Positions 1 through 64,000 of a DNA stretch of 64,000 bases are shown one piece after another (positions within the stretch are counted from its first letter, which is position 1; every line of letters starts with the position of its first letter). A program made the translations under genes and the position numbers. Location: positions 5,908-69,907 of the forward strand of contig DATGJN010000061.1 of the NCBI GenBank assembly GCA_035295165.1, given 5' to 3'. The notes under the pieces were generated by a model that did no database searches, was not told where the DNA came from, and saw only the letters and a list, made by a program, of their open reading frames with translations. Source of the stretch: a bacterium (GTDB lineage: Bacteria; Sysuimicrobiota; Sysuimicrobiia; Sysuimicrobiales; Segetimicrobiaceae).

Positions 1-1
1 C

Positions 2-91
2 TTCGAGATCCTCGGCCGCTGGAGCAGCCCGGCGTTCGCCGAGGTTACCCCGGATACCGGCCGCGTCTTCTACGCGGCCCGCCGCGGCTAA
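2..91 (+). CDS. 3' end of an unidentified CDS entering from the left edge (...FEILGRWSSPAFAEVTPDTGRVFYAARRG*)
   Basis: Frame 2 is open from the window edge to TAA at 89-91. Codons are GC3-rich. Too short to identify. Confidence 0.3.
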   Translation, partial: FEILGRWSSPAFAEVTPDTGRVFYAARRG

Positions 92-1023
92 CCCGACCCC
101 TCCAGCAACACCCGAAGCGCGTCGGCGTTCCGGGCCATGTTGCCGCGGACGTGGTTGTTGAACATCAGAAACACCCGCTCCGCGCGCTCGCTCAAGCGCG
201 CGGCGACCCCCGCCCAGTCGCGAAGTTCCTCGGCGCCGTACTCGTAGTCGTAGCGCTCATCGGTGCTCGCGCCTGCGCGCGCCCAACCCTCCCGGTTGCG
301 GCCGTGCAGCCGCACGACCGCCCAGTTCGACGTCACCGCCTCGACCCGCGGCATCAACCAGGGCAGGTCGGGAAGATCCACGACGACGTAGGCGCACCGC
401 TCGCGGGCGAGACGCTCGAGCGCCTCCGGATGGCGTGACCAATCCCGGTGGCGGTACTCGACGGCGACGCGATACCCGGGAAGCTGCTGCGTCCACGCGT
501 GGACCTCGTCGAGCGCGGCCTCGGAAAACCGCGCGCTCGGGGGTAGTTGAAAGAGCACGTAACCGAGGCGGCCTGCGTCCGCGAGCGGCGCGAGAAACGC
601 GCGGAACTGATCCCAGCACGCGTTTACGAATTCTTCGGGCGCGTCGCGGAGCCTGACCTCGGCTGAATGCAACCGCGAGGGCAACAGCGCGGCGAGCCCC
701 GGGGGGAGGCGCGACGCCGCCACGGCGTGACCCGTGAAGAGCCCAAACGCCTTCGCGTGCATGATAAACCCCGCTGGCGTCTCCTCGACCCACCGCCGGC
801 TGTACGCGGGGGGCAGCAGCGCGAAGTACGAGGCATCGACCTCGACCGTGGGAAACCGCGTCGCGTAGTACCGAAGCCGGTCCGAGGCGTTCCGAACGCC
901 CCGCGGATAGAAGTCGCTTTTCGCAAACGACTTCTCCGCCCAGGAGCACGTGCCGACGTAGATCCGGCCGTGGATCGGTCCGGGTCCCGACTCGCCGAGG
1001 AGCGAGAGCTGGCTAGCGTCCAC
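88..1023 (-). CDS. DUF72 (UPF0759) family protein
   Basis: 311-aa ORF. GTCSWAEKSF...FYP...RLRYYATRFPTVEVDASYFALLPP and ...LFQLPP... are typical of DUF72. Confidence 0.85.
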   Translation of the reverse strand: MDASQLSLLGESGPGPIHGRIYVGTCSWAEKSFAKSDFYPRGVRNASDRLRYYATRFPTVEVDASYFALLPPAYSRRWVEETPAGFIMHAKAFGLFTGHAVAASRLPPGLAALLPSRLHSAEVRLRDAPEEFVNACWDQFRAFLAPLADAGRLGYVLFQLPPSARFSEAALDEVHAWTQQLPGYRVAVEYRHRDWSRHPEALERLARERCAYVVVDLPDLPWLMPRVEAVTSNWAVVRLHGRNREGWARAGASTDERYDYEYGAEELRDWAGVAARLSERAERVFLMFNNHVRGNMARNADALRVLLEGSG

Positions 1024-1186
1024 CGCCGGGGAAGCCCGTCATCGCGACCGCGGGCCGGACGCCGCTCGCTTCGTCGTCAACGCGAATGCTCTTGTCGACT
1101 CGGTCCATGAACGCTCCTATACCTCCGCGGCGCCGCTCGGCGAAGAGAACGTTCCAGCCCGCCGCGGCGACGTCCTGCGCCGCGCG

Positions 1187-1894
1187 CTACGCGCCGGCAT
1201 CCGCCGCGAGCGTGATCACCGGCAGGTCGCTCCGGTTGCGTGGGCGCGGCACGCCCGAGGCGGCCCCGGCGCACAACACCTCGAGCCCGGCGAGGAGCGC
1301 CGCCACGTCGATGCCGTCGTGGGCCGGCGCGAAGGCGCGGAGCTTCTCGGCAGCCTTACTGGCCAGGACGCGGGCACCGTGGCGGTTCCCTTTCTCGTCG
1401 TGGTAACACGCGGCGGCGGCCTGGATCAGGCTATGGTAGAATGCGCGGTCCTGCCCGCGGGCGGCCCGCCAAGCGCCTTCAAGGTATTCGTGGCATTCGT
1501 AGAACAGTCCGGCGTTGAACAGGGCGACGCCGCGGCGCACGACGTCCGGCATTCCGGGCGGTGCGCCTTCCCCGAGGATCCGAACGGCTTCAGCGAGGCG
1601 GACGGCCTGTCTCGCAAAGTACGCCGCGTGCGGCGCGTAGGCGGCAGCGAGCGCCGGACGATCCCCTCCCGCCGCAGCGTCGAACAGACCGGACTCCGTG
1701 AGGCGCTGCCACACGTCGTCGGGCGTGGTCCCGAGCGCGCGGGCAACGTCTGCACCCGGCACCGGGTGACCTCCGCCGAGCCGGGCATACGCCGCGAGCG
1801 CGTTCGCCGTGGGGGCGTCCGCGGGGTTTTCGACCGCGCGGAGCGCAACTGCGGAAAGCGCGTGCTTCAGCTCCACGTATCCCGCGCGGCTCAA
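1187..1894 (-). CDS. DUF309 domain-containing protein
   Basis: 235-aa ORF with the DUF309 signature GVALFNAGLFYECHEYLEGAWR...YHSLIQAAAACYH. Confidence 0.75.
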   Translation of the reverse strand: MSRAGYVELKHALSAVALRAVENPADAPTANALAAYARLGGGHPVPGADVARALGTTPDDVWQRLTESGLFDAAAGGDRPALAAAYAPHAAYFARQAVRLAEAVRILGEGAPPGMPDVVRRGVALFNAGLFYECHEYLEGAWRAARGQDRAFYHSLIQAAAACYHDEKGNRHGARVLASKAAEKLRAFAPAHDGIDVAALLAGLEVLCAGAASGVPRPRNRSDLPVITLAADAGA

Positions 1895-1906
1895 CGACTT
1901 CCGACG

Positions 1907-4003
1907 CTACGGCGCGGAGGTCCGACCGAACGAGCGGATCGTCGTCCGCAGCGCCTCCGGGTCCGCCTCCGGCGGCGCGCATGCGGTCGCCGTGCACGCG
2001 TACCCCCGGGGCGGTCCCGACGCGGCGCCGAGCGCCGCCGCCGGCGCAGGCAGCACCCCCGAGGCCGTCCGCGGATCGTAGAGATGCGCGATGACGCCGG
2101 GCCGATAGGTCGTGAGCGCCGCGTCGTGGAGCGCCGCTGTCCGCGGATCGTCGCCCGGCCCCACGACGACCACGTGAAGCGGCGGATCGAGGTGCGCGTC
2201 CAGCGCGTACGCGAGCGTCGCGGCGAACAAGCCGTGCTCAAGCGCACCCGGAGCGCACGCCCGGAGCGCGCGCTCCGCGGCGTCCCGGTATGCGGCGTTC
2301 CCCGTGACCGCCCACAAGCGATCGAGCACCATGACCGCGACGGCGTTGCCGGCCGGCGTCGGCGCGTCCTGCGCGGGCACGTGCGGGACGGCCAGTCCCG
2401 GCGCTTCGCGTTCGCGGGCGGCACCGCCCGCGACGTCATAGAACGCCCCTGCCGGCGTGACAAATTCAGCCATCACGTAGGCCATCGTCTCTTCGGCGAC
2501 ACGGAGATAGGCGGCGTTGCCGGTGTGTTCGAATGCGTCGAGCAGCGCCCGAGCCATGTGGACCTGATCGTCCAGGAGCCCGGTCACCGCCGTGGAGGCG
2601 CCCACGATGTGCCGGAACCCGCGGCCGGAGTCATAGGCCTCGCGCACGATCCGGTCGAGCGCCCGGAGCGCAGCGGCGCGCGGACCGCGGTCACCGAGGC
2701 CGCGCGCCGCGTCGAGCAACGCGGAGCTCATCATTCCGTTCCACCCCACGTAGACTGTCCGGTCGACAAACGGCGCGGGACGGCCCGCGCGCGCCTCCCG
2801 AAGATGCCGGGCGGCGCGCACGAGGAGCTCCTCGATCTCCGCCGCAGTCCGGCCGACCACCGGGGCGATCGCGTCGGCGTCCGTCGCGACGAACAGCACG
2901 TGGCGGCGGGGATCATGCTGCATCTCCCCCCGCCCGTTCAAATGGTAGGCCAGCCGCGCGGCGTCCATCTCGTCCGGCGGCAGCACGGCTGCGGCTTCCT
3001 CCGGCGTCCACGTGTAGTAGTCGCCGTCGTCCTCGAGCGAGATGTCGGCGTCCTGGCTCGCGTAGAACCCTCCATCCGCGGTGTCCGTCAATGTCTCGGA
3101 CACGTACGCGACGATCCCCCGCGCGGTGTCCCGGAACGTGGCGTTGCCCGTCGCCTGATAGGCATGGACGTAGTTGCGCAGTAACTCGGCGTTGTCGTAC
3201 AGCATCTTCTCGAAGTGCGGCACGGTCCACGACGCATCGACCGAGTACCGGTGAAACCCTCCGCCGATTTGATCGTAGACGCCGCCGTGCGCCATGTGCT
3301 CCAGCGTGCCCGTGACGATTAGCAGCGTCCCCGGGTCGCGCGTCCGATCGTACCGACGCAGGAGCAGCTCGATCGCTCCCGTATGGGGAAACTTCGGCGC
3401 GCCGCCGAACCCGCCGTGGCGGCTGTCGAACGCCCGCTCGCTCGCCGCGATCGCCGCGTCGACCAGCGCGGGGGACACGGTGTCGTCCGAGGACCGTGCG
3501 TCGGCGAGGCGCTGGAGCGTCTGGTGCAGTTCGTCCGCGTAGGCGTGGGCCTGGTCGCGCTTGGTCCGGTAGAACTCGGCGACGGCCCGGAGCACCTGCT
3601 TGAACCCGGGCCGGCCGGCCACAGCGTCTGGCGGGAAGTAGGTGCCCCCGAAGAACACCTTGCCCTCGGGCGTCAGGAAGGCGGTCAACGGCCACCCGCC
3701 CTGCCCGCTGATGGCGCCGACGGCTTGCTGGTAGCGGACGTCCACGTCGGGGCGCTCGTCGCGATCCACCTTCACGGGCACGAAGTGGGCGTTGATGAGG
3801 GCCGCGATCTCGGGGTTCTCGTAGGATTCGCGGTCGATCACGTGACACCAGTGGCACCAGACGGCCCCGATGTCGAGCAGGATCGGCCGATCCTCGCCGC
3901 GGGCACGGTCGAACGCGTCTCCCCCCCACGGGTACCACTCGACGGGCTGATGGGCGGCCGACCGCAGGTACGGACTGGCGGCGTCGCCGAGCCGGTTGGG
4001 CAT
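1907..4003 (-). CDS. Thioredoxin-domain protein, YyaL/DUF255 (SSP411-like) family
   Basis: 698-aa ORF. N-terminus NRLGDAASPYLRSAAHQPVEWYPWG...ILLDIGAVWCHWCHVIDRESY, followed by a long (alpha/alpha)6-type C-terminal region. Confidence 0.9.
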   Translation of the reverse strand: MPNRLGDAASPYLRSAAHQPVEWYPWGGDAFDRARGEDRPILLDIGAVWCHWCHVIDRESYENPEIAALINAHFVPVKVDRDERPDVDVRYQQAVGAISGQGGWPLTAFLTPEGKVFFGGTYFPPDAVAGRPGFKQVLRAVAEFYRTKRDQAHAYADELHQTLQRLADARSSDDTVSPALVDAAIAASERAFDSRHGGFGGAPKFPHTGAIELLLRRYDRTRDPGTLLIVTGTLEHMAHGGVYDQIGGGFHRYSVDASWTVPHFEKMLYDNAELLRNYVHAYQATGNATFRDTARGIVAYVSETLTDTADGGFYASQDADISLEDDGDYYTWTPEEAAAVLPPDEMDAARLAYHLNGRGEMQHDPRRHVLFVATDADAIAPVVGRTAAEIEELLVRAARHLREARAGRPAPFVDRTVYVGWNGMMSSALLDAARGLGDRGPRAAALRALDRIVREAYDSGRGFRHIVGASTAVTGLLDDQVHMARALLDAFEHTGNAAYLRVAEETMAYVMAEFVTPAGAFYDVAGGAAREREAPGLAVPHVPAQDAPTPAGNAVAVMVLDRLWAVTGNAAYRDAAERALRACAPGALEHGLFAATLAYALDAHLDPPLHVVVVGPGDDPRTAALHDAALTTYRPGVIAHLYDPRTASGVLPAPAAALGAASGPPRGYACTATACAPPEADPEALRTTIRSFGRTSAP

Positions 4004-4059
4004 GCGTCACCTCACTCGTTCCTTGCCTGCATTATATCCAACAGATCCGATCGAATGAG

Positions 4060-4110
4060 GGGGCTGAAATCGCACAGGGGTCCTCAAAAGGGGCTGAACC
4101 ACACACGGGG
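4060..4110. repeat. Two imperfect 21-nt direct repeats, period 30 nt
   Basis: GGGGCTGAAATCGCACAGGGG (4060-4080) and GGGGCTGAACCACACACGGGG (4090-4110). They lie 57-107 nt upstream of the yyaL-like start codon. Confidence 0.5.
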
Positions 4111-4358
4111 GGAAAAAATCGGGAGGCGCTCACCCCACCGGCTTGTCACCGTCTTCGGCCCTCGTCGCCGGTGCCTACTGCCGACCAGCCGTTCTCCGGA
4201 GTTACCCCCGAAGTACACTTGACCAGCTTTCGGCGTCCACGTGCGCGAGCGTTTGAATCGGCTACCTTTGCCGGAGAGCTTGCGCCTCCATCACTACTTG
4301 TAGCACACGGCCGATCTTCCCACAATCCGGAAACTTCGTTCGCGCAAGCTCCGGATAA

Positions 4359-4392
4359 TGTGGATAGCATCGTGTGGATAACTGGTGGACAA
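4359..4392 (+). promoter_or_regulatory. Cluster of three same-orientation DnaA-box-like 9-mers
   Basis: TGTGGATAG (4359-4367, 8/9), TGTGGATAA (4373-4381, 9/9, the reverse complement of TTATCCACA), GGTGGACAA (4384-4392, 7/9). Confidence 0.45.
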
Positions 4393-4405
4393 TCGGCCGG
4401 GTCGG

Positions 4406-4813
4406 CTATTTGGTGCTTTTGTCGACGAAATTTACGCGCAGATTCGTAAGGAGCGTCTCCATCTCGCGACGCGGCGCCTCCGGGAGTCGGCCGCGAACCA
4501 GGTCGAACACGGCGCCGTACCCGTCAATAGCCAACCGCGCGCTCGCCAAATCCTTCTCGACCTTGCCGGTCCGCATCGCGGGAACGAGCCCCATCCCTTC
4601 CCACGCCTTCGCCGCGAGCAACCCAAGGAACGAGATCATGATCTCCTCCGTCCCAAGCGCTGCGATCGGAACGGCCCGTTCGCCTTCCCCAGCCGGCCCC
4701 GGCGTGTCCGGGGCCTCCTGGCGTGCGCTCGCAGGTTCGCCCGGGGACGCCGGGGGTGTCTCGATGTCGCCCTGCTCTGCCGCCACGCGGTCACGATCGT
4801 CCATCGTCCTCAC
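4406..4813 (-). CDS. DUF1844 domain-containing protein
   Basis: 135-aa ORF. The C-terminal half, ISFLGLLAAKAWEGMGLVP...TGKVEKDLASARLAIDGYGAVFDLVRGRL...LLTNLRVNFV, matches the DUF1844 pattern. Confidence 0.75.
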   Translation of the reverse strand: MRTMDDRDRVAAEQGDIETPPASPGEPASARQEAPDTPGPAGEGERAVPIAALGTEEIMISFLGLLAAKAWEGMGLVPAMRTGKVEKDLASARLAIDGYGAVFDLVRGRLPEAPRREMETLLTNLRVNFVDKSTK

Positions 4814-4840
4814 CTCAGGCGCCCCGCATCGCGGGGCCGG

Positions 4841-6073
4841 CTACGCGGCCTGCGAGCGGTCGAGCCGCTCCATGGCCCGGCACAGCACCTGCGCGCCGCG
4901 CGCCACATCGTCCCACGCGGTCTGCTCGCGCGGCGAGTGGCTCACGCCGCCAACGCTCGGCACGAAGATCATGCCCGTCGGCACCAGCGCACCCAGGATC
5001 TTGGCATCGTGCCCCGCCCAGCTCGACATGGTCACGATCGGCCAGCCGAGATCGCCGGCGGCGGCCACGATTTCGTCGTGGATGCTGCGGTTCAGCGGCA
5101 CGGGCGTGTCGGACCGCCATGCGCGCACCTCCAGGGCCAGACCATACCGTGCGGCGCACGCGCGGCCGTCGGATTCGACGCGCTCGCGCAGGGACTCGAG
5201 CAGCCTGGCGTCCGAGCTGCGGAGCTCAACCGTGGCCGCGGCGCGACCTGGCACCACGTTCGTCGCGCCGGGGGAGAGCTCGAGGCGCCCGACCGTCCCG
5301 ACAGCCCGCCCTCCCGTATCGCGCACGATCGTGCGCACGGCGCCCACGAGGTCCGCCGCACCCCATAACGCATCCCGGCGCATGTCCATGGGCGTCGTCC
5401 CGGCGTGGTTCGCCTCGCCCGTGAACTCGAACACCGCCCGCGCGATACCCACGATCGCATCCACGGCGGCAAGCGGTGTTTCGCGCGCGGCCAGTACCGG
5501 GCCCTGCTCGATGTGCAGTTCCAAGTACGCGGCCATCGGCATGGGCATCGAGCGGCGGGGCAAGCCCGTATCGAACGCGCGAAGGGCGTCGGCCGCCGAC
5601 TGTCCCGCGGCGTCGTGCAGCCCCTCCAGGGCCGGCGCCCGGCCCACCACGCCCAACGAGCCGAGACACCCCACGCCGTACGAGGTCCCCTCTTCCTCGG
5701 CGAACGCGACGAGCAGCAGGGTGTGCTTCGGCCGGACCCCCGCATCGCGAAGCGCTGCCGCAGCTTCCACGGCCGCGAGCACCCCGAGCGCCCCGTCGAA
5801 CTTCCCGCCGTTTGGCACGGTATCGAGGTGCGAGCCGGCGGCGATCGGGGGCAGCGCGCCCGCCTCTCCCGGCACGACGCCGAACAGGTTTCCCCAGACG
5901 TCCACGGCCGGCTCGGCCCCGGCCTCGCGCATCCAACGCGCAACGCGCCGCACTGCGGCCGCGTGCTCCGTGCCGTACGAGAAGCGGCTGACACCCCCGT
6001 CGGGCGTCCGTCCGATCTCGGCGAGTTCGGTCAAGCGCGCGCGCAGCCGCTCCTCATCGATCCGCACTGCCAC
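4841..6073 (-). CDS. M20-family Zn-dependent amidohydrolase (allantoate amidohydrolase / N-carbamoyl-L-amino-acid hydrolase type)
   Basis: ...RLTELAEIGRTPDGGVSRFSYG...AAGSHLDTVPNGGKFDGALGVLAAVEA...LVAFAEEEG... GTG start at 6073 is preceded by GGAGGG. The upstream part of the 697-aa ORF overlaps the permease gene and was discarded. Confidence 0.85.
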   Translation of the reverse strand: MAVRIDEERLRARLTELAEIGRTPDGGVSRFSYGTEHAAAVRRVARWMREAGAEPAVDVWGNLFGVVPGEAGALPPIAAGSHLDTVPNGGKFDGALGVLAAVEAAAALRDAGVRPKHTLLLVAFAEEEGTSYGVGCLGSLGVVGRAPALEGLHDAAGQSAADALRAFDTGLPRRSMPMPMAAYLELHIEQGPVLAARETPLAAVDAIVGIARAVFEFTGEANHAGTTPMDMRRDALWGAADLVGAVRTIVRDTGGRAVGTVGRLELSPGATNVVPGRAAATVELRSSDARLLESLRERVESDGRACAARYGLALEVRAWRSDTPVPLNRSIHDEIVAAAGDLGWPIVTMSSWAGHDAKILGALVPTGMIFVPSVGGVSHSPREQTAWDDVARGAQVLCRAMERLDRSQAA

Positions 6074-6201
6074 GTCACGTCCCTCCACACCCACAGCAAT
6101 TGTGCCTCGCGGCCCGACGGCGCCGTCAGCACGGCGCAGCGGTTCGCACCACCATGATACCGGCGGCGCGGGGGAAGAGACAAGCCCGCCGCCGGCGGGC
6201 G

Positions 6202-7092
6202 TCACCGCGTGCGGGGATCCCAGATCTCTCGGAGACCGTCGCCGGCGACGTTCAGCGCGAACACGGTGAGCGCGATCGCGATTCCTGGCCAGAACGCCAG
6301 CCACGGCGCCTGCGTGAGGTACTGCTGCGCGGCGTTGAGCATCGAGCCCCAGGACGGCGTGGGCGGCTGCGTCCCGAGGCCGAGGAAACTCAGCGTCGCC
6401 TCGGTAATGATCGCCCCGGCGATGTTCAACGAGCCCTGCACCACAATCGGCGCAAGGCTGTTCGGCAGGAGGTGCCGCCAGATAATCCGTCGGTCCCACG
6501 CGCCAATCGCGCGCACGGCCTCGACGTACTCGCGCTCCCGCTGCTGCAACACCTCGGCGCGCGTGAGGCGCATGAACACCGGCGCCAGCACCACGGCGAT
6601 CGCGATGATCGCATGGCCGAGTCCGGGACCCAACACGGCCGCGACCGCCAGCGCCAGGATGAGAGGAGGGAACGCGAGCATGGCGTCCGTCAACCGCATC
6701 AGCACATCGCCGAGATGTCCGCGATAGTAGCCGGCCGCGAGCCCGAGTGGCAACCCCACCGCGACCGCGAAGGCGACCGAGACGATGCCCGCCTCGAGCG
6801 ACGCGCGGGCGCCGAAGATCACGCGGCTCAACACGTCGCGCCCCAACTCGTCGGTTCCGAAGAGGTGGCGCATGCTCGACGGCTGCAGGTAGGCGGTGAA
6901 ATCGGTCTTGATCGGCGACACCGGAGCGACCCACGGCGCAGACACCGCGAGGCCGACGATCACGAGAAACATCACAAATCCGGCCGTCGCCAGACGGTTT
7001 TGCGCAAACCGCCGCACAAAGTACCGCGCCCCGCGCGGGGCACCCCGGCCGGGGGCCGCCTCGCGGAGGGCCCCGCCCACCGCGACGCTCAC
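6202..7092 (-). CDS. ABC transporter permease (DppC/OppC-like)
   Basis: 296-aa ORF, multi-TM, with N-terminal FVRRFAQNRLATAGFVMFLVIVGLAVSAPWVAP typical of OppC/DppC. Overlaps the upstream permease by 4 nt. Confidence 0.9.
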   Translation of the reverse strand: MSVAVGGALREAAPGRGAPRGARYFVRRFAQNRLATAGFVMFLVIVGLAVSAPWVAPVSPIKTDFTAYLQPSSMRHLFGTDELGRDVLSRVIFGARASLEAGIVSVAFAVAVGLPLGLAAGYYRGHLGDVLMRLTDAMLAFPPLILALAVAAVLGPGLGHAIIAIAVVLAPVFMRLTRAEVLQQREREYVEAVRAIGAWDRRIIWRHLLPNSLAPIVVQGSLNIAGAIITEATLSFLGLGTQPPTPSWGSMLNAAQQYLTQAPWLAFWPGIAIALTVFALNVAGDGLREIWDPRTR

Positions 7093-8057
7093 GACCGCCC
7101 CCCGGCGAGCTTGATGCGCGGATCGATGAGGGAGTAGACGATGTCTACCAGCAGGTTAATCAGCAGAATCGCCAGCGCACTGAACAACACCACGCCTTCG
7201 AGCATCGGGTAGTCCCGCCCGTAGATCGAGTTCACCGCGAGCTGTCCCAGTCCGGGAACGGCGAAGATCGTCTCCGTGATCACCGCCCCGCCGAGCAGCG
7301 TCCCCATCTGGATGCCCATCACCGTGATCACGGGGATCACCGCGTTGCGCAGCGCGTGCCGAACTACCACAACCCGGCCTTCGAGCCCTTTCGCTTTGGC
7401 CGTGCGAACAAAATCCGCGCTCAGCACCTCGATCATGCTGCTGCGGAGCTGTCGCATCACCACCGCGGCGAGCGCGAGACCCAGCACGCACGCGGGCATG
7501 ATGAGCGCACGCAGGTTGCGCACGGCGTCCTTCGTGAGGGGCGCCCACCCAGACGCGGGAAGCCAGCGCAAGTGCACGGCGAACAGATAGATGAGCATGA
7601 TCCCAAGCCAGAAGTTGGGGATGCTGAGCCCCGCGAGCGCCGCCGACGAGGCGCCGTAGTCGGCAACCGTGCGCTGCCGCCACGCGGCGATCACGCCGGC
7701 CGGAATCGCAATCGCCCACCCCACGAGCAGCGACGCCACCGTCAACTCGCCGGTGACCGGGATCTTCTCGACGACGGTGGCGAGCACGGGACGGTGGTCC
7801 TTGAAGGAGTAGCCGAAGTCGCCGTGGAGCATGCCGCCGATCCATCGCAGGTACTGCACGTACACCGGCCGGTCCAATCCCAGCTCGTGACGCAGCGCGG
7901 CGACGGCCTCGGGCGGCGCCTCCTCGCCAAGAAAGAGGCGGGCCGCATCGCCCGGGATCAGGTTGATGAGCGCGAAGATGATGACGCTGACTAAGAACAA
8001 CACGGGGATCATCGTCAGGAACCGGCGGAGGATGAACCCAATCACGGCCCGCGCCAC
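7089..8057 (-). CDS. ABC transporter permease (DppB/OppB-like)
   Basis: 322-aa ORF. FILRRFLTMIPVLFLVSVIIFALINLIPGD... and FVRTAKAKGL (EAA-loop region). Confidence 0.9.
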   Translation of the reverse strand: MARAVIGFILRRFLTMIPVLFLVSVIIFALINLIPGDAARLFLGEEAPPEAVAALRHELGLDRPVYVQYLRWIGGMLHGDFGYSFKDHRPVLATVVEKIPVTGELTVASLLVGWAIAIPAGVIAAWRQRTVADYGASSAALAGLSIPNFWLGIMLIYLFAVHLRWLPASGWAPLTKDAVRNLRALIMPACVLGLALAAVVMRQLRSSMIEVLSADFVRTAKAKGLEGRVVVVRHALRNAVIPVITVMGIQMGTLLGGAVITETIFAVPGLGQLAVNSIYGRDYPMLEGVVLFSALAILLINLLVDIVYSLIDPRIKLAGGRS

Positions 8058-8099
8058 AGCAGCGGCCGGGCGGAGGTGTCCCCGCCCGGCCGCCCGGCC

Positions 8100-9737
8100 T
8101 CAAGACGCCAGCGACACAGTGTGGAAGCGCATCATGCCGTCCGGCACATGCACGTATCCGCGTACCTTGGTGGAGAACAGCTTGTACTCCTTGGGGAAGT
8201 ACAGCCAGACGTACGGCATGTCGTCGGCGAGGATCTGCGTCACCTGGTCATAGGCGCGGCGACGCTGGCCCATGTCTTGGAGGACGCGGGCGGCATCGAG
8301 CAGGGTCTGCACCTGGGGGTTGGTGTACCCCGCGTCGTTGAACGAGCCGATCCCCGACTGCGTGACGAACGGATAGATGTCGAAATCCGGATCCGGCCGG
8401 CCGCTCCATCCGAGCAGCGCGGCTTGGTGCTGGAGTTTGTCGGTCACGTCCAGCATCTGACCGAACTCGATGATCTGAATCTTCGTCTGGATCCCGACGT
8501 CGCTGGCCATCGACTGCACCGCCTGGGCGATCGCCTGCGCCTGTTGCCCCTGCACGGTCAACAACGTGAACTCGAATCCGCTCCCATGCCCGCCTGACTG
8601 GAGACGCTCCTTGGCCTGCCCCACATTCCTCAGGGGGATCTTCCACGCCGGGTTGTACGCTGGGGTGCCGTTCGGGAAGAATGAGTAGGAAGGGTACGCC
8701 GCGCCCTGCAGGACGACGTTGGCGATCGCGTTGCGGTCGATCGTCGCGCTCAACGCCTGACGCAGCGCCTTGTTGTCGAACGGCGGCTTGGTCACGTTCA
8801 ACCAGATCCCCTGCCACTGAAACGCGCCGTGCTCGCTGAGCCGGTACGGTGCCGCCGGCTTCGCCGAGTCCTGCGCCAGCTGCTTCACCTGCGGGGCCGG
8901 CACAATATTGATGATGTCCACGTCGCCGGACTTCAAGTTCGCGACGCGCGCATTGTCGTCCGCGAACGGCCGGAAGATCACCTGGTCAAGATAGGGCAGC
9001 CCCTTCATCCAATAGTTCGGGTTGCGCTTGAGCGTGATGTGGTCCTGGGGGATCTTCTCGACGAACGAGAACGGCCCGCTCCCGACCGGATGGAGCGCGA
9101 AGTTGAGCGGGTCTTTCTCGGCGGCGGCGGGCGATACCATCATGCCCGCGCGGTCGGTGAGCACGTACATCAGCGGGCTGTACGGTCGTTCGAGCTTGAT
9201 CTGCACGGTGACAGGATCGGTCGCAACGACCTCGGTGACGGGCGCGATCTCGCTCTTCCGAGCGGACGGGAACTTCGGGTCGCGCATGCGGTTGAAGTTG
9301 TACACGACCGCCTGCGCATTGAGGGGCGTCCCGTCGTGAAACTGCACGCCCGGCCGCAGCTTCAGCGTGTAGGTCCGGCCGTCCGGGGAGATCGACCAGG
9401 ACGTCACGAGCATCGGCACGAGCTTGAGATCCGCGTCGGTGTCCACGAGCTTGTCGTACAGGCTTTGGTACACCTGCCGGTCCACGGCCGCGGTCGAACG
9501 GTGCGGGTCGAGGTTCGGCGGGTCCGCATCGAGCCCAGCCCGAAGCGTGCCGCCCCGGCGGCCGCCGCCCTGGGCGAACGCACGCGCCAGATCGGGTGCT
9601 CCGAGCAACCCCGCCGCGAGTGCCCCCGCCGCGCCGTAGCGCATGAGATCGCGCCTCGTGATCCGCCCATTCGTTGCGCGCGATGATGCCACACCCCACC
9701 TCCCCGCCATGATGGAATCGCGCCCCCGGATATTCAC
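8100..9737 (-). CDS. ABC transporter substrate-binding protein, family 5 (peptide/nickel type), Tat signal
   Basis: 545-aa ORF with twin-arginine leader ITRRDLMRYGAAGALAAGLL...ARA and a family-5 SBP body. Start is uncertain (GTG 9737 or ATG 9710). Confidence 0.9.
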   Translation of the reverse strand: MNIRGRDSIMAGRWGVASSRATNGRITRRDLMRYGAAGALAAGLLGAPDLARAFAQGGGRRGGTLRAGLDADPPNLDPHRSTAAVDRQVYQSLYDKLVDTDADLKLVPMLVTSWSISPDGRTYTLKLRPGVQFHDGTPLNAQAVVYNFNRMRDPKFPSARKSEIAPVTEVVATDPVTVQIKLERPYSPLMYVLTDRAGMMVSPAAAEKDPLNFALHPVGSGPFSFVEKIPQDHITLKRNPNYWMKGLPYLDQVIFRPFADDNARVANLKSGDVDIINIVPAPQVKQLAQDSAKPAAPYRLSEHGAFQWQGIWLNVTKPPFDNKALRQALSATIDRNAIANVVLQGAAYPSYSFFPNGTPAYNPAWKIPLRNVGQAKERLQSGGHGSGFEFTLLTVQGQQAQAIAQAVQSMASDVGIQTKIQIIEFGQMLDVTDKLQHQAALLGWSGRPDPDFDIYPFVTQSGIGSFNDAGYTNPQVQTLLDAARVLQDMGQRRRAYDQVTQILADDMPYVWLYFPKEYKLFSTKVRGYVHVPDGMMRFHTVSLAS

Positions 9738-9805
9738 GCCGCCCGGGGAAAATCCTCTCCCTCCCTAGCAGGGAGACGCCTTTGTTACAGGATACGAGCG
9801 GACCG

Positions 9806-10633
9806 CTACCGGAAGTTCTCCCGGCAGAACCGCAGGGTCCGCTCCAGGCGCTCGGCAACGACGGTATCGTTCCCGGCGCCGAGCGCGTCGGGCAGGAGCT
9901 CCACGGCGACGGCCCCGCGGTACCCGCGCCCACGCAGCGCCGCCAGGAACGGGGCGAGCGGAAGCCGGCCCTCGCCCGGCAGCCGGTGCTGCTCACCGTT
10001 GTAGTCGGACAGGTGCACATGCGCCACGCGGTCGGCGACGCGTTCGTATGCCGCCAGGAGGTCAGCGTTCCACGTCCCGATGTGCGTCGTGTCGAACGCA
10101 ACCGCGGGGAACCGCCGGAGATCGCGCAGGTGGGCGAGGTCGAACAGGTTGACCGACCACGCACCGGCGACCGGATGGCGCGGCATGTTCTCCACCGCGA
10201 TCGTCACGCCCGTCTTGGCCTGGTACGCGGGCAACTCGTCCTCCAGCCAGGCATGGTACCGCGACCGGCGGGGAAACGGCGTCAGCACGGAGATGGAGAA
10301 GAACGGGGGATGCCGGATCGCGAACCAGCGATAGCGAATCGGTGGGTGCACGACGACGGTCTGGGCCCCGACGGCCAACGCGAGCTCCACGGAGCGGCGG
10401 ACGCGCTCCACCTCGTCCCCACCCCATCCCATGAGCCCTGGCCGCGACGGCGCGTGCACGGCCACGATCGGCAGCGGAACGTCGCGGGCAAGCGTGGACA
10501 GGTACGCGGGATCGCGCGTGTCCCACCGATCGTCCACCATCAACTCGAGGCCGTCGAAACCGGCGGCCGCCGCCAGCCGGGCGGCGCGGAGGGTGCCGTA
10601 CGTGAAAAGCGAGCCCGTGGAGAGCACGATCAT
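9806..10633 (-). CDS. Sugar phosphate isomerase/epimerase (xylose-isomerase-like TIM barrel)
   Basis: 275-aa ORF. ...AAAAGFDGLELMV..., VVVHPP, AVENMP, FDTTHIG. Confidence 0.8.
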   Translation of the reverse strand: MIVLSTGSLFTYGTLRAARLAAAAGFDGLELMVDDRWDTRDPAYLSTLARDVPLPIVAVHAPSRPGLMGWGGDEVERVRRSVELALAVGAQTVVVHPPIRYRWFAIRHPPFFSISVLTPFPRRSRYHAWLEDELPAYQAKTGVTIAVENMPRHPVAGAWSVNLFDLAHLRDLRRFPAVAFDTTHIGTWNADLLAAYERVADRVAHVHLSDYNGEQHRLPGEGRLPLAPFLAALRGRGYRGAVAVELLPDALGAGNDTVVAERLERTLRFCRENFR

Positions 10634-10690
10634 GAGGCTAGCGTAACCGCGCGTCCGCGCCGTCGCCAGGAGAAGAGCGGCGGGGCGATG

Positions 10691-10734
10691 GCCGTGGGGC
10701 CGCGGACCGCCTGTCGGCTCCGCGGCCCCACGGC
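10691..10734 (-). terminator. GC-rich hairpin immediately after the aconitase stop codon
   Basis: GCCGTGGGGCCGCGGA (10691-10706) pairs with TCCGCGGCCCCACGGC (10719-10734): a 16-bp stem with a 12-nt loop. No U-tract. Confidence 0.55.
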
Positions 10735-10735
10735 G

Positions 10736-12679
10736 TCAGTGAACCGGGTTCGACTTCGTGTGCGCGAGCAGCCCGCCCGCAAGCAGATGATCCCGCTCTC
10801 GGCGGTTCAACGTCAGCGCGACCTGGAACGTCGTCCTCTTCGTCACGTTCTTGACCGTGAGGTACTCCGCGTCCCCGTCCACCTGCTTGCGGATATCCGG
10901 GATCTCGAGCACGTCGCCCTGATCGATCTTATCGTGGTCCGCGGGGTCCACAAACGTCATCGGCACGAGTCCCCAGTTGATCAAGTTCGCGCGGTGAATG
11001 CGGGCAAACGCCTTTGCGATCACGCCCGTGACCCCGAGGAACATCGGCGCGATGGCCGCGTGCTCGCGGCTGCTGCCCTGCCCGTAGTTCTGACCGCCGA
11101 CGATCAGCCCCCCCGGCTTCTGCTTCGATCGCGCCGGGAACTCCGGATCCACGCGGTTGAACACGTACTCGGCGAGCTTTGGGATGTTGGAGCGGTAGCG
11201 GAGGATTTGAGAACCCGCGGGCATGATGTGATCGGTGCTGATGTTATCCCCGAGTTTGATCAGCACTTCCCCGCGCAGGGACTCGGCGAGCGGGCCCTTC
11301 AGCGGGATCCCCTTGATGTTGTCGCCCTTCACGATCACGACCGCCGGCGCCTCCGCCTCTGAGGCGGGCGGCACCAGGCTCGTGTTGTCCTGCGACAGGC
11401 GCTTCGGCTCATGCTGCCCCGGGGCCGCCGTCCCGAGCTTCCGAGGATCCGTGATGACGCCCGCGACCGCGGTCGCCGCGGCGACCTCGCTCGAGCTCAG
11501 ATAGACTTCGTCGTCCTTCTGCCCGGACCGCCCCTTGAAGTTCCGGTTCGCCACGCGCAGGGACTTCATGCCCTTCGCCGGGACGTGTCCGACGCCGATG
11601 CACGCGCCGCAGGTCGCGGCCTCGACGCTCACGCCCGCGGCGATCAGCTCGGTCAGCAGCCCCTCGCGCGCGAGCTCCTCGACGTCGAGTCGGCTGCTCG
11701 GATGGACGAAGAACGTGATGTCGGGGTGCACCCGCTTCCCTTTCAGCATCTCCGCGAGCGCGCGCAGATCCATGTAGGACCCGTTGGTGCACGACCCGAC
11801 CATGATCTGGTCGATCTTGACGCCCTCCGCCTCGGACACCGGCACCACTTTGTCGGGGTTGCTTGGAAGCGCGACCAGCGGCTCGATCGAACCGAGGTCG
11901 ATCTCGATCGAGTCGTCGTACGCCGCGTCCGGGTCGGGCAGCACCTCGCGCCAGTCGTTGGCGCGTCCGATGCGCTTCATGTACTCACGCGTCACCGCAT
12001 CGGACGGGAAGATCGACGTCGACGCGCCCGTCTCGGCGCCCATGTTGCAGATCGTGAGCCGCTGCTGAACGTTCAGGGTCGCGACCCCGGGTCCGGCGTA
12101 CTCGAACACCTTGCCGTACCCGCCGCTCGCGGTGTTCCGGCGCAGCATCTCGAGAATCACGTCCTTCGCGGTCGACCACGGCGGAAGTTGGCCGGTCAGG
12201 TGCACGCGCGTGACCGCGGGCATGTTGAGGTAGTACGGACCGCCGCCCATCGCCACGGCCACGTCCAAGCCGCCCGCGCCCATCGCGTACAGGCCCATCC
12301 CGCCTGCGTGCACCGTGTGGCTGTCCGCCCCGAGCGCGGTGTCTCCGGGACACGCGAAGTGCTCCTGGTGGATTTGATGCCCGATCCCCGCGCCGGGCTT
12401 TCCCCACCACATGCCGTACTTGCGCGCCGCGGTGGCGAGGTATACGTGGTCCTCGGTGTTCTCCTCGCTGACCTGCAACACGTTGTGGTCGCCGTAGACG
12501 GCCGCCACCTTACACCGCACCCGCTGGAGTTGCATCGCTTCGAAGTGCATCATCACGGCGGTCCCCGTGATGTCCTGGATCACGATTTCGTCGATCCGGA
12601 TCCCGATCTCTCGACCGGGAACCATCTGGCCGTCCGCGAGATGCGCCTTCAGGATTTTCCGCGTGACGTTCTCACCCAT
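10736..12679 (-). CDS. Aconitate hydratase family protein (~647 aa, short 'putative aconitase' type)
   Basis: MGENVTRKILKAHL...IVIQDITGT...GADSHTVHAGG...ICNMGAETGA...VGSCTNG...GGQNYGQGSSREHAA. ATG at 12679 is preceded by GAGGAGGAG. The upstream part of the 1040-aa ORF was discarded. Confidence 0.9.
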   Translation of the reverse strand: MGENVTRKILKAHLADGQMVPGREIGIRIDEIVIQDITGTAVMMHFEAMQLQRVRCKVAAVYGDHNVLQVSEENTEDHVYLATAARKYGMWWGKPGAGIGHQIHQEHFACPGDTALGADSHTVHAGGMGLYAMGAGGLDVAVAMGGGPYYLNMPAVTRVHLTGQLPPWSTAKDVILEMLRRNTASGGYGKVFEYAGPGVATLNVQQRLTICNMGAETGASTSIFPSDAVTREYMKRIGRANDWREVLPDPDAAYDDSIEIDLGSIEPLVALPSNPDKVVPVSEAEGVKIDQIMVGSCTNGSYMDLRALAEMLKGKRVHPDITFFVHPSSRLDVEELAREGLLTELIAAGVSVEAATCGACIGVGHVPAKGMKSLRVANRNFKGRSGQKDDEVYLSSSEVAAATAVAGVITDPRKLGTAAPGQHEPKRLSQDNTSLVPPASEAEAPAVVIVKGDNIKGIPLKGPLAESLRGEVLIKLGDNISTDHIMPAGSQILRYRSNIPKLAEYVFNRVDPEFPARSKQKPGGLIVGGQNYGQGSSREHAAIAPMFLGVTGVIAKAFARIHRANLINWGLVPMTFVDPADHDKIDQGDVLEIPDIRKQVDGDAEYLTVKNVTKRTTFQVALTLNRRERDHLLAGGLLAHTKSNPVH

Positions 12680-12789
12680 CGCGTCTCCTCCTCGAGGGAA
12701 CCTCATCGGCTGCGGGCGCGCGCATGCGCACGCCCCTCCACCGATTATAGCGGGCCGCGCGCCCGCCCGAATATCACCGCGCCCGCCGT

Positions 12790-13767
12790 CTAGGCCTCCC
12801 GGGCGGCCATGATCGCCGCGCGAATGTTGGCCTCCGGCGTGTCCACCGGCATGACGCACCCGGTCGTCACGATGTGCCCGCGGCCGCCCGTGTCTGCGAT
12901 GGCCGCCTGCACCTCGCGCACGACCGCCTCCGGCGTCGCCTTGGCGAGCGTATTCCACGCGTCGATGCCGCACGCGAGGCACGTCGCGACGCGGGCACGA
13001 GCCTCGGCGATCGTCGGCGCCGTCTCGCGGGCGTGCCAGTTGAGAATCTGGATCGGATAGTTGGCGATGAGATCGAACATCACGTTCTGCCCGTGGAGGT
13101 GGAGGAACGTCAGCCCGCCGGAGGCGGCCTCGAGCACGCGCAGATCGTACGGACGGCCGAACTCCTCGTACTCCTCCACGGTCAACAGATCCGTCGTGGC
13201 CATCTGCGTCGAGAAGAAGACGCCGTCCGCGCCCGCGCCCATGACCTCGCGGACGAACGCAGCGGTGACGTCGGTGATCACGTCCAACCCCTGGTGCAGC
13301 GCCTCCGGATCCTCCCGCAGGTAGCGCACGGTCGCGTGCTCCCCCGCGAGCGTCCGGGCGATGCTCAGGGGGCTGAACACGGTCTCGAGCACCGCCACCT
13401 CGCGCCCGACGGCCTCCGCGACCAGCCGCATCGCGTGGGTCTCGCGGCCGTACACACCCTGGCTCGGGTCGAGCCGCTTGAGGCGCCCCCAATCGGCGGC
13501 CTTTTTGATCGGCCGCTCGGTGTAGTGACGAACGCCCTCCCGGTTCGGCTTGTACCCGGCGCGCAGCCCCCAGTCGTCTCCGTAGTACCCGCTCGCCGGC
13601 GTCACCTTGAGCAGATCCGGGTCGTAGGCGCGATAGTGCGCCACATGGACCCGCGCCATCTGTTCTGCGCGCTGGTCGTCGCCCGGAAAGTGGCGCCACA
13701 GCGCCACGGGCACGTGGTCCGGCCGCTCCCCCCGCACAGCGGCGTCGATCCGCTCCCGATGCGTCAT
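12790..13767 (-). CDS. Uroporphyrinogen decarboxylase (URO-D) family protein
   Basis: 325-aa ORF. RERIDAAVRGERPDHVPVALW... with URO-D/MtaA-like layout. Function is not assignable from the sequence. Confidence 0.75.
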   Translation of the reverse strand: MTHRERIDAAVRGERPDHVPVALWRHFPGDDQRAEQMARVHVAHYRAYDPDLLKVTPASGYYGDDWGLRAGYKPNREGVRHYTERPIKKAADWGRLKRLDPSQGVYGRETHAMRLVAEAVGREVAVLETVFSPLSIARTLAGEHATVRYLREDPEALHQGLDVITDVTAAFVREVMGAGADGVFFSTQMATTDLLTVEEYEEFGRPYDLRVLEAASGGLTFLHLHGQNVMFDLIANYPIQILNWHARETAPTIAEARARVATCLACGIDAWNTLAKATPEAVVREVQAAIADTGGRGHIVTTGCVMPVDTPEANIRAAIMAAREA

Positions 13768-14867
13768 TGCCGATCCTCCTTTGCCAGCCCCGGAGCATTC
13801 GCGTCGCGGCCTGCCCGCGCGGTCGCCGACCCCGCGGCCCGCAGCATGCCCGCCGCACCGTCCACGCGGGCGGGATCGCCGTAGATCTCGCGCAACGAAT
13901 CGAGCGTGATGTTGCCGCCGCTCAGGACCAACACCACGGTCTTGCCCCGCAGCCGCTCGCGGAGGCGGAACGCCGCCGCCGTGCTTGCGGCGCCCGCGCC
14001 CTCGGCGGTCTGGCGCACGGCCTGCGCCAGCACGAGGATCGCGCGCCGCATCTCCTCGTCGGTGACCAAGACCGCTTCATCGAGGTGCGCCCGAAGAATG
14101 GTGAGCGGCAGCGCAAACGGCACGCGCGTGGCGATGCCCTCGGCAAACGTCTCCATGCGCTCCAGGCTGACCATCCGGCCTTCGCGCAGCGACCGCTCCA
14201 CCGGATTGGCGCCCTCCGCCTGGACGCCGATGACCTGAACCCGCCGGTTGAGCGCCTTCGCCACGATGCAGTGGCCGCACGCGCCGCTGCCGGCCCCGAT
14301 CGGCACCACGATCACGTCGACATCCGGCACGTCCTCGAACACTTCCAGACTCGCGGTCCCCACCCCGGCGATCAGCAGCGGCTCGTTGGCCGAGTGCACG
14401 TAGCGGAGCCCCCCAGCCTCGGCGGTGCGCTCCGCCCACTCTCGGGCCTCATCGAAATCGCGCCCCTCCAGCACGACCTCGGCGCCCAGCGCCCGCATCG
14501 CCGCCACCTTGAGCGGGTTATTGCCTCTCGGCGCGACGATCGTCGCCCGCACGCCGAACATCCGCGCCGCGTAGGCGATCGACTGGCCGTGGTTCCCCGT
14601 GCTCGCCGTGATCACGCCCCGCCGCCGCTCCTCCGGCGAGAGCGCGTGGACCAGATTGATGCCGCCGCGCACCTTGAACGCACCGGTCGGCAGCAGATTC
14701 TCACACTTCACGTACACGCGCGCGTCCAGCGCCCGGTCGAGCGTCGGGGCGTGCACGAGCGGCGTACGCGGCAGGTGCGGCGCAATGACGCGACGGGCCA
14801 CGAGCACGTCGTGGATCGTCGGCAGCGGTCCGGTCCAGGGTGCGTCATGCATCGTCGGTTCACTCAT
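13764..14867 (-). CDS. PLP-dependent threonine/serine dehydratase family protein
   Basis: ...VYVKCENLLPTGAFKVRGGINLV...ITASTGNHGQSIAYAA...VPIGAGSGACG. ATG at 14867. ATGA overlap with the URO-D-like gene. Confidence 0.85.
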   Translation of the reverse strand: MSEPTMHDAPWTGPLPTIHDVLVARRVIAPHLPRTPLVHAPTLDRALDARVYVKCENLLPTGAFKVRGGINLVHALSPEERRRGVITASTGNHGQSIAYAARMFGVRATIVAPRGNNPLKVAAMRALGAEVVLEGRDFDEAREWAERTAEAGGLRYVHSANEPLLIAGVGTASLEVFEDVPDVDVIVVPIGAGSGACGHCIVAKALNRRVQVIGVQAEGANPVERSLREGRMVSLERMETFAEGIATRVPFALPLTILRAHLDEAVLVTDEEMRRAILVLAQAVRQTAEGAGAASTAAAFRLRERLRGKTVVLVLSGGNITLDSLREIYGDPARVDGAAGMLRAAGSATARAGRDANAPGLAKEDRQ

Positions 14868-14941
14868 GCGACACGCTCGCGGGAAGTCTTTCGTGTGCTT
14901 TCGCCGGGAGCCGCCGCAACTCCCGCACCGCGCCCGCCGGC

Positions 14942-16228
14942 TCACCCGGCGCCTGCGCCGCCGCCGGAGGTGAACTGGGACACGATGAGCGCGAGGGTCA
15001 GGATCACCATGACGATCGTCGTGACCCACGCGATCACGTTGAACGCCCGGGAGTTGGTGTAGGTGCCCATTAGCTTCTTTTGGTTGACGAGCAGCAGCAT
15101 GAACACGAGGATGAACGGCAGCAGAATGCCGTTGGCCACCTGCGACAGGAACAGGATCTGCAACAGCGGCGCCCCGGGGAGCAACACGACCACGCACGCG
15201 ATCACGATCAGCGCGATGTACAGCCCGTAGAACGCCGGCGCCTGCCGCACCGTGCGGTCCACGCCCGCTTCGAACCCGAACGACTCGCACACGTAGTGAG
15301 CCGTCGCGAGCGGGAGCACGGACGCCGAGAACAACGAGGCGTTGATCAGGCCGAGGGCGAACAGCGCGGCCGCGTACTGGCCGGCGAGCGGACGCAGCGC
15401 GAGCGCTGCGTCCTGGACCGTCTCGACGTGGACGTGGTGCACGAAGATCGTCGCCCCGCACGCGACGATGATGAACCACGCGACCACGTCGGTCATAATC
15501 GAGCCGATCAGCACGTCGGTGCGTGTGTAGCCGTACTGCTTGGTCGTGATCCCCTTTTCGACGACGGCGGACTGCAGGTAGAACTGCATCCACGGCGCGA
15601 TCGTCGTCCCGATGACGCCGACGAACATCGTCAGGTAGTCGGCCCGGAAGCTGAAACTGGGGGTCACCGTCGCGCGCAGCACCTCGCCCCAGTTCGGGTG
15701 CGCGAGCACCCCGGACACGACGTACGCGAGATAAAACGCGCTGGCAAACAGGAAGATGCGCTCGACCGAGCGGAACGTCCCCTTGACGACGAGGATCCAG
15801 ACGGCGAGGGCACCGATCGGCACCAGAATGTACTTGGACACGCCGAAGATCTCCCCGCCGGCCGCGAGCCCGGAAAACTCCGCCATCGTGTTCCCGAGAT
15901 CGGCGAGGAGGAGCGCGAGCAGGGCGAACGCGGTCGCGCGGACGCCGAATCGTTCCCGAATCAGGTCGGCGAGCCCGACGCCGGTGACGGCGCCCAGCCG
16001 CGACGCCATCTCCTGGATGACGTACAGGGCGATCGTGATCGGGATCATCGTCCACAGAAACGCGTAGCCGAACCCCGCGCCGGCAAGCGAGTAGGTCGTG
16101 ATCCCGCCCGCGTCGTTGTCGACGTTCTGGGTCACAATCCCGGGCCCCATGATCACGAGGAACAGCATGAGGCGGCTCATCGCGGCGCTGCGCGTCGCCC
16201 GCCGAAGGATCGGGAGCGTGAAGCTCAC
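14942..16228 (-). CDS. Nramp/SLC11-family transporter with NRMT-type (Mg2+-type) metal-site substitutions
   Basis: 428-aa multi-TM ORF that aligns without gaps to the MntH TM1 region, but with DAGG instead of DPGN and GTTIAPW instead of GATVMPH. Confidence 0.85.
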   Translation of the reverse strand: MSFTLPILRRATRSAAMSRLMLFLVIMGPGIVTQNVDNDAGGITTYSLAGAGFGYAFLWTMIPITIALYVIQEMASRLGAVTGVGLADLIRERFGVRATAFALLALLLADLGNTMAEFSGLAAGGEIFGVSKYILVPIGALAVWILVVKGTFRSVERIFLFASAFYLAYVVSGVLAHPNWGEVLRATVTPSFSFRADYLTMFVGVIGTTIAPWMQFYLQSAVVEKGITTKQYGYTRTDVLIGSIMTDVVAWFIIVACGATIFVHHVHVETVQDAALALRPLAGQYAAALFALGLINASLFSASVLPLATAHYVCESFGFEAGVDRTVRQAPAFYGLYIALIVIACVVVLLPGAPLLQILFLSQVANGILLPFILVFMLLLVNQKKLMGTYTNSRAFNVIAWVTTIVMVILTLALIVSQFTSGGGAGAG

Positions 16229-17523
16229 GGGCCCGGTGGTGCGCCCGCCGCCCGGCGGCGGACCAGGTCGACGCCGCCTCCGAGCTTGCGGGGACCGTAC
16301 TCCTCGAGAAGGAGGTCGATCACGTGGTCCACCGTCACCACGCCGATCAACCGGCCGCTCTCCTCCACCACCGGCACCGCGAGGAGGTCGTACTTGACGA
16401 GCGCCCCCGCGACGTCCTCGGCGCTCGCGTCGGGCGGGACGGTGATGACGTGACGGAACATCACCTCCGAGATCGGCGCCGCAGGCGACGCGATGATCAA
16501 CGCCCGGATCGACAGCACGCCGACGAGACGCTCGTGGCCGTCCACCACGTACAGGTAGTTGATCGTGTCCGCGTCGGGCCGGGTCTCCCGCAGCCGCGCC
16601 AGCACCTGCTCCACCGTCATCGACTCCGGGAGAGCGATGTATTCCGTCGTCATCTTACCGGCGGCGGTGTCGGGCGGGTACTGAAGGAGCCGGCTGACCT
16701 CCTCGGCCTTCTCGTCCTCCATCAGGGCGATCAGTTCCTCGGCCCGCTCCTCCGGGAGCTCGCCGAGCACGTCCGCTGCCTCGTCCGGCGCCATCTCCTC
16801 GAGGATGTCGGAAGCGCGCTCGCTCGGGAGCTCCTGGATCACCGTCGTCTGCACCTCGGGCTCCGCCTCTTCGAGCACGTCCGCGGCGCGCTCCTCGGTC
16901 AGCGCGGTCATCATCTCGACCCGCTCGTCCCGGTCGAGCTCCTCGAGCAGGTCGGCGAGGTCCGCCGGGTGGATGTCTTTGAGCTTCTCGCGCGAGATAC
17001 TGAGCTTGAGCGGGGTCATCGTCCCGCCAAGGACCGCGACGAGGTTCCAGGGGATGACGCGCGAGGAGAGCGGCCGCCCGACTCGCTCGAGCATGCGAGA
17101 GACGGCCGGCTCCAGCCCGAGACGCCGCAGGATCGCGCGCGTGCCGACGTCGGCGCCAATCACCCGGACTTCGGTGCCGGTCTGCCGCAACTCGAGATCG
17201 TTCACCCGCACGACCTTGATGTCGTCTGTGTCCACGACCTGGCCGTCCAGGATGTCGTCGCGCAGGAGGATCTCCTCCGGCTGCAGCGGGCGGGGCGTGA
17301 GGTGACGCCGCTCCACCTTGAGGCGGATGCCGGACGCGGAAAACTCGGCGACGGCGTCCCACGGGATGATCGCCACGCGGCTGCGGTCGCCTTTCAGGAG
17401 GATGCCGGTGATCCTCGGAAATCGCTCGGTGCCATGGTAGATCACCAGGTCCGACACGGTATCGAACGCCTCGCCGGTCGCGTCGTGCACCGGCTTCCCG
17501 ATGACCTCGCTCAGGTAGCGCAT
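16225..17523 (-). CDS. Soluble PRC-barrel + MgtE N-terminal domain + CBS-pair protein (MgtE cytosolic module without a membrane domain)
   Basis: MRYLSEVIGKPVHD... (PRC barrel). ...IHPADLADLLEELDRDERVEMMTAL...AADVLEEM..DEAADVLGEL (MgtE_N). ...MTTEYIALPESMTV...LAVPVVEESGRLIGVVTVDHVIDLL (CBS pair). No hydrophobic C-terminus. GTGA overlap with the Nramp gene. Confidence 0.85.
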   Translation of the reverse strand: MRYLSEVIGKPVHDATGEAFDTVSDLVIYHGTERFPRITGILLKGDRSRVAIIPWDAVAEFSASGIRLKVERRHLTPRPLQPEEILLRDDILDGQVVDTDDIKVVRVNDLELRQTGTEVRVIGADVGTRAILRRLGLEPAVSRMLERVGRPLSSRVIPWNLVAVLGGTMTPLKLSISREKLKDIHPADLADLLEELDRDERVEMMTALTEERAADVLEEAEPEVQTTVIQELPSERASDILEEMAPDEAADVLGELPEERAEELIALMEDEKAEEVSRLLQYPPDTAAGKMTTEYIALPESMTVEQVLARLRETRPDADTINYLYVVDGHERLVGVLSIRALIIASPAAPISEVMFRHVITVPPDASAEDVAGALVKYDLLAVPVVEESGRLIGVVTVDHVIDLLLEEYGPRKLGGGVDLVRRRAAGAPPGP

Positions 17524-18008
17524 TCGCCGCTCTCCGCTGTCCACTTCATGCGGTGCATGTAGGTGCGGAAGCCGAGGCGCTCCCAGAACCGCACGGCCTC
17601 CGGGTTGCGAACCGCCACGGTCAGCTCCACGAGAGTGACGCGCCGCTCCCGAAACCACGCGAGCAGCGCCTCGACCACGCTCCGGCCGATCCCGTGGCCC
17701 CGCCGCTCCGGCAGCGTGAAGACGTCCTGGATCCACCCCCGGCGCTGCGCACGGAAGGGGAGCGGGAGCACGTGGATCCGGCCGAGCGCGAACGACACGA
17801 CATGCTCGCCTTCCACGCCGAGCATGATGCGGGCATCGCCGTACCCGATCGTGTCGCGCAAGAACGCTGCATACTCGCGCGCTGCGGTCCGCTCCACAGC
17901 CAACGCCGGGTCGAGCGCACCGTGATGCGCCGCGAGCGCCTCCCACAGCGGCAGGATCTGCGGGATGTCGCGGATCGTGGCAGCCCGAACCTGGACGTGG
18001 GCGATCAT
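17511..18008 (-). CDS. GNAT family N-acetyltransferase
   Basis: 165 aa. ...IQDVFTLPERRGHGIGRSVVEALLAWF...VELTVAVRNPEAVRFWERLGF. Its 3' end overlaps the MgtE-N/CBS gene start by 13 nt. Confidence 0.8.
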   Translation of the reverse strand: MIAHVQVRAATIRDIPQILPLWEALAAHHGALDPALAVERTAAREYAAFLRDTIGYGDARIMLGVEGEHVVSFALGRIHVLPLPFRAQRRGWIQDVFTLPERRGHGIGRSVVEALLAWFRERRVTLVELTVAVRNPEAVRFWERLGFRTYMHRMKWTAESGECAT

Positions 18009-18106
18009 CGCGCGCTCCGATCTTACATTCCGCTTGCCAGGTCGTGCTCCTCCCCGGGCCGGGCCAGCGGGGAGCCGTCGGACGCGCCGTCGAATAAAGA
18101 GCAAAG

Positions 18107-18943
18107 ATGCCGGATTTCTCCCCATACATCGTGCCCGCGCTCCGGGCCGCCGGCGCGGCCGGCGCGATCCAGCGATCGCTGATCGGTCGGACGCGTGTGG
18201 ACTACAAACGGCCCCAGGACCCCGTGACCGAGGCGGATCGCTCGTCCGAGGCAACGATCATCCGGATCCTCGGCGACGCCTTCCCCGGCCATGCGTTTCT
18301 GGGCGAGGAGGGCGGCCAGCGCGGCACCGCCGACCACACCTGGGTGATCGACCCGCTCGACGGCACCCACAACTACGTGCACGCGTTCCCGTGGTTTGCG
18401 GTCAGCATCGCGCTACGGCACCGCGACGAGATCGTCTGCGGCGTGATCTTGAACACGATGCTGCGCGAGGTCTACGTCGCGGAGCGGGGAGCCGGCGCGT
18501 ACGCCGCTTCCGTCGAGACGCCGTACGAAGCCACGGACTGGACGGCGGTCCGGTCGTGGCGCCGCATCCACGTCTCCCCGGTCACGCGGCTCGAGGACGC
18601 GACGCTGTGCACCGGGTTCCGGCATCCGGTCGAGCCGGCACGGCTCAACCTCGATCACTTCACGAACCTGCTCGTGCGGGCGGCCCGGATTCGCGAGATC
18701 GGCTCGGCGGCGCTCAGCCTGGCGGCGGTGGCCCTCGGACAGATGGAAGGCTACTGGGAGATCGGGCCGCACGCGTGGGACTTCGCGGCCGGGATGCTGC
18801 TCGTCGCCGAAGCCGGCGGGCGGACGACCGACCTCCGCGGACGGCCCGCCGGGGCCGACCGCGGGCAGATCCTCGCGACCAACGGGGCCGTTCACGATCA
18901 CGTCGTGGCCGTGCTGGCCGAGGGCCACAGCGCGATAGACTGA
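18107..18943 (+). CDS. suhB: Inositol monophosphatase family protein
   Basis: 278 aa. DPVTEADRSSE...FLGEEGG...WVIDPLDGTHNYVH...WDFAAGMLLVAEAGG. Confidence 0.85.
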   Translation: MPDFSPYIVPALRAAGAAGAIQRSLIGRTRVDYKRPQDPVTEADRSSEATIIRILGDAFPGHAFLGEEGGQRGTADHTWVIDPLDGTHNYVHAFPWFAVSIALRHRDEIVCGVILNTMLREVYVAERGAGAYAASVETPYEATDWTAVRSWRRIHVSPVTRLEDATLCTGFRHPVEPARLNLDHFTNLLVRAARIREIGSAALSLAAVALGQMEGYWEIGPHAWDFAAGMLLVAEAGGRTTDLRGRPAGADRGQILATNGAVHDHVVAVLAEGHSAID

Positions 18944-18955
18944 GGCGCTCCGCGC

Positions 18956-20053
18956 TCAGGCCGCCGCGGCGTGGACGTCCCGCGGCAACTCGCTCAGCAC
19001 GTGCGCGCCGTCCTTCGCCACGTAGACGATCTCCTCGAGGCGCGCACCGAGCTCCCCCGGGATGTAGATCCCGGGCTCCACCGAGAACACGAACCCCTCC
19101 TCTACGGGAAGCGTGTTGAGGTGCGTCACGCTGGGGAGTTCGTGAACGGAGATGCCGAGGCCATGGCCGAGGCGATGGATGAAGTACTCGCCGAACCCCG
19201 CACGCTCGATCACCCCTCGCGCCGCGAGGTCCACGTCCTTGAGCGGCACGCCCGGGCGGATCGCCGCCAGCGCGGCCTGCATCGCGGCCTCGAGCGTCCG
19301 GTGGATCTCCTCGTGCCGCGCGCTGGGCGCGCCAACGTAGGCCATGCGGGTGATGTCTGATGCGTAGCCGTCGAGCCGCCCGCCGAGATCGAGCGTGACC
19401 GCGTCGCCCGCCGCCAGTTTGCGGCCGCTGACGTTGTGGTGCGGAAACGCGCCGTTCGGTCCGGATGCCACGCCGGTGAACACCACTTCCTGCGATCCCG
19501 ACCTCTTGAACGACGCGGCCGCGGCGTCTGCGATCTCCTGTTCGGTCGCGCCCACGCGGCATGCCGCCCACGCGTCGCGTACCGCCTGATCCGCGTGCCG
19601 GGCGCTGCGCCGGAGCGCTTCGATCTCCTCCGCCGACTTGCGCATCCGGAGGTACGCCAGAACCTCTGACCCGAGGGCAAGCGTCGCGTCAGGGTACGCC
19701 GCGTGAAGGGTCAGCACGAGATCGGCCCGCATGGTGTCGTCGACCGCGAGGCGCGCGGGGGTCCGACTCCCGAGCGCCTTCCGGGCGCCATCGAGCGCGG
19801 CAGACGGTCCGTCGGCATCGGTGTAGACGAACGTGGGCACGGCGATGTGCGCGGCCGCCTGGGCGGCGTTCAGGCTGGGCACCACGAACGCGGCGCCGCG
19901 CGGGTCCACCAAGAGATAGCACGGACGCTCGTCTGCGTGCGGCGAGAACCCGCACAAGTACCGCAGATCATCGCCGGGAGAAACGGCCAGCAGGTCGATC
20001 CGCTGAGCAGCCATGCGCCGCCGCGTTTGGTCGATTCGCGCCGCGTAGTCCAT
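18956..20053 (-). CDS. M24 family Xaa-Pro aminopeptidase/dipeptidase
   Basis: 365 aa. ...DLGGRLDGYASDITR...HRLGHGLGISVHE...FSVEPGIY...ARLEEIV. Confidence 0.85.
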   Translation of the reverse strand: MDYAARIDQTRRRMAAQRIDLLAVSPGDDLRYLCGFSPHADERPCYLLVDPRGAAFVVPSLNAAQAAAHIAVPTFVYTDADGPSAALDGARKALGSRTPARLAVDDTMRADLVLTLHAAYPDATLALGSEVLAYLRMRKSAEEIEALRRSARHADQAVRDAWAACRVGATEQEIADAAAASFKRSGSQEVVFTGVASGPNGAFPHHNVSGRKLAAGDAVTLDLGGRLDGYASDITRMAYVGAPSARHEEIHRTLEAAMQAALAAIRPGVPLKDVDLAARGVIERAGFGEYFIHRLGHGLGISVHELPSVTHLNTLPVEEGFVFSVEPGIYIPGELGARLEEIVYVAKDGAHVLSELPRDVHAAAA

Positions 20054-20203
20054 CGCACCCTCCCCGATTGTCGCCGACGGCCCCGCGGACCGGCGGACCG
20101 GACCCGGAAATCGCGCGTCTTCCCCGCGGTGCGTACACTCCCACGGCGTCTGCGGGGACTCCCGCCGTCAAATTGACACGCCTACGGGTCTCGGCTAGAG
20201 TGG

Positions 20204-21061
20204 GTGGGTGATGCCCGGATGAGCCCGACCCGCGCCTCCCGCCCGCCGCGCCGCCTTCCCAGAAAGGCGGCCGGCCGCGCCGGGGCGGACGCCGGGCGGC
20301 GGCCCGCCGGCAGGCTCCCCGCGGAACCCGCGGCGGCCCGGGCGACGCGCGCGATCGAGATCGTGCGCCGGCTCAGTGCGCGGTACCCGGACGTGCGCAT
20401 CCCGCTGCACCATCGCAACCCGCTCGAACTGCTCGTTGCGACGATCCTGTCGGCCCAATCGACCGACGCCCAAGTGAACCTCGTCACCCCCGCGCTCTTC
20501 CGGCGGTACCGGCGCGCCGCCGACTTCGCGCGCGCACCCGCCCCGGAATTGGAGACGTACATCCACAGCACGGGGTTCTATCATGCGAAGGCCCGCGCGC
20601 TCCAACGCTGCGCTCGCGCGCTCCTGGAGCGGCACGACGGGGAGGTGCCGCGTACGATGGAAGAGCTCGTGCGCCTGCCCGGCGTGGGGCGGAAGACCGC
20701 AAACGTCGTGCTCAGCGGATTCGGCGTGCCGGGGATCGTGGTGGATACGCACGTTCGCCGCCTGGCGCAGCGGATGGCGCTCACCGCGCACGACGACCCG
20801 GACAAGATCGAGCAGGATCTGATGCAGCTCATCCCGAGCGAGGAGTGGAGCGCGTTCTCGCTCCGGATGATCTTCCTCGGCCGGGAGCTCTGCTCCGCGC
20901 GGCGCCCGCAGTGTCCCGTGTGTCCGCTCGCGGACGTTTGTCCGTCGAGCCGGTACGGAGGCGCCCCGCCGTGGATGCGCCCGCGCGCGCCGCGGCCTGC
21001 ACGCGCCGGTACACGGCCGGACCGGGGCGCCGGGGCCGTCAGGAAAGGACGCGCGCGATGA
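20204..21061 (+). CDS. nth: Endonuclease III with an Arg/Ala/Pro-rich N-terminal extension
   Basis: LELLVATILSAQSTDAQVN...LPGVGRKTANVVL...VDTHVRR...CSARRPQCPVCPLADVC (FeS cluster loop). Start is uncertain (20204 or ATG 20219). Confidence 0.9.
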   Translation: MGDARMSPTRASRPPRRLPRKAAGRAGADAGRRPAGRLPAEPAAARATRAIEIVRRLSARYPDVRIPLHHRNPLELLVATILSAQSTDAQVNLVTPALFRRYRRAADFARAPAPELETYIHSTGFYHAKARALQRCARALLERHDGEVPRTMEELVRLPGVGRKTANVVLSGFGVPGIVVDTHVRRLAQRMALTAHDDPDKIEQDLMQLIPSEEWSAFSLRMIFLGRELCSARRPQCPVCPLADVCPSSRYGGAPPWMRPRAPRPARAGTRPDRGAGAVRKGRAR

Positions 21062-21828
21062 GCGGCCTCCTCGACGGAAAGACGGCTCTCGTGATGGGCG
21101 TCGCCAACCGCTGGAGCATCGCGTGGGCGGCGGCCCGCGCGTTCTCCCGGGAGGGCGCCCGCGTCGTCTTCACCTTCCAGGCCGCCCGACAGGAGAAGGA
21201 CGTCCGCGAGTTGGCCGGCACGCTCCCCGGGTCGCTCGTGTTCCCGTGTGACGTCGCGCGGGACGCGGACCTCGAGCGGCTGGCCGGCGCGGTCCAGGAG
21301 GAGGCCGGCGGCGTGGACGCCGTGCTGCACAGCATTGCGTTCGCGAACCGCGAGGATCTCGGTGGCGCCTTCGTCGAGACGTCTCGGGCAGGCTTTTCCC
21401 TCGCGCTCGAGATCAGCGCGTTTTCGCTGGTCGCCGTCGCGCGCCATCTGCTCCCGGCGCTCAAGCCCGGCGCGAGCCTGACGACGCTCACCTACATTGG
21501 CGCGACCCGCGTGATGCCGAGCTACAACGTCATGGGCGTAGCGAAGGCGGCGCTCGAGGCGAGCGTCCGCTACCTGGCGAGCGACCTCGGGCCGCGCGGC
21601 ATCCGGGTCAACGCGATCTCCGCGGGCCCGATCAAGACCGCGTCGGCGAGAGCGATCCAGGGCTTCAGCCGGGTGCTCGAGGTGATGGAGCAGCGCGCCC
21701 CGTTGCGGCGGAACACCGAACCGGACGAGGTGGCGGATGCCGCGGTGTTCCTCGCCAGCCCGCTCGCCCGAGGCGTCACCGGCGAGGTCCTGTTCGTCGA
21801 CTGCGGCTTCCACGCGACCGGCCTGTAA
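21058..21828 (+). CDS. fabI: Enoyl-[acyl-carrier-protein] reductase (NADH)
   Basis: MSGLLDGKTALVMGVANRWSIAW...SYNVMGVAKAALEASVRYLA.DLG..GIRVNAISAGPIKT. ATGA overlap with nth. Confidence 0.9.
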   Translation: MSGLLDGKTALVMGVANRWSIAWAAARAFSREGARVVFTFQAARQEKDVRELAGTLPGSLVFPCDVARDADLERLAGAVQEEAGGVDAVLHSIAFANREDLGGAFVETSRAGFSLALEISAFSLVAVARHLLPALKPGASLTTLTYIGATRVMPSYNVMGVAKAALEASVRYLASDLGPRGIRVNAISAGPIKTASARAIQGFSRVLEVMEQRAPLRRNTEPDEVADAAVFLASPLARGVTGEVLFVDCGFHATGL

Positions 21829-21959
21829 CACCGGCCGGGCGCCGCGCCGGGCTCCCGCGAAGACTCCGCCGTGCTCGTGGAGCCGCCGCATTGATCCGCG
21901 GCCGCATGACGGCGAGATCGGCGCCGGGAAGCTGGCGATCGTGTAGACGGAGCTCGCCC

Positions 21960-23090
21960 CTACGTCGAAGACGGCGCTTCGAGCGCGAGGACGGCTTCGC
22001 GCGGAAAGCTCACGGTGAGTGTTTGCCCCCGCTGCGGCAGGGCGAGCCTGGGGTTGTTGAACGTGTCCAGCGAGATCGCGTTGTCCTTGAAGCGCACACG
22101 AATCCGCACGACGGAGCCGAGGAAGTTGACCTCTTCGACCGTCCCGTGCATCCGGTTCCCGTCGCTCGCCGCCTCGCCGAACGAGACGACTTCGGGGCGA
22201 AGCGCCACCGAGCACGCGTCGCCCGCGTGCGTGCGCTCCAGCCCTCGCGCCGCGATAACCTCCTGTCCGTCGACCACGATCTTGCCGCCCGCCGGGTCGG
22301 CGACCTGGCCTCGGAGCACGTTCAGGGTGCCGACAAACGACGCCACGAACGACGTCCGCGGGAAGTTGTAGATCTCGAACGGTGTGCCGACCTGCTCGAC
22401 GCGTCCGTTGTTCATCACCACAATGCGGTCCGAGAGGGAGAGCGCCTCTTCCTGGTCATGCGTGACATAGATCGTGGTGATCCCCAGCGTCCGCTGGATC
22501 GAGCGGATCTCGTTTCGCAGCACCACGCGAATCTTCGCGTCGAGCGCTGAGAGCGGCTCGTCGAGGAGGAGCAGCTGCGGCTGGATCGCCAGCGCGCGAG
22601 CCAGGGCCACCCGTTGCTGCTGTCCGCCGGAGAGCTGGTAGGGGTAGCGGCCCTTCAGCGCCGGCAGCTTGATGAGGTCGAGCATCTCGTCGACGCGCCG
22701 TTTGATGTCGGCGACGGGTTTTTTCGCCACCCGCAACCCGAACCCAATATTCTCGCCAACCGTCATGTTCGGGAACAGCGCGTAGGACTGGAACACCATC
22801 CCGACGTGGCGCTGGTGCGGCGGTCTGTGCGTGATATCCACCCCGTCAACGCGGATCGCACCCGACGAGGGCGCCTCGAACCCGGCAATCATGCGCAACG
22901 TCGTGGTTTTCCCGCACCCGCTGGGGCCGAGCAGCGAGACGAACTCTCCGCGAGTCACCTTCAACTGAACGTGCTCGACGGCCGTCGTCTGCGCGAATTT
23001 CTTTTGGAGATTGTCGATCTCGAGGAAGGGTGTCCCCGGCTCCGCGCCGCCGATCTCCGCCGGCTGCCGCCCGCCCGCGTCGTCTGGCAT
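21960..23090 (-). CDS. ABC transporter ATP-binding protein (PotA/FbpC-like, with C-terminal TOBE-type domain)
   Basis: ...LLGPSGCGKTTTLRMIAGFE...LSGGQQQRVALARAL...LLLDEPLSALD. ATG at 23090 overlaps the upstream stop (TAATG). Confidence 0.9.
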   Translation of the reverse strand: MPDDAGGRQPAEIGGAEPGTPFLEIDNLQKKFAQTTAVEHVQLKVTRGEFVSLLGPSGCGKTTTLRMIAGFEAPSSGAIRVDGVDITHRPPHQRHVGMVFQSYALFPNMTVGENIGFGLRVAKKPVADIKRRVDEMLDLIKLPALKGRYPYQLSGGQQQRVALARALAIQPQLLLLDEPLSALDAKIRVVLRNEIRSIQRTLGITTIYVTHDQEEALSLSDRIVVMNNGRVEQVGTPFEIYNFPRTSFVASFVGTLNVLRGQVADPAGGKIVVDGQEVIAARGLERTHAGDACSVALRPEVVSFGEAASDGNRMHGTVEEVNFLGSVVRIRVRFKDNAISLDTFNNPRLALPQRGQTLTVSFPREAVLALEAPSST

Positions 23091-23881
23091 TAGTGCGCCG
23101 CCGGCAACTGCCCGGGGGTGCGTCCCGCGAACACTTGAAGGAGACCCATGCACGCCCACGTGATCGCAAAACTGATGACGGCCAGCGCCGACGGCTCGTA
23201 GGCGCGATTCGCGCCCATGAGCTGCAAATAGGGACCGAACGCCGGTCGATCCAGAAGGCTCGCCATCGTAAACTCGCCGATCACGATGGCGAAGGTCAGA
23301 AACGCGCCGCTCAGCACCGCGACCCGCACGTTGGGGAGAATGACACGGAACAGGATCGTGGGCCACCCGGCCCCCAAGCTGTGTGCCGCCTCCGTGAGGG
23401 TGCGCACATCAATGGCGCGCAGTCCGGTATCGACCGCGCGGTACATGTACGGCAGGGCCAGCGTCATGTAGCTAAACATCAGCAACAGGTCCGTGGTGCG
23501 CTCGCTGCCCGTCAACGGCAGGACCGACGCACTGTTGTAGATCCGGAGGTAGCCGAACACGAGCACGATCGCAGGAATGACCAGCGGCAGGAGCGTGATA
23601 AACTCCACGAGGGGCCGCAGTTTGGGCGTGCGCAGCTGGATCCAGTAGGCGGTCGGCACCACGAGGACGACCCCCCCGATGATGGTAGCAACCGCCAGCA
23701 CGGTCGAATAGGTCAGCGTCGCGCCGAACCGCGGGTCCGCCAGCACGATGCGGTAGGCTTCGAAGCTGTATACGCCGCGGAGGTAGCGAAGCGAAAACTC
23801 GAACGTTCCCAGGAGCGGGACGAAGAAATAGAGCGCGCCGGCGAGCATGATCAACCACGGCCCGAGGCGATTGCGTTTCAT
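23090..23881 (-). CDS. ABC transporter permease
   Basis: 263 aa starting MKRNRLGPWLIMLAGALYFF. Multi-TM. ...EAAHSLGAGWPTILFRVILP (EAA motif). ATGA overlap with the upstream permease. Confidence 0.85.
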   Translation of the reverse strand: MKRNRLGPWLIMLAGALYFFVPLLGTFEFSLRYLRGVYSFEAYRIVLADPRFGATLTYSTVLAVATIIGGVVLVVPTAYWIQLRTPKLRPLVEFITLLPLVIPAIVLVFGYLRIYNSASVLPLTGSERTTDLLLMFSYMTLALPYMYRAVDTGLRAIDVRTLTEAAHSLGAGWPTILFRVILPNVRVAVLSGAFLTFAIVIGEFTMASLLDRPAFGPYLQLMGANRAYEPSALAVISFAITWACMGLLQVFAGRTPGQLPAAH

Positions 23882-24780
23882 CGCAGCCACCGCTCGCTGC
23901 GCCCGCGCAGCCAGATATACACCGCGTTCGACATGCCCGTCATGAAAATCATGCCCAACGCGAGCGCGTAGCCAAGGTTCTGGTTGTGCAGCACATCGCC
24001 GCGAATCTGTGCGTACAACACGAGCGTGACGATGTTCAGCGAGCTGCCGGTCAGGGCGTATGCCGTGGCCACCGCGCCAAATGCATTCGCGAAGAGGAGC
24101 AGTGTCGCTCCGAGCAACGGCGGCCACAACACCGGGAGCGCGATGTAGCGCCAATACTGCCACGCGCTCGCGCCGAGATTGGCCGAGGCCTCGCGCCATT
24201 CCCGCTTCAGCCCGTCGATCGCCGGGGCGATGATCAGGACCATGAGCGGAATCTGAAAATACATGTAGGTCAGCGCCAGGCCCGCGAAACTCAGCAGGTT
24301 GAACCCCGTACTGTAGAGATCGAACCCGAAAATCTGGCTCAGCAGTGCCGTGACCAGGCCGGTGCGTCCCAGCGTGGCGAGGAAGGCAAAGGCGAGCGGG
24401 ACCCCGGCGAAGTTCGAGGCGACGCCCGAGAACGTCATGAGCGTCGGCCGCACCCACGCGGGCAGGCCACCCGCGACGGCCGCATAGGCGAGGGCGAAGC
24501 CGACAACCGCCCCGCCGATCGCCGAGGCCGCGCTGATCTTGACGCTGATCAGATAGGAGCTCAGGATGGTCGGTTCAAACAAATCCACGAGGTTCCGGAG
24601 GGTGAAATGGCCCTGGCTGTCTCGAAAGCCGCCGACCGCCAAGAACCCGGTGGGCACGATCAGGAACATGATCGCAAAGACGAAGAAGGGAACAACACCC
24701 ACCCACGCCCACGACACCCGGCCGATCGATGACGGCGCGGTGAGCGAAGGGCCGAGGGCCGGGCCGACTACCTGCGCCAC
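23878..24780 (-). CDS. ABC transporter permease
   Basis: 300 aa, multi-TM. ...EASANLGASAWQYWRYIALPVLWP (EAA motif). Confidence 0.85.
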   Translation of the reverse strand: MAQVVGPALGPSLTAPSSIGRVSWAWVGVVPFFVFAIMFLIVPTGFLAVGGFRDSQGHFTLRNLVDLFEPTILSSYLISVKISAASAIGGAVVGFALAYAAVAGGLPAWVRPTLMTFSGVASNFAGVPLAFAFLATLGRTGLVTALLSQIFGFDLYSTGFNLLSFAGLALTYMYFQIPLMVLIIAPAIDGLKREWREASANLGASAWQYWRYIALPVLWPPLLGATLLLFANAFGAVATAYALTGSSLNIVTLVLYAQIRGDVLHNQNLGYALALGMIFMTGMSNAVYIWLRGRSERWLR

Positions 24781-24799
24781 AAGCGAGTCCTCCGCGCGC

Positions 24800-24833
24800 C
24801 GCCCCTTCCCCCGGCGCGCCGGGGGAAGGGGCG
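24800..24833. repeat. Perfect 34-nt palindrome (17-nt arms) between the SBP and first permease genes
   Basis: CGCCCCTTCCCCCGGCG|CGCCGGGGGAAGGGGCG. Lies between the SBP stop (24898) and the permease start (24780). Confidence 0.8.
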
Positions 24834-24897
24834 CGGGCAGGATCTTGCGTTCACGTCCAACCTGTCCGGACCCAGACGCGCGAGCAGGATCTGGACG

Positions 24898-26004
24898 CTA
24901 CTTGACGTTCGCGCCGACGACGGTGTCCCACTGCTTCGTGATGATTTGATTCGCTGCGCCCTGCTGCGCGAGCGTCGGGAAGACCGCCTTGGCGTAGCCT
25001 GCCGCAGGGGGGAGTTTTGCCATCAGATCAGCCGACACCTTGCCGCTGCTCACCAGGTTCTGGAAGCGAATCGGGTGGCAGTAGCCCTTCAGCCAGCCCA
25101 GCTGGCCTGCGTCCGAATACAGGTATTCCATCCACAGCTTCGCTGCGTTCGGATGCGGCGCGTATGCGCTGATCGCCTGGACGTACACGCCGGCCACGAC
25201 GCCGCTTGCGGGCACAATGACCTGGACCTTCGGGTTGCCTTTCAGCGTGTCGCGGTCGGCGAGCGCGTTGTAGTCCCAACGGATGATGACCGGCGTGGCG
25301 CCCTGGGCGAGAGAGGCGGCTTTGCCGATGACCGGGACGAAGTTACCGCGCTTGTTCAAATCGGCAAAGAACTTCAACCCGGCACCCGCGGCCGCACTCA
25401 CGCTGCCCTTCGCCGCCGAGAGGCCCGCCGCAAACACCCCTTGAATCGCCTGGTTCGAGGAGCGCGGGTCACCGGCCAGCGCGACCGCATTCTTGTACTG
25501 GGGCTTGAGCAGGTCTGACCAGTCGTGCGGGAGTGCCTTCACCATGTCGGCGTTGACCTCGAACGCCAGCACGCCGTAGTAGTCGCCGTACCAATAACCT
25601 GCTGCGTCCTTCTGCGAGTTCGGGATCGAGGCCCACGTAGAAACCTTGTAGGGCTGGAGCAGCCCGGCCGCCTTCGCCGACGGGCCGAACGACAAGCCCA
25701 CGTCGATCACGTCCGGCGCCTGCGGGCCCTTGTTGCCCTTGTTGGCTTTGATGGCCTCGATTTCGTCGCCCGAGCCGGCGTCGGGGTTGAGCTCATTCAC
25801 CGTCAGCCCGTACTTCTGTTTGAAGGCGCTGATGACGTCGCCGTACCCGCACCAGTCATGCGGCAGCGCGATCACCGTGAGTTGACCTTCCTGCTTGGCG
25901 GCCGCAACGAGCTGGCTCATGCCTGTCTGTCCGGCCGCGACTGAAACAAGCGCCATGACAACCAGCGTCGTTAGCGAGAACATCCATGTCCACTTGAGCT
26001 TCAT
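24898..26004 (-). CDS. ABC transporter substrate-binding protein (family 1, PotD/AfuA-like), Sec signal
   Basis: MKLKWTWMFSLTTLVVMALVSVAAGQ... ATG at 26004 is preceded by GAGGGGGG. The upstream part of the 466-aa ORF was discarded. Confidence 0.85.
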   Translation of the reverse strand: MKLKWTWMFSLTTLVVMALVSVAAGQTGMSQLVAAAKQEGQLTVIALPHDWCGYGDVISAFKQKYGLTVNELNPDAGSGDEIEAIKANKGNKGPQAPDVIDVGLSFGPSAKAAGLLQPYKVSTWASIPNSQKDAAGYWYGDYYGVLAFEVNADMVKALPHDWSDLLKPQYKNAVALAGDPRSSNQAIQGVFAAGLSAAKGSVSAAAGAGLKFFADLNKRGNFVPVIGKAASLAQGATPVIIRWDYNALADRDTLKGNPKVQVIVPASGVVAGVYVQAISAYAPHPNAAKLWMEYLYSDAGQLGWLKGYCHPIRFQNLVSSGKVSADLMAKLPPAAGYAKAVFPTLAQQGAANQIITKQWDTVVGANVK

Positions 26005-26799
26005 GCTGCCCCCCCTCGTTGAAGGTCGGCCCGAAGTGTGGCTCCGACCTTTCGTCTTGCTTTTCCCTTTCCCCTCTTGTTCACCTGCCGTGGTGAGAGC
26101 AAGAGCTCTTCGCAGTTTGGTTAGGAGTGTCCACGCTGCTCTTGCCAGCGCCTTCTGCCGATCGCCTCCGGGGGCGTGAGTCCCGTCCGAGGAGGCCCTG
26201 ATTCTGGGTGGGAAGACGAACCCGGTGGCGTACGCCGGCGTCGGGAGGCAGGGTGCCTGGTCCGCGTCGACGATCTCGGAAACATTTACGGGCGGCACGA
26301 GGGAAGCGCGTCCGACATGTGGGACCGTTCAGGTCTAAGCGGCCGCGCCCCGAGAAGCGGGCGGCGGTTCGGCGGCGCCGTCAAGGTACCCTGCGAAGCG
26401 GCTGTCGTGAGCATGAACAATCAGAAGGAACGATGGCTGACGCCGCAACGAGACGTTTCATCGGTGGTTCCGCGAAGCCTATCCCCGCTCCCATCAAACA
26501 CTACCATCCCCTCTCGCGTCGCGGCACCGTGAGGCGCAGCCGCCCGCGCGGCTGCATCGCCCGTGTCGTCCCCGCTCCACGATGGCCCATGCGTGATCGT
26601 TCCAGGCGTGACCATCGTTGGAGGGTGAGGTGCCCCGGGTGTCCCGCGCGGAACGCCGAGGCAGAATGCCCCTGCACGCTCGTCGCGCATCATCCGTCGA
26701 TCCTCACCCTAACCTACCGGACCATTGTTAAATTCCGTCGCGTACACGGCAAAGAAACCGAGAAGAGACCCGCAAGAGACGGTCGAGGCCGTGTCAATG

Positions 26800-27480
26800 T
26801 CACGGGGCCGCGTCCATCGGGTACGATGCACAGCGCGCCGCGAGGGGACACCGGCCGCAGCGGGGACGTCGCGCCGTGCACACCGTCGCGCCGAGGTCCA
26901 TCAGCGCTTGGTTGAAGTCATAGGCGCGGCCGCGGGGCAGCACCTCAGCGGACAATGCCCACAGCGCTCGTTCGGACGGGCGTGCGCGGTCACCGGCGAA
27001 GACCCGCCGTAGCACGCGGCGCACGTTGGTATCGAGGATCGGCGCGTCCTGCCGGAACGCGAAGCTCAGCACCGCGCCGGCGGTGTACGGCCCGATCCCT
27101 TTGAGCGCCAACAGTTCTTCCCGCGTCTGTGGGAGGCGGCCGCCATGCCGGCGAACGGCCTCGCGGGCGATCTCCCGCAGCCGGATCGGCCGCACATTGT
27201 ACCCGAGCGGGTACCACGCCTCGCGCACCTCGCGCGTCCCCGCGGCCGCAAGCGCTTTAATGGAGGGATACCGACGCAGCCACTCACGATACTTCGGGAT
27301 CACGCGCGGCACCTGAGTCTGCTGCAGCATGATCTCCGAAACCAGGATGTGATACGGGTTGCGCGTACGTCGCCAAGGCAGGTCGCGCTGGTGACGCCGG
27401 TACCACGCGAGCAGTCGGCGTTGGAACGCCAGGCGCCGGGCCGACGTTACCGCGATCCGGTCAGACCCGCGGCGCTTCAC
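26800..27480 (-). CDS. A/G-specific adenine glycosylase-like HhH-GPD protein (MutY catalytic core only, no NUDIX-like C-terminal domain)
   Basis: 226 aa. LLAWYRRHQRDLPWRRTRNPYHILVSEIMLQQTQV...LKGIGPYTAGAVLSFAF...DTNVRRVL...CTARRPRCGRCPLAARC. GTGA overlap with the upstream gene. Confidence 0.8.
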   Translation of the reverse strand: MKRRGSDRIAVTSARRLAFQRRLLAWYRRHQRDLPWRRTRNPYHILVSEIMLQQTQVPRVIPKYREWLRRYPSIKALAAAGTREVREAWYPLGYNVRPIRLREIAREAVRRHGGRLPQTREELLALKGIGPYTAGAVLSFAFRQDAPILDTNVRRVLRRVFAGDRARPSERALWALSAEVLPRGRAYDFNQALMDLGATVCTARRPRCGRCPLAARCASYPMDAAP

Positions 27481-28640
27481 TTGGGCGCGACCCGCGCGTA
27501 GTCGACGCTGGACCGGTGGCCGCTCGTGTGCGTCCAGACCACGGCGGCGGCCGCCCCGTCGGCGGCGACCGCAGGGAACGAATTGCCGCCGTCCGCGGTG
27601 AGCCGGAGCACAGGGCCCCACATCCCTCCGTAGCGCCGTGCGTAGATCTGTCCGTCGTCCTGGTCCCACGCCACGTACACCACGCCCGTGGACGTGACGG
27701 CGACCGACGGGTGCCGCGCCGGCGAGCCGCTCGCCGACAGCGTCACGGGACCCTGCCACCGGCCGCCGACCCGCCGCGCGTACTCGATGATCGAGTTGAG
27801 GTCGGTGTGGTGCTCCCACGCGAGCGAGACCTGGGCCCCGGCGTCCACCGCGAGGTCCGGGTTGAATTCGTCGGACGGCGTGTGGAACACGCCCTCCGGC
27901 GCCGTCCATGTCCGATCGCGCTCGGCGTAGCGGATCTGGTAGGTTCGGCCGTCATACTGGTACCAGACGGCGAACAACCGGCCGCCGGGTCCGGCGGCGA
28001 TCGCCGCGTTCACCGAGTCGGGAACCCCGGTGGAAATCAAGAGCGGGTCGGACCACGCGCGCCCGTCAAACCCGGCGTAGTAGATCTCGTAGATCGACCC
28101 GTGTCGCGTGTACAGCGCCGCGCCGCCGCCGCGAATGCCGTACCACACCACGTGAGGGTATCCGGCCCGGTCCACGGTGAGCCCAGGGTACCCGGCGTAG
28201 CCGTTCGGCGGTGAGATCCGCTGCTGTGGCCCGACCCACCGGTCGGCCCATACGCGGTAGTAGATCTTGCCCACGCCGTCGTCGTAGCGCGTCCACATGA
28301 GGTGGAGCCGGCCCGATGCGTCGAGCGCGATCGCGGGCAGACGCGACGGCGCCGGCCCGTCACTGGCCTGCGCCAGCTTCGTCCAGTGCGCCCCGCCGTC
28401 CGCGGAACGCGCGAGGTAGATCTGCGCGCCGCCGGCGCCCGTACCGACGTACGCGACGACAAGACCGGCCGCGTCCCGCACGAGCTTGACCTGGTTGTTG
28501 GAAGCCGTGGCGTCCTCGGTGACGCCGTCCGCAACGACGGTCGCCGGCGGCGGTGCCGCGCGGACGGGAACCGCAACGTACGCAACAGCGAGCCATACGA
28601 GAGGCGCGAGGCAGCGAGGAGCACGCACGAGGGGGGACAT
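27477..28640 (-). CDS. Secreted BNR/Asp-box-like beta-propeller repeat protein
   Basis: 387 aa. Signal peptide MSPLVRAPRCLAPLVWLAVAYVAVPVRAA. Asp-box SADGGAHW. Repeated ...VW/ VAW... blade-like segments. Confidence 0.7.
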   Translation of the reverse strand: MSPLVRAPRCLAPLVWLAVAYVAVPVRAAPPPATVVADGVTEDATASNNQVKLVRDAAGLVVAYVGTGAGGAQIYLARSADGGAHWTKLAQASDGPAPSRLPAIALDASGRLHLMWTRYDDGVGKIYYRVWADRWVGPQQRISPPNGYAGYPGLTVDRAGYPHVVWYGIRGGGAALYTRHGSIYEIYYAGFDGRAWSDPLLISTGVPDSVNAAIAAGPGGRLFAVWYQYDGRTYQIRYAERDRTWTAPEGVFHTPSDEFNPDLAVDAGAQVSLAWEHHTDLNSIIEYARRVGGRWQGPVTLSASGSPARHPSVAVTSTGVVYVAWDQDDGQIYARRYGGMWGPVLRLTADGGNSFPAVAADGAAAAVVWTHTSGHRSSVDYARVAPK

Positions 28641-28724
28641 TGGCGAACGCCTCAGCCCATCCCTGCGCCGGGGGGACTTTCGTGACGATGTAGTGTAATC
28701 TAGTGACGTCGTGGAGACCCACTC

Positions 28725-30350
28725 GTGATGACCGATCAGGGACGCAGCGTCGTCCTCGCCCAGCGCGGCATGATCGCCACCGACCACCCGTTGGCGTCGG
28801 TCGCGGGCCTGCAGGTCCTGCAGGAAGGCGGCAATGCGATCGACGCGGCGACCGCCGCGGCCGGTGTGCTCGGCGTGGTCACGCCGATGATGACGGGGCT
28901 CGGCGGCGATACGTTCATCGTGTACTATCAGGCGTCGTCCGGCCGCGTGCTCGCGCTGTGCGGCAGCGGGGTCGCGCCGCGGTCTGCGACGCCGGAGTAT
29001 TTCACCTCGCGCGGCCACCAGACGATGCCGCTGGCGGGCATGCTCGCCCCGTCGGTACCCGGTGCGGTGGACGCGATGGCCGCGTCGCTCGAGCGCTGGG
29101 GCAGCGGCCGGTTCTCGCTCGGCCGGCTCCTCGAGCCGGCGATCCGCTACGCGGACGCCGGCTTCCCGATCACGGAAAGACTAGGCGGTTGGTTCGAGGA
29201 GGGGGCTGCGGCGCTGGCCCAGTACCCGTCTTCCGCTCGCGTGTACCTGCCGCACGGACGCCCGCCACGCGTCGGCGAAATTCTCGTCCAATCTGATCTC
29301 GCCAGTTCTCTGCGTACCGTCGCCGAGCAGGGCCCGCGCGCGATCTACGAAGGCGGGCTCGCGGCGCGCATCGTCGACTACGCGCGGGCCCGCGGGGGAC
29401 TCCTCGACGCCAGGGACTTCGCCACCCATCGCTCGGAGTTCGCCGATCCGATCTCGACGACGTACCGCGACCTCGTCATCCACGCGACGCCCCCGCCCTC
29501 GCAGGCGCTCGTAATGCTCGAAATGGTCAACATCCTCGCGCAGGACGACCTGGGCGCGCTTCCGTGGGGATCGGCGCAGGCGATCCACCTCGCCGTGGAG
29601 GCGAAGAAGCTCGCGTTCGCGGATCGCGTGGCGTACGTCGGCGATCCCCGGTTCATCCAGAATCCGCTCGACCGCCTCCTCAGCGCCGAGCACGCGCGGG
29701 AGCGGCGCCGGGCGCTCGATCCCCTCCGCGCCCAGACGTCAGTTGCGGCCGGGTCGATTCACGAACACGCTGGCGAGACGACGGCGTTCGTCGTCGCCGA
29801 CGCGGAGGGCAACGTCGCGAGCTACATCACGAGCCTGTCCGCCCCGTTCGGCTGCGCCGAGGTCGTCGACGGCACCGGCATTCTGCTCAACAATCGCGCG
29901 GGGCGCGGTTTCTCGCTGGTGCCCGGGCACCCCAACATCATCGCTCCAGGCAAACGTACGATGCACACTCTGATGGCGTTCCTCGCGACGCGCGCCGGCG
30001 CGCCCTACCTGGCGTGGGCGACCCGCGGCGGAGACGGTCAGCCGCAGTGGGACTTCCAGGTCTGGAGCGCCATCGTGCACCACGGCATGAACATTCAGGC
30101 CGCCATCGAGTGTCCCCGCTGGTTCAGCTTTCCCGCCAGCGACCCGGCCACGATCTCGTCGCCGTTTGAGCTCCGGATGGAAGCGGGGTTCCCGGCAGAC
30201 ACCTATGAGGGCCTCCGCCGCCTGGGACATCACGTGGTCGCCCCGCGCGTGACGACCGGCGGCGTCCAAGTCATCGCGCGGGATCCGCAGCGGCGAGTGT
30301 ACGGGGGGGCGTCCGACCCCCGCGCCGACGGCTGCGCGGTCGGGTTCTAG
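28725..30350 (+). CDS. ggt: Gamma-glutamyltransferase
   Basis: 541 aa. ...GGNAIDAATAAAGVLGVVTPMMTGLGGD... and autoprocessing site ...HAGETTAFVVADAEGN. Confidence 0.9.
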   Translation: MMTDQGRSVVLAQRGMIATDHPLASVAGLQVLQEGGNAIDAATAAAGVLGVVTPMMTGLGGDTFIVYYQASSGRVLALCGSGVAPRSATPEYFTSRGHQTMPLAGMLAPSVPGAVDAMAASLERWGSGRFSLGRLLEPAIRYADAGFPITERLGGWFEEGAAALAQYPSSARVYLPHGRPPRVGEILVQSDLASSLRTVAEQGPRAIYEGGLAARIVDYARARGGLLDARDFATHRSEFADPISTTYRDLVIHATPPPSQALVMLEMVNILAQDDLGALPWGSAQAIHLAVEAKKLAFADRVAYVGDPRFIQNPLDRLLSAEHARERRRALDPLRAQTSVAAGSIHEHAGETTAFVVADAEGNVASYITSLSAPFGCAEVVDGTGILLNNRAGRGFSLVPGHPNIIAPGKRTMHTLMAFLATRAGAPYLAWATRGGDGQPQWDFQVWSAIVHHGMNIQAAIECPRWFSFPASDPATISSPFELRMEAGFPADTYEGLRRLGHHVVAPRVTTGGVQVIARDPQRRVYGGASDPRADGCAVGF

Positions 30351-30352
30351 AC

Positions 30353-30376
30353 GCCGTCGCGAAGGAACGCGACGGC
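30353..30376 (+). terminator. Hairpin 3 nt after the ggt stop
   Basis: GCCGTCGCG-aaggaa-CGCGACGGC: 9-bp stem, 6-nt loop. No clear U-tract. Confidence 0.5.
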
Positions 30377-30431
30377 GCAGCCGACGCGGCCCCGTGCGCA
30401 CCGATCGTCATCACGCAATACGGAGGGACGA

Positions 30432-31037
30432 ATGCAGGAGATCCGCAACGAACGCACGCTGATTCTGATCAAACCCGACGGCGTCCAGCGCGCATTGACC
30501 GGCGAGATCCTCGCACGCCTGGAACGCGTCGGGCTCAAGGTCGTCGCGTTGAAGTTGGTACGGGCGGAGCGCTCCATCCTGGAACGTCATTACACGACCG
30601 ACGAGGAGTGGGTGCGCACCATCGGCGGCAAGACCCGCGAAGCATTCGAAAGCTACGGCATGGACGTGACGCAGGTGATGGGCACGGACGACCCGCTGGA
30701 AATCGGCCGGCGGGTCCGCGAATGGCTGATCGACTTCATGCAGACGTCTCCTGTGGTCGCGGCTGTCCTCGAAGGGGTGCACGCCGTCAGCATCACGCGC
30801 AAGGTCGTCGGCAACACGCTTCCCGTGTTCGCCGCACCTGGGACCATCCGCGGGGACTTCTCGGCGGACGCCCCGACCGCGGCGAACGCGGGGCGCCGAC
30901 CCGTCCGAAACCTGATCCACGCCTCCGGGACCGTCGAGGAGGCCGCGCACGAGATCGGGCTGTGGTTTGCGCCCTCGGAGATCCACTCGTACCGTCGCGC
31001 GGACGAGGGCGTGATGTTCGGGGAGCCCGGTGCCTAG
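30432..31037 (+). CDS. ndk: Nucleoside-diphosphate kinase (long form with internal insertions)
   Basis: ERTLILIKPDGVQR...SPVVAAVLEGVHAV...GTIRGDF...NLIHASG. 201 aa against about 140-150 aa for typical Ndk. Confidence 0.85.
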   Translation: MQEIRNERTLILIKPDGVQRALTGEILARLERVGLKVVALKLVRAERSILERHYTTDEEWVRTIGGKTREAFESYGMDVTQVMGTDDPLEIGRRVREWLIDFMQTSPVVAAVLEGVHAVSITRKVVGNTLPVFAAPGTIRGDFSADAPTAANAGRRPVRNLIHASGTVEEAAHEIGLWFAPSEIHSYRRADEGVMFGEPGA

Positions 31038-31125
31038 CGTGTTGTTGTTCCCCGCGCGGGGAACAATCAAGACGGACGTCGTCGTGCGGGGCGGATCCAA
31101 CCCGGCGCCTCGCGAACGCGCGCGC

Positions 31126-31656
31126 ATGCAACGCCATCTGGCGATTCGTGTCGGGGTTTCGATGCTGGCCGCGGCGCTGCTGCGGCTTCCGCCGCCCGCA
31201 TGGGCCGCCACCGCCATCTACGTGCCAGCGGGAACCAGGGTGGGTGTGCGGTTCGTGACGCGCGTGGACTCGAGCACGGTCACTCAAGGCGCGCGGGTCG
31301 GCCTCAGAGTGACGGCGGACGTGATCGGGGGGCGGCACGTCGCCATCCGGGCGGGCGCCCCGGTGTCCGGCATCGTCACGCAGGTAACCAGGCCCGACAC
31401 GTTCGGAACACGCGACAAGGTGGTGATCGGGTTCCTCAGGGTAAACGGCACCGATGGCCACCCGATCGTGCTCAGAGATCTCGTGGTCTCGAAAGAAATG
31501 GTCGTGAGCAAACGCACGAGCGTTGCCGATGCGCTCGCGGCACGCCCGACCGGCCAGTTGGTCGGCGCGCTCGTCAGCGGCGGACACGTCATCGTACCGG
31601 CCGGCGCGAGCGTGACCGACACAACGGCCGCGAGCGTGACCGTCGCCGCCCCGTAG
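31126..31656 (+). CDS. Hypothetical secreted protein
   Basis: ATG at 31126. Signal peptide MQRHLAIRVGVSMLAAALLRLPPPAWA|A. No recognisable domain. Confidence 0.55.
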   Translation: MQRHLAIRVGVSMLAAALLRLPPPAWAATAIYVPAGTRVGVRFVTRVDSSTVTQGARVGLRVTADVIGGRHVAIRAGAPVSGIVTQVTRPDTFGTRDKVVIGFLRVNGTDGHPIVLRDLVVSKEMVVSKRTSVADALAARPTGQLVGALVSGGHVIVPAGASVTDTTAASVTVAAP

Positions 31657-31725
31657 GAGCCCGCGAGTCCGCAAGCGACCTCGCCGCCCGGTCGCCGCCT
31701 CCCCGCGCATCCGCGGCGCGGTCCC

Positions 31726-33030
31726 ATGACTGCGCGCCGGCGGGCCGTCCGCCCAGGGGCGGGGGCGCGGCCCGTCGAACACGATTTCGTGAATCGGCGT
31801 ATTCTCGCGACCCTCAGCTACGGCCATCTCGCCACCGACCTCTCACAGGGGGGCCTCCCCGCCCTGCTCCCGGTGTTCCGGACAGAGTATCATCTCTCGT
31901 ACACGGAGCTGGGACTGATCGTCCTGCTCGCGAACGTCAGCTCGTCGGTGATCCAGCCGGTGTTCGGCGTGCTGAGCGATCGGGTGAAGATGCATTGGCT
32001 GATGCCGGTAGGTGCGCTGGTCGCGAGCGCTGGCATGGTCCTGGCGGTCGCGGCCCAGCACTACGCGATGGTGGTAGCGATGATCTTCGTCTCCGGACTG
32101 GGGGTCGCCGCGTTCCACCCCGAAGGGTACAAACATGCGGGACTTGCGAGCGGCCCCCGCCGCGCGACCGGGATGTCGTACTTCTCGGTCGGGGGAAACC
32201 TCGGCTACGGCCTCGGCCCGGCGGCCACCAGCATCGCAATCACCGTGTGGGGGAAGTACGGGATCACCTACATCCTTCCGTTCGCGATCATCGGCGCGAT
32301 CTTGATGTGGCGCATCGTGTCACCGTGGGCGGCGTCGGCACCCGGCGGCGACGCGATCGCCGCGGCGCCCGTCCGCTCGCGGGAGTCGATGCGGACCGGG
32401 ATGTCCCGCGGGGCGGTCTGGATCGTCGGCCTGCTTGTGACATTTGTGGTGCTGCGGTCGTGGGTCCAGGTGGGCACCGCGAGCTATATCCCGCTGTACT
32501 TCACGGGAATCCGGCACATGAACGCGACCTACGCCGGCGTGCTCGTCAGCGTGTTCCTGGGCGCCGGCGGGATCGGCACACTGCTGGGCGGGATGGCCGC
32601 GGATCGGTGGGGGCATCGCCGCATGCTCATCATCTCGATGGCAGTGCTGCCGCCGTTTCTCTGGCTGATTCCGCGCACCATGGGGGCGTGGCCGATGCTC
32701 GCTGCCCTGATCTCCGGCATGGCCGTCGTGAGCACGTTTGCGGTCGCGATGGTCATGGCGCAAAACGCGATCCCGCACCGGATCGGCCTGATCTCGGGGC
32801 TGATCATCGGGTTCGCCGTCGGCATGGGCGGGGTCGGGACGACCGCGCTCGGTGTCGTCGCCGACCGGTGGGGCGTGTTGAGGGCCATGGACATCACCAC
32901 ATTGTTACCCATCGCAGCCCTCGCGATCGCGCTGATCCTCCCGAAGGACACCCATCCGAGGTGGAACCCGATGCCGAGCGGATCACGTATGTCTACCAGC
33001 GGCGCGGACGCGCAGGCAGGAGAACGGTGA
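31726..33030 (+). CDS. MFS transporter
   Basis: 434 aa, about 12 TM. ...LSYGHLATDLSQGGLPALLPVF...GVLSDR... Start codon uncertain. Confidence 0.8.
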   Translation: MTARRRAVRPGAGARPVEHDFVNRRILATLSYGHLATDLSQGGLPALLPVFRTEYHLSYTELGLIVLLANVSSSVIQPVFGVLSDRVKMHWLMPVGALVASAGMVLAVAAQHYAMVVAMIFVSGLGVAAFHPEGYKHAGLASGPRRATGMSYFSVGGNLGYGLGPAATSIAITVWGKYGITYILPFAIIGAILMWRIVSPWAASAPGGDAIAAAPVRSRESMRTGMSRGAVWIVGLLVTFVVLRSWVQVGTASYIPLYFTGIRHMNATYAGVLVSVFLGAGGIGTLLGGMAADRWGHRRMLIISMAVLPPFLWLIPRTMGAWPMLAALISGMAVVSTFAVAMVMAQNAIPHRIGLISGLIIGFAVGMGGVGTTALGVVADRWGVLRAMDITTLLPIAALAIALILPKDTHPRWNPMPSGSRMSTSGADAQAGER

Positions 33031-33929
33031 TGGTTCACCCGCTGCTCGCAGGATCGCGACTGGGACGTCGGACGCTACTCCGGCAAGCGTTCGCCGCGGG
33101 CGCGGCGGGCGCCGCGTTGCTTGCGGATCTCGCCGGGCGGACCGTCTGGGCGGCCCCGGCCGCCCCGCCCCCGCCGCCCGGGTCACCCCCGAACAAGGCC
33201 GACGCCAAGGCCGTCACGGTCTCGCCTCAAGACCCCGCGATCACGGCCAGCGCCGTGGAGTATCCTGGGCTCATCGGCACGATGCAGGGGTATCTCGCGG
33301 CGCCGGTCGGCGGCGAGACCTATCCGGGCATTCTGGTCCTGCACGACGCCATCGGCCTGACCGAGCACATCCGCGATGTGGCGCGGCGGTTTGCACGGGT
33401 GGGCTACACGGCGCTCGCTCCGGACCTGCTGTCCCGGCTCGGAGGCACCGCGAAAGTGGGGGAGCAGGCAAAGGTCATCGCCGCGTTGGAAGCGATGTCC
33501 GCGACGGACTATCTCAACGAGTTGAACGCCTCGATCCGCTATCTGGAGGCGCGACCCCAGGTGTCGAAGACAAGGATCGGGGTGATCGGATTTGGACTCG
33601 GCGCGAGCCTGACCTTGTTCTTGATCAACGCGAACAAGGACATCAAAGCCGCGGTCGTCTTCCCTTCGCAAACGCCGGATCCGACCGCCGCGCCGCAGAT
33701 CACCGCGCCGGTGCTCGCGCTGTTCGGCGACGACGACAAGTCCGCCACCGACGGCCTTCAGGGGTTCGACGACGCGACGAAGAAGGCGGGCATCGTCTGG
33801 CAGTCCAAGGTCGAGCCGAAGGCCGGCCGCGGGTTCTTCGACGACGCCCGCACGACCTACGTCGCCGACGCCGCGAAGGACGCCTGGAAGCTCACCTTGG
33901 ACTGGTTCAACAAGTATCTCCAGAGCTAG
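33030..33929 (+). CDS. Dienelactone hydrolase family protein with Tat signal
   Basis: MVHPLLAGSRLGRRTLLRQAFAAGAAGAA... then YPGILVLHDAIGLTEHIRDVARRFARVGYTALAPDL...IGVIGFGLG. Start overlaps the MFS stop (TGATG). Confidence 0.85.
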   Translation: MVHPLLAGSRLGRRTLLRQAFAAGAAGAALLADLAGRTVWAAPAAPPPPPGSPPNKADAKAVTVSPQDPAITASAVEYPGLIGTMQGYLAAPVGGETYPGILVLHDAIGLTEHIRDVARRFARVGYTALAPDLLSRLGGTAKVGEQAKVIAALEAMSATDYLNELNASIRYLEARPQVSKTRIGVIGFGLGASLTLFLINANKDIKAAVVFPSQTPDPTAAPQITAPVLALFGDDDKSATDGLQGFDDATKKAGIVWQSKVEPKAGRGFFDDARTTYVADAAKDAWKLTLDWFNKYLQS

Positions 33930-33972
33930 GCGCTCCGGCAGACCGGGCATCGGCACCGCGCGGGAGGGTGCG

Positions 33973-35130
33973 ATGAGGATCGCAGACGTCAAGATCTACG
34001 TCATGGGATCGTCGTGGCGGAACTTCGTGCTCGCCCGTCTGCGGACCGACGACGGGCTGGAAGGCATCGGCGAGGCCCGCCCCGTCAACCGGGAGGAGGC
34101 GGTTGCCGCGTACCTGGAGACCGCCGTCCATCGCTACGTGATCGGCAGCGACCCCTTCAACATCGAGGATCTGCTCCTGCGGGTAACGCGCAACGACTAC
34201 GAGGTACCGGCGGCGGTCGAGATGACCGCGCTGGCGATCGTCGAGATGGCGTGTTGGGATCTGATCGGCAAGGCGGTCGGTCAACCCGTGTACCGACTGC
34301 TCGGCGGAGCCTGCCGCGACAAGATCAAGGCGTACGCAAACGGTTGGTACCAGGTGGCCCGCACGCCGGACGAGTTTGCCGCGGCGGCGCGCCGGGTCGT
34401 CGCCCGCGGCTATCGCGCCATGAAGTTCGATCCGTTCGGGGCGGGGGCCGGTGAACTGGAGCGCCACGAGCACCTGCGATCGGTTGCGCTCGTCGAGGCG
34501 GTGCGGGATGCGGTCGGCCCCGAGGTCGAGCTGTTCGTCGAGATGCACGGCAGATTCACGGCGTCCCAGGCGACGGCGCTCGCCCGCGACCTCGAGCGCT
34601 TTGCGCCGGGGTGGATCGAGGAACCGGTGCCGCCCGACCAACCCGGCGCGCTGGCGCGCGTGGCCGCGCACACCACGATCCCGATCGCCACGGGGGAGCG
34701 GCTCCACACTCGGGCGGCGTTCCGGGATCTGCTGGCGGAGAACGTCGCCGACGTCTTGCAGCCCGACCTCACCCACTGCGGCGGGCTGCTCGAGACGAAG
34801 AAGATCGCCGCGATGGCCGAAGCGTACGGCCTCGTCGTGGCCCCCCACAACGTGAGCGGCCCGGTCGGGACCGCCGCAGTGCTCCAATTGGCCGCGTGCA
34901 TCCCGAACTTGAAGATCCAGGAGTACTTCAACGACTTCGCGGAACCGTTCGTCAACGACACCGCGTTGGGGCTCCCCCAGGTCACCGACGGCTACTTCCG
35001 CCTCCCGACCGGCCCCGGGTTGGGCGTGACGCTGAACGAGGACGTGATCGAAGCCCACCCGTACCGCCGGCAACACTTCAACCTGTTCGCCGAGGATTGG
35101 CAGCGCCGGCAGGCGAAGACCGTCCCATGA
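33973..35130 (+). CDS. Enolase-superfamily sugar-acid dehydratase (mandelate racemase/muconate lactonizing family, galactonate-dehydratase-like)
   Basis: 385 aa. MRIADVKIYV...LRTDDGLEGIGEA...KFDPFG...FVEMHGRF...WIEEPVPP...IATGERL. Confidence 0.85.
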   Translation: MRIADVKIYVMGSSWRNFVLARLRTDDGLEGIGEARPVNREEAVAAYLETAVHRYVIGSDPFNIEDLLLRVTRNDYEVPAAVEMTALAIVEMACWDLIGKAVGQPVYRLLGGACRDKIKAYANGWYQVARTPDEFAAAARRVVARGYRAMKFDPFGAGAGELERHEHLRSVALVEAVRDAVGPEVELFVEMHGRFTASQATALARDLERFAPGWIEEPVPPDQPGALARVAAHTTIPIATGERLHTRAAFRDLLAENVADVLQPDLTHCGGLLETKKIAAMAEAYGLVVAPHNVSGPVGTAAVLQLAACIPNLKIQEYFNDFAEPFVNDTALGLPQVTDGYFRLPTGPGLGVTLNEDVIEAHPYRRQHFNLFAEDWQRRQAKTVP

Positions 35131-35789
35131 GCGCCGCCGTCGACGCCCACGAGGCCCTCGCGACGATCCTGCGCGGGCGGGTCGTGCCGATCGTCCGCAC
35201 GCGCTCCACGGCGTGGGCGGCGGACGTCGCGGAGATCCTCGCGACGTCCGGGATGGACGTGATCGAGATCACGTTCACCGTCCCCGACGCGCCGGCCGTG
35301 ATCCGATCGCTCCGCGAGCGGTTTCCGGAGATCCTCATCGGCGCCGGCACCGTCACCGACGCCGCGACGGCCGACGCCGCCGTGGACGCCGGGGCGCAGT
35401 TCCTGTTGAGCCCGGCGCTCTGCCCCGGGATGGTTCAGGTCGCGCGGCGGCGCGGCGTGCTGGCCGTTCCCGGCGCGTATACGCCGACTGAGGTGCTCGC
35501 CGCGGTGGACGCCGGCGCCGAACTCGTCAAGATCTTCCCCGCGGAATCGGGCGGGCCGGCGCACGTACGGGCGCTCCTCGGCCCGCTCCCGCACGTGCGC
35601 CTCCTGCCGACCGGGGGCGTGCGGCCCGACAACATCCGCGAGTGGCTGGCGGCGGGTGCTGCGGCGGTCGGCATCGGCTCGGCCCTTGTCGGTCCCGCGG
35701 ATCAGCCGGTGAATGCCGCGGCGGTGCGGGCGCGGGCCGAGGTGATCACCGCGCAGGTCAAGGGGGTCCGGCAGGGCGGGAGCGCGTGA
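35127..35789 (+). CDS. eda: 2-dehydro-3-deoxy-phosphogluconate/phosphogalactonate aldolase
   Basis: ...VVPIVRT...IEITFTVPDA...IGAGTV......VPGAYTPTEV...VKIFPA. ATGA overlap with the dehydratase. Confidence 0.85.
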   Translation: MSAAVDAHEALATILRGRVVPIVRTRSTAWAADVAEILATSGMDVIEITFTVPDAPAVIRSLRERFPEILIGAGTVTDAATADAAVDAGAQFLLSPALCPGMVQVARRRGVLAVPGAYTPTEVLAAVDAGAELVKIFPAESGGPAHVRALLGPLPHVRLLPTGGVRPDNIREWLAAGAAAVGIGSALVGPADQPVNAAAVRARAEVITAQVKGVRQGGSA

Positions 35790-36751
35790 GCACCGCCCGG
35801 TTCGACGTCGTCGGGATCGGCGAAGCGCTCGTCCGGCTCACGCCCCCCGGCGCGGACGTCTTGGAGACGGCTGCCGCCTACACGGTGCAGGTCGGCGGCG
35901 CGGAAGCCAACGTGTGCGCCAACCTCGCCGCCCTCGGGGTCCGGACGGCGTGGATGTCGCGGCTTCCGGCGAACCCGCTCGGCCGGCGCGTCGCGAGCGC
36001 GTTCGCGGGGTTGGGTGTCAACGTCGACGGCATCCGTTGGGCGCCGCAAGGGCGGGTCGGCCTCGTATTCGTCCAACCGGGTGCGCCACCGCGGAGCGGC
36101 GAGGTGCTGTACTATCGCCTGGACTCGGCGTTCTCGGAGATCGACGCGGATGAGATCGCGTGGTCGGTCCTCGACGGCGCCTCCCTGCTTCACCTCACCG
36201 GGATCACGCCGGCGCTCGGCACCGGGCCGCGCCGGCTCGTCGAGCGGGCGATCGTCGAGGCGCAACGGCGACGCGTCCGCGTCTCCTTGGATGTGAACTA
36301 TCGCGCCACGCTGTGGACGCCGGCCGCGGCGCGCGAGGTCCTGGAACCCCTGTTGCGCGAGCGCGACGTCGTCTTCCTCAACGAGCGTGACGCCCGTGCG
36401 GTGTTCGGCGTGGAGGGCGATCCGGAATCCACCGCCGGCACGTTGCGCCAGCGATTCCACTGCGGCACGCTGGTGCTGACGCTCGGCGCGGCCGGCGCGC
36501 TCGCCCGCGACGGCACCGGGGTGCGGCGGCACGCCGCGTATCCCGGCGAAGTCGTGGACCGGATCGGGCGCGGCGACGCGTTCGCCTCCGGGTTCTTGTA
36601 CGGCTACCTCCGGGGCGACGTCGACGCCGGGCTGAGCTACGGAGCCGCGATGGCCGCGCTCAAGCAGACGTACCCCGGCGACGTGTGCCGGGCGACGCTC
36701 GCCGAGATTGAGGCCGTGCTCGGCGGGCAGCCCGGCGGCTTCCGCCGCTAG
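35786..36751 (+). CDS. kdgK: 2-dehydro-3-deoxygluconate/galactonate kinase (PfkB family)
   Basis: FDVVGIGEALVRL...GGAEANVCANLAALG...DRIGRGDAFASGFLYG. GTGA overlap with eda. Confidence 0.85.
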   Translation: MSTARFDVVGIGEALVRLTPPGADVLETAAAYTVQVGGAEANVCANLAALGVRTAWMSRLPANPLGRRVASAFAGLGVNVDGIRWAPQGRVGLVFVQPGAPPRSGEVLYYRLDSAFSEIDADEIAWSVLDGASLLHLTGITPALGTGPRRLVERAIVEAQRRRVRVSLDVNYRATLWTPAAAREVLEPLLRERDVVFLNERDARAVFGVEGDPESTAGTLRQRFHCGTLVLTLGAAGALARDGTGVRRHAAYPGEVVDRIGRGDAFASGFLYGYLRGDVDAGLSYGAAMAALKQTYPGDVCRATLAEIEAVLGGQPGGFRR

Positions 36752-38522
36752 CACGTCGCGCGGTTGCGCGGGCCGGCCGCGACCCGGCCGCACGCCGCGG
36801 CGCGGGCTTCCGCCGGGGGCGCGCACCGGCGGCGCCTTTGCCGGGCCCAGCGAGGGACGCGAGGCAATCCTCGACCGAGCGGCACGCATGGTGGATCGCG
36901 TCCGTCACCGCGTTCCGCGCCCGCACGAGGTCCACGCGCAGAAACCTGCCTGCGTCGCTGTCCCCACCGATCGACGGGAGCGTTGCGGCCGGTTGCAGGC
37001 CCGGCAGGAACACGGTCTCGAGCGCGGGATCGTGCGCGTACCGGCCCGCGGACGTGTATGTCGCGGGAACCAGGGACCGACCCAGCGCATGGATGCAGGT
37101 GTTGATCGCCGCGGCCGGCGCACCGCCGTTCCGGCCGCGCGCGCCGGCGCGGGACAGGCGCCGGCACAGCGTCTCCAGGCGGGATGCCGCTGCCACGGCG
37201 GGCGTGAGGTCGAACGACGGGCCGGCCGCCCCCGCGAGCAGCGCCAGTTGTTCGCGCAGGTCCGTCGCCGCCGCGTCGTAGTCGAGCGGTACCACGGGAT
37301 CCGTCAGGATCCGGTCGAGCGCCAGCACGAAGATCTTGGCGTCTCGCACGAGCCGCGCCGGATCGATCTTGTCGAGCGTATCGTGCGGCGTGTGCCACCA
37401 CCACCCGAGCGTGCCGTCGGCCTGCCGAGAGATCGAGCCGAAGATCGAGGGGACCCCTACGCCGAGGAACGACTGATCGGAGTTGCGCCCGACGCGGTGG
37501 GCGTCGAGCTCCGCCGCCGCGACCCGGCGCACCGCCCAGCTGGCGACGCCGGCCGTTTGCGGCATTGAGTTGGTGCCGAAGTCGTCTGCGTCGACCGCAC
37601 CCACGGAGTCGATGTTGACGTGCAGCAGGCAGCGCGCGCGCAGTTCGAGCCAGTGCGTGTCGGCGTACCACGCCGATGACGAGTAGCGCCCGTGGGAGTG
37701 ACCGGACCAGAACGCCAGCCGCAGCCCGCGTCGCAACCGCTTCCGATGCGGCGCCAGCACGCGCGCGACCTCCAGCATCGTCGCGTTCGCGCTGCCGTTA
37801 TCCATCGCGCCGACGTACCAGCTGTCCAGGTGCCCCGAGAACAGGACGAATCGGTCCTCAGCCTCAGCGTGCCCGGGGGTGAGATCGGCGACAACGATCG
37901 GGGTCGTGGTCCAACCGGTCTGCACCTCGGCCGTGGCGTGCACGTCCACGCGACCGGCCCGACAGAGTTCGCGCAGCGCCTCTCCGTCCGCGCGGTGCAC
38001 CGAGAGCAACACCACCTCGGGCAGCTCCTCCGCCGTCCGCCGCGACGGGTTCCCCCACACCGGCGAACAGCACATCTCGTGTGCGTGCCGGCCGCTGATG
38101 CAGACGATGCCCGCAACGCCGGCCGCGGTGGCGTTCACCGCGAGCTGCGGGGTCGCGCGCCCCTCGACGAGCGCGAACTTACCGGCGGCCCCCGCACGTT
38201 TGTGTTCGTCCACGCCGCCCTTCCCCGCATAGACGAGCTCCGCGGTGAGCCCCCCGCGAGGCGTCGGCATGCCCATCGAGTGGGTGATCACCGACAGCGC
38301 CCGGGCCTCGGGGCTCGTGACGCGCAACGTCGCGGCGCCGGGCAGGCTGATGTACGCGTCGTGCACGACGAGCTGCGTCGCGTAGCCGAACGCCTTGAGC
38401 TGCCGCGCGACGTACTCGGCGGCGGCCCGCTCGTCGCTCGTGCCGGACAGACGCGTCCATTGGGCGATCGTGCGGTTGAACGTCGTCAACTCGGACTGCG
38501 AGACGGCCTCCAGATCGATCAC
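36660..38522 (-). CDS. M28-family peptidase with PA domain and a basic low-complexity C-terminal tail
   Basis: ...FVLFSGHLDSWYVGAMDNGSANATMLEVARVL...LAFWSGHSHGRYSSSAWY...GRNSDQSF... The last ~60 aa are Arg/Ala/Pro-rich. The 3' end overlaps kdgK convergently by 92 nt. Confidence 0.75.
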   Translation of the reverse strand: MIDLEAVSQSELTTFNRTIAQWTRLSGTSDERAAAEYVARQLKAFGYATQLVVHDAYISLPGAATLRVTSPEARALSVITHSMGMPTPRGGLTAELVYAGKGGVDEHKRAGAAGKFALVEGRATPQLAVNATAAGVAGIVCISGRHAHEMCCSPVWGNPSRRTAEELPEVVLLSVHRADGEALRELCRAGRVDVHATAEVQTGWTTTPIVVADLTPGHAEAEDRFVLFSGHLDSWYVGAMDNGSANATMLEVARVLAPHRKRLRRGLRLAFWSGHSHGRYSSSAWYADTHWLELRARCLLHVNIDSVGAVDADDFGTNSMPQTAGVASWAVRRVAAAELDAHRVGRNSDQSFLGVGVPSIFGSISRQADGTLGWWWHTPHDTLDKIDPARLVRDAKIFVLALDRILTDPVVPLDYDAAATDLREQLALLAGAAGPSFDLTPAVAAASRLETLCRRLSRAGARGRNGGAPAAAINTCIHALGRSLVPATYTSAGRYAHDPALETVFLPGLQPAATLPSIGGDSDAGRFLRVDLVRARNAVTDAIHHACRSVEDCLASLAGPGKGAAGARPRRKPAPRRAAGSRPARATARRASGGSRRAARRARPQSRRASPGTRRRGTSA

Positions 38523-38777
38523 CGCGCTCCCTCCTCACGTCGGCGGGCAACGGGCCGGCGGGCAGCCGGGTCCATCGTTCCGCCTGTACCGCTATCAACA
38601 TTCGAGTAGGCACAGGGTTCCCCTGGAACGCGCGTCGCGGTGCGCGCATCGCAAGCGCGCGGGCGTTTCACGCGCCGCCAGGGCGCGCCGAGCGGCAGGA
38701 GTCGCCGGACGGTCGGGTCGAACGTACCGCGGCCGGCTCCGAGGACGCGAACACGGCCGCCGGATCAGGAGGAGATC

Positions 38778-40577
38778 ATGCCAGGACACGATGCCGGACG
38801 TCTCGCTCGCACGCTTCGAACCGACCGACTCAGCCGTCGCGAGGCGATCGTCCGACTGGCCGCGCTCGGAGTGTCCGGCAGCGCCCTCGCTGCGGGCCTC
38901 GCCACCGCGTCCCGGCCGGCGTGGGGCGCCGCGCCCGGGAAACGAGGTGGCAGCGGCGCCCTCAAGCTGCTGTACTGGCAGGCGCCGACGATCCTCAACC
39001 CCCACCTGTCCCACGGCACGAAGGACTTCGAAGCGGCGCGCCTCTGCTGCGAGCCGCTTCTCACCGTGGACGCGGCGGGCAACTTCACCCCGGTGCTCGC
39101 GGCGGGGGTGCCGTCCCGCGCCAACGGGCAGGTCGCCCCAGACGGGACGTCGGTGACCTACAAGCTGAAACGCGGGGTCGCCTGGGCGGACGGCCGGCCG
39201 TTCACGGCGGACGACGTCGTGTTCACCTACCAGTTCGTCCTGAACAAGGAGAGCGGCGCGACCACGTACGGCAGCTACACGAACGTCGCGAAAGTGGAGC
39301 CGCTCGATCCGTACACCGTGAAGGTCACGTTCAAGGCACCGACGCCCGCTTGGTATCTCCCGTTCGTCGGCACCAACGGTCAGATCGTCCCGCGCCACGC
39401 GCTCGACGCGTACGTCGGCGCCAACGCGCGGAACGCGCCGTTCAACACCAAGTCGTTCGGCACCGGCCCGTACAAGGTCGACGTGTTCAGACCAGGGGAT
39501 CTCGTCGTGTACTCGATCAACGAGACCTATCGCGAACCCGACAAGCCGGCGTTCGACCAGATCCAGCTCAAGGGCGGCGGGGACGCCACGTCGGCCGCAC
39601 GGGCGGTGCTGGAAACCGGCGAGTACGACTACGCGTGGAACCTCCAGGTCGAGTGGCCGGTGCTGCAGCACCTCGCCCAGGGGGGCCGGGGCGCCGTCAT
39701 CACCGGCGACGGCGGCGGCGTGGAGATGATCTTGTGCAACATGACCGACCCGAACAAGGAGATCGACGGGCAGCGTTCTTCCCTCAAAGCGCCGCACCCG
39801 TTCCTGACCGACCCGAAGGTCCGCCAAGCCCTGGCGCTGGCGATCGACCGGCAGACGATCGCCAAGGAACTGTACGGGCTGGAAGGCGACGCCACGGCGA
39901 ATGTGCTGACCACGCCTACAAGCCTGGCCTCGAAGAACACCAAGATTGTCTACGACGTCGCGAAGGCGAACCAGGTCCTCGACGAGGCCGGCTACCGGCG
40001 GGGGCCGGACGGCGTCCGGGCGAAGGGGAGCGTCAAGCTCCAGATGACGTTCGTCACGACCGTGAACACGCTGCGGCAGAAGGAACAGGAGATCGTCAAG
40101 GCCGGCTGGTCGCAGCTCGGGATTGTGACCACGCTCAAGTCCGTGGACGCGGGCGTGTACTTCAGCACGAACCCCGGCAACAACGATACCGACGCCCACT
40201 TCTACACCGACGTCGAGATGCTCACCTCAACGTACGGCTCGCCGTTCCCGAGCGGCTACATGACCCGCTACTACAGCGGGGACCCGGCGAAGGACCTGCC
40301 GCAGAAGGAGAACAACTGGTCCGGCTTCAACTACCCGCGCTGGCAGAACGACGAGTTCAACAAGCTCTACGACCAGGCGCAGCGCGAGCTCGATCCGAAG
40401 AAGAACGCGGAACTGTGGATCAGGATGAACGACCTGGTCGCGTCCCAGGCGGTGTCGATCCCGCTCGTCGACCGCAAGCTGGTGTCGGCGCACGCCTCGA
40501 GCCTCGACGTGGGACGAAACGTGAGCCCGTTCGACAACGAGACGCGCAACATCGCGGACTGGCGGCGCCGCGGATAG
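38778..40577 (+). CDS. ABC transporter substrate-binding protein, family 5, Tat signal (orphan: no adjacent permease or ATPase genes)
   Basis: ATG at 38778 after AGGAGGAG. ...RLSRREAIVRLAALGVSGSALAAGLA... Family-5 SBP body. Confidence 0.85.
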   Translation: MPGHDAGRLARTLRTDRLSRREAIVRLAALGVSGSALAAGLATASRPAWGAAPGKRGGSGALKLLYWQAPTILNPHLSHGTKDFEAARLCCEPLLTVDAAGNFTPVLAAGVPSRANGQVAPDGTSVTYKLKRGVAWADGRPFTADDVVFTYQFVLNKESGATTYGSYTNVAKVEPLDPYTVKVTFKAPTPAWYLPFVGTNGQIVPRHALDAYVGANARNAPFNTKSFGTGPYKVDVFRPGDLVVYSINETYREPDKPAFDQIQLKGGGDATSAARAVLETGEYDYAWNLQVEWPVLQHLAQGGRGAVITGDGGGVEMILCNMTDPNKEIDGQRSSLKAPHPFLTDPKVRQALALAIDRQTIAKELYGLEGDATANVLTTPTSLASKNTKIVYDVAKANQVLDEAGYRRGPDGVRAKGSVKLQMTFVTTVNTLRQKEQEIVKAGWSQLGIVTTLKSVDAGVYFSTNPGNNDTDAHFYTDVEMLTSTYGSPFPSGYMTRYYSGDPAKDLPQKENNWSGFNYPRWQNDEFNKLYDQAQRELDPKKNAELWIRMNDLVASQAVSIPLVDRKLVSAHASSLDVGRNVSPFDNETRNIADWRRRG

Positions 40578-40582
40578 CCCGG

Positions 40583-41248
40583 TCAGCGCGTCCCGAACTG
40601 AAAGTTGCTGTACTGCGCCTCCATCGACGCGCCGAAGCGTGAGGTCTCCAGGTATTGATACACCAACACCCACGCGCCCGACATCCGCTGGTATCGCTGG
40701 ACGCTGTCGATGTCGCCCCACGCATACCGCAGCGTGCCGTCGGTGACGAGCCCGCGGTCGTAGTCGATCCAGCCGATCATGCCGCGTGGATTGTTCTTCG
40801 GGTTCCGCGCCGTGCCTTCGACCAGGTAGAACGGATGGCCCTCGACCAGGCGCCAGCCGAGCACCCAGAACTCGAATCGTGCCAAGAACTGGGACGGTGG
40901 TTCCGTGCCCTGGAAGAGACGCCCGATCATGAACTTGTTCAAGACCCAGCACTGAAAGCCGCCGGTGCTGCGCCCGATGCTGACCTGCTGCCGGCCCTCC
41001 ACGAGCTGGATCGTGCCGTCGAACTCACAGTCGGGCGGCTCGGTCACAGGCTTGTTGAGCCGGAACTTGAACCGCACGTCCGCCGCCGCGACGCTGGGAC
41101 CACCGGCGTTGGCGTTGAGGAGGCGGTCGACGACCTGGTCGGAGGTCGGGATCAGCGGCGCCGCGTCCGCCGTCATCAACGCCGCCGCGACCACGGGGAT
41201 GGCCAGCGCGAGGCATCCGAGTCGTCTTTTGAGCTCACGTGCGACCAT
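40583..41248 (-). CDS. Hypothetical secreted protein
   Basis: 221 aa. Signal peptide ...LGCLALAIPVVAAALMTADA|AP. No motif I can name. Confidence 0.55.
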   Translation of the reverse strand: MVARELKRRLGCLALAIPVVAAALMTADAAPLIPTSDQVVDRLLNANAGGPSVAAADVRFKFRLNKPVTEPPDCEFDGTIQLVEGRQQVSIGRSTGGFQCWVLNKFMIGRLFQGTEPPSQFLARFEFWVLGWRLVEGHPFYLVEGTARNPKNNPRGMIGWIDYDRGLVTDGTLRYAWGDIDSVQRYQRMSGAWVLVYQYLETSRFGASMEAQYSNFQFGTR

Positions 41249-41415
41249 GATAACCCACCTCGTCTTCCTGGCCGAGGCCGACCGTTCCTACCTCTCTCGG
41301 GCCGCCTCCGACGGCAACCATGCCCATTTCGGGGGCCGGTGAGCCGCGCCGAGCCCTTGTGCGGGCCGAGACGTGGCGTTAGTATGAAAAAGTGCTTCGC
41401 GCAGATCGGTAGGGG

Positions 41416-43308
41416 TTGCCTCACGTGAGCCAGATGCTCTCGCCCGCGGTACGCCGATATCAGGGACTCGCCGTCGCGACCGCCGTCGCGGCGTACCTGC
41501 TGGTTCTCCTCGGAGGGCTGGTCCGCATCACGGGGTCGGGCATGGCGTGCCCCGACTGGCCTCTGTGTCACGGCCGGTTGGTGCCCCCGCTCGAAGGCCC
41601 GATCTTGATCGAGTACGCGCACCGCCTGGTCGCGGCCTCAGTCAGCGTGCTCGTCCTCGCCACCGCGATCGCCGCGTTCGCGGCGCGACGTGCAGTCCCG
41701 AGAGCCGGCCAGACGGCGGTCGTCATTCTCGCCCTGGTGGCGGTGCAGGTCGTGTTGGGCGGCGCGACCGTTAAGATGAATCTCACGCCCCAACTGGTCA
41801 CGATGCACCTCGGCGTGGCGATGCTGTTCCTGGCCGGCCTGCTGGTCCAGGCAGTGATCTCGCTGCGAGGCTCCGCGGAGCCGCTGCCCGTGTCGGCCTC
41901 GTTCCGCGGGCTCGCGTGGCTGACGCTGGCGGCGACCTACATCATGATCCTGATCGGGGGGGTCCTCGGATCGAGCGGCGCGGCGCTTGCGTGCCCGTCC
42001 CTGCCGGCCTGCCGTGGATCCGTGTTTTTCCCGCCGGACTGGCAGGCGCACGTCCACATGCTACATCGCGCCTGGGGCGTGATCGTGACCATCCTCGTCC
42101 TCGCCACCGCGGCCGCGGCGGCGCGGACAGGCGTCCGCGGTCTGGCCGCGGTGGCCAACCTCGCGGTCGTCCTGGTGCTCGCCCAGTTCGCCGCCGGCGT
42201 CCTCAACGTCGCCACCCGACTGTCGCCGACGGTGCAGGGCGTGCATCTCGCGCTCGCGGCCGCGCTGTTCGGCGTGTTGGTGGTGCTGACCACGCTCGCC
42301 GGCCCGCAACCGAAACCGGCGCGCGCGGGTGTGCGGGCCGGATCGAAGACGTTGCGCACGATCGCGGGGAGTTCCGTCGACGACCCCGCCGAGGCCATTG
42401 CCTGGACGTCGATCCCCGATCGCCCGTCGGCGGTCCGCACCCTCTCGGCGGTGGCCCGAGACTACCTCATGCTGATGAAGCCGCGGATCATCCTGCTGCT
42501 CCTCGTCACCACCGTGACGACGATGATCGTCGCCGCACCACATCACCTGTCGCTGTCCATCTTCCTGCTCACCGTGCTCGGGGGAACGCTCGCCGCGGGC
42601 TCCGCGAACGCGTTCAACATGTACCTCGACCGCGACATCGACGCGGTGATGCAACGAACGTGCCTGCGCCCGGTTCCGTCGGGCCGGCTGCGTCCCGCGC
42701 AGGCGGTGGGATTCGGGATCGCCACCGGCCTGCTCTCGATCGTCGTCCTGGCGTGGGGCGTGAACGTGTTGAGCGCCGCGCTGTCGACGGCCGGCCTCGT
42801 CTTCTACGTGGCCGTGTACACGCGATGGTTAAAGCGAACGACCCCGCAGAACATCGTCATCGGCGGAGCCGCGGGCGCGGTGCCGCCACTCGTCGGTTGG
42901 GCCGCAGCCAGCGGACACCTCGCGGCGCCGGCCGTGGCCTTGTTCGCGATCGTGTTCCTGTGGACGCCACCGCACTTTTGGGCGTTGGCGCTCGCCAAGA
43001 CCGACGACTACCGCGCCGCCGGCGTGCCGATGCTGCCGGTCGTCCGGGGCGAACAGGAGACGCGTCGGCAGATCTTCCTCTACTCCCTCGCGCTCTCGGC
43101 CTCGACGCTCGTGCTCTATGCGCCCCTGCATGCTCTGGGACCGCTGTATCTCGCGCTTGCCGTCGTCCTCGACGCCGTGTTTGTGCTGCTGGCGTGGACG
43201 GTGCTCACGAAGCGCAGCCCGCGCGCGGAGATGAACCTGTTCGGGTACTCGCTCCTCTACCTGGCCCTCCTATTTGCGGCCATGGTCGTCGACCGCATCC
43301 TGGGATAG
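41416..43308 (+). CDS. ctaA-ctaB: Fused heme A synthase (CtaA/COX15) - protoheme IX farnesyltransferase (CtaB/CyoE)
   Basis: N-terminal half: ...LGGLVRITGSGMACPDWPLCHG...EYAHRL...ACPSLPAC...MLHRA (CtaA). C-terminal half: ...DYLMLMKPRIILLLL...AGSANAFNMYLDRDIDAVMQRTCLRPVPSGRL...FLWTPPHFWALA (CtaB). Start is ambiguous (TTG 41416, GTG 41425 or ATG 41434). Confidence 0.85.
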   Translation: MPHVSQMLSPAVRRYQGLAVATAVAAYLLVLLGGLVRITGSGMACPDWPLCHGRLVPPLEGPILIEYAHRLVAASVSVLVLATAIAAFAARRAVPRAGQTAVVILALVAVQVVLGGATVKMNLTPQLVTMHLGVAMLFLAGLLVQAVISLRGSAEPLPVSASFRGLAWLTLAATYIMILIGGVLGSSGAALACPSLPACRGSVFFPPDWQAHVHMLHRAWGVIVTILVLATAAAAARTGVRGLAAVANLAVVLVLAQFAAGVLNVATRLSPTVQGVHLALAAALFGVLVVLTTLAGPQPKPARAGVRAGSKTLRTIAGSSVDDPAEAIAWTSIPDRPSAVRTLSAVARDYLMLMKPRIILLLLVTTVTTMIVAAPHHLSLSIFLLTVLGGTLAAGSANAFNMYLDRDIDAVMQRTCLRPVPSGRLRPAQAVGFGIATGLLSIVVLAWGVNVLSAALSTAGLVFYVAVYTRWLKRTTPQNIVIGGAAGAVPPLVGWAAASGHLAAPAVALFAIVFLWTPPHFWALALAKTDDYRAAGVPMLPVVRGEQETRRQIFLYSLALSASTLVLYAPLHALGPLYLALAVVLDAVFVLLAWTVLTKRSPRAEMNLFGYSLLYLALLFAAMVVDRILG

Positions 43309-43322
43309 CCTCGCCCGGGAGC

Positions 43323-43883
43323 TCAAACGGCGGCCGGCGAGAACCCGCGCGTCCCGGGCAGGAGCGATGGGATCGCCCCTTCGTGCTCCAGCAGCCGCCG
43401 CTTCGTCCCGAGCCCGCCGCCGTATCCCACGAGCGACCCGTCCGATCCCACGATCCGGTGACACGGCACGATGATGCACACGGGATTGCGCCCGGATGCC
43501 GCGCCGACCGCTCTGGCGCCTCGGGGGCTGCCCACCCGCTCCGCGAGCGCGGCGTACGTACTCACGGACCCGATCGCGACGTGCCGCATCGCCCGCCACA
43601 CGGCCAACTCGAACACCGTCCCGCGCACATCGAGCGGCGGCTCGTCGAGGGCGTCGAACCGACTCGCGAAGTAGCGCGTGAGCCAGGTGCGCGCGCCGTC
43701 GAGATGCGCGTTGGCGCCCTCGCTTCGGGTTATGCTCGGATACCAACGCCGCAGGTACGCCGACTGCAAGGAGAGCCGCTCGTCGCGCTGAAACTCCAGC
43801 ACGCACAGTCCGCGCGACGTCGCGATCGCGACTAACGGCCCGACCGGCGTCTCGATCGTCGTCGTCCACAACTCTTGCGCCAC
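43323..43883 (-). CDS. ogt: Methylated-DNA--protein-cysteine methyltransferase
   Basis: 186 aa. ...TVFELAVWRAMRHVAIGSVSTYAALA...NPVCIIVPCHRIVGSDGSLVGYGGGL. Confidence 0.85.
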   Translation of the reverse strand: MAQELWTTTIETPVGPLVAIATSRGLCVLEFQRDERLSLQSAYLRRWYPSITRSEGANAHLDGARTWLTRYFASRFDALDEPPLDVRGTVFELAVWRAMRHVAIGSVSTYAALAERVGSPRGARAVGAASGRNPVCIIVPCHRIVGSDGSLVGYGGGLGTKRRLLEHEGAIPSLLPGTRGFSPAAV

Positions 43884-43987
43884 GGGCGTCCTCCGGAGGC
43901 ATCGATGCGAGCGCAGAGACTACGCTACGGGGTCCCAGGGCCGCGATCCTGCACCCCGGCCGGGGCCGGATCGGGGGGGCGCGTGCG

Positions 43988-45298
43988 ATGAACGGATCCC
44001 GCCCCCGCGTGATCGTCGTCGGGGCCGGGTTCGGCGGCCTCGCCGCGGCCCGCGCGCTGGCGAGGCATCCGGTTCACGTTACCGTCATCGACCGGAAGAA
44101 CCACCACACGTTCCAGCCGCTGTTGTACCAGGTCGCGACGACCGTGCTGTCGCCCGGCCAGATCGCCTACCCGATCCGGCGCATTCTGCGCGGGCGCCGG
44201 AACGTCGACGTGATCCTCGGTGCCGTCACCGAGATCGACGTGGCCGCGCGGACGGTCCGCCTCGCCGATCGTGTGTTGCGGTACGACTACCTCATCGTCG
44301 CCACGGGCGCGCGCCATTCGTACTTCGGGCATCCCGAGTGGGAAGCGCTGGCGCCGGGGCTCAAAACCGTGGAGGACGCACTTGAGATCAGACGCCGCGT
44401 CCTGCTGGCCTTTGAGCTCGCCGAGCGCGACGCCGCCATCGGCGGCGATCCAGCGGGTCCGGGACCGGCGTTCGTCGTCATCGGCGGCGGACCGACCGGC
44501 GTGGAGCTCGCCGGAGCCCTCGCGGACATCGCGCGGCGGGCGCTGGCACGGGACTTCTCGCGCATCGATCCCCGGGACGCGCGAATCGTGCTCGTCGAGG
44601 GCGGCCCGCGCATCCTCCCGGCTTTCCCGGAAGATCTGTCGCGGAAGGCGGTCGAGCAACTGACCCGGCTCGGCGTCGAGGTCCGCACGTCCACAATCGT
44701 GACGGCCGTCGAGCCCGGCGTGGTGCGAACGCGGAACGAGGCCCTCCCGGCGGCGGTCGCGCTGTGGGCCGCCGGCGTCACCTCGTCGCCGCTCGGCACG
44801 CAACTCGGGCAAGTGGATCGCGCGGGGCGCATTCGCGTGGCCACGGACCTCAGCCTGCCGCATCACCCGGAGGTCTTCATCGTCGGCGACCTCGCGGCGT
44901 TCGGCGCGGAAGACGGCTCTCCCCTGCCGGCCCTGGCCGCGGTCGCGACCCAGCAGGGCACGGTCGCGGCGGCCAACGTGTGGAGGAGCGTGCGCGGGAG
45001 TCCCCGGGCCACGTTCCGCTACGCCGACAAAGGCACCCTCGCCACGATCGGCCGCCGGGCCGCCGTCGCCCAATTCGGCCGGTTGCACGTATCGGGGTTC
45101 GCGGCGTGGGTGATGTGGCTGTTCGTCCACCTGTTGCTGCTCGTCGGCTTCCGCAACCGTCTCGCCGTGCTGTCCGAATGGGCGTGGGCCTACTTTACGA
45201 GCGAGCGCAGCGCGCGGTTGATCACGGGGAGCACGTCGCTGCCCGGAGGGGATCCCGGGACAGGACGACACAGCGCTTGCGGGACGGGGGCGCCGTGA
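43988..45298 (+). CDS. ndh: Type II NADH:quinone oxidoreductase (NDH-2)
   Basis: 436 aa. PRVIVVGAGFGGLAAAR...NHHTFQPLLYQVAT...VVIGGGPTGVELAGA...FIVGD. Confidence 0.9.
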   Translation: MNGSRPRVIVVGAGFGGLAAARALARHPVHVTVIDRKNHHTFQPLLYQVATTVLSPGQIAYPIRRILRGRRNVDVILGAVTEIDVAARTVRLADRVLRYDYLIVATGARHSYFGHPEWEALAPGLKTVEDALEIRRRVLLAFELAERDAAIGGDPAGPGPAFVVIGGGPTGVELAGALADIARRALARDFSRIDPRDARIVLVEGGPRILPAFPEDLSRKAVEQLTRLGVEVRTSTIVTAVEPGVVRTRNEALPAAVALWAAGVTSSPLGTQLGQVDRAGRIRVATDLSLPHHPEVFIVGDLAAFGAEDGSPLPALAAVATQQGTVAAANVWRSVRGSPRATFRYADKGTLATIGRRAAVAQFGRLHVSGFAAWVMWLFVHLLLLVGFRNRLAVLSEWAWAYFTSERSARLITGSTSLPGGDPGTGRHSACGTGAP

Positions 45299-45307
45299 GC
45301 ACACAAG

Positions 45308-45340
45308 TTTGCGGGGCCGGGGATCGCCCGGCCCCACAAA
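45308..45340 (+). terminator. Hairpin 10 nt after the ndh stop
   Basis: TTTGCGGGGCCGGG-gatcg-CCCGGCCCCACAAA (one mismatch). Confidence 0.6.
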
Positions 45341-45630
45341 CGACACCCCGCGCCGGGCGCTTTGCGGGATAACCCCGAGCAGCCCTCCGTGCAGGCCCTC
45401 GCGCGGCAAGGGGAGGTCGACCCGGCAAGAGATCACCGGCGGGCGATCCAACCGTCCGGCGGCCGCCGCAGCACCGGCGGCCGCGTCAGGGGAGAAAGCG
45501 CACTCCGAGGCTACCACGCCGAGATGACGGGACGATGACGCAAATTTGCAGATCCTGCGCGGACGTGGGTATACTTGGGGCGCGCTCTGTGGGGAGCCGG
45601 GATTTGCCGATCGAGATGGTGAGTGTATCG

Positions 45631-46323
45631 ATGCATCTCCTGTTGATCGAGGACGATGAGGCGCTCGGAGACGTGGTCCGTCGGGGGTTGGAGAGTTACG
45701 GGTACCGCGTGGAGTGGGTGCGGGACGGCGCCGAAGCCTACGACATCGCGAGCGCCGGAGCGTTCGATGCGTTGATCCTGGACCTGATGCTCCCGAACCT
45801 CGACGGCCTGACGCTGCTCCGCGGCCTGCGGGAAGCCGGGATCCGAACACCGGTCCTCTGTCTAACGGCGCGCAGCGGCGTGCGCGACCGGGTCGCCGGG
45901 CTCGACGCGGGCGCGGACGACTATGTCGTCAAACCCTTCGCGTTTGAAGAGCTGCTGGCGCGCCTCCGCGCGCTGCTGCGGCGACCCCAAGACTTGTTTG
46001 TCCCGGAGGCCTTGGTCTTCGGAGCCCTGCGCCTCGAGCCCGCGGAGCGGCAAGTCACGGTCGAGGGGCGGGCGCTGGACGTGCCGCCGAGAGAGTTCGA
46101 CGTCCTGGAATATCTGTTGCGCCACGCCGGCCGGGTGTTGTCGCGGGACGCCATCCTGGAACGGGTCTGGGGGCCCGGCGAGGCGCCTCGGGCGAACGTG
46201 GTCGACGCGACGGTCTCCCGGCTCCGCCGCCGCCTTCGGGGCAGCGGCTGGACGGGACAGATTGCGGCGGTCCCCGGACACGGGTACCGCATCGCGACCG
46301 CGGACCAGCGCCCCACGCCGTGA
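45631..46323 (+). CDS. OmpR-family response regulator
   Basis: MHLLLIEDDEALGDVV...DALILDLMLPNLDG...DDYVVKPF... with a winged-helix C-terminus ...GYRI. Confidence 0.9.
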   Translation: MHLLLIEDDEALGDVVRRGLESYGYRVEWVRDGAEAYDIASAGAFDALILDLMLPNLDGLTLLRGLREAGIRTPVLCLTARSGVRDRVAGLDAGADDYVVKPFAFEELLARLRALLRRPQDLFVPEALVFGALRLEPAERQVTVEGRALDVPPREFDVLEYLLRHAGRVLSRDAILERVWGPGEAPRANVVDATVSRLRRRLRGSGWTGQIAAVPGHGYRIATADQRPTP

Positions 46324-47510
46324 GCCGCCTCGCGCCTACCTTTCATCTCCGGCTGCTCCGCCGAAGCCGGTGGCGCGTCGCCCTGCTGGGGGCGCTCGTG
46401 GTCACGGGGGTGCTCGGCGCCCTGGCGTCGGGCGCGTACGTGACGCTCAAGAGCGCTACCTACGCCCGCCTGTACGAGCGGTTGGAGATCGCGGCAATGC
46501 GCGTCTCGGGCATCGAGGGAAGCCAGCTCTACGTCGTGGTCGACGAGCGGGGCCGACCGCTGGTCGGGATTCCTCAGCTGGAAGGCTCGGTGGCGTCGTG
46601 GGAAGGGTTCCGGATCGTCACCGACCCTCAGGTGGGCGCGTTTGCGGTCCTCCATGTGCCGATCGCCGGCGGCGGCATGCAGGTGATCGCCACTCCCTGC
46701 CAGGAGGAGATCAGCGTGCTGCGCGAGGTGCTGCGGGTGCTGACCGCGCTGACGTTGACGGGGGGCCTCGTCGCCCTGCCCGTCGGGTATGCGCTCGCGG
46801 GCTTGGCCCTTCGACCGCTCGACGACGCGGTGCGGGAGCGCAGCGAGTTCGTGGCGCTGGCGTCCCATCAGCTCCGCACGCCGCTCGCCGTCATCAAGAC
46901 GTCCGCGGAGCTGGCGCAGGCGGGACGGGGTCTCTCGCCCGATGAGGCGCTTCGCACGATTGCGCAGCAAACCCAGCGGATCGAGGCGCTGGCGGCGCGC
47001 CTCACCGCCCTCGGCCGCGCTGAAACAGACGCGAAAACCCAGGTCGCGCTGATCGATCTCAGCGAAGTCGTACAGGACGTGGTGACAGGTCTTGCGGCGG
47101 CGGCGCAGCAGAAGGGCGTCACGGTCGGCGTCGAGGGTGAACCGGCGTGGATCCGCGTGGACCGCGACGCCGCCGCCGACATGATCACGGCGATCGTCGA
47201 GAACGCGATCCAGTTCTCGCCGGCAGGCGGGACCGTCTCGGCGCGCGTCCGCGCGCATGGCGGACACGCCATCGCCGAGGTCGAGGACCGCGGGCCCGGG
47301 ATTCAACCGGAGGAGTTGCCCCTGGTGACGGACCCATTCTATCAAGGCCAACGGGCCCGCGGCGGCTATGGGCTGGGGTTGGCGATCGCACGAGCGGTCG
47401 CAGAGCGGCACGGCGGACGGCTCACGATCGAAAGCGTCGTGGGCCGGGGGACCACCGTGCGAGTGTCGCTTCCCGCCCGACCGGCCCCGCCCGGTGTTGC
47501 GCCCGCGTAG
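46320..47510 (+). CDS. Sensor histidine kinase
   Basis: N-terminal TM, H-box FVALASHQLRTPLAVI, N/G boxes ...NAIQFSP...DRGPGI...GYGLGLAIA. GTGA overlap with the regulator. Confidence 0.85.
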   Translation: MSRLAPTFHLRLLRRSRWRVALLGALVVTGVLGALASGAYVTLKSATYARLYERLEIAAMRVSGIEGSQLYVVVDERGRPLVGIPQLEGSVASWEGFRIVTDPQVGAFAVLHVPIAGGGMQVIATPCQEEISVLREVLRVLTALTLTGGLVALPVGYALAGLALRPLDDAVRERSEFVALASHQLRTPLAVIKTSAELAQAGRGLSPDEALRTIAQQTQRIEALAARLTALGRAETDAKTQVALIDLSEVVQDVVTGLAAAAQQKGVTVGVEGEPAWIRVDRDAAADMITAIVENAIQFSPAGGTVSARVRAHGGHAIAEVEDRGPGIQPEELPLVTDPFYQGQRARGGYGLGLAIARAVAERHGGRLTIESVVGRGTTVRVSLPARPAPPGVAPA

Positions 47511-47639
47511 GGGATGAATCGTATGCGGGGAAACGGTCAAGGGACTGGCGTACAATCCCCTTCCGTAAGCGCGAGGGGGTTCGTCGCGGGCGGGTGGCTC
47601 TCGTCGGCGCCCATGTGCATGCCGCGCCGCAACCGACCC

Positions 47640-48038
47640 GCACGCCCTATACCTTCGTGTTCCTCTTATCTGCCAATTATCTGCCAACCAGCCTAGGAGT
47701 AGTGCCCAGAAACTGAAGCCAAGAAAAAGGCACAGGGTGTCCAAGCTCAGGGCAAACCGATACTTCAGCAATAGCAGTATTATTAGTCCCGCTGACAACC
47801 GGAAGAACCCCAAACCGAACTCGCGAGTTTGGGCTATTTTGATCTCGTGATCATCGGACGGTGCATGGTCTCTGAGAAATTGAACAGATGAACCATGCTC
47901 ATATCCAAACACATGCCAGATCGGAAGTAGGGAAAGTCGTTTAGGATATCCATTGCAGCCTGTATAATCCCTGCGTTCAGGTGCTGGTCCGCGGAGTCTC
48001 AACAACCCCATGCTATCCGCGGATGCAACTCTTTGCAC
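47640..48038 (-). CDS. Low-GC hypothetical ORF, probably 3'-truncated at the island boundary
   Basis: ATG at 48038. ...FGLGFFRLSAGLIILLLLKYRFALSLDTLCLFLGFSFWALLLGWL (hydrophobic). There is no stop until the frame runs antisense through the kinase gene, so its natural 3' end appears lost. Confidence 0.2.
47666..47687. repeat. Exact tandem duplication of an 11-mer at the GC-content break
   Basis: TTATCTGCCAA TTATCTGCCAA (47666-47676 and 47677-47687). Confidence 0.8.
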
Positions 48039-48042
48039 CTCC

Positions 48043-48450
48043 TTACGAATGTGGGGTCGATGTGAATCCGCGATAGGTCAGATAGATGCCGACAATAAGT
48101 GAAATGGCCGCGTACACGTAGAAGAGCTGCTGATAGTGCAAATTCGCAAGGAACAATCCAGCTTCCATGTCCTGCGGCAGGAACAGAAAGAGCAGACCCT
48201 TGAGCAGCGCTGTCCAACCGATCAGGGTGACAATCACCGCCAGCGCGCCACCCGACCAGATATTGTGCGCGAGAACCATCGCCAACCCAGCGCCAAGCGT
48301 GATTACACCGACGACAAACATCGCGGGGGCGTCATGAAGAAGGGCCGTTACCGTCACCACGGTGGCCTGTTTGTGAAGGATCATGGATAGCGCTACGAGC
48401 GTACAGTATAGCCCGAGCAGCCTGCTAAGAAAAACCGTGAGCGGCGACAT
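48043..48450 (-). CDS. Small integral membrane protein (4 predicted TM), unknown function
   Basis: ATG at 48450 preceded by GGAGGG. MSPLTVFLSRLLGLYCTLVALSMIL... Confidence 0.6.
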   Translation of the reverse strand: MSPLTVFLSRLLGLYCTLVALSMILHKQATVVTVTALLHDAPAMFVVGVITLGAGLAMVLAHNIWSGGALAVIVTLIGWTALLKGLLFLFLPQDMEAGLFLANLHYQQLFYVYAAISLIVGIYLTYRGFTSTPHS

Positions 48451-48639
48451 GGCGCCCTCCAACTTGAGTCGAAACGCTACGCCGTGCCACGACCACGCCG
48501 TGGAACGGGACGTGCGACAACGTGAACTACGTCATGAAAGGTATCCCAGATGCAAACTGTTCTGTTTCTCGTACCGCCGACCCCGAGGATTGAAAGATTT
48601 GGTCCACTCATTGGACGCACAAAAATTGCACCGAAATAC

Positions 48640-48684
48640 TGGCTCCTCGGGTAGGACTCGAACCTACAACCCTCCGGTTAACAG
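48640..48684 (-). other. 3' half of a tRNA-Asn(GUU) gene (anticodon loop to CCA), with no 5' half: an att-type remnant
   Basis: Minus strand: CTGTTAA-CCGGA-GGGTT-GTAGGTTCGAGTCCTAC-CCGAGGA-G-CCA. Upstream sequence cannot pair with the anticodon or acceptor 3' strands. Confidence 0.7.
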
Positions 48685-48691
48685 TCGTGGC

Positions 48692-49180
48692 CTAAGATGC
48701 GCCCGCCCTTATTTTCCACGAGTTCCCGTGTCTTGCCTCCGTTCTGCGGGAGGTGCAATGGAGGTGTAGCCTATTGACGCGCTCACCGCTCGGCTCCCGC
48801 GCCGCCGGCTCCTGCATCCCCGGGAGCACGTGCGCGTAGGTGCCGAGCGTGAACTGGGCCGAGGCGTGCCCGAGCCGCGCCTGCACCACCTTGATGCTGA
48901 CGCCCCGCTGTAGGAGATAGGACCCGTGGGCGTGGCGGAGGTTGTGAATCCCGCGCCGTCGGGCAATCCCAAACACCGACACAGTGGCTGGAGGTCGCGC
49001 AGTCGGAAGTTGTGGACGCGGGCGGGCTTCCCGGTCGGCTGGCAAAACACGAGGCCGAGATCGTGCCATTTGGGGCATTGTCGCCGCGGGCACGCACCCC
49101 CTTGCTCACACAAACCATGCCGGCCGAGACGCCGGACCCGCTCCGTCGCCCGCCGCTCGCGGACGGCGCGCAAAGGAAAT
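48692..49180 (-). pseudogene. Tyrosine recombinase (phage-type integrase): C-terminal catalytic region only, frameshifted
   Basis: Frame a: ...LGLVFCQPTGKPARVHNFRLRDLQPL... Frame b: ...RRGIHNLRHAHGSYLLQRGVSIKVVQARLGHASAQFTLGTYAHV (HxLRH...LGH...Y). No N-terminal domain. Confidence 0.7.
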
Positions 49181-49513
49181 CATTCGCCGCGATGCTACTG
49201 AACCCGCAGCGTTTAAGCACAAGGCGTGACTCATCAATATCAATCTCAATCGGACTGCCGCTAAACCTTCGCTGTACGAGGCCACTCGGCACGCGTGGAA
49301 GATAAGTTGATCTAATGTCAAGCAGGCCGAGGTGATTCTGGCAGTCATTCAGGGGCTCATTGTCGGCGCCTTTGTTGCAGACGACTGGTTGCCTGCAAGA
49401 TCAGCGAACTTTCCAGGCCCCGAGGATGTACCCGGCCGGTTTGGCTTCGTAGCCGGGAGGCTCCTATGGAAATACAAAGGGCGTACGTGAGCAAGCGCGT
49501 TCCTGATGAATAA

Positions 49514-49690
49514 GAGGCCCGGATTCTCGCGATCGCGGACAGCTACGACGCGATGACCACGTATCGCGTCCACCACAAAGCATTGTCGCATGAACGGGCC
49601 ATAGTGGAGTTACGCTGCGAAACAGGACGGCAATTCGATCCGCAGTCGGTCAACCTGCTGATCGAACGTCTGACGAGCGAGAACAACGAG
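49514..49690 (+). pseudogene. C-terminal fragment of an HD-GYP/HD-domain protein
   Basis: Directly after an in-frame TAA: EARILAIADSYDAMTTYRVHHKALSHERAIVELRCETGRQFDPQSVNLLIERL. No upstream HD domain. Confidence 0.55.
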
Positions 49691-50265
49691 CCAAGCGAAC
49701 ACCACTCTCGCGGGTGGGATCGTCCGGGGCGAGATATAGACAGCAGCCGCGAGGAGAAAAGCCCGTCGAAGTCGAGTACTCAGAATGCCTCGCCGACGAG
49801 CTGCATTCAACGTCGCTGAAACGCCTCCGCAGATGTCTGGCGTTCAGCACCCATTGGCACAACGAGGATTACTGTCGCGTTACCGAGAGCCCGTTCCCGA
49901 GTCGTCGCCGGGGGCGGGCTCGTTTGCCGCGGATGGGCGGGCAGGAATTGAATGAGCCCCCGTCTTAGTCCAACGCGTTTCCCTCCCCGGCGTGAAGTGG
50001 ATCGCGACAACCCGGCGCGCCTTCACACGGCTTGGACTCGATAAGCCAGGGCCGACGAGCTTTCCCGCGCCCTTAGCCCATGCTGGCCGAACCGGGGAAA
50101 GCAGCGTTCGACCATGAGGAAATGGATTGATGAGCCGATGCGGGCACGTTCGGAGTCTTCGCCGGTATCCGCGAGAGGAGGTGATGGACTGCGCCACAAA
50201 ACCTAGCAACGCAATGTGCTGCGATAGAACCAGCGCATTCAAAACGTTCGAAGAGGAGAACCAGA

Positions 50266-50688
50266 ATGGCCCAGACGACTGTTCACGTACGAAATATTCG
50301 CGGGGCTTCGGCGGCGGTTGGCTGGACCGGACATCGCACGGTTACGGTAGACCGAGCCGAGCAAGCAGGCGGGATGGGCCTCGGGTTCAACGGCGGCGAG
50401 TTATTATTGTTAGCCATTGGAGCATGTTACACAAACGACCTGTACCGCGAAGCGGCGAAGCAGCAGCTCACGATCCAAAGCGTGCAGGTGGATGTGGATG
50501 CTGATTGGAGTGGCGATCCTGTTCGGGCGCAGAATGTGTCTTTCTCCGTGAAAGTCGAAGCCCGTGCCAGCGAGCGGGAAATCCTCGATCTGATCACCCA
50601 CACCAATCGAGTCGCAGAAATCCATAATTCTCTTAGAATGGGCACAGCTGTTGAACTCGGCAAGACAGAAGCAATCTCAGTCAGGTAA
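50266..50688 (+). CDS. OsmC family protein (peroxiredoxin-like)
   Basis: 140 aa. ...GFNGGELLLLAIGACYTNDL...ILDLITHTNRVAEIHNSL. Confidence 0.85.
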   Translation: MAQTTVHVRNIRGASAAVGWTGHRTVTVDRAEQAGGMGLGFNGGELLLLAIGACYTNDLYREAAKQQLTIQSVQVDVDADWSGDPVRAQNVSFSVKVEARASEREILDLITHTNRVAEIHNSLRMGTAVELGKTEAISVR

Positions 50689-51023
50689 TAGAAAGGCCCA
50701 CTTCAAAGGGGAGCGCGTCAGCGCTGGGCCGGTAGGCAGCGGGCTTTCAATGGAGACTCGCAAGATGATCCCCGAAGAACTCAAAGCGACCCGTGCCGAG
50801 ACCTGTCGGTTCGCGCCAGTGCCGACTCTCCGAGACCACTGGGGCGAGCTGCGTACAGATTTGACGCCACACTAGGTGAAACCCACACTCGTCGTTGAAG
50901 TGGTATACCGCCGGTTCGCGGACGCGGGCTACGCCATGTGTCTCTGAAAGCACTACGAGCGGAAAAGGAGCCCCACGAGGTTCGGTTTTCCTAACCGACC
51001 TGGTTGACTTGCTGGCCGACATC

Positions 51024-51962
51024 ATGAGACGGGGAATCGGCGTTCTCAGGCGAGTAGTCGAGGCGGTGGTGCCCGAGCCTGCGCTCATCGCGCTTGCCGC
51101 CCTGCGCGGGCACAAGCGGACATTCGGTGTGTATCCGAATCTCATCTCTCCGAAGACATTCAGCGAAAAGGTGCTGTACCGCTTGATCTTTGATCGACGA
51201 CCGCTGTTGATTACGCTGCAAGACAAGTACGCAGTGCGCGACTACGTCCGGGACAGAATCGGGGAACACATGTTGCCACGACTCTACTGGGTAACCAAGA
51301 CGCCGGCGGACATTCCGTTCGACGATCTTCCGGACAAATTCGTGGTGAAGGCCACGCACGGCAGTGGTTGGGTCCATCTCGTTCCCGACAAGGCACGCCT
51401 TGACCGGCGCGACCTCCTGGATAGATGTACATGCTGGCTGCGATGGAACTATTACAATTACGCACGGGAGTGGGCGTACAAACATATCGAACCCCGGATC
51501 ATCGTAGAGGAGTTTATCAGCGACGGTAGGGGGCCGGCCCCTGTGGACTACAAGTTCTACGTTTTTGGCGGCAAAGTTCACTTGATCTATGCGATCATCG
51601 GGAGATTCATTGACGTTCGAAACAATGGGTACACGCGCTCCTGGGATCGAATCGAGATGAAGACGCGGGGGAAATCAATCGACCAGCCGATGCCACGCCC
51701 ACCCCATCTCGATGAGATGCTCGAGTACGCTGAGAGACTCGGTGACGGGCTCGACTTTCTCCGCGTGGACCTCTACGACGCCGGCAAAGTGTATTTCGGG
51801 GAAATGACATTGTATCCGAGCGCGGGCGGTGAGTTCTTCGACCCAAAGTGGAATCGTTATTTTGGCGAGCTATGGAATCTTCGGGTTCGTTCGCTTCGTC
51901 GCGACAAGTCCGATAGTGTAATCTCGACGAGTCCTCAAGGACCGCATCGGCACCGCAGCTGA
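51024..51962 (+). CDS. ATP-grasp fold amidoligase family protein (TupA-like)
   Basis: ...NLISPKTFSEKVLYRLIFDRRPLLITLQDKYAVRDYV...KFVVKATHGSGW...DYKFYVFGGKV...LRVDLYDAGKVYFGEMTLYPSAG. Confidence 0.8.
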   Translation: MRRGIGVLRRVVEAVVPEPALIALAALRGHKRTFGVYPNLISPKTFSEKVLYRLIFDRRPLLITLQDKYAVRDYVRDRIGEHMLPRLYWVTKTPADIPFDDLPDKFVVKATHGSGWVHLVPDKARLDRRDLLDRCTCWLRWNYYNYAREWAYKHIEPRIIVEEFISDGRGPAPVDYKFYVFGGKVHLIYAIIGRFIDVRNNGYTRSWDRIEMKTRGKSIDQPMPRPPHLDEMLEYAERLGDGLDFLRVDLYDAGKVYFGEMTLYPSAGGEFFDPKWNRYFGELWNLRVRSLRRDKSDSVISTSPQGPHRHRS

Positions 51963-52272
51963 GGGGCGGCTGGATCGTCGAAGCCGCGCGATAGACGGCC
52001 GCCTGAGGCACTCGCCGTTTCAGTCTGCACTGCCATTGGCTCCGATCGCCTGTTCATCGACGACAAATTGTCCACACCATGCTAGCCACATTGTCCCGAT
52101 TTTCCGCGAACGAAGAAGCCGGATTGTGAGGGAGTTGAGGCCATGGTACAAGTAGTGACGGAGGCGCAAACCCTCCGCCAAAAACCCCGACTTCAACGCT
52201 CGAGCCCCCCGTCAGGCGTACTTCGGGAGTCCTCTGGAGAACGACTAACCGGGCGGCGCAGGCGACAAGACG

Positions 52273-52866
52273 GTGAGAAGCCGGGTTGGGGAGCGCGCCT
52301 CCCTGAAATTTCTCGGGGGTGACTCAGTGGCAATCGCGGCGAAAAGGCTGAAGTCGTGCGAGCTCTCCGAACCCAACCTGACGGCGTTACGAGATGCGAC
52401 GGTGTTGCTCACGCGCTACTTCTTCGATGCGGTGAACGAGCTGAGCAAAGGCGTGCCCAACGAAGACACCTGGACGTCCGAATATCTCCCCTCGAAGTAT
52501 CGGGCTTCGTACGATGAGGCGTTCGCCCGTCAATTCCTCACAGGTTTCCTCGCGATGAGCGCAAAGCTCTGGGACGGCGGTGCATTTCGCCCGGCATGTG
52601 TGGGAGAACAACTCGCCTTTCACGCCCTACTCGATTTCGCTCAGGCGACGCTCGAAGCTCGTGGCACGGAAGCGGACTTCGGCCTGCTGTGGGATCTCGC
52701 GTACGATGACTTGGGAGCGAAGACACTTGTTCGCGTTGTCCAGCGTGATCGATCCGCGGCTCGAGTTCCGCGAATGGTTCCGTCCCTTCAACGACGAGGG
52801 CGTGGTTCATCCGTCGATTCGGTTCCGGGATCTTGTCCTGACACGTCTCTCGTGACGGAAGAGTAA
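52273..52866 (+). CDS. Hypothetical protein, possibly frameshifted near 52715
   Basis: 197-aa ORF. An overlapping +1-frame ORF (52580-52855) gives a more protein-like C-terminus: ...HLFALSSVIDPRLEFREWFRPFNDEGVVHP. Confidence 0.4.
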   Translation: MRSRVGERASLKFLGGDSVAIAAKRLKSCELSEPNLTALRDATVLLTRYFFDAVNELSKGVPNEDTWTSEYLPSKYRASYDEAFARQFLTGFLAMSAKLWDGGAFRPACVGEQLAFHALLDFAQATLEARGTEADFGLLWDLAYDDLGAKTLVRVVQRDRSAARVPRMVPSLQRRGRGSSVDSVPGSCPDTSLVTEE

Positions 52867-52909
52867 CCGGAACGCAGGACGACTTGAGCGCCGAACAAAA
52901 GCAATCCCC

Positions 52910-53787
52910 ATGTGCGGCCGCCCCGGTATCTAGCTGATCCCCGGACTCGTCGCACAATTCTTTCGGGCGGGCTATGAACCGGATCCGCGAATCGAGCCCA
53001 CGTGGAACCTCGCCCCCAGTCAAAGCACGATGGTGGTGTTGCGCGACGTCGAAACCGGGAGCCGTCGTCTTGAGCGCCTCCAATGGGGATTCCTGCCACG
53101 ATGGGCCAAGGATCCGATGCACACCCGGCGCCAGATCAACGCTCGCGGGGAAACGGTGACTACCTCGGGCCTTTTCCGTGACGCCTTCGCGAAGCGGCGG
53201 TGCCTCGTTCCCGCGTCAAACCTCTACGAGTGGAAATCGCAACCCGGGCAGCGGCAGAAACAGCCCTACGCCGCGCCGATGGCCACTTGTTAGCCCTCGC
53301 GGACCTGTGGGAAGCGTGGCACGACGCTGACAGAGATAGCTATCTATGCACGTTCACGATCGTGACGACGGAAGCCAACGGCGAGATGGCGCAGGTTCAC
53401 AATCGTATGCCCGTGATCCTCGAGGAGTCCGACTGGCCCGTGTGGTTGGGTGAGACGGAAGGCGACCCCAAGAGTCTCATGCGGCCGGCATCGGAGGGAA
53501 TGCTTCGCATTTGGCCCGTGAGCCGCAAGGTGAACAGTCCCGCGAACAACGGGCCCGAATTACTTGACGTGGTGAGTGAACCACAGCAAAGCGGCCTCGC
53601 TCTGAGACAAGCAGGTTCGCACTATCCTCGGGCGGCGGCTCGCTCTCGTCCGGCGGTGTCGGAGCAACTTCCTCAACTCGCGGGATTGCCCGTCGTTCCC
53701 GCCCCACCCTCGCGAGGATCACTTTCTTGGCTGCCTCTGTTAGTCGTGTCACCTCTTGCGGAGACAATGCTTCAATCGGGCCGGTGA
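52910..53787 (+). pseudogene. SOS-response-associated peptidase (SRAP/YedK family) with at least two frameshifts
   Basis: ATG-TGC-GGC-CGC (MCGR) at 52910, then a stop after 7 codons. Continues in other frames as ...NLAPSQSTMVVLRD...LQWGFLPRWAKDP...LVPASNLYEWK and ...ADGHLLALADLWEAWHD...FTIVTTEANGEMAQVHNRMPVIL...RIWPVSRKVNSPANNGPELL. Confidence 0.75.
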
Positions 53788-53935
53788 CGCCCTGCTTCCG
53801 CAGCCACGCTTTGGCTCGTGCCTCCATATTACCCTGTGCGGTGGACGCGCCGGCAATGAACGTTAGGAAGTCCTTGTGGGTGATGTAGCCGCCTTCTACG
53901 GTTCGAAGGAAGCCGGGAAACTCATGCTCAGCCAT
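53477..53935 (-). CDS. Hypothetical protein
   Basis: ATG at 53935. MAEHEFPGFLRTVEGGYITHKDFLTFIAG...EARAKAWLRKQG... The 3' third overlaps the SRAP pseudogene tail convergently, so its real extent is uncertain. Confidence 0.4.
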   Translation of the reverse strand: MAEHEFPGFLRTVEGGYITHKDFLTFIAGASTAQGNMEARAKAWLRKQGVTGPIEALSPQEVTRLTEAAKKVILARVGRERRAIPRVEEVAPTPPDESEPPPEDSANLLVSERGRFAVVHSPRQVIRARCSRDCSPCGSRAKCEAFPPMPAA

Positions 53936-54019
53936 GCTTGGCCTGTTCCTGGTGTTCGGTACGCGGCTCCTGCCGAACGCGGCTAGCCCAAGGCAAGGAT
54001 GGGTACTACCTAACAATAA

Positions 54020-54132
54020 GTGTGGCGGAGCGGTTCCGGGCCGGGGAGTCAGCGTTCGTGCCGGCTGTTACTCACGAATGCACCCGTGCGGCGGGGTCTC
54101 GTGGGTTTGAATCCCACATCCCTCCGCCACAC
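54020..54132 (+). ncRNA. tRNA-like structured element of unknown class (not a canonical tRNA)
   Basis: 11-bp terminal stem GTGTGGCGGAG/CTCCGCCACAC. 9-bp hairpin GCGTTCGTG/CACGAATGC. 4-bp hairpin CCCG/CGGG. T-arm-like GTGGG-TTTGAAT-CCCAC. Confidence 0.3.
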
Positions 54133-54215
54133 CCGTTCACCCGAGGTAGACAGGAGTCACTGTTCGGTGCAGGGGTCCTGCCGAACGAACACTCTCTGGC
54201 TCAGACGTGTGGCGG

Positions 54216-54653
54216 CTACGCTGGACGCAACTCCGACGTGCAGTACGCACAGCGGCTTGCCTTGAGCGGGACCGCGGAGAGACAGAAAGGACACTCACGC
54301 GTCGTGGGGACTGTTGTGGGTGCGGGTCGCCGCATCCTGTTGATCTGGCGAAGCATCAGGAAGATCACGAATGCCAGGATCAAGAAGCCGATGATCGTGT
54401 TGATGAAAATTCCGTAGTTGATCGTGGGGGCGCCCGCGGCTTTCGCAGCGGCGAGCGAGGCGTACGGCCCCCCACGCAGCGGCACGAACAAATTGGTAAA
54501 GTCGACCCCATGGAGCAGGAGCCCGATTGGCGGCATGATGATATCATTTACCAGGGACGTGACGATCTGGCCGAACGCCACGCCGATCACGATCCCCACC
54601 GCCATATCCACCACGTTGCCGCGCATGATGAACTCGCGAAACTCCTTTAGCAT
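54216..54653 (-). CDS. mscL: Large-conductance mechanosensitive channel with a C-terminal CxxC...CxxC tail
   Basis: [43 protein letters not shown]... C-terminus ...[24 protein letters not shown]. Confidence 0.9.
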
Positions 54654-54692
54654 GAGCGGCCTCCTTCGACTATCGGGTGATGCGTTGCCTCT

Positions 54693-54956
54693 CTAGGCCC
54701 TGGCCCGTTTCCCCGAGACCGCGCGGATGATCAGCAACAGGATCACGCCACCGATGAAAGCCACGACGATGGAACCGATGTTGAGCCCAGTCACGCCGGC
54801 ATGCCCCAACTGTCTAAAGATCCATCCGCCAAGAAGGGCTCCAACGATGCCGATCACGAGGTCACCGATGAGGCCACCGGGGCCCTCACCTGGCACGACC
54901 ATTCTCGCAAGCCATCCCGCTATAATGCCGACGACAATCCACGCGAGAATACTCAC
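54693..54956 (-). CDS. GlsB/YeaQ/YmgE family stress-response membrane protein
   Basis: GTG at 54956 preceded by AAGGAGG. SILAWIVVGIIAGWLARMVVPG....GLIGDLVIGIVGALLGGWIF. Confidence 0.8.
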   Translation of the reverse strand: MSILAWIVVGIIAGWLARMVVPGEGPGGLIGDLVIGIVGALLGGWIFRQLGHAGVTGLNIGSIVVAFIGGVILLLIIRAVSGKRARA

Positions 54957-55394
54957 GCTGGCGCCTCCTTGACGGCGAATTCGAAGCAACTACCGCACGA
55001 CAAATCGCGAGGAATACCTAGAAGCACGAGTGGCCTATTCTTCTGGACTGCACGCAAACCCTCTATCCCCGCCAGCGCGACTTGACGGATCCCTGGCGCT
55101 AGGTTGACCCGACATTCGGTGGTTCCTGCCGAACAACGCCGGAATCGCGCTCCGTCGGTCGTCAGGGCGCGGCCTCTAAATCTCCCCGCTGTCCACTTCT
55201 AGCCCGATCTCGCGAAGGTAGGTTGTAACCCGCCGCCTCGCGTACTCCCGGCCCCATTCCGTCCCGAGGATCACACCTCGCTGGACCGAGCAGTGGGTGG
55301 TGAGCGCGTTTACAATGCAGTGCGAAGGGTTGTCTGTGTGCCTCAAGGAAAACCACAATGGTAGATTCCCACAACCAGGTAGGTCGCCTCAGTA

Positions 55395-56651
55395 ATGGCT
55401 GATTCCACACACGATTCGTCGGTGCGCGACGTGAACGGGTCGCTCATGGCGCCGGCCGACGGTGAGGATGCCCGTCTGCTCCCTCTCAACAACCTGCTGC
55501 AACTTCTAACGAACTGCGCCTGGTACATCGGAACACCATTCATCCCGCTTTACCTCGTGTCGCATGGTGCGTCCGTCGGCGCCGTTGGGGCGGTCGCCGG
55601 ACTCTCCGGAATTGTGCCGTTCGCCGTGGCGCTCCACGTCGGCGGTCTTGTGGATGAGCGCGGCCCCACTATCGTTCTCGTGGGGTCGGTGTTGCTCTTT
55701 GGAGTCGGGGCGGCAATACTCACGGCATTTCATGGGATCGCCGAGGTCACCACCGCATATACGCTGTTGACCCTCGCCAACATCGGGCTTGCCGTGGCGT
55801 CGCAGGCCGTTGTCGCCAGCGCGAGCACCCCACTAACGCGCATCAGGAACTACGGCTACTACGCGGTTTCGTACTCCGCCGGCGCGGTCGTTGGCCCCGT
55901 GATCGGAGGGTTTCTGACGACTCGGTTGGGATATCCGGCGGCTTTCTTTGCGATGGCGCTGTTGATGTTGCCGTCACTGCTCGTAGCCTCGATGGTGCGA
56001 ATTGCTCGAGTTTCAGATCATCGAAGCATCGCCCTTAACGCCGTCCATACGGTCGTAGGCACAATTCTAAGAGAACGTGGGGTCGGGACGATCTTGTTCG
56101 TCTCTGGCATCATGAATTGTGCCCAGGCGCTGCAAAGTACCTTCTATCCACTCTACCTCTCAAACGTGGGCTTGACGGCGACATCGATCGGGGTGGCGAT
56201 TGCCGTCATAAGCCTGGCGTCGATGCCCGCTCGCATGCTTCTCGCGAGCGCCGTATCGCAGTTCGGGCAGACCGGTGCCTTAGTTGGTGCCATGATCCTA
56301 AGCGCTGTGGCGTTCGCGCTAACGCCGTTTGCACGGCAGTTTTGGCTCCTTCTAGGAGTGTCCGTTCTCATGGGTGCGAGCCTGGGCTTTACACAACCGC
56401 TGTCGATGAGCTTGCTCGCAGAGTTGGTGGTTCAACAGTTTTGGGGAACGGCGTTTGGAATTCGACAGAGCGTCCAGCGCTTGGCCAGCATCATCAGTCC
56501 GTTTGCATTCGGCGTGGTGAGCACGGCGCGGGGCGTTGAATCGGCGTTCTATCTCGGCACCGTCGTACTCTTGGGTGCTGCCGGCGTGGTTACAAGGGTA
56601 TCCCTTTGTCAGTCTCCTCATTTTGTGCGCCGGAGCAAGCAACCTCGATAG
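55395..56651 (+). CDS. MFS transporter
   Basis: 418 aa, about 12 TM segments. Confidence 0.8.
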   Translation: MADSTHDSSVRDVNGSLMAPADGEDARLLPLNNLLQLLTNCAWYIGTPFIPLYLVSHGASVGAVGAVAGLSGIVPFAVALHVGGLVDERGPTIVLVGSVLLFGVGAAILTAFHGIAEVTTAYTLLTLANIGLAVASQAVVASASTPLTRIRNYGYYAVSYSAGAVVGPVIGGFLTTRLGYPAAFFAMALLMLPSLLVASMVRIARVSDHRSIALNAVHTVVGTILRERGVGTILFVSGIMNCAQALQSTFYPLYLSNVGLTATSIGVAIAVISLASMPARMLLASAVSQFGQTGALVGAMILSAVAFALTPFARQFWLLLGVSVLMGASLGFTQPLSMSLLAELVVQQFWGTAFGIRQSVQRLASIISPFAFGVVSTARGVESAFYLGTVVLLGAAGVVTRVSLCQSPHFVRRSKQPR

Positions 56652-56818
56652 CAGGCAGGCGTAGCTCAGGAGTCTATCGGGTAGCCAAGAGCCCGTTGAC
56701 ATTGTCGGGTTCCACGGGGGTGCGAGAGTTGTGGTCTTTCTCTAGGTGGAACGGTGGCAAATCAGTGGAGATCGTGCAGCATGGCGGGCAAGACACCCAT
56801 CCCGAGGTGTGGCAACGC

Positions 56819-56910
56819 ATGGGCAGAGGCCGCGCTGAGAACCTGAAACCGTGGCCGAAGCGAACGTCTGGCAATCCCAACGGCCGTCCGCCAGCGCCGC
56901 CGTCCACGCC
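56819..56910 (+). pseudogene. Remnant of a DUF5681-type (phage-associated) protein N-terminus
   Basis: MGRGRAENLKPWPKRTSGNPNGRP matches the NL-P-(W/F)-KPG-SGNP-GRP motif. The downstream sequence is Arg/Pro-rich and not protein-like. Confidence 0.35.
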
Positions 56911-57553
56911 GCCGCGGCGTCAGCGAGATAGAACACCCGCATCGTCGGTGTCTACGACGCGCCGCTGGCCCCTCTGCTCGGAGGCGCCTGGCTCGTCGTC
57001 TGCCGTCGTCCAGCGCAGCTCTGGCGGCGTCTACGCGCGGGGTCCGAAACGCCGACGGGCCGGGAGATCAGCTCCCGATCGGGCAGCGCGATCCGAGTCC
57101 GGCCCAGCGCCTCGGGGTAAGCCCCAGGACCGTCGCCCGACTCATGGGTCGAAAGGGTAGTGCCTGCGGCCCCACAGAAAGCCTGGAACACGCAGGGGTG
57201 TGACCGCCGCGGGCGGGGTAGGCGAAGGGGTCCCCTTCCTTCCCGGAGGCCGATCATGTCGCATGACGACCGACGGCGTTTCGTGTGGGACCAGGTGAGT
57301 CCGGCAGATCCCGATAATTATCTTACGGAACCCACGTGGTCTGGCGCCTCATCCGCGCGTGCGTCTCGCTACTGGTTGGCACGCGCTCCCGGCCGCCGAC
57401 ATCGGCCGAGGCCTACGGGGCAGGCAGCGACGGACGACCCGCGGATGGGGCACATACACGAAGGCAGCCGCACTGCAACCGCCTGCAAGTCGATCTCAGC
57501 GGTTGAGATCCTGACGATGTTGTGCGCATAGTCAGGGGAGGTGGAAGAGGCGC

Positions 57554-58225
57554 GTGTGCGTGATGGTCAGGTACGCAGCGGCCCGGTGGTTCTCCCGGAG
57601 GATTCTCAGACTCGGGTTCGGACTGACGGTCACGGGCGAGCGGCACATCCCCCGAAGAGGCCCGATCATCCTCGCCCCAAACCACAGAAGCGACATCGAC
57701 GCGGTGGTGCTGGGGGCGGCTGTGCCGCGCCGCTGTACCTTCCTCGCCGCGGCGGAACTGCTCACGAGGCCTGTCCTCGGAAGGCTGATTGGCCTGTTTC
57801 CCGTCGTGCCGATCAGACGCGGAGGGTTCGACCGCCGCGCGATCGAGGACTGCCTTGCACGCCTCGACCGCGGCGAGGCGCTTGTAATCTTCCCGGAAGG
57901 CAATATCCGCGCCGACGGAAGCCTTCAGCGCGCCCAAGACGGCATGGCATTCGTGGCGGCCCGGGCCCATGCCGCGATCATCCCGGTGGGGATCGCGGGG
58001 ACACATAAGGTGTGGCCGTCGGGAACGACCTGGCCTCGCCGCGGGAGGATCGCCGTTCGCATTGGCGAGCCCATCGCCCCGCCGGAGGCGCCGTCGAGAC
58101 ACGAGCAATCGGCGCTGACCGCGCGCGTGATGGAAGCGATCGCGCGGCTGGCGTATGACGCCGCGGCTGCACAACGAGGTTCCAGCCGCGGTAGTCGGAA
58201 GGGCCGACTAGCGCCGCTGTGGTAG
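57554..58225 (+). CDS. Lysophospholipid (1-acyl-sn-glycerol-3-phosphate) acyltransferase family protein
   Basis: ...[15 protein letters not shown] (HX4D block)...LVIFPEGN...IIPVGI. Start uncertain (GTG 57554, GTG 57560 or ATG 57563). Confidence 0.8.
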
Positions 58226-58617
58226 TTTTGTGCCTGTGATCGCGGAGTCGCCACACCTGTTGCCTTCGTCGAGCTTCGCCTTGTCGCTGAAGCCGAGCGT
58301 CGCATACCTCGTCTTGAACTTCTGCCCGCTCTGGAAGAAGCCGACGATCTGGGTGTCCGTGGCATACGCGGGCATCCCGTACCAGGTCCTCAGCGAGAGG
58401 ACGGGCGCGCTGGCCTCGATGATCGCATGCAGCCGCTCCGCCATGACGCGATCCGGCGCCGACATCGCGGCGATCTTCGCGAGCACGGCGCGTTCCCCGT
58501 CCGTCTTGCTCGCGCCCGCCTTCAGCTCTTGGGCGCGCTTCTCATCGCGGCCCGTTCCTCGTTCGTGAACTTGGCGGATGTCTGGGCACGCTTCTTTGCA
58601 GCTTTCTTCTCAGCCAT
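58208..58617 (-). pseudogene. DUF1801 (YdhG-like) protein with a frameshift near 58545
   Basis: Frame a: [25 protein letters not shown]...*. Frame b continues ...[43 protein letters not shown]...GMPAYA...[20 protein letters not shown]. Confidence 0.65.
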
Positions 58618-58802
58618 AGGTCACGCCTTCAAGGAGGGCGTATCTCCATCTGTTATTTATCACTTAGGTGCTCCCTGAGCACCGGGAACCCGCGGGCTCC
58701 CGGATGCAGCTGTGGCAGGGATAACTTTTAGGCCCGCATAAACATTGATGTCATAACGACGTCGACCTCGAATCGATCCGCGTAGACTGGGCGGCGTCCA
58801 CG

Positions 58803-59279
58803 TCAGCCCCGCCGCGCTGCTTCGATGGTGGCGATGTCGATCTTCTTCATCGGCATCATCGCCTCGAAGGCACGCTTTGCCTCACCGCCACCAGCTGCAA
58901 GCGCCTCGGTTAGCGCGCGCGGCGTGATCTGCCAGGATAGCCCCCAACGGTCCTTGCACCAACCGCACTGACTTTCCTTGCCGCCATTGCCGACGATCGC
59001 GTTCCAGTAGCGGTCCGTCTCTTCCTGGTTGTCTGTCGCGATCTGGAAGGAAAAGGCCTCGCTGTGCCTGAATTCCTGGCCGCCGTTGAGACCGAGACAG
59101 GGAATGCCCAGAACGGTAAACTCCACGGTCAGTACGTCGCCCTCCTTGCCGCCCGGGTAGTTACTGGGAGCTTCGTGAACAGCGGTCACTTCACTATCCG
59201 GAAAGGTGGCAGCGTAGAAGCGCGCCGCCTCATGCGCGTCCTTGTCGAACCAGAGGCAGATCGTGTTCTTTGGCTTCAT
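58803..59279 (-). CDS. VOC-family protein (PhnB / 3-demethylubiquinone-9 3-methyltransferase-domain type)
   Basis: ATG at 59279. MKPKNTICLWFDKDAHEAARFYAATFPDS...LGLNGG......CGWCKDRWGLSWQI. Confidence 0.8.
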   Translation of the reverse strand: MKPKNTICLWFDKDAHEAARFYAATFPDSEVTAVHEAPSNYPGGKEGDVLTVEFTVLGIPCLGLNGGQEFRHSEAFSFQIATDNQEETDRYWNAIVGNGGKESQCGWCKDRWGLSWQITPRALTEALAAGGGEAKRAFEAMMPMKKIDIATIEAARRG

Positions 59280-59568
59280 GTTCGTATGCTCCTTGTGCGC
59301 GATCAGGGCGAACGCCGCGATCTCTGCGTCGAACGCATTGGGCGAATCCGCCGCCGAGGCATCGTTAGCGGAGCTTTCCATTTTGACGCCTGTACTCCTC
59401 TCATCAAAGGTGCCCACCCGGCTTCTCCATCCGGGGCCTGTCCCCAAAGCTCGTCCTCTTGAGCTGGGTGCATCGCTGCATGCGCCTCTCACATGCTGCG
59501 TCAAATTCGCTCGCCAACGCTACTGCTACCCCCAGGTGCCTCGGAAATGCGTTTTCGGTCATCAACGT

Positions 59569-59601
59569 GCCCGATAGACGACCGATAGATGCCCGATAGA
59601 T
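59569..59601. repeat. Three tandem 11-nt repeats G(C/A)CCGATAGA(C/T)
   Basis: GCCCGATAGAC GACCGATAGAT GCCCGATAGAT, followed by CTAAGGTCACA CTAAGGTGTG (59607-59627). Confidence 0.8.
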
Positions 59602-59795
59602 GCCCCCTAAGGTCACACTAAGGTGTGCCGCGGTCATGTTCTAATGTCCCCTCCGAAGTCGAACCTCACGACTGGGCGATCCTCCACCACCTCGAACTGT
59701 CTCATCTGGCTCGACGCTGTCCTCGACAGCGCCCGCTCTCCATCTCATGCTGGCAGCTGTGATCTTGCCGAGCTCTTCGCTCGTCCAGGCGTCCA

Positions 59796-59885
59796 TCAGA
59801 GCTCCACCATGACCTTGATCGCTTCGCGGTCGTTCATCGCGCGGTAGCCGTCGGGCACTTCGTCGAGGCCGCCCCCATCGTTCGT
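59796..59885 (-). pseudogene. Probable C-terminal fragment of a zinc-type alcohol dehydrogenase
   Basis: ...GLDEVPDGYRAMNDREAIKVMVEL* resembles MDR-family C-termini. Nothing recognisable lies upstream. Confidence 0.35.
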
Positions 59886-60032
59886 GGAGGTACTCGCCGC
59901 CCCCCCACCACCGGCGGAGTGTGCCTCGTCGAGGTGGAGGGCCTCCCGCGGCGACCGACTACGGCTCCAGCTCACGGGCGCCGCGCTCCCGGACCTGGTG
60001 GCGCTCAGCCGGGTCGTCTGGGGACGCGGGGC

Positions 60033-60135
60033 GTGATCCAGATCACGCCGCAGATGCGGATTCTGGTGGCGGTCGAGGCGGTCGATTTCCGGAAGGGGAT
60101 CGACGCGCTGGCCAGGCTGCGCCGGGAGCACCTCC
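60033..60135 (+). mobile_element. N-terminal fragment of an IS66-family accessory protein TnpB (Orf2)
   Basis: VIQITPQMRILVAVEAVDFRKGIDALARLRRE matches the IS66 Orf2 start (..RI.VA.EPVDFRKGIDGLA.LCR). Similarity ends after about 32 aa. No transposase gene follows. Confidence 0.55.
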
Positions 60136-60201
60136 GCGCTCAAGGACGTGCTGGGCTACCTTGGCGGCCGCCCGAGCTCGACGGGGAGTCCATAGTGCCC
60201 C

Positions 60202-61872
60202 CTACGACTCCTCGGTCCATCGGACCCGAAGCGCCTCAAGATTGGGCACGATCAGGGTTGGTACCAAGCGGCCCACCGGAGTCTTCCTTCCGTTTCCCGT
60301 AAGCACCAGCGCGGTGCGGATCCCTGCGGCGAGGCCAGCGGCCACATCGGTCTCAACGGTGTCCCCAACGATGAGAATCTCGTCTCCGCACAGACCTAAC
60401 CGGGACGCGGCGAGCTCAACGATAAACGCATTCGGCTTTCCGACGACCGTTGCACGCCGGCCGCTCGCCATCTCCAGGAAGGCAAGTACCGGTCCGCAAT
60501 CCGGGAGGGGTCCCTCGGGCGTCGGCAGCACCGCATCGGCGTTGGTCCCAATGAGCTCCGCCCCCCGGAGGAGACACCGTGTGGCCTCAGCGAGCCCCGA
60601 GAGACACAGCGCCGAGTCGTATCCCACGACGACGTATTCAGCCTCGGAAGATTCCACAAGGCCCGCAGAGAGGAGCTCATCCTTGAGCGCCGCGCTCCCC
60701 AGAATCAGGCACCTTGCTGATTGATTGCGGCGCCGAAGGTACTGCGCGGTCGCCATCGCCGACGTAACAATGTCCTGTTCCGGAATGGGCACCCCCAACC
60801 CCCGCAGCTTCTCCGCGTAGTCTTTGGATGACCCCCCAGAGTGGTTGGTCAGGGCCACCACCCGTCGCCCAGTGTCTCGCAAGAACGAAAGAAACTCCCG
60901 GGCCCCCGGAAGGAGCATGGTCCCTTCGTAGACGACCCCGTCCAGGTCAAGGATGACTCCGCGGACACCGGCCAGTGGACGCGCCGCGTGGCTCCGCATT
61001 ACAGCGATGGGAGGAGCTCCGGCCCCAGCGGCTCGAGTTGGCGCGTTGTCTTGCGACAGCCAGTGATGATCCAGTTGCTTGATGGGCAGGGACAGCGTGA
61101 GTCGATCTCGTCCGTAGACTTGCAGGTGAAGGCCTTCGTGACTGGCATCAAGCGTCGCCCAGGCGCCCGCGGGCTCCGGGTAGGTGGTAAACGTCTCCGT
61201 CAATGCCTGAATGGTCACATAGGGAATGCCGTCGATGATATTCAGGGCGTTCCAATGCACGTGCCCGGCCACGACCATGACCACCTTGTGGCTACGTTGG
61301 ACAATCTCGCGCGCGAGCACGGCGTTCTTGTAGCCAGCAGCGCCCCGCGGGCTGGTTTCGAAGTAGTAGTTGCCCACCATCGAGCCGTCGTCGAACGGGA
61401 CGTGAGTGAAGATGATGCTCGGACGATCGGTCGCGGCAAGGTCGGCCTCGAGCCAAGTGAGATCGTCTCCCCCAATTGCGTGCACCCCGTCGGCACCGGA
61501 GAGGTTGTTGGGATACCAGAACACCAGATGCCAACCCTGTAGGTCCAGCGTCCGGGACCGTAGCGCCATACCAAGCATGGCCTCGGAGTCTGCGACGGAC
61601 AGATTGACTTGATCGTGGTTTCCAAGCAAGTGCACTCGCGGGACACGCAGTGCGAGAAAGCGGGCGGCCACCTCGCCGAGCAGGCAGAGGTCGGTGGCAC
61701 GGTGTTGATCGCTGATCCGGTCTCCGAGATCGACGACGAGATCGGGCTGTTGCTCATTGGCCGTCCGCACGAAGGCTTCCAGCAACTTCAGCGCCAGCGG
61801 CCCCGCCTTCGTCTGTGTGAATCGGCCGTGGTGGATGTCAGCGACCAGGGCTAGGCGTAAGGGGCCTCGCAT
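60202..61872 (-). CDS. Fusion protein: calcineurin-like metallophosphoesterase (N-terminal) + HAD-IIA phosphatase (NagD/PNPase-like, C-terminal)
   Basis: ATG at 61872 after GGGAGGA. LRLALVADIHHG...DLGDRISD...LLGNHD...VAGHVHWN. Then ...GVILDLDGVVYEG...ALTNHS...VGKPN...IVGDTVETDVAAG. Confidence 0.8.
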   Translation of the reverse strand: MRGPLRLALVADIHHGRFTQTKAGPLALKLLEAFVRTANEQQPDLVVDLGDRISDQHRATDLCLLGEVAARFLALRVPRVHLLGNHDQVNLSVADSEAMLGMALRSRTLDLQGWHLVFWYPNNLSGADGVHAIGGDDLTWLEADLAATDRPSIIFTHVPFDDGSMVGNYYFETSPRGAAGYKNAVLAREIVQRSHKVVMVVAGHVHWNALNIIDGIPYVTIQALTETFTTYPEPAGAWATLDASHEGLHLQVYGRDRLTLSLPIKQLDHHWLSQDNAPTRAAGAGAPPIAVMRSHAARPLAGVRGVILDLDGVVYEGTMLLPGAREFLSFLRDTGRRVVALTNHSGGSSKDYAEKLRGLGVPIPEQDIVTSAMATAQYLRRRNQSARCLILGSAALKDELLSAGLVESSEAEYVVVGYDSALCLSGLAEATRCLLRGAELIGTNADAVLPTPEGPLPDCGPVLAFLEMASGRRATVVGKPNAFIVELAASRLGLCGDEILIVGDTVETDVAAGLAAGIRTALVLTGNGRKTPVGRLVPTLIVPNLEALRVRWTEES

Positions 61873-61894
61873 ACTTCCTCCCGTGATGGGGATG

Positions 61895-62800
61895 TCAAAT
61901 TCGTCGTTCCTCAATGATGGCGTTGGTACGTTCCAGGGTCGCGAGCGCGCGTTCGAGGCGGCGGCTAGCGATCGAGACGTAGAGCACGTCGATCACGGAC
62001 AGATGCGCGATCCGTGAAGCCATGGCTTCGACTCTAAAGGCGGTTTCGGCCGTGGCGGTTACCAGCACGATGTTCGCGACCTCTCGAATGGGCGTGCGAA
62101 GAAACGAGGTCAGGACGATGACCGTGGCGCCGCGTGCGCGCGCTAGGCGAGCCGTCTCCAGAGTCTCCCTGGTGCGTCCCGTGTGCGAGATCACCAGGGC
62201 GACGTCCCTCGACTCAAGAAGTGCGGCGCTGACCGCCTGCATGTGGGAGTCGGTGACGACCGCGACGCGGAGGCCAATCCGCAGAAACCGGTAATACGCG
62301 TCCACCGCGATGGGAGCACTTGATCCGACCCCATAGATCTCGATTCGGCGTGCCGAATTCAGGACCGCCACCGCTCGGTTCAGTGCGCGTTCGTCCAACA
62401 ATTCCAGGGTTTGGGCGATGGCCTGCATATCGGCGCGAAACACCTTCCGGGCAATCTGCATCGGCGTATCGCTCGCTCGCACTTCCTCGAACACGACAGC
62501 CGGCGATCGACCCATCTCCACCGCGAGCGCGATCTTGAAATCCTTGTAGCCGGCGAAGCCGAGGCTCTGGCAGAAGCGAAGCACCGTTGCGGTGCTGACG
62601 CCTGCGCGCCGGGCTACCGCTTCGATCCCCAGGGGAATCGCGTCGGCCGGAGCGGTCAAGATCAACGCCGCCACAGTGGCCTCTGAGTGCGTCAGGCTAG
62701 GCTGGACGCTGCGGATCCTCGCCAACACCGCCCGATTGGAGGTTGCGCGGTCCTCCGTGCGACCAACCGATGATGCATTGTGCATTGGCGACCCTTTCAT
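61895..62800 (-). CDS. MurR/RpiR family transcriptional regulator (HTH + SIS domain)
   Basis: ...IEAVARRAGVSTATVLRFCQSLGFAGYKDFK...IEIYGVGSSAPIA...VALVISHTGRTRE. Start uncertain (62800 or 62785). Confidence 0.85.
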   Translation of the reverse strand: MKGSPMHNASSVGRTEDRATSNRAVLARIRSVQPSLTHSEATVAALILTAPADAIPLGIEAVARRAGVSTATVLRFCQSLGFAGYKDFKIALAVEMGRSPAVVFEEVRASDTPMQIARKVFRADMQAIAQTLELLDERALNRAVAVLNSARRIEIYGVGSSAPIAVDAYYRFLRIGLRVAVVTDSHMQAVSAALLESRDVALVISHTGRTRETLETARLARARGATVIVLTSFLRTPIREVANIVLVTATAETAFRVEAMASRIAHLSVIDVLYVSIASRRLERALATLERTNAIIEERRI

Positions 62801-62929
62801 CGTGACGTGGGCGAGGCCCTGACACCCGCACATCGCCTGGGCGGGACCGAACCCGGCGCACCGGAGCGCGCGCTCGGCCCTCCCGGGGCGCATGAGCAGA
62901 GATCTCAAACCGGCGACTTTCCCTCTGCC

Positions 62930-63832
62930 TCACAGGTTGACGAGACCGTCCTCCGGCCACTCCCGCTTCGCATGAAAGTTGTAGGGGATGAGCAGATCTT
63001 GCAGCACGGCATTCGCCCAGCGAGCACAGGTGTACGATTTCCTCGTGCGAATTAACGTCAGCGGATCGACCGCGTGGTCGAATTGCGTGTACTCGGTCCA
63101 TCCACCAGGGAACCGAGAGGGCCAAGCGCGCTTTCGCGGATGTTCCGACATGCGTCCACCGCGGAGGGCCGCGTCAAAGTCACGGCGCAGGACCGTGCGC
63201 ACGTCATTCATGTGCTCCCACGACGCGGGCAGCGAACCGTGTTTGCCCCACTGGACGCAGACTACTGGACGTGCCGCCATCGACACATCTTCCGCGAGGA
63301 TGCGCCCGTGAAAATACGTCGTCACGCCAACCGGCGCAACCTCCGGCGGCCGGTACCGGACCCAGACCACCTCGTGGTCGCAGGGTTCATTATCATCAGG
63401 GTAATCCCAATCATCCTCCCAAAACAGATGGTATGCGACGACCGGGTCGACCGGATGGTGGATCGCTGCACAATCGACCAACGGGAACCACTCGGCGCTC
63501 GTGGTCATCAACCGCGGGCAGAGGATTTCGATCGCCTGCCTCTGCCGGTCGTTGAGCGGATGCGGCGGATCGCGGCGGTTGACCTCCGCGTACAAGACGG
63601 CGGCCTCGTTGAGGCGCCCGACGTTGTGCAGTAGCATCGCGAGTTGCTCCAGGCAGCGAAGGTCGGCGGGATCCATCTCGACCACGGCGCGGAGCGTCGC
63701 AATCGTCGCTTCGATGACTGGATCGTCTTCGGTTCTGCGCTCGTCCCAGCGGACCGCCGCAGCCGCTTTCAACAGGGCATGCGCGGCGGCGCACAAATGC
63801 GCGCGGGCGTCAGCTACGGCCGGGTTAGACAT
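62930..63832 (-). CDS. Hypothetical protein, unknown function
   Basis: 300-aa ORF. Helical N-terminus, acidic Trp-rich core ...VVAYHLFWEDDWDYPDDNEPCDHEVVWVRYRP... The start overlaps by 8 nt (ATGTCTAA) an upstream ORF that runs off the right edge. Confidence 0.6.
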   Translation of the reverse strand: MSNPAVADARAHLCAAAHALLKAAAAVRWDERRTEDDPVIEATIATLRAVVEMDPADLRCLEQLAMLLHNVGRLNEAAVLYAEVNRRDPPHPLNDRQRQAIEILCPRLMTTSAEWFPLVDCAAIHHPVDPVVAYHLFWEDDWDYPDDNEPCDHEVVWVRYRPPEVAPVGVTTYFHGRILAEDVSMAARPVVCVQWGKHGSLPASWEHMNDVRTVLRRDFDAALRGGRMSEHPRKRAWPSRFPGGWTEYTQFDHAVDPLTLIRTRKSYTCARWANAVLQDLLIPYNFHAKREWPEDGLVNL

Positions 63833-64000
63833 GCCGCGCCATACCGAGCACCAGGTGACCGACGAGGCGGAGCATCACGGCCGGAAAATCCCCGACCGGG
63901 ACGTGCTTAGACATGGTCGCGCACGAATGGCCGATGGCGGAGATCAGGCCCTCCGAGTTCGCGGAGCCACGCCTGCGCGGTCTCGCGTAGACGCCGAAGT

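Follow-up and report, generated by a model that had tools for sequence, protein, structure and literature searches.

The window analysed here, a stretch of 64,000 nucleotides from contig DATGJN010000061.1 of assembly GCA_035295165.1, contains a genuine two-gene unit in which a gene for a soluble, Mg2+-sensor-like protein (hereafter the sensor) precedes one for an Nramp-type permease (Table 1). The two reading frames share 4 nt at a stop/start overlap, upstream of which the window sequence holds no Shine-Dalgarno-like purine run. No M-box or other Rfam element is found in the window at gathering threshold or around the operon at E values up to 10, and within the unit sigma-70 promoter and terminator predictions are uninformative. 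A GNAT acetyltransferase gene runs into the sensor start and is probably co-transcribed with it. Among the near-relative loci (L001-L012 and L014) it stands beside the pair in 7 of 12 (L001-L004, L011, L012 and L014), and it is found at none of the more distant loci. As a neighbour it is lineage-specific and lies outside the conserved unit; the overlap described in the sequence-only reading is real, while the suggestion that the gene belongs to the same unit does not extend beyond these close relatives.

Table 1. Features of the sensor/permease locus (window coordinates)
Feature	Coordinates	Strand	Details
GNAT acetyltransferase gene	18008..17511	minus	Pfam Acetyltransf_1; 13 nt overlap with sensor start
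Sensor gene	17523..16225	minus	ORF, 432 aa; ATG start with GGAGAG in front
PRC-barrel 1 (sensor residues 2-70)	17314..17520	minus	Pfam PF05239, E 1e-7; beta-barrel in AF2 models
Second PRC-like beta subdomain and two helices (sensor residues 84-164)	17032..17274	minus	Most conserved motif of the sensor family
MgtE_N helical domain (sensor residues 184-285)	16669..16974	minus	Pfam PF03448, 104.3 bits
CBS pair (sensor residues 291-406)	16306..16653	minus	Pfam PF00571, two stretches, 82.8 bits
Sensor/permease stop/start overlap, GTGA	16225..16228	minus	Sequence CCC GTG AGC
Permease gene	16228..14942	minus	ORF, 428 aa; GTG start
Permease TM1 motif D39-A-G-G42	16103..16114	minus	EleNRMT D55...G58; classical Nramp DPGN
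Permease TM6 motif G207-T208-T-I-A211-P-W213	15590..15610	minus	EleNRMT T224, A227, W229; classical Nramp GATVMPH

The sensor is homologous to the cytosolic domain of MgtE and forms a protein of its own. A PRC-barrel module is followed by MgtE_N and a CBS pair and the membrane segment is absent, as the sequence-only reading had it: the C-terminal 5-TM MgtE pore (PF01769) has no match in the sensor, and a Kyte-Doolittle scan of the protein flags just one hydrophobic window, within CBS1. The full-length MgtE profile TIGR00400 scores 203.7 bits against a cut-off of 232.75. Residues 177-409 match the cytosolic domain of Thermus thermophilus MgtE (TtMgtE; 2yvy) with 168 bits, with 43-44% identity over the N and CBS domains. 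The fold shared with MgtE (PDB 2YVX, 2YVY, 2ZY9, 5X9G) is also recovered by Foldseek, with a target-normalised TM score of 0.82 and an rmsd of 2.7 A to 2yvy from an AF2 model of pLDDT 78. MgtE differs from the sensor in carrying the 5-TM pore, E258/D259 and F227, whereas the sensor adds an N-terminal module of ~170 residues.

This conserved tandem PRC-like module appears to be described here for the first time. Its fold is common to the reaction-centre H subunit, archaeal CdpB1/CdpB2 and RimM, and Foldseek matches the first barrel to CdpB1/B2, reaction-centre H subunits, MTH1859 and RimM (8qzo, 1prc_H, 1pm3, 3h9n), with identities of 16-25% and a best E of 5e-4 that do not imply a functional link. 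The CdpB alignment covers 135-143 of 176 residues. An hhalign comparison of the second PRC-like subdomain with barrel 1 (E 6e-4, probability 28%) weakly supports a putative internal duplication of the PRC barrel. The second subdomain carries the motif LDxQ(I/V)VDxxGxKVVRVND...ADVGxxGLxRRLG...W159, in which D93, R106, N108, R133, R134, L135 and W159 are invariant across a 15-sequence sensor alignment (A2). W159 and the motif core (KVV-R-V at 103-107, R133) are also kept where the module is fused to MgtE or MgtA, whereas D93, N108 and R134 vary in those fused forms.

Conservation of the MgtE ligand sites is uneven. The MgtE_N domain is strongly acidic, with 34 D/E against 7 K/R, and the acidic Mg4, Mg6 and Mg7 residues of the MgtE N domain are kept: TtMgtE E59, D91 and D95 correspond to D215, D247 and D251, and the sensor also keeps acidic D379 and D403. 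Across 62 family members the N-domain Mg2+-site residues are near-invariant, with Asp at the D91 position in 61, Asp at the D95 position in all 62, and Asp or Glu at the E59 position in 58. The CBS-side sites are variable, Asp being retained in 17/62 at the D226 position and in 26/62 at D250, and the window sensor has His400 in place of D247. It also lacks E258/D259, the acidic Mg2/Mg3 pair on the plug helix that couples sensor to pore in MgtE. The CBS ATP pocket of MgtE (Y170, R187, D188, N203, F227) is incomplete in the sensor; Y323 and R340 preserve Y170 and R187, D188 is replaced by Ala and N203 by Phe, and the ATP-stacking F227 becomes Leu380. At this last position 61/62 members have Leu or Met and none is aromatic. 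Judged by alignment, the MgtE analogy is incomplete, given the extra tandem PRC-like module and the loss of the plug-helix pair and the ATP-stacking Phe.

The permease is assigned on sequence to the NRMT clade rather than to canonical MntH. Pfam Nramp (PF01566) spans residues 43-394 with 321.9 bits over profile positions 1-357 of 357, and the NCBIfam MntH cut-offs are missed (NF001923, 146.7 against 430; TIGR01197, 64.2 against 272.5). EleNRMT (7qia) is the best match at 392.9 bits, compared with 95.9 for the best MntH (DraNramp) and 44.3 for NRAT, and no MntH, DMT or NRAT comes closer, so the scores do not favour a grouping with MntH, the outcome that the sequence-only reading had set against itself. 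The motifs on which that reading relied are present as described, and neither region, TM1 or TM6, needs a gap when aligned with DPGN and GATVMPH of DraNramp. They conform to the NRMT site signature, in which DxxG in TM1 and TxxA/T in TM6 replace DxxN and AxxM (PMC8806188). Identity to the crystallised EleNRMT construct is 47% without gaps over 402 residues, and the 14 site positions compared (EleNRMT 55-58, 133, 223-229, 232 and 379) are identical without exception, among them DAGG, E117, GTTIAPW and Q363. EleNRMT (PDB 7QIA, 7QIC, 7QJI, 7QJJ) and the window permease also share the loss of the proton-pathway histidines, the helix 6b pair being replaced here by W213 and L218 while the TM3 Glu E117 and TM10 Gln Q363 are retained. 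As EleNRMT carries Mg2+ and Mn2+ without H+ coupling (PMC8806188), the window permease would by likeness do the same.

The pairing of the two genes is conserved far beyond the window. A sensor gene is present at 72/80 permease-anchored loci (70 upstream, 2 downstream), and an NRMT gene at 66/80 sensor-anchored loci, immediately downstream in 64, when genomes are scanned with an 8-sequence sensor alignment as query. The pairing recurs in more than 130 independent loci, which span many bacterial phyla and methanogenic archaea, and hundreds of genomes hold homologues of both genes in the same arrangement. The records of the nearest relatives are labelled Bacillota, Armatimonadota or 'bacterium' MAGs. 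The GTGA junction noted at the outset is the commonest type: 39/117 parsed pairs outside the window also have a -4 nt junction, and with the window included the genes overlap or abut in 52/118 pairs and lie no more than 30 nt apart in 88/118. In an Eggerthella genome (locus L128) the same sensor gene precedes a permease gene whose product shares 75% identity with EleNRMT. Exceptions exist on both sides. Eleven of the 80 sensor genes have no NRMT inside 4 kb, and three NRMT loci with intact site motifs have no sensor inside 6 kb. A search for an alternative transporter beside NRMT-less sensor genes gave unrelated neighbours (UvrB, SLT, a Ser/Thr kinase, DUF885, PhyH, TRAP and ABC permeases). 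Sensor and permease co-diverge with r = 0.68, shuffled partners giving ~0, although this carries little weight as shared descent alone would produce such a correlation. Annotations often err here, giving the sensors as 'magnesium transporter' and the permeases as 'Mn2+/Fe2+ NRAMP transporter'.

This breadth disposes of the reading in which the sensor frame is a truncated or frameshifted mgtE pseudogene lying beside an Nramp gene by accident. The TIGR00400 match, confined to profile positions 21-254 of 450, is what such a relic would give. However, the homologues, over 100 of them at 55-99% identity, are uniformly 422-473 aa long with the same domains, the 26 residues after CBS2 run directly into the permease start with no remnant of an MgtE pore in any frame, and the pairing is kept across the independent loci. 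We consider the pseudogene reading ruled out, and with it the missed frameshift that the sequence-only reading had named as its own possible undoing.

Two further lines of evidence link the sensor module to Mg2+. Desulfosporosinus, Pelosinus and two other Bacillota (Firmicutes) MAG loci have an M-box riboswitch immediately in front of the sensor gene, and five relatives have one in all; most non-Firmicutes relatives are without one. The PRC+MgtE_N+CBS module is also covalently fused to MgtE pores in some proteins and to MgtA-type Mg2+ ATPases in seven clusters, one of which is identical in three independent assemblies and lies downstream of mgtC. The module's presence on MgtE pores and on MgtA-type ATPases beside mgtC appears to be new here. 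Because of these fusions, all partners of the module that can be identified import Mg2+, two of them being linked to it in cis. A search of 160 loci for natural fusions also returned candidates that we set aside as evidence. P0417, the sole sensor-Nramp fusion in the database, comes from one short ENA contig of 5.5 kb, where a transposase adjoins it, and is chimera-like, as are the ENA singletons P0418 (half AcrB), which shares the N-terminal sensor part of P0417, and P0436 (part MatE). At locus L075 a real stop codon separates genes that share a frame by chance, and at L010 the apparent fusion is a frameshift on a low-quality MAG contig.

The pairing itself is not new. The sequence-only reading named no characterised system of this kind; however, Shin et al. 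2014 (PMC4072509) reported that an MgtE-like gene adjoins most NrmT genes and proposed feedback regulation, leaving the pair mechanistically uncharacterised. The operons they describe (C. acetobutylicum CA_C0685 and CA_C3329; A. capsulatum ACP2976-ACP2977) share with the window an MgtE-cytosolic homologue immediately upstream of the NRMT gene on the same strand. We equate the window sensor with ACP2976 and the CA_C0685-linked genes from the paper's description and from the Acidobacteriota and Firmicutes relatives among our loci. The C. acetobutylicum operon has an M-box, as do the Desulfosporosinus and Pelosinus relatives, whereas the A. capsulatum pair, like the window, does not. The window differs in coming from an uncultured high-GC lineage and in its GTGA overlap and upstream overlapping GNAT gene, and neither the PRC-barrel module nor the CBS pair is mentioned by Shin et al. 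2014 (PMC4072509). EleNRMT was studied alone and a partner protein is not discussed in its paper (PMC8806188). In ClC, CorB/CorC-CNNM and OpuA/OpuC a cytosolic CBS pair likewise controls a transporter by an intracellular ligand, a general principle (reviewed in PMC10710835), although there the CBS module is fused to a transporter or ATPase subunit whereas in the window it is a separate polypeptide beside a LeuT-fold permease.

Our results lend themselves to a model in which the window holds an mgtE-like/nrmT unit of the published type, two polypeptides that serve divalent-cation uptake, with the sensor acting as a Mg2+-dependent feedback brake on the NRMT, and on balance we lean slightly towards it. 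The permease would import hydrated Mg2+ (and Mn2+) without proton coupling, and the stop/start overlap would allow the sensor to be produced in step with it. Cytosolic Mg2+ would bind the conserved acidic cluster between the sensor N and CBS domains and shift its conformation as in the MgtE cytosolic domain, and once Mg2+ suffices the sensor may then restrain the permease from its cytoplasmic side. We infer that the sensor regulates the permease; that it does so by binding, with Mg2+ as ligand and with a negative sign, is the predicted form of that regulation. NrmT proteins function without the MgtE-like partner (PMC4072509), consistent with a regulatory rather than an essential role, and the absence of H+ coupling in EleNRMT suggests that an importer of an abundant cation would need a brake. 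Against the brake model stand the co-expression of the A. capsulatum pair, which had no effect and involved a permease that preferred Mn2+ (PMC4072509), the poorly conserved CBS-side ligands, the missing plug-helix pair, Leu/Met at the ATP-stacking Phe, the 11/80 unlinked sensors, the three sensorless NRMT loci, the lack of an M-box in the window and the doubtful standing of the sole sensor-Nramp fusion (P0417). The two-polypeptide Mg2+ uptake system envisaged from sequence thus stands as to the identities and pairing of its components, less so as to its detailed analogy with MgtE.

The sensor might instead detect a ligand other than Mg2+, such as Mn2+, another cation or a CBS-bound nucleotide or metabolite, or act as an activator or a metallochaperone handing ions to or from the permease, which we regard as unlikely, if worth serious attention. 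Shin et al. themselves suggested Mn2+ sensing or a chaperone role, and the A. capsulatum permease gave full rescue of a Mn2+ defect but only partial rescue of a Mg2+ defect (PMC4072509); EleNRMT carries Mn2+ besides Mg2+ (PMC8806188). The variable CBS-side ligands and the missing M-box in the window and most non-Firmicutes relatives point the same way, and CBS pairs commonly bind adenosine ligands, the Foldseek neighbours of the sensor including AcuB, CBSX and IMPDH. However, the near-invariant N-domain acidic residues are those needed for Mg2+-dependent closure of MgtE, all identifiable fusion partners are Mg2+ importers (the MgtE pore, and MgtA beside mgtC), and in Firmicutes the operon lies under M-boxes. 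Nucleotide sensing in particular sits poorly with a family in which the canonical adenine-stacking Phe position is never aromatic.

It is a good deal more improbable, in our view, that the two proteins are co-expressed without touching and that the sensor serves Mg2+ physiology at a different target, for instance by way of its PRC barrels. These are generic protein-binding modules, and bind ribosomal components in RimM and division proteins in CdpB. A separate target would account for the sensor genes unlinked to any NRMT (11/80). It would also accommodate NrmT transport that needs no partner and the one pair co-expressed by Shin et al., that of A. capsulatum, in which co-expression had no effect (PMC4072509). 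Set against this are the widespread and very close spacing of the two genes, down to stop/start overlaps, and the covalent attachment of the module to two other transporter types, which argues for the accompanying transporter as its target.

The brake model admits a wider reading, tentative and just short of an even prospect, in which PRC+MgtE_N+CBS is a portable cytosolic Mg2+-sensing gate that works in cis on MgtE and MgtA and, as a trans-acting subunit, would dock on the LeuT-fold NRMT. If true, no MgtE-type sensor before it would have been shown to control transporters that differ in fold, and the work on EleNRMT and CabNRMT to date would have missed the regulator they have in the cell. 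Among the known routes of bacterial Mg2+ uptake NRMTs are the fourth, and they are uncoupled, so how cells prevent cytoplasmic overload matters. The conserved partner has awaited an explanation since 2014, and the EleNRMT structures were obtained without it though Eggerthella genomes encode it adjacent. Should the sensor prove to be a trans-acting Mg2+ gate, the MgtE sensor would be a transferable device on three unrelated Mg2+ importers, and the pair would provide a defined two-protein system for the allosteric control of a LeuT-fold carrier.

The permease belongs with the Nramp-related Mg2+ transporters (NRMTs) rather than with canonical MntH, as the sequence-only reading had proposed. It carries a full-length Nramp domain (321.9 bits in Pfam), and its top match among all PDB sequences is the Eggerthella lenta NRMT, EleNRMT (7QIA; 392.9 bits, E 1.7e-116; 47% identity over residues 18–419, no gaps), against 95.9 bits for the best MntH (D. 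radiodurans) and 44.3 bits for plant NRAT. On the NCBIfam MntH model it reaches 146.7 bits, where the cut-off is 430. The NRMT site has the form DxxG-TxxA/T in place of DxxN-AxxM; transport depends on D55, Q379 and T224, and other residues stand in for the helix-6b histidines (Ramanadane et al., PMC8806188). The permease is identical to EleNRMT at 14 of the 14 site positions checked (EleNRMT 55–58, 133, 223–229, 232 and 379), including D39 AGG42, E117, GTTIAPW and Q363, and its second histidine position is Leu218. The DAGG and GTTIAPW motifs are present as originally quoted. From the likeness to EleNRMT and the identical site residues we infer, on good grounds, that the permease would carry Mg2+/Mn2+ without H+ coupling.

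The sensor comprises a PRC domain (residues 2–70), MgtE_N (184–285) and two CBS domains, after which just 26 residues remain. No hydrophobic segment follows the CBS pair, in agreement with the earlier description, and the single window flagged by Kyte-Doolittle analysis sits within CBS1. Residues 177–409 align with T. thermophilus MgtE (TtMgtE) residues 21–256 at 168 bits, and the AF2 model (pLDDT 78) matches the Mg2+-bound TtMgtE cytosolic domain 2YVY with a target-normalised TM of 0.82 and an rmsd of 2.7 Å. The TIGR00400 profile is covered at positions 21–254 of 450 with a score under the cut-off. That the protein is a pseudogene, a broken remnant of mgtE, is refuted by more than 100 homologues (55–99% identity), all of 422–473 aa and with an identical domain set, and the view of it as a stand-alone protein rather than a truncated full-length mgtE stands.

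MgtE has nothing that corresponds to residues 1–176, the N-module. When this part was folded by itself (pLDDT 79.8, pTM 0.71), its best structural matches were PRC-barrel proteins, with archaeal CdpB1/CdpB2 first (135–143 residues), followed by reaction-centre H subunits, MTH1859 and RimM. A second PRC-like barrel may lie at residues ~84–125; hhalign gives a hint of it (E 6e-4, probability 28%), as do the double PRC hits of two homologues. This region contains the most conserved motif of the sensor family, LDxQ(I/V)VDxxGxKVVRVND...ADVGxxGLxRRLG...W159.

Experimentally defined TtMgtE sites (PMC5882242, PMC5529423) were read across 62 members of the sensor family. The N-domain Mg2+ ligands are near-invariant, with D91 retained as D in 61/62, D95 in 62/62 and E59 as D/E in 58/62 (D247, D251 and D215 in the window sensor), and MgtE_N is highly acidic (34 D/E versus 7 K/R in 102 residues), which makes Mg2+ binding at the N/CBS acidic cluster plausible. 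The CBS-side ligands are variable (D226 is D in 17/62, D247 in 46/62 and D250 in 26/62), and the window sensor has His400 at the D247 position. Unlike in MgtE, the plug-helix pair E258/D259, which there bridges sensor and pore, is absent from the family, many members of which terminate straight after CBS2. Mutation of F227 in MgtE abolishes ATP binding (PMC5529423), whereas that position is Leu/Met in 61/62 members (Leu380 in the window sensor) and aromatic in none; D188 and N203 are likewise unconserved. With these residues and the plug-helix pair lost, the sequences do not support MgtE-style ATP modulation or plug-helix coupling in the sensor.

The layout of the sensor, permease and GNAT genes is as first described, including the 13-nt overlap and the junction GTGA, in which the TGA stop of the sensor and the GTG start of the permease overlap by 4 nt. 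The five co-directional genes of the string are separated by overlaps of 13, 4 and 4 nt and a single gap of 74 nt. Neither a sigma-70-like promoter for the string (window 12790–18008) nor an M-box riboswitch anywhere in the window was found. Elsewhere in the window, GC falls from ~0.69–0.73 to 0.57–0.63 at 47000–57000, where high-GC3 ORFs were not detected; this segment may be a horizontally acquired island.

Features of the window locus (positions along the window) and of related loci
Feature	Location	Strand	Remarks
Divergent ORF	18107-18943		837 nt; 98-nt spacer to string; reads like inositol-monophosphatase family protein
GNAT gene	18008..17511	-	165 aa; 13-nt overlap with sensor start
Sensor ORF	17523..16225	-	432 aa; TGA stop
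Permease ORF	16228..14942	-	428 aa; GTG start
Permease D39-A-G-G42	16103-16114		
Permease G207-T-T-I-A-P-W213	15590-15610		
PALP gene (PLP-dependent threonine-dehydratase-like)	14867..13764	-	74 nt after permease
Last ORF of string	12790-13767	-	325 aa
Tandem M-box aptamers	L141:3275-3452 and L141:3593-3764		163 and 161 bits; upstream of Pelosinus MAG sensor-NRMT operon
ATPase-fusion proteins	P0392 (L162:5001-8948, L163:5001-8948, L164:3157-7104); also P0267, P0390-P0395		module at N-terminus; ~1315 aa; seven clusters
P0417	L161:1601-4504		967-aa ORF
Apparent sensor-permease ORF, ANGP1 MAG	L010:3993-6482		815 aa

The pairing of the two genes is conserved in related genomes. Anchored on the permease, the sensor is present at 72/80 genome loci (just upstream and co-directional at 70, downstream at 2), the other 8 including 2 where the contig ends. 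Anchored on the sensor, with 80 loci taken from at least 580 genome matches to the sensor alignment, NRMT is immediately downstream at 64 and adjacent on the other strand at 2 (66/80 together); 3 contigs are too short, and at 11 loci no NRMT lies within 4 kb and the neighbours are unrelated. The loci extend from Bacillota-like MAGs, Desulfosporosinus and Pelosinus to Chloroflexota, Nitrospirota, Acidobacteriota, Eremiobacterota, Bacteriovoracaceae, Coriobacteriia and methanogenic archaea, and in an Eggerthella genome the permease downstream of the sensor shares 75% identity with EleNRMT. Junctions of -4 nt occur in 39/117 cleanly parsed pairs from other loci; with the window included, 52/118 are ≤0 nt and 88/118 ≤30 nt. 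The GNAT gene, which had been suggested as a member of the unit, is confined like PALP to the closest relatives (L001–L004, L011, L012 and L014), and both are neighbours outside the conserved sensor–permease unit.

Each gene also occurs without the other close by. Four Acidobacteriota/Pyrinomonadaceae loci (L116, L119, L130, L139) encode sensors of 410–415 aa at 4001–5248 with no NRMT within 4 kb. Pfam places an SLT transglycosylase gene upstream in L116 and L130 and a Ser/Thr kinase-TPR gene downstream in L116; L119 and L139 resemble these in ORF sizes and orientations, and the partner of these sensors, if any, is encoded elsewhere. Conversely, L013, L015 and L016 carry NRMTs 62–65% identical to that of the window, with the same tested site residues and flanks of up to 6 kb that lack a sensor gene (~4.2 and 2.6 kb on the L013 contig).

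The sequence-only reading was accurate as to sequence but overrated how new the system is. Most NrmT genes adjoin a homologue of the MgtE N-terminal cytoplasmic domain in 'mgtE-nramp operons', many of them M-box regulated (Shin et al. 2014, PMC4072509). PRC or CBS domains are not mentioned there; the partner is not discussed in the EleNRMT paper, Cellier 2022, a 2026 Nramp preprint or two reviews, and our literature search returned no paper combining 'PRC-barrel' and 'MgtE'. The locus is a further example of this known, mechanistically uncharacterised kind.

Links to Mg2+ recur across the family. The sensor gene is directly preceded by an M-box at two Desulfosporosinus loci and two other Bacillota (Firmicutes) MAG loci, and by a tandem pair in Pelosinus. 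When only the N-module was searched against 1.84 billion representatives, 1476 hits came back (533 at E ≤1e-10), of ~400–499 aa, with a further population of 550–656 aa and one 1314-aa protein. Among the fusions to an MgtE pore (~590–660 aa), P0251, P0297 and P0376 contain PF01769, and P0253, P0255 and P0268 have roughly five hydrophobic segments. These six proteins are full-length MgtE-type channels of 593–656 aa with an N-terminal tandem PRC-like module; this shared module, with the plug-helix 'ED' kept in the channels, suggests a recent common origin with the stand-alone sensor. In the 1314-aa protein and six further clusters 57–60% identical to it (1265–1318 aa, four sources), a P-type ATPase is fused behind the module, and its nearest unfused relatives are annotated as Mg2+-translocating MgtA. 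Three independent assemblies contain one such fusion in identical form, immediately preceded by mgtC and a ZIP transporter gene and with no M-box at the locus; no mention of this architecture was found in the literature searched. The module is linked to three classes of Mg2+ importer. The stand-alone, MgtE- and MgtA-fused forms all keep W159, the motif core (KVV-R-V at 103–107, R133), the equivalents of D91/D95 and a Leu in place of F227, and the 'ED' pair is retained only where an MgtE-type pore follows. These residues and partners argue that PRC+MgtE_N+CBS is one evolutionary unit, every identifiable partner of which is, by sequence, a Mg2+ importer.

Other composite proteins were also seen. 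P0416, P0419, P0420 and P0421 (749–781 aa; P0421 from a 131-kb Coriobacteriia contig) continue from the module into ~330 residues that match no Pfam family and include several hydrophobic segments, perhaps a diverged MgtE pore, perhaps a different membrane domain. P0417, from a 5.5-kb ENA contig that has a transposase gene upstream of it, strings together a sensor module, some three hydrophobic segments and an NRMT (NDAGG, GTTIAPW); the fusion could be genuine or have arisen as a chimera during assembly. The singletons P0418, which has half an AcrB and the N-terminal part seen in P0417, and P0436, which has part of a MatE, have the look of chimeras. The apparent fusion in L010 is an assembly or pseudogene artefact, its sensor CBS region and PALP gene being frameshifted and its permease internally deleted.

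How the sensor serves the permease may be weighed against work on C. acetobutylicum and A. capsulatum. CA_C0685 and CA_C3329 complement Mg2+ uptake without an MgtE-like partner, rescue was no better when A. capsulatum ACP2977 was co-expressed with ACP2976, and the uptake that ACP2977 restored was mainly that of Mn2+; feedback regulation or chaperone activity was offered as speculation for the partner (Shin et al. 2014, PMC4072509). The partner genes of C. acetobutylicum are split, and one piece may encode the PRC region and the other MgtE_N-CBS. That sensor and permease are co-expressed without contact is improbable. A sensor with another ligand, or acting as a chaperone or activator, is a somewhat stronger but still unlikely alternative. 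Physical contact between the two proteins, the ligand and the sign of regulation are what we infer for the pair, and we consider it somewhat more likely than not that the soluble sensor would respond to Mg2+ and regulate NRMT directly, most probably serving to restrain an uncoupled importer.
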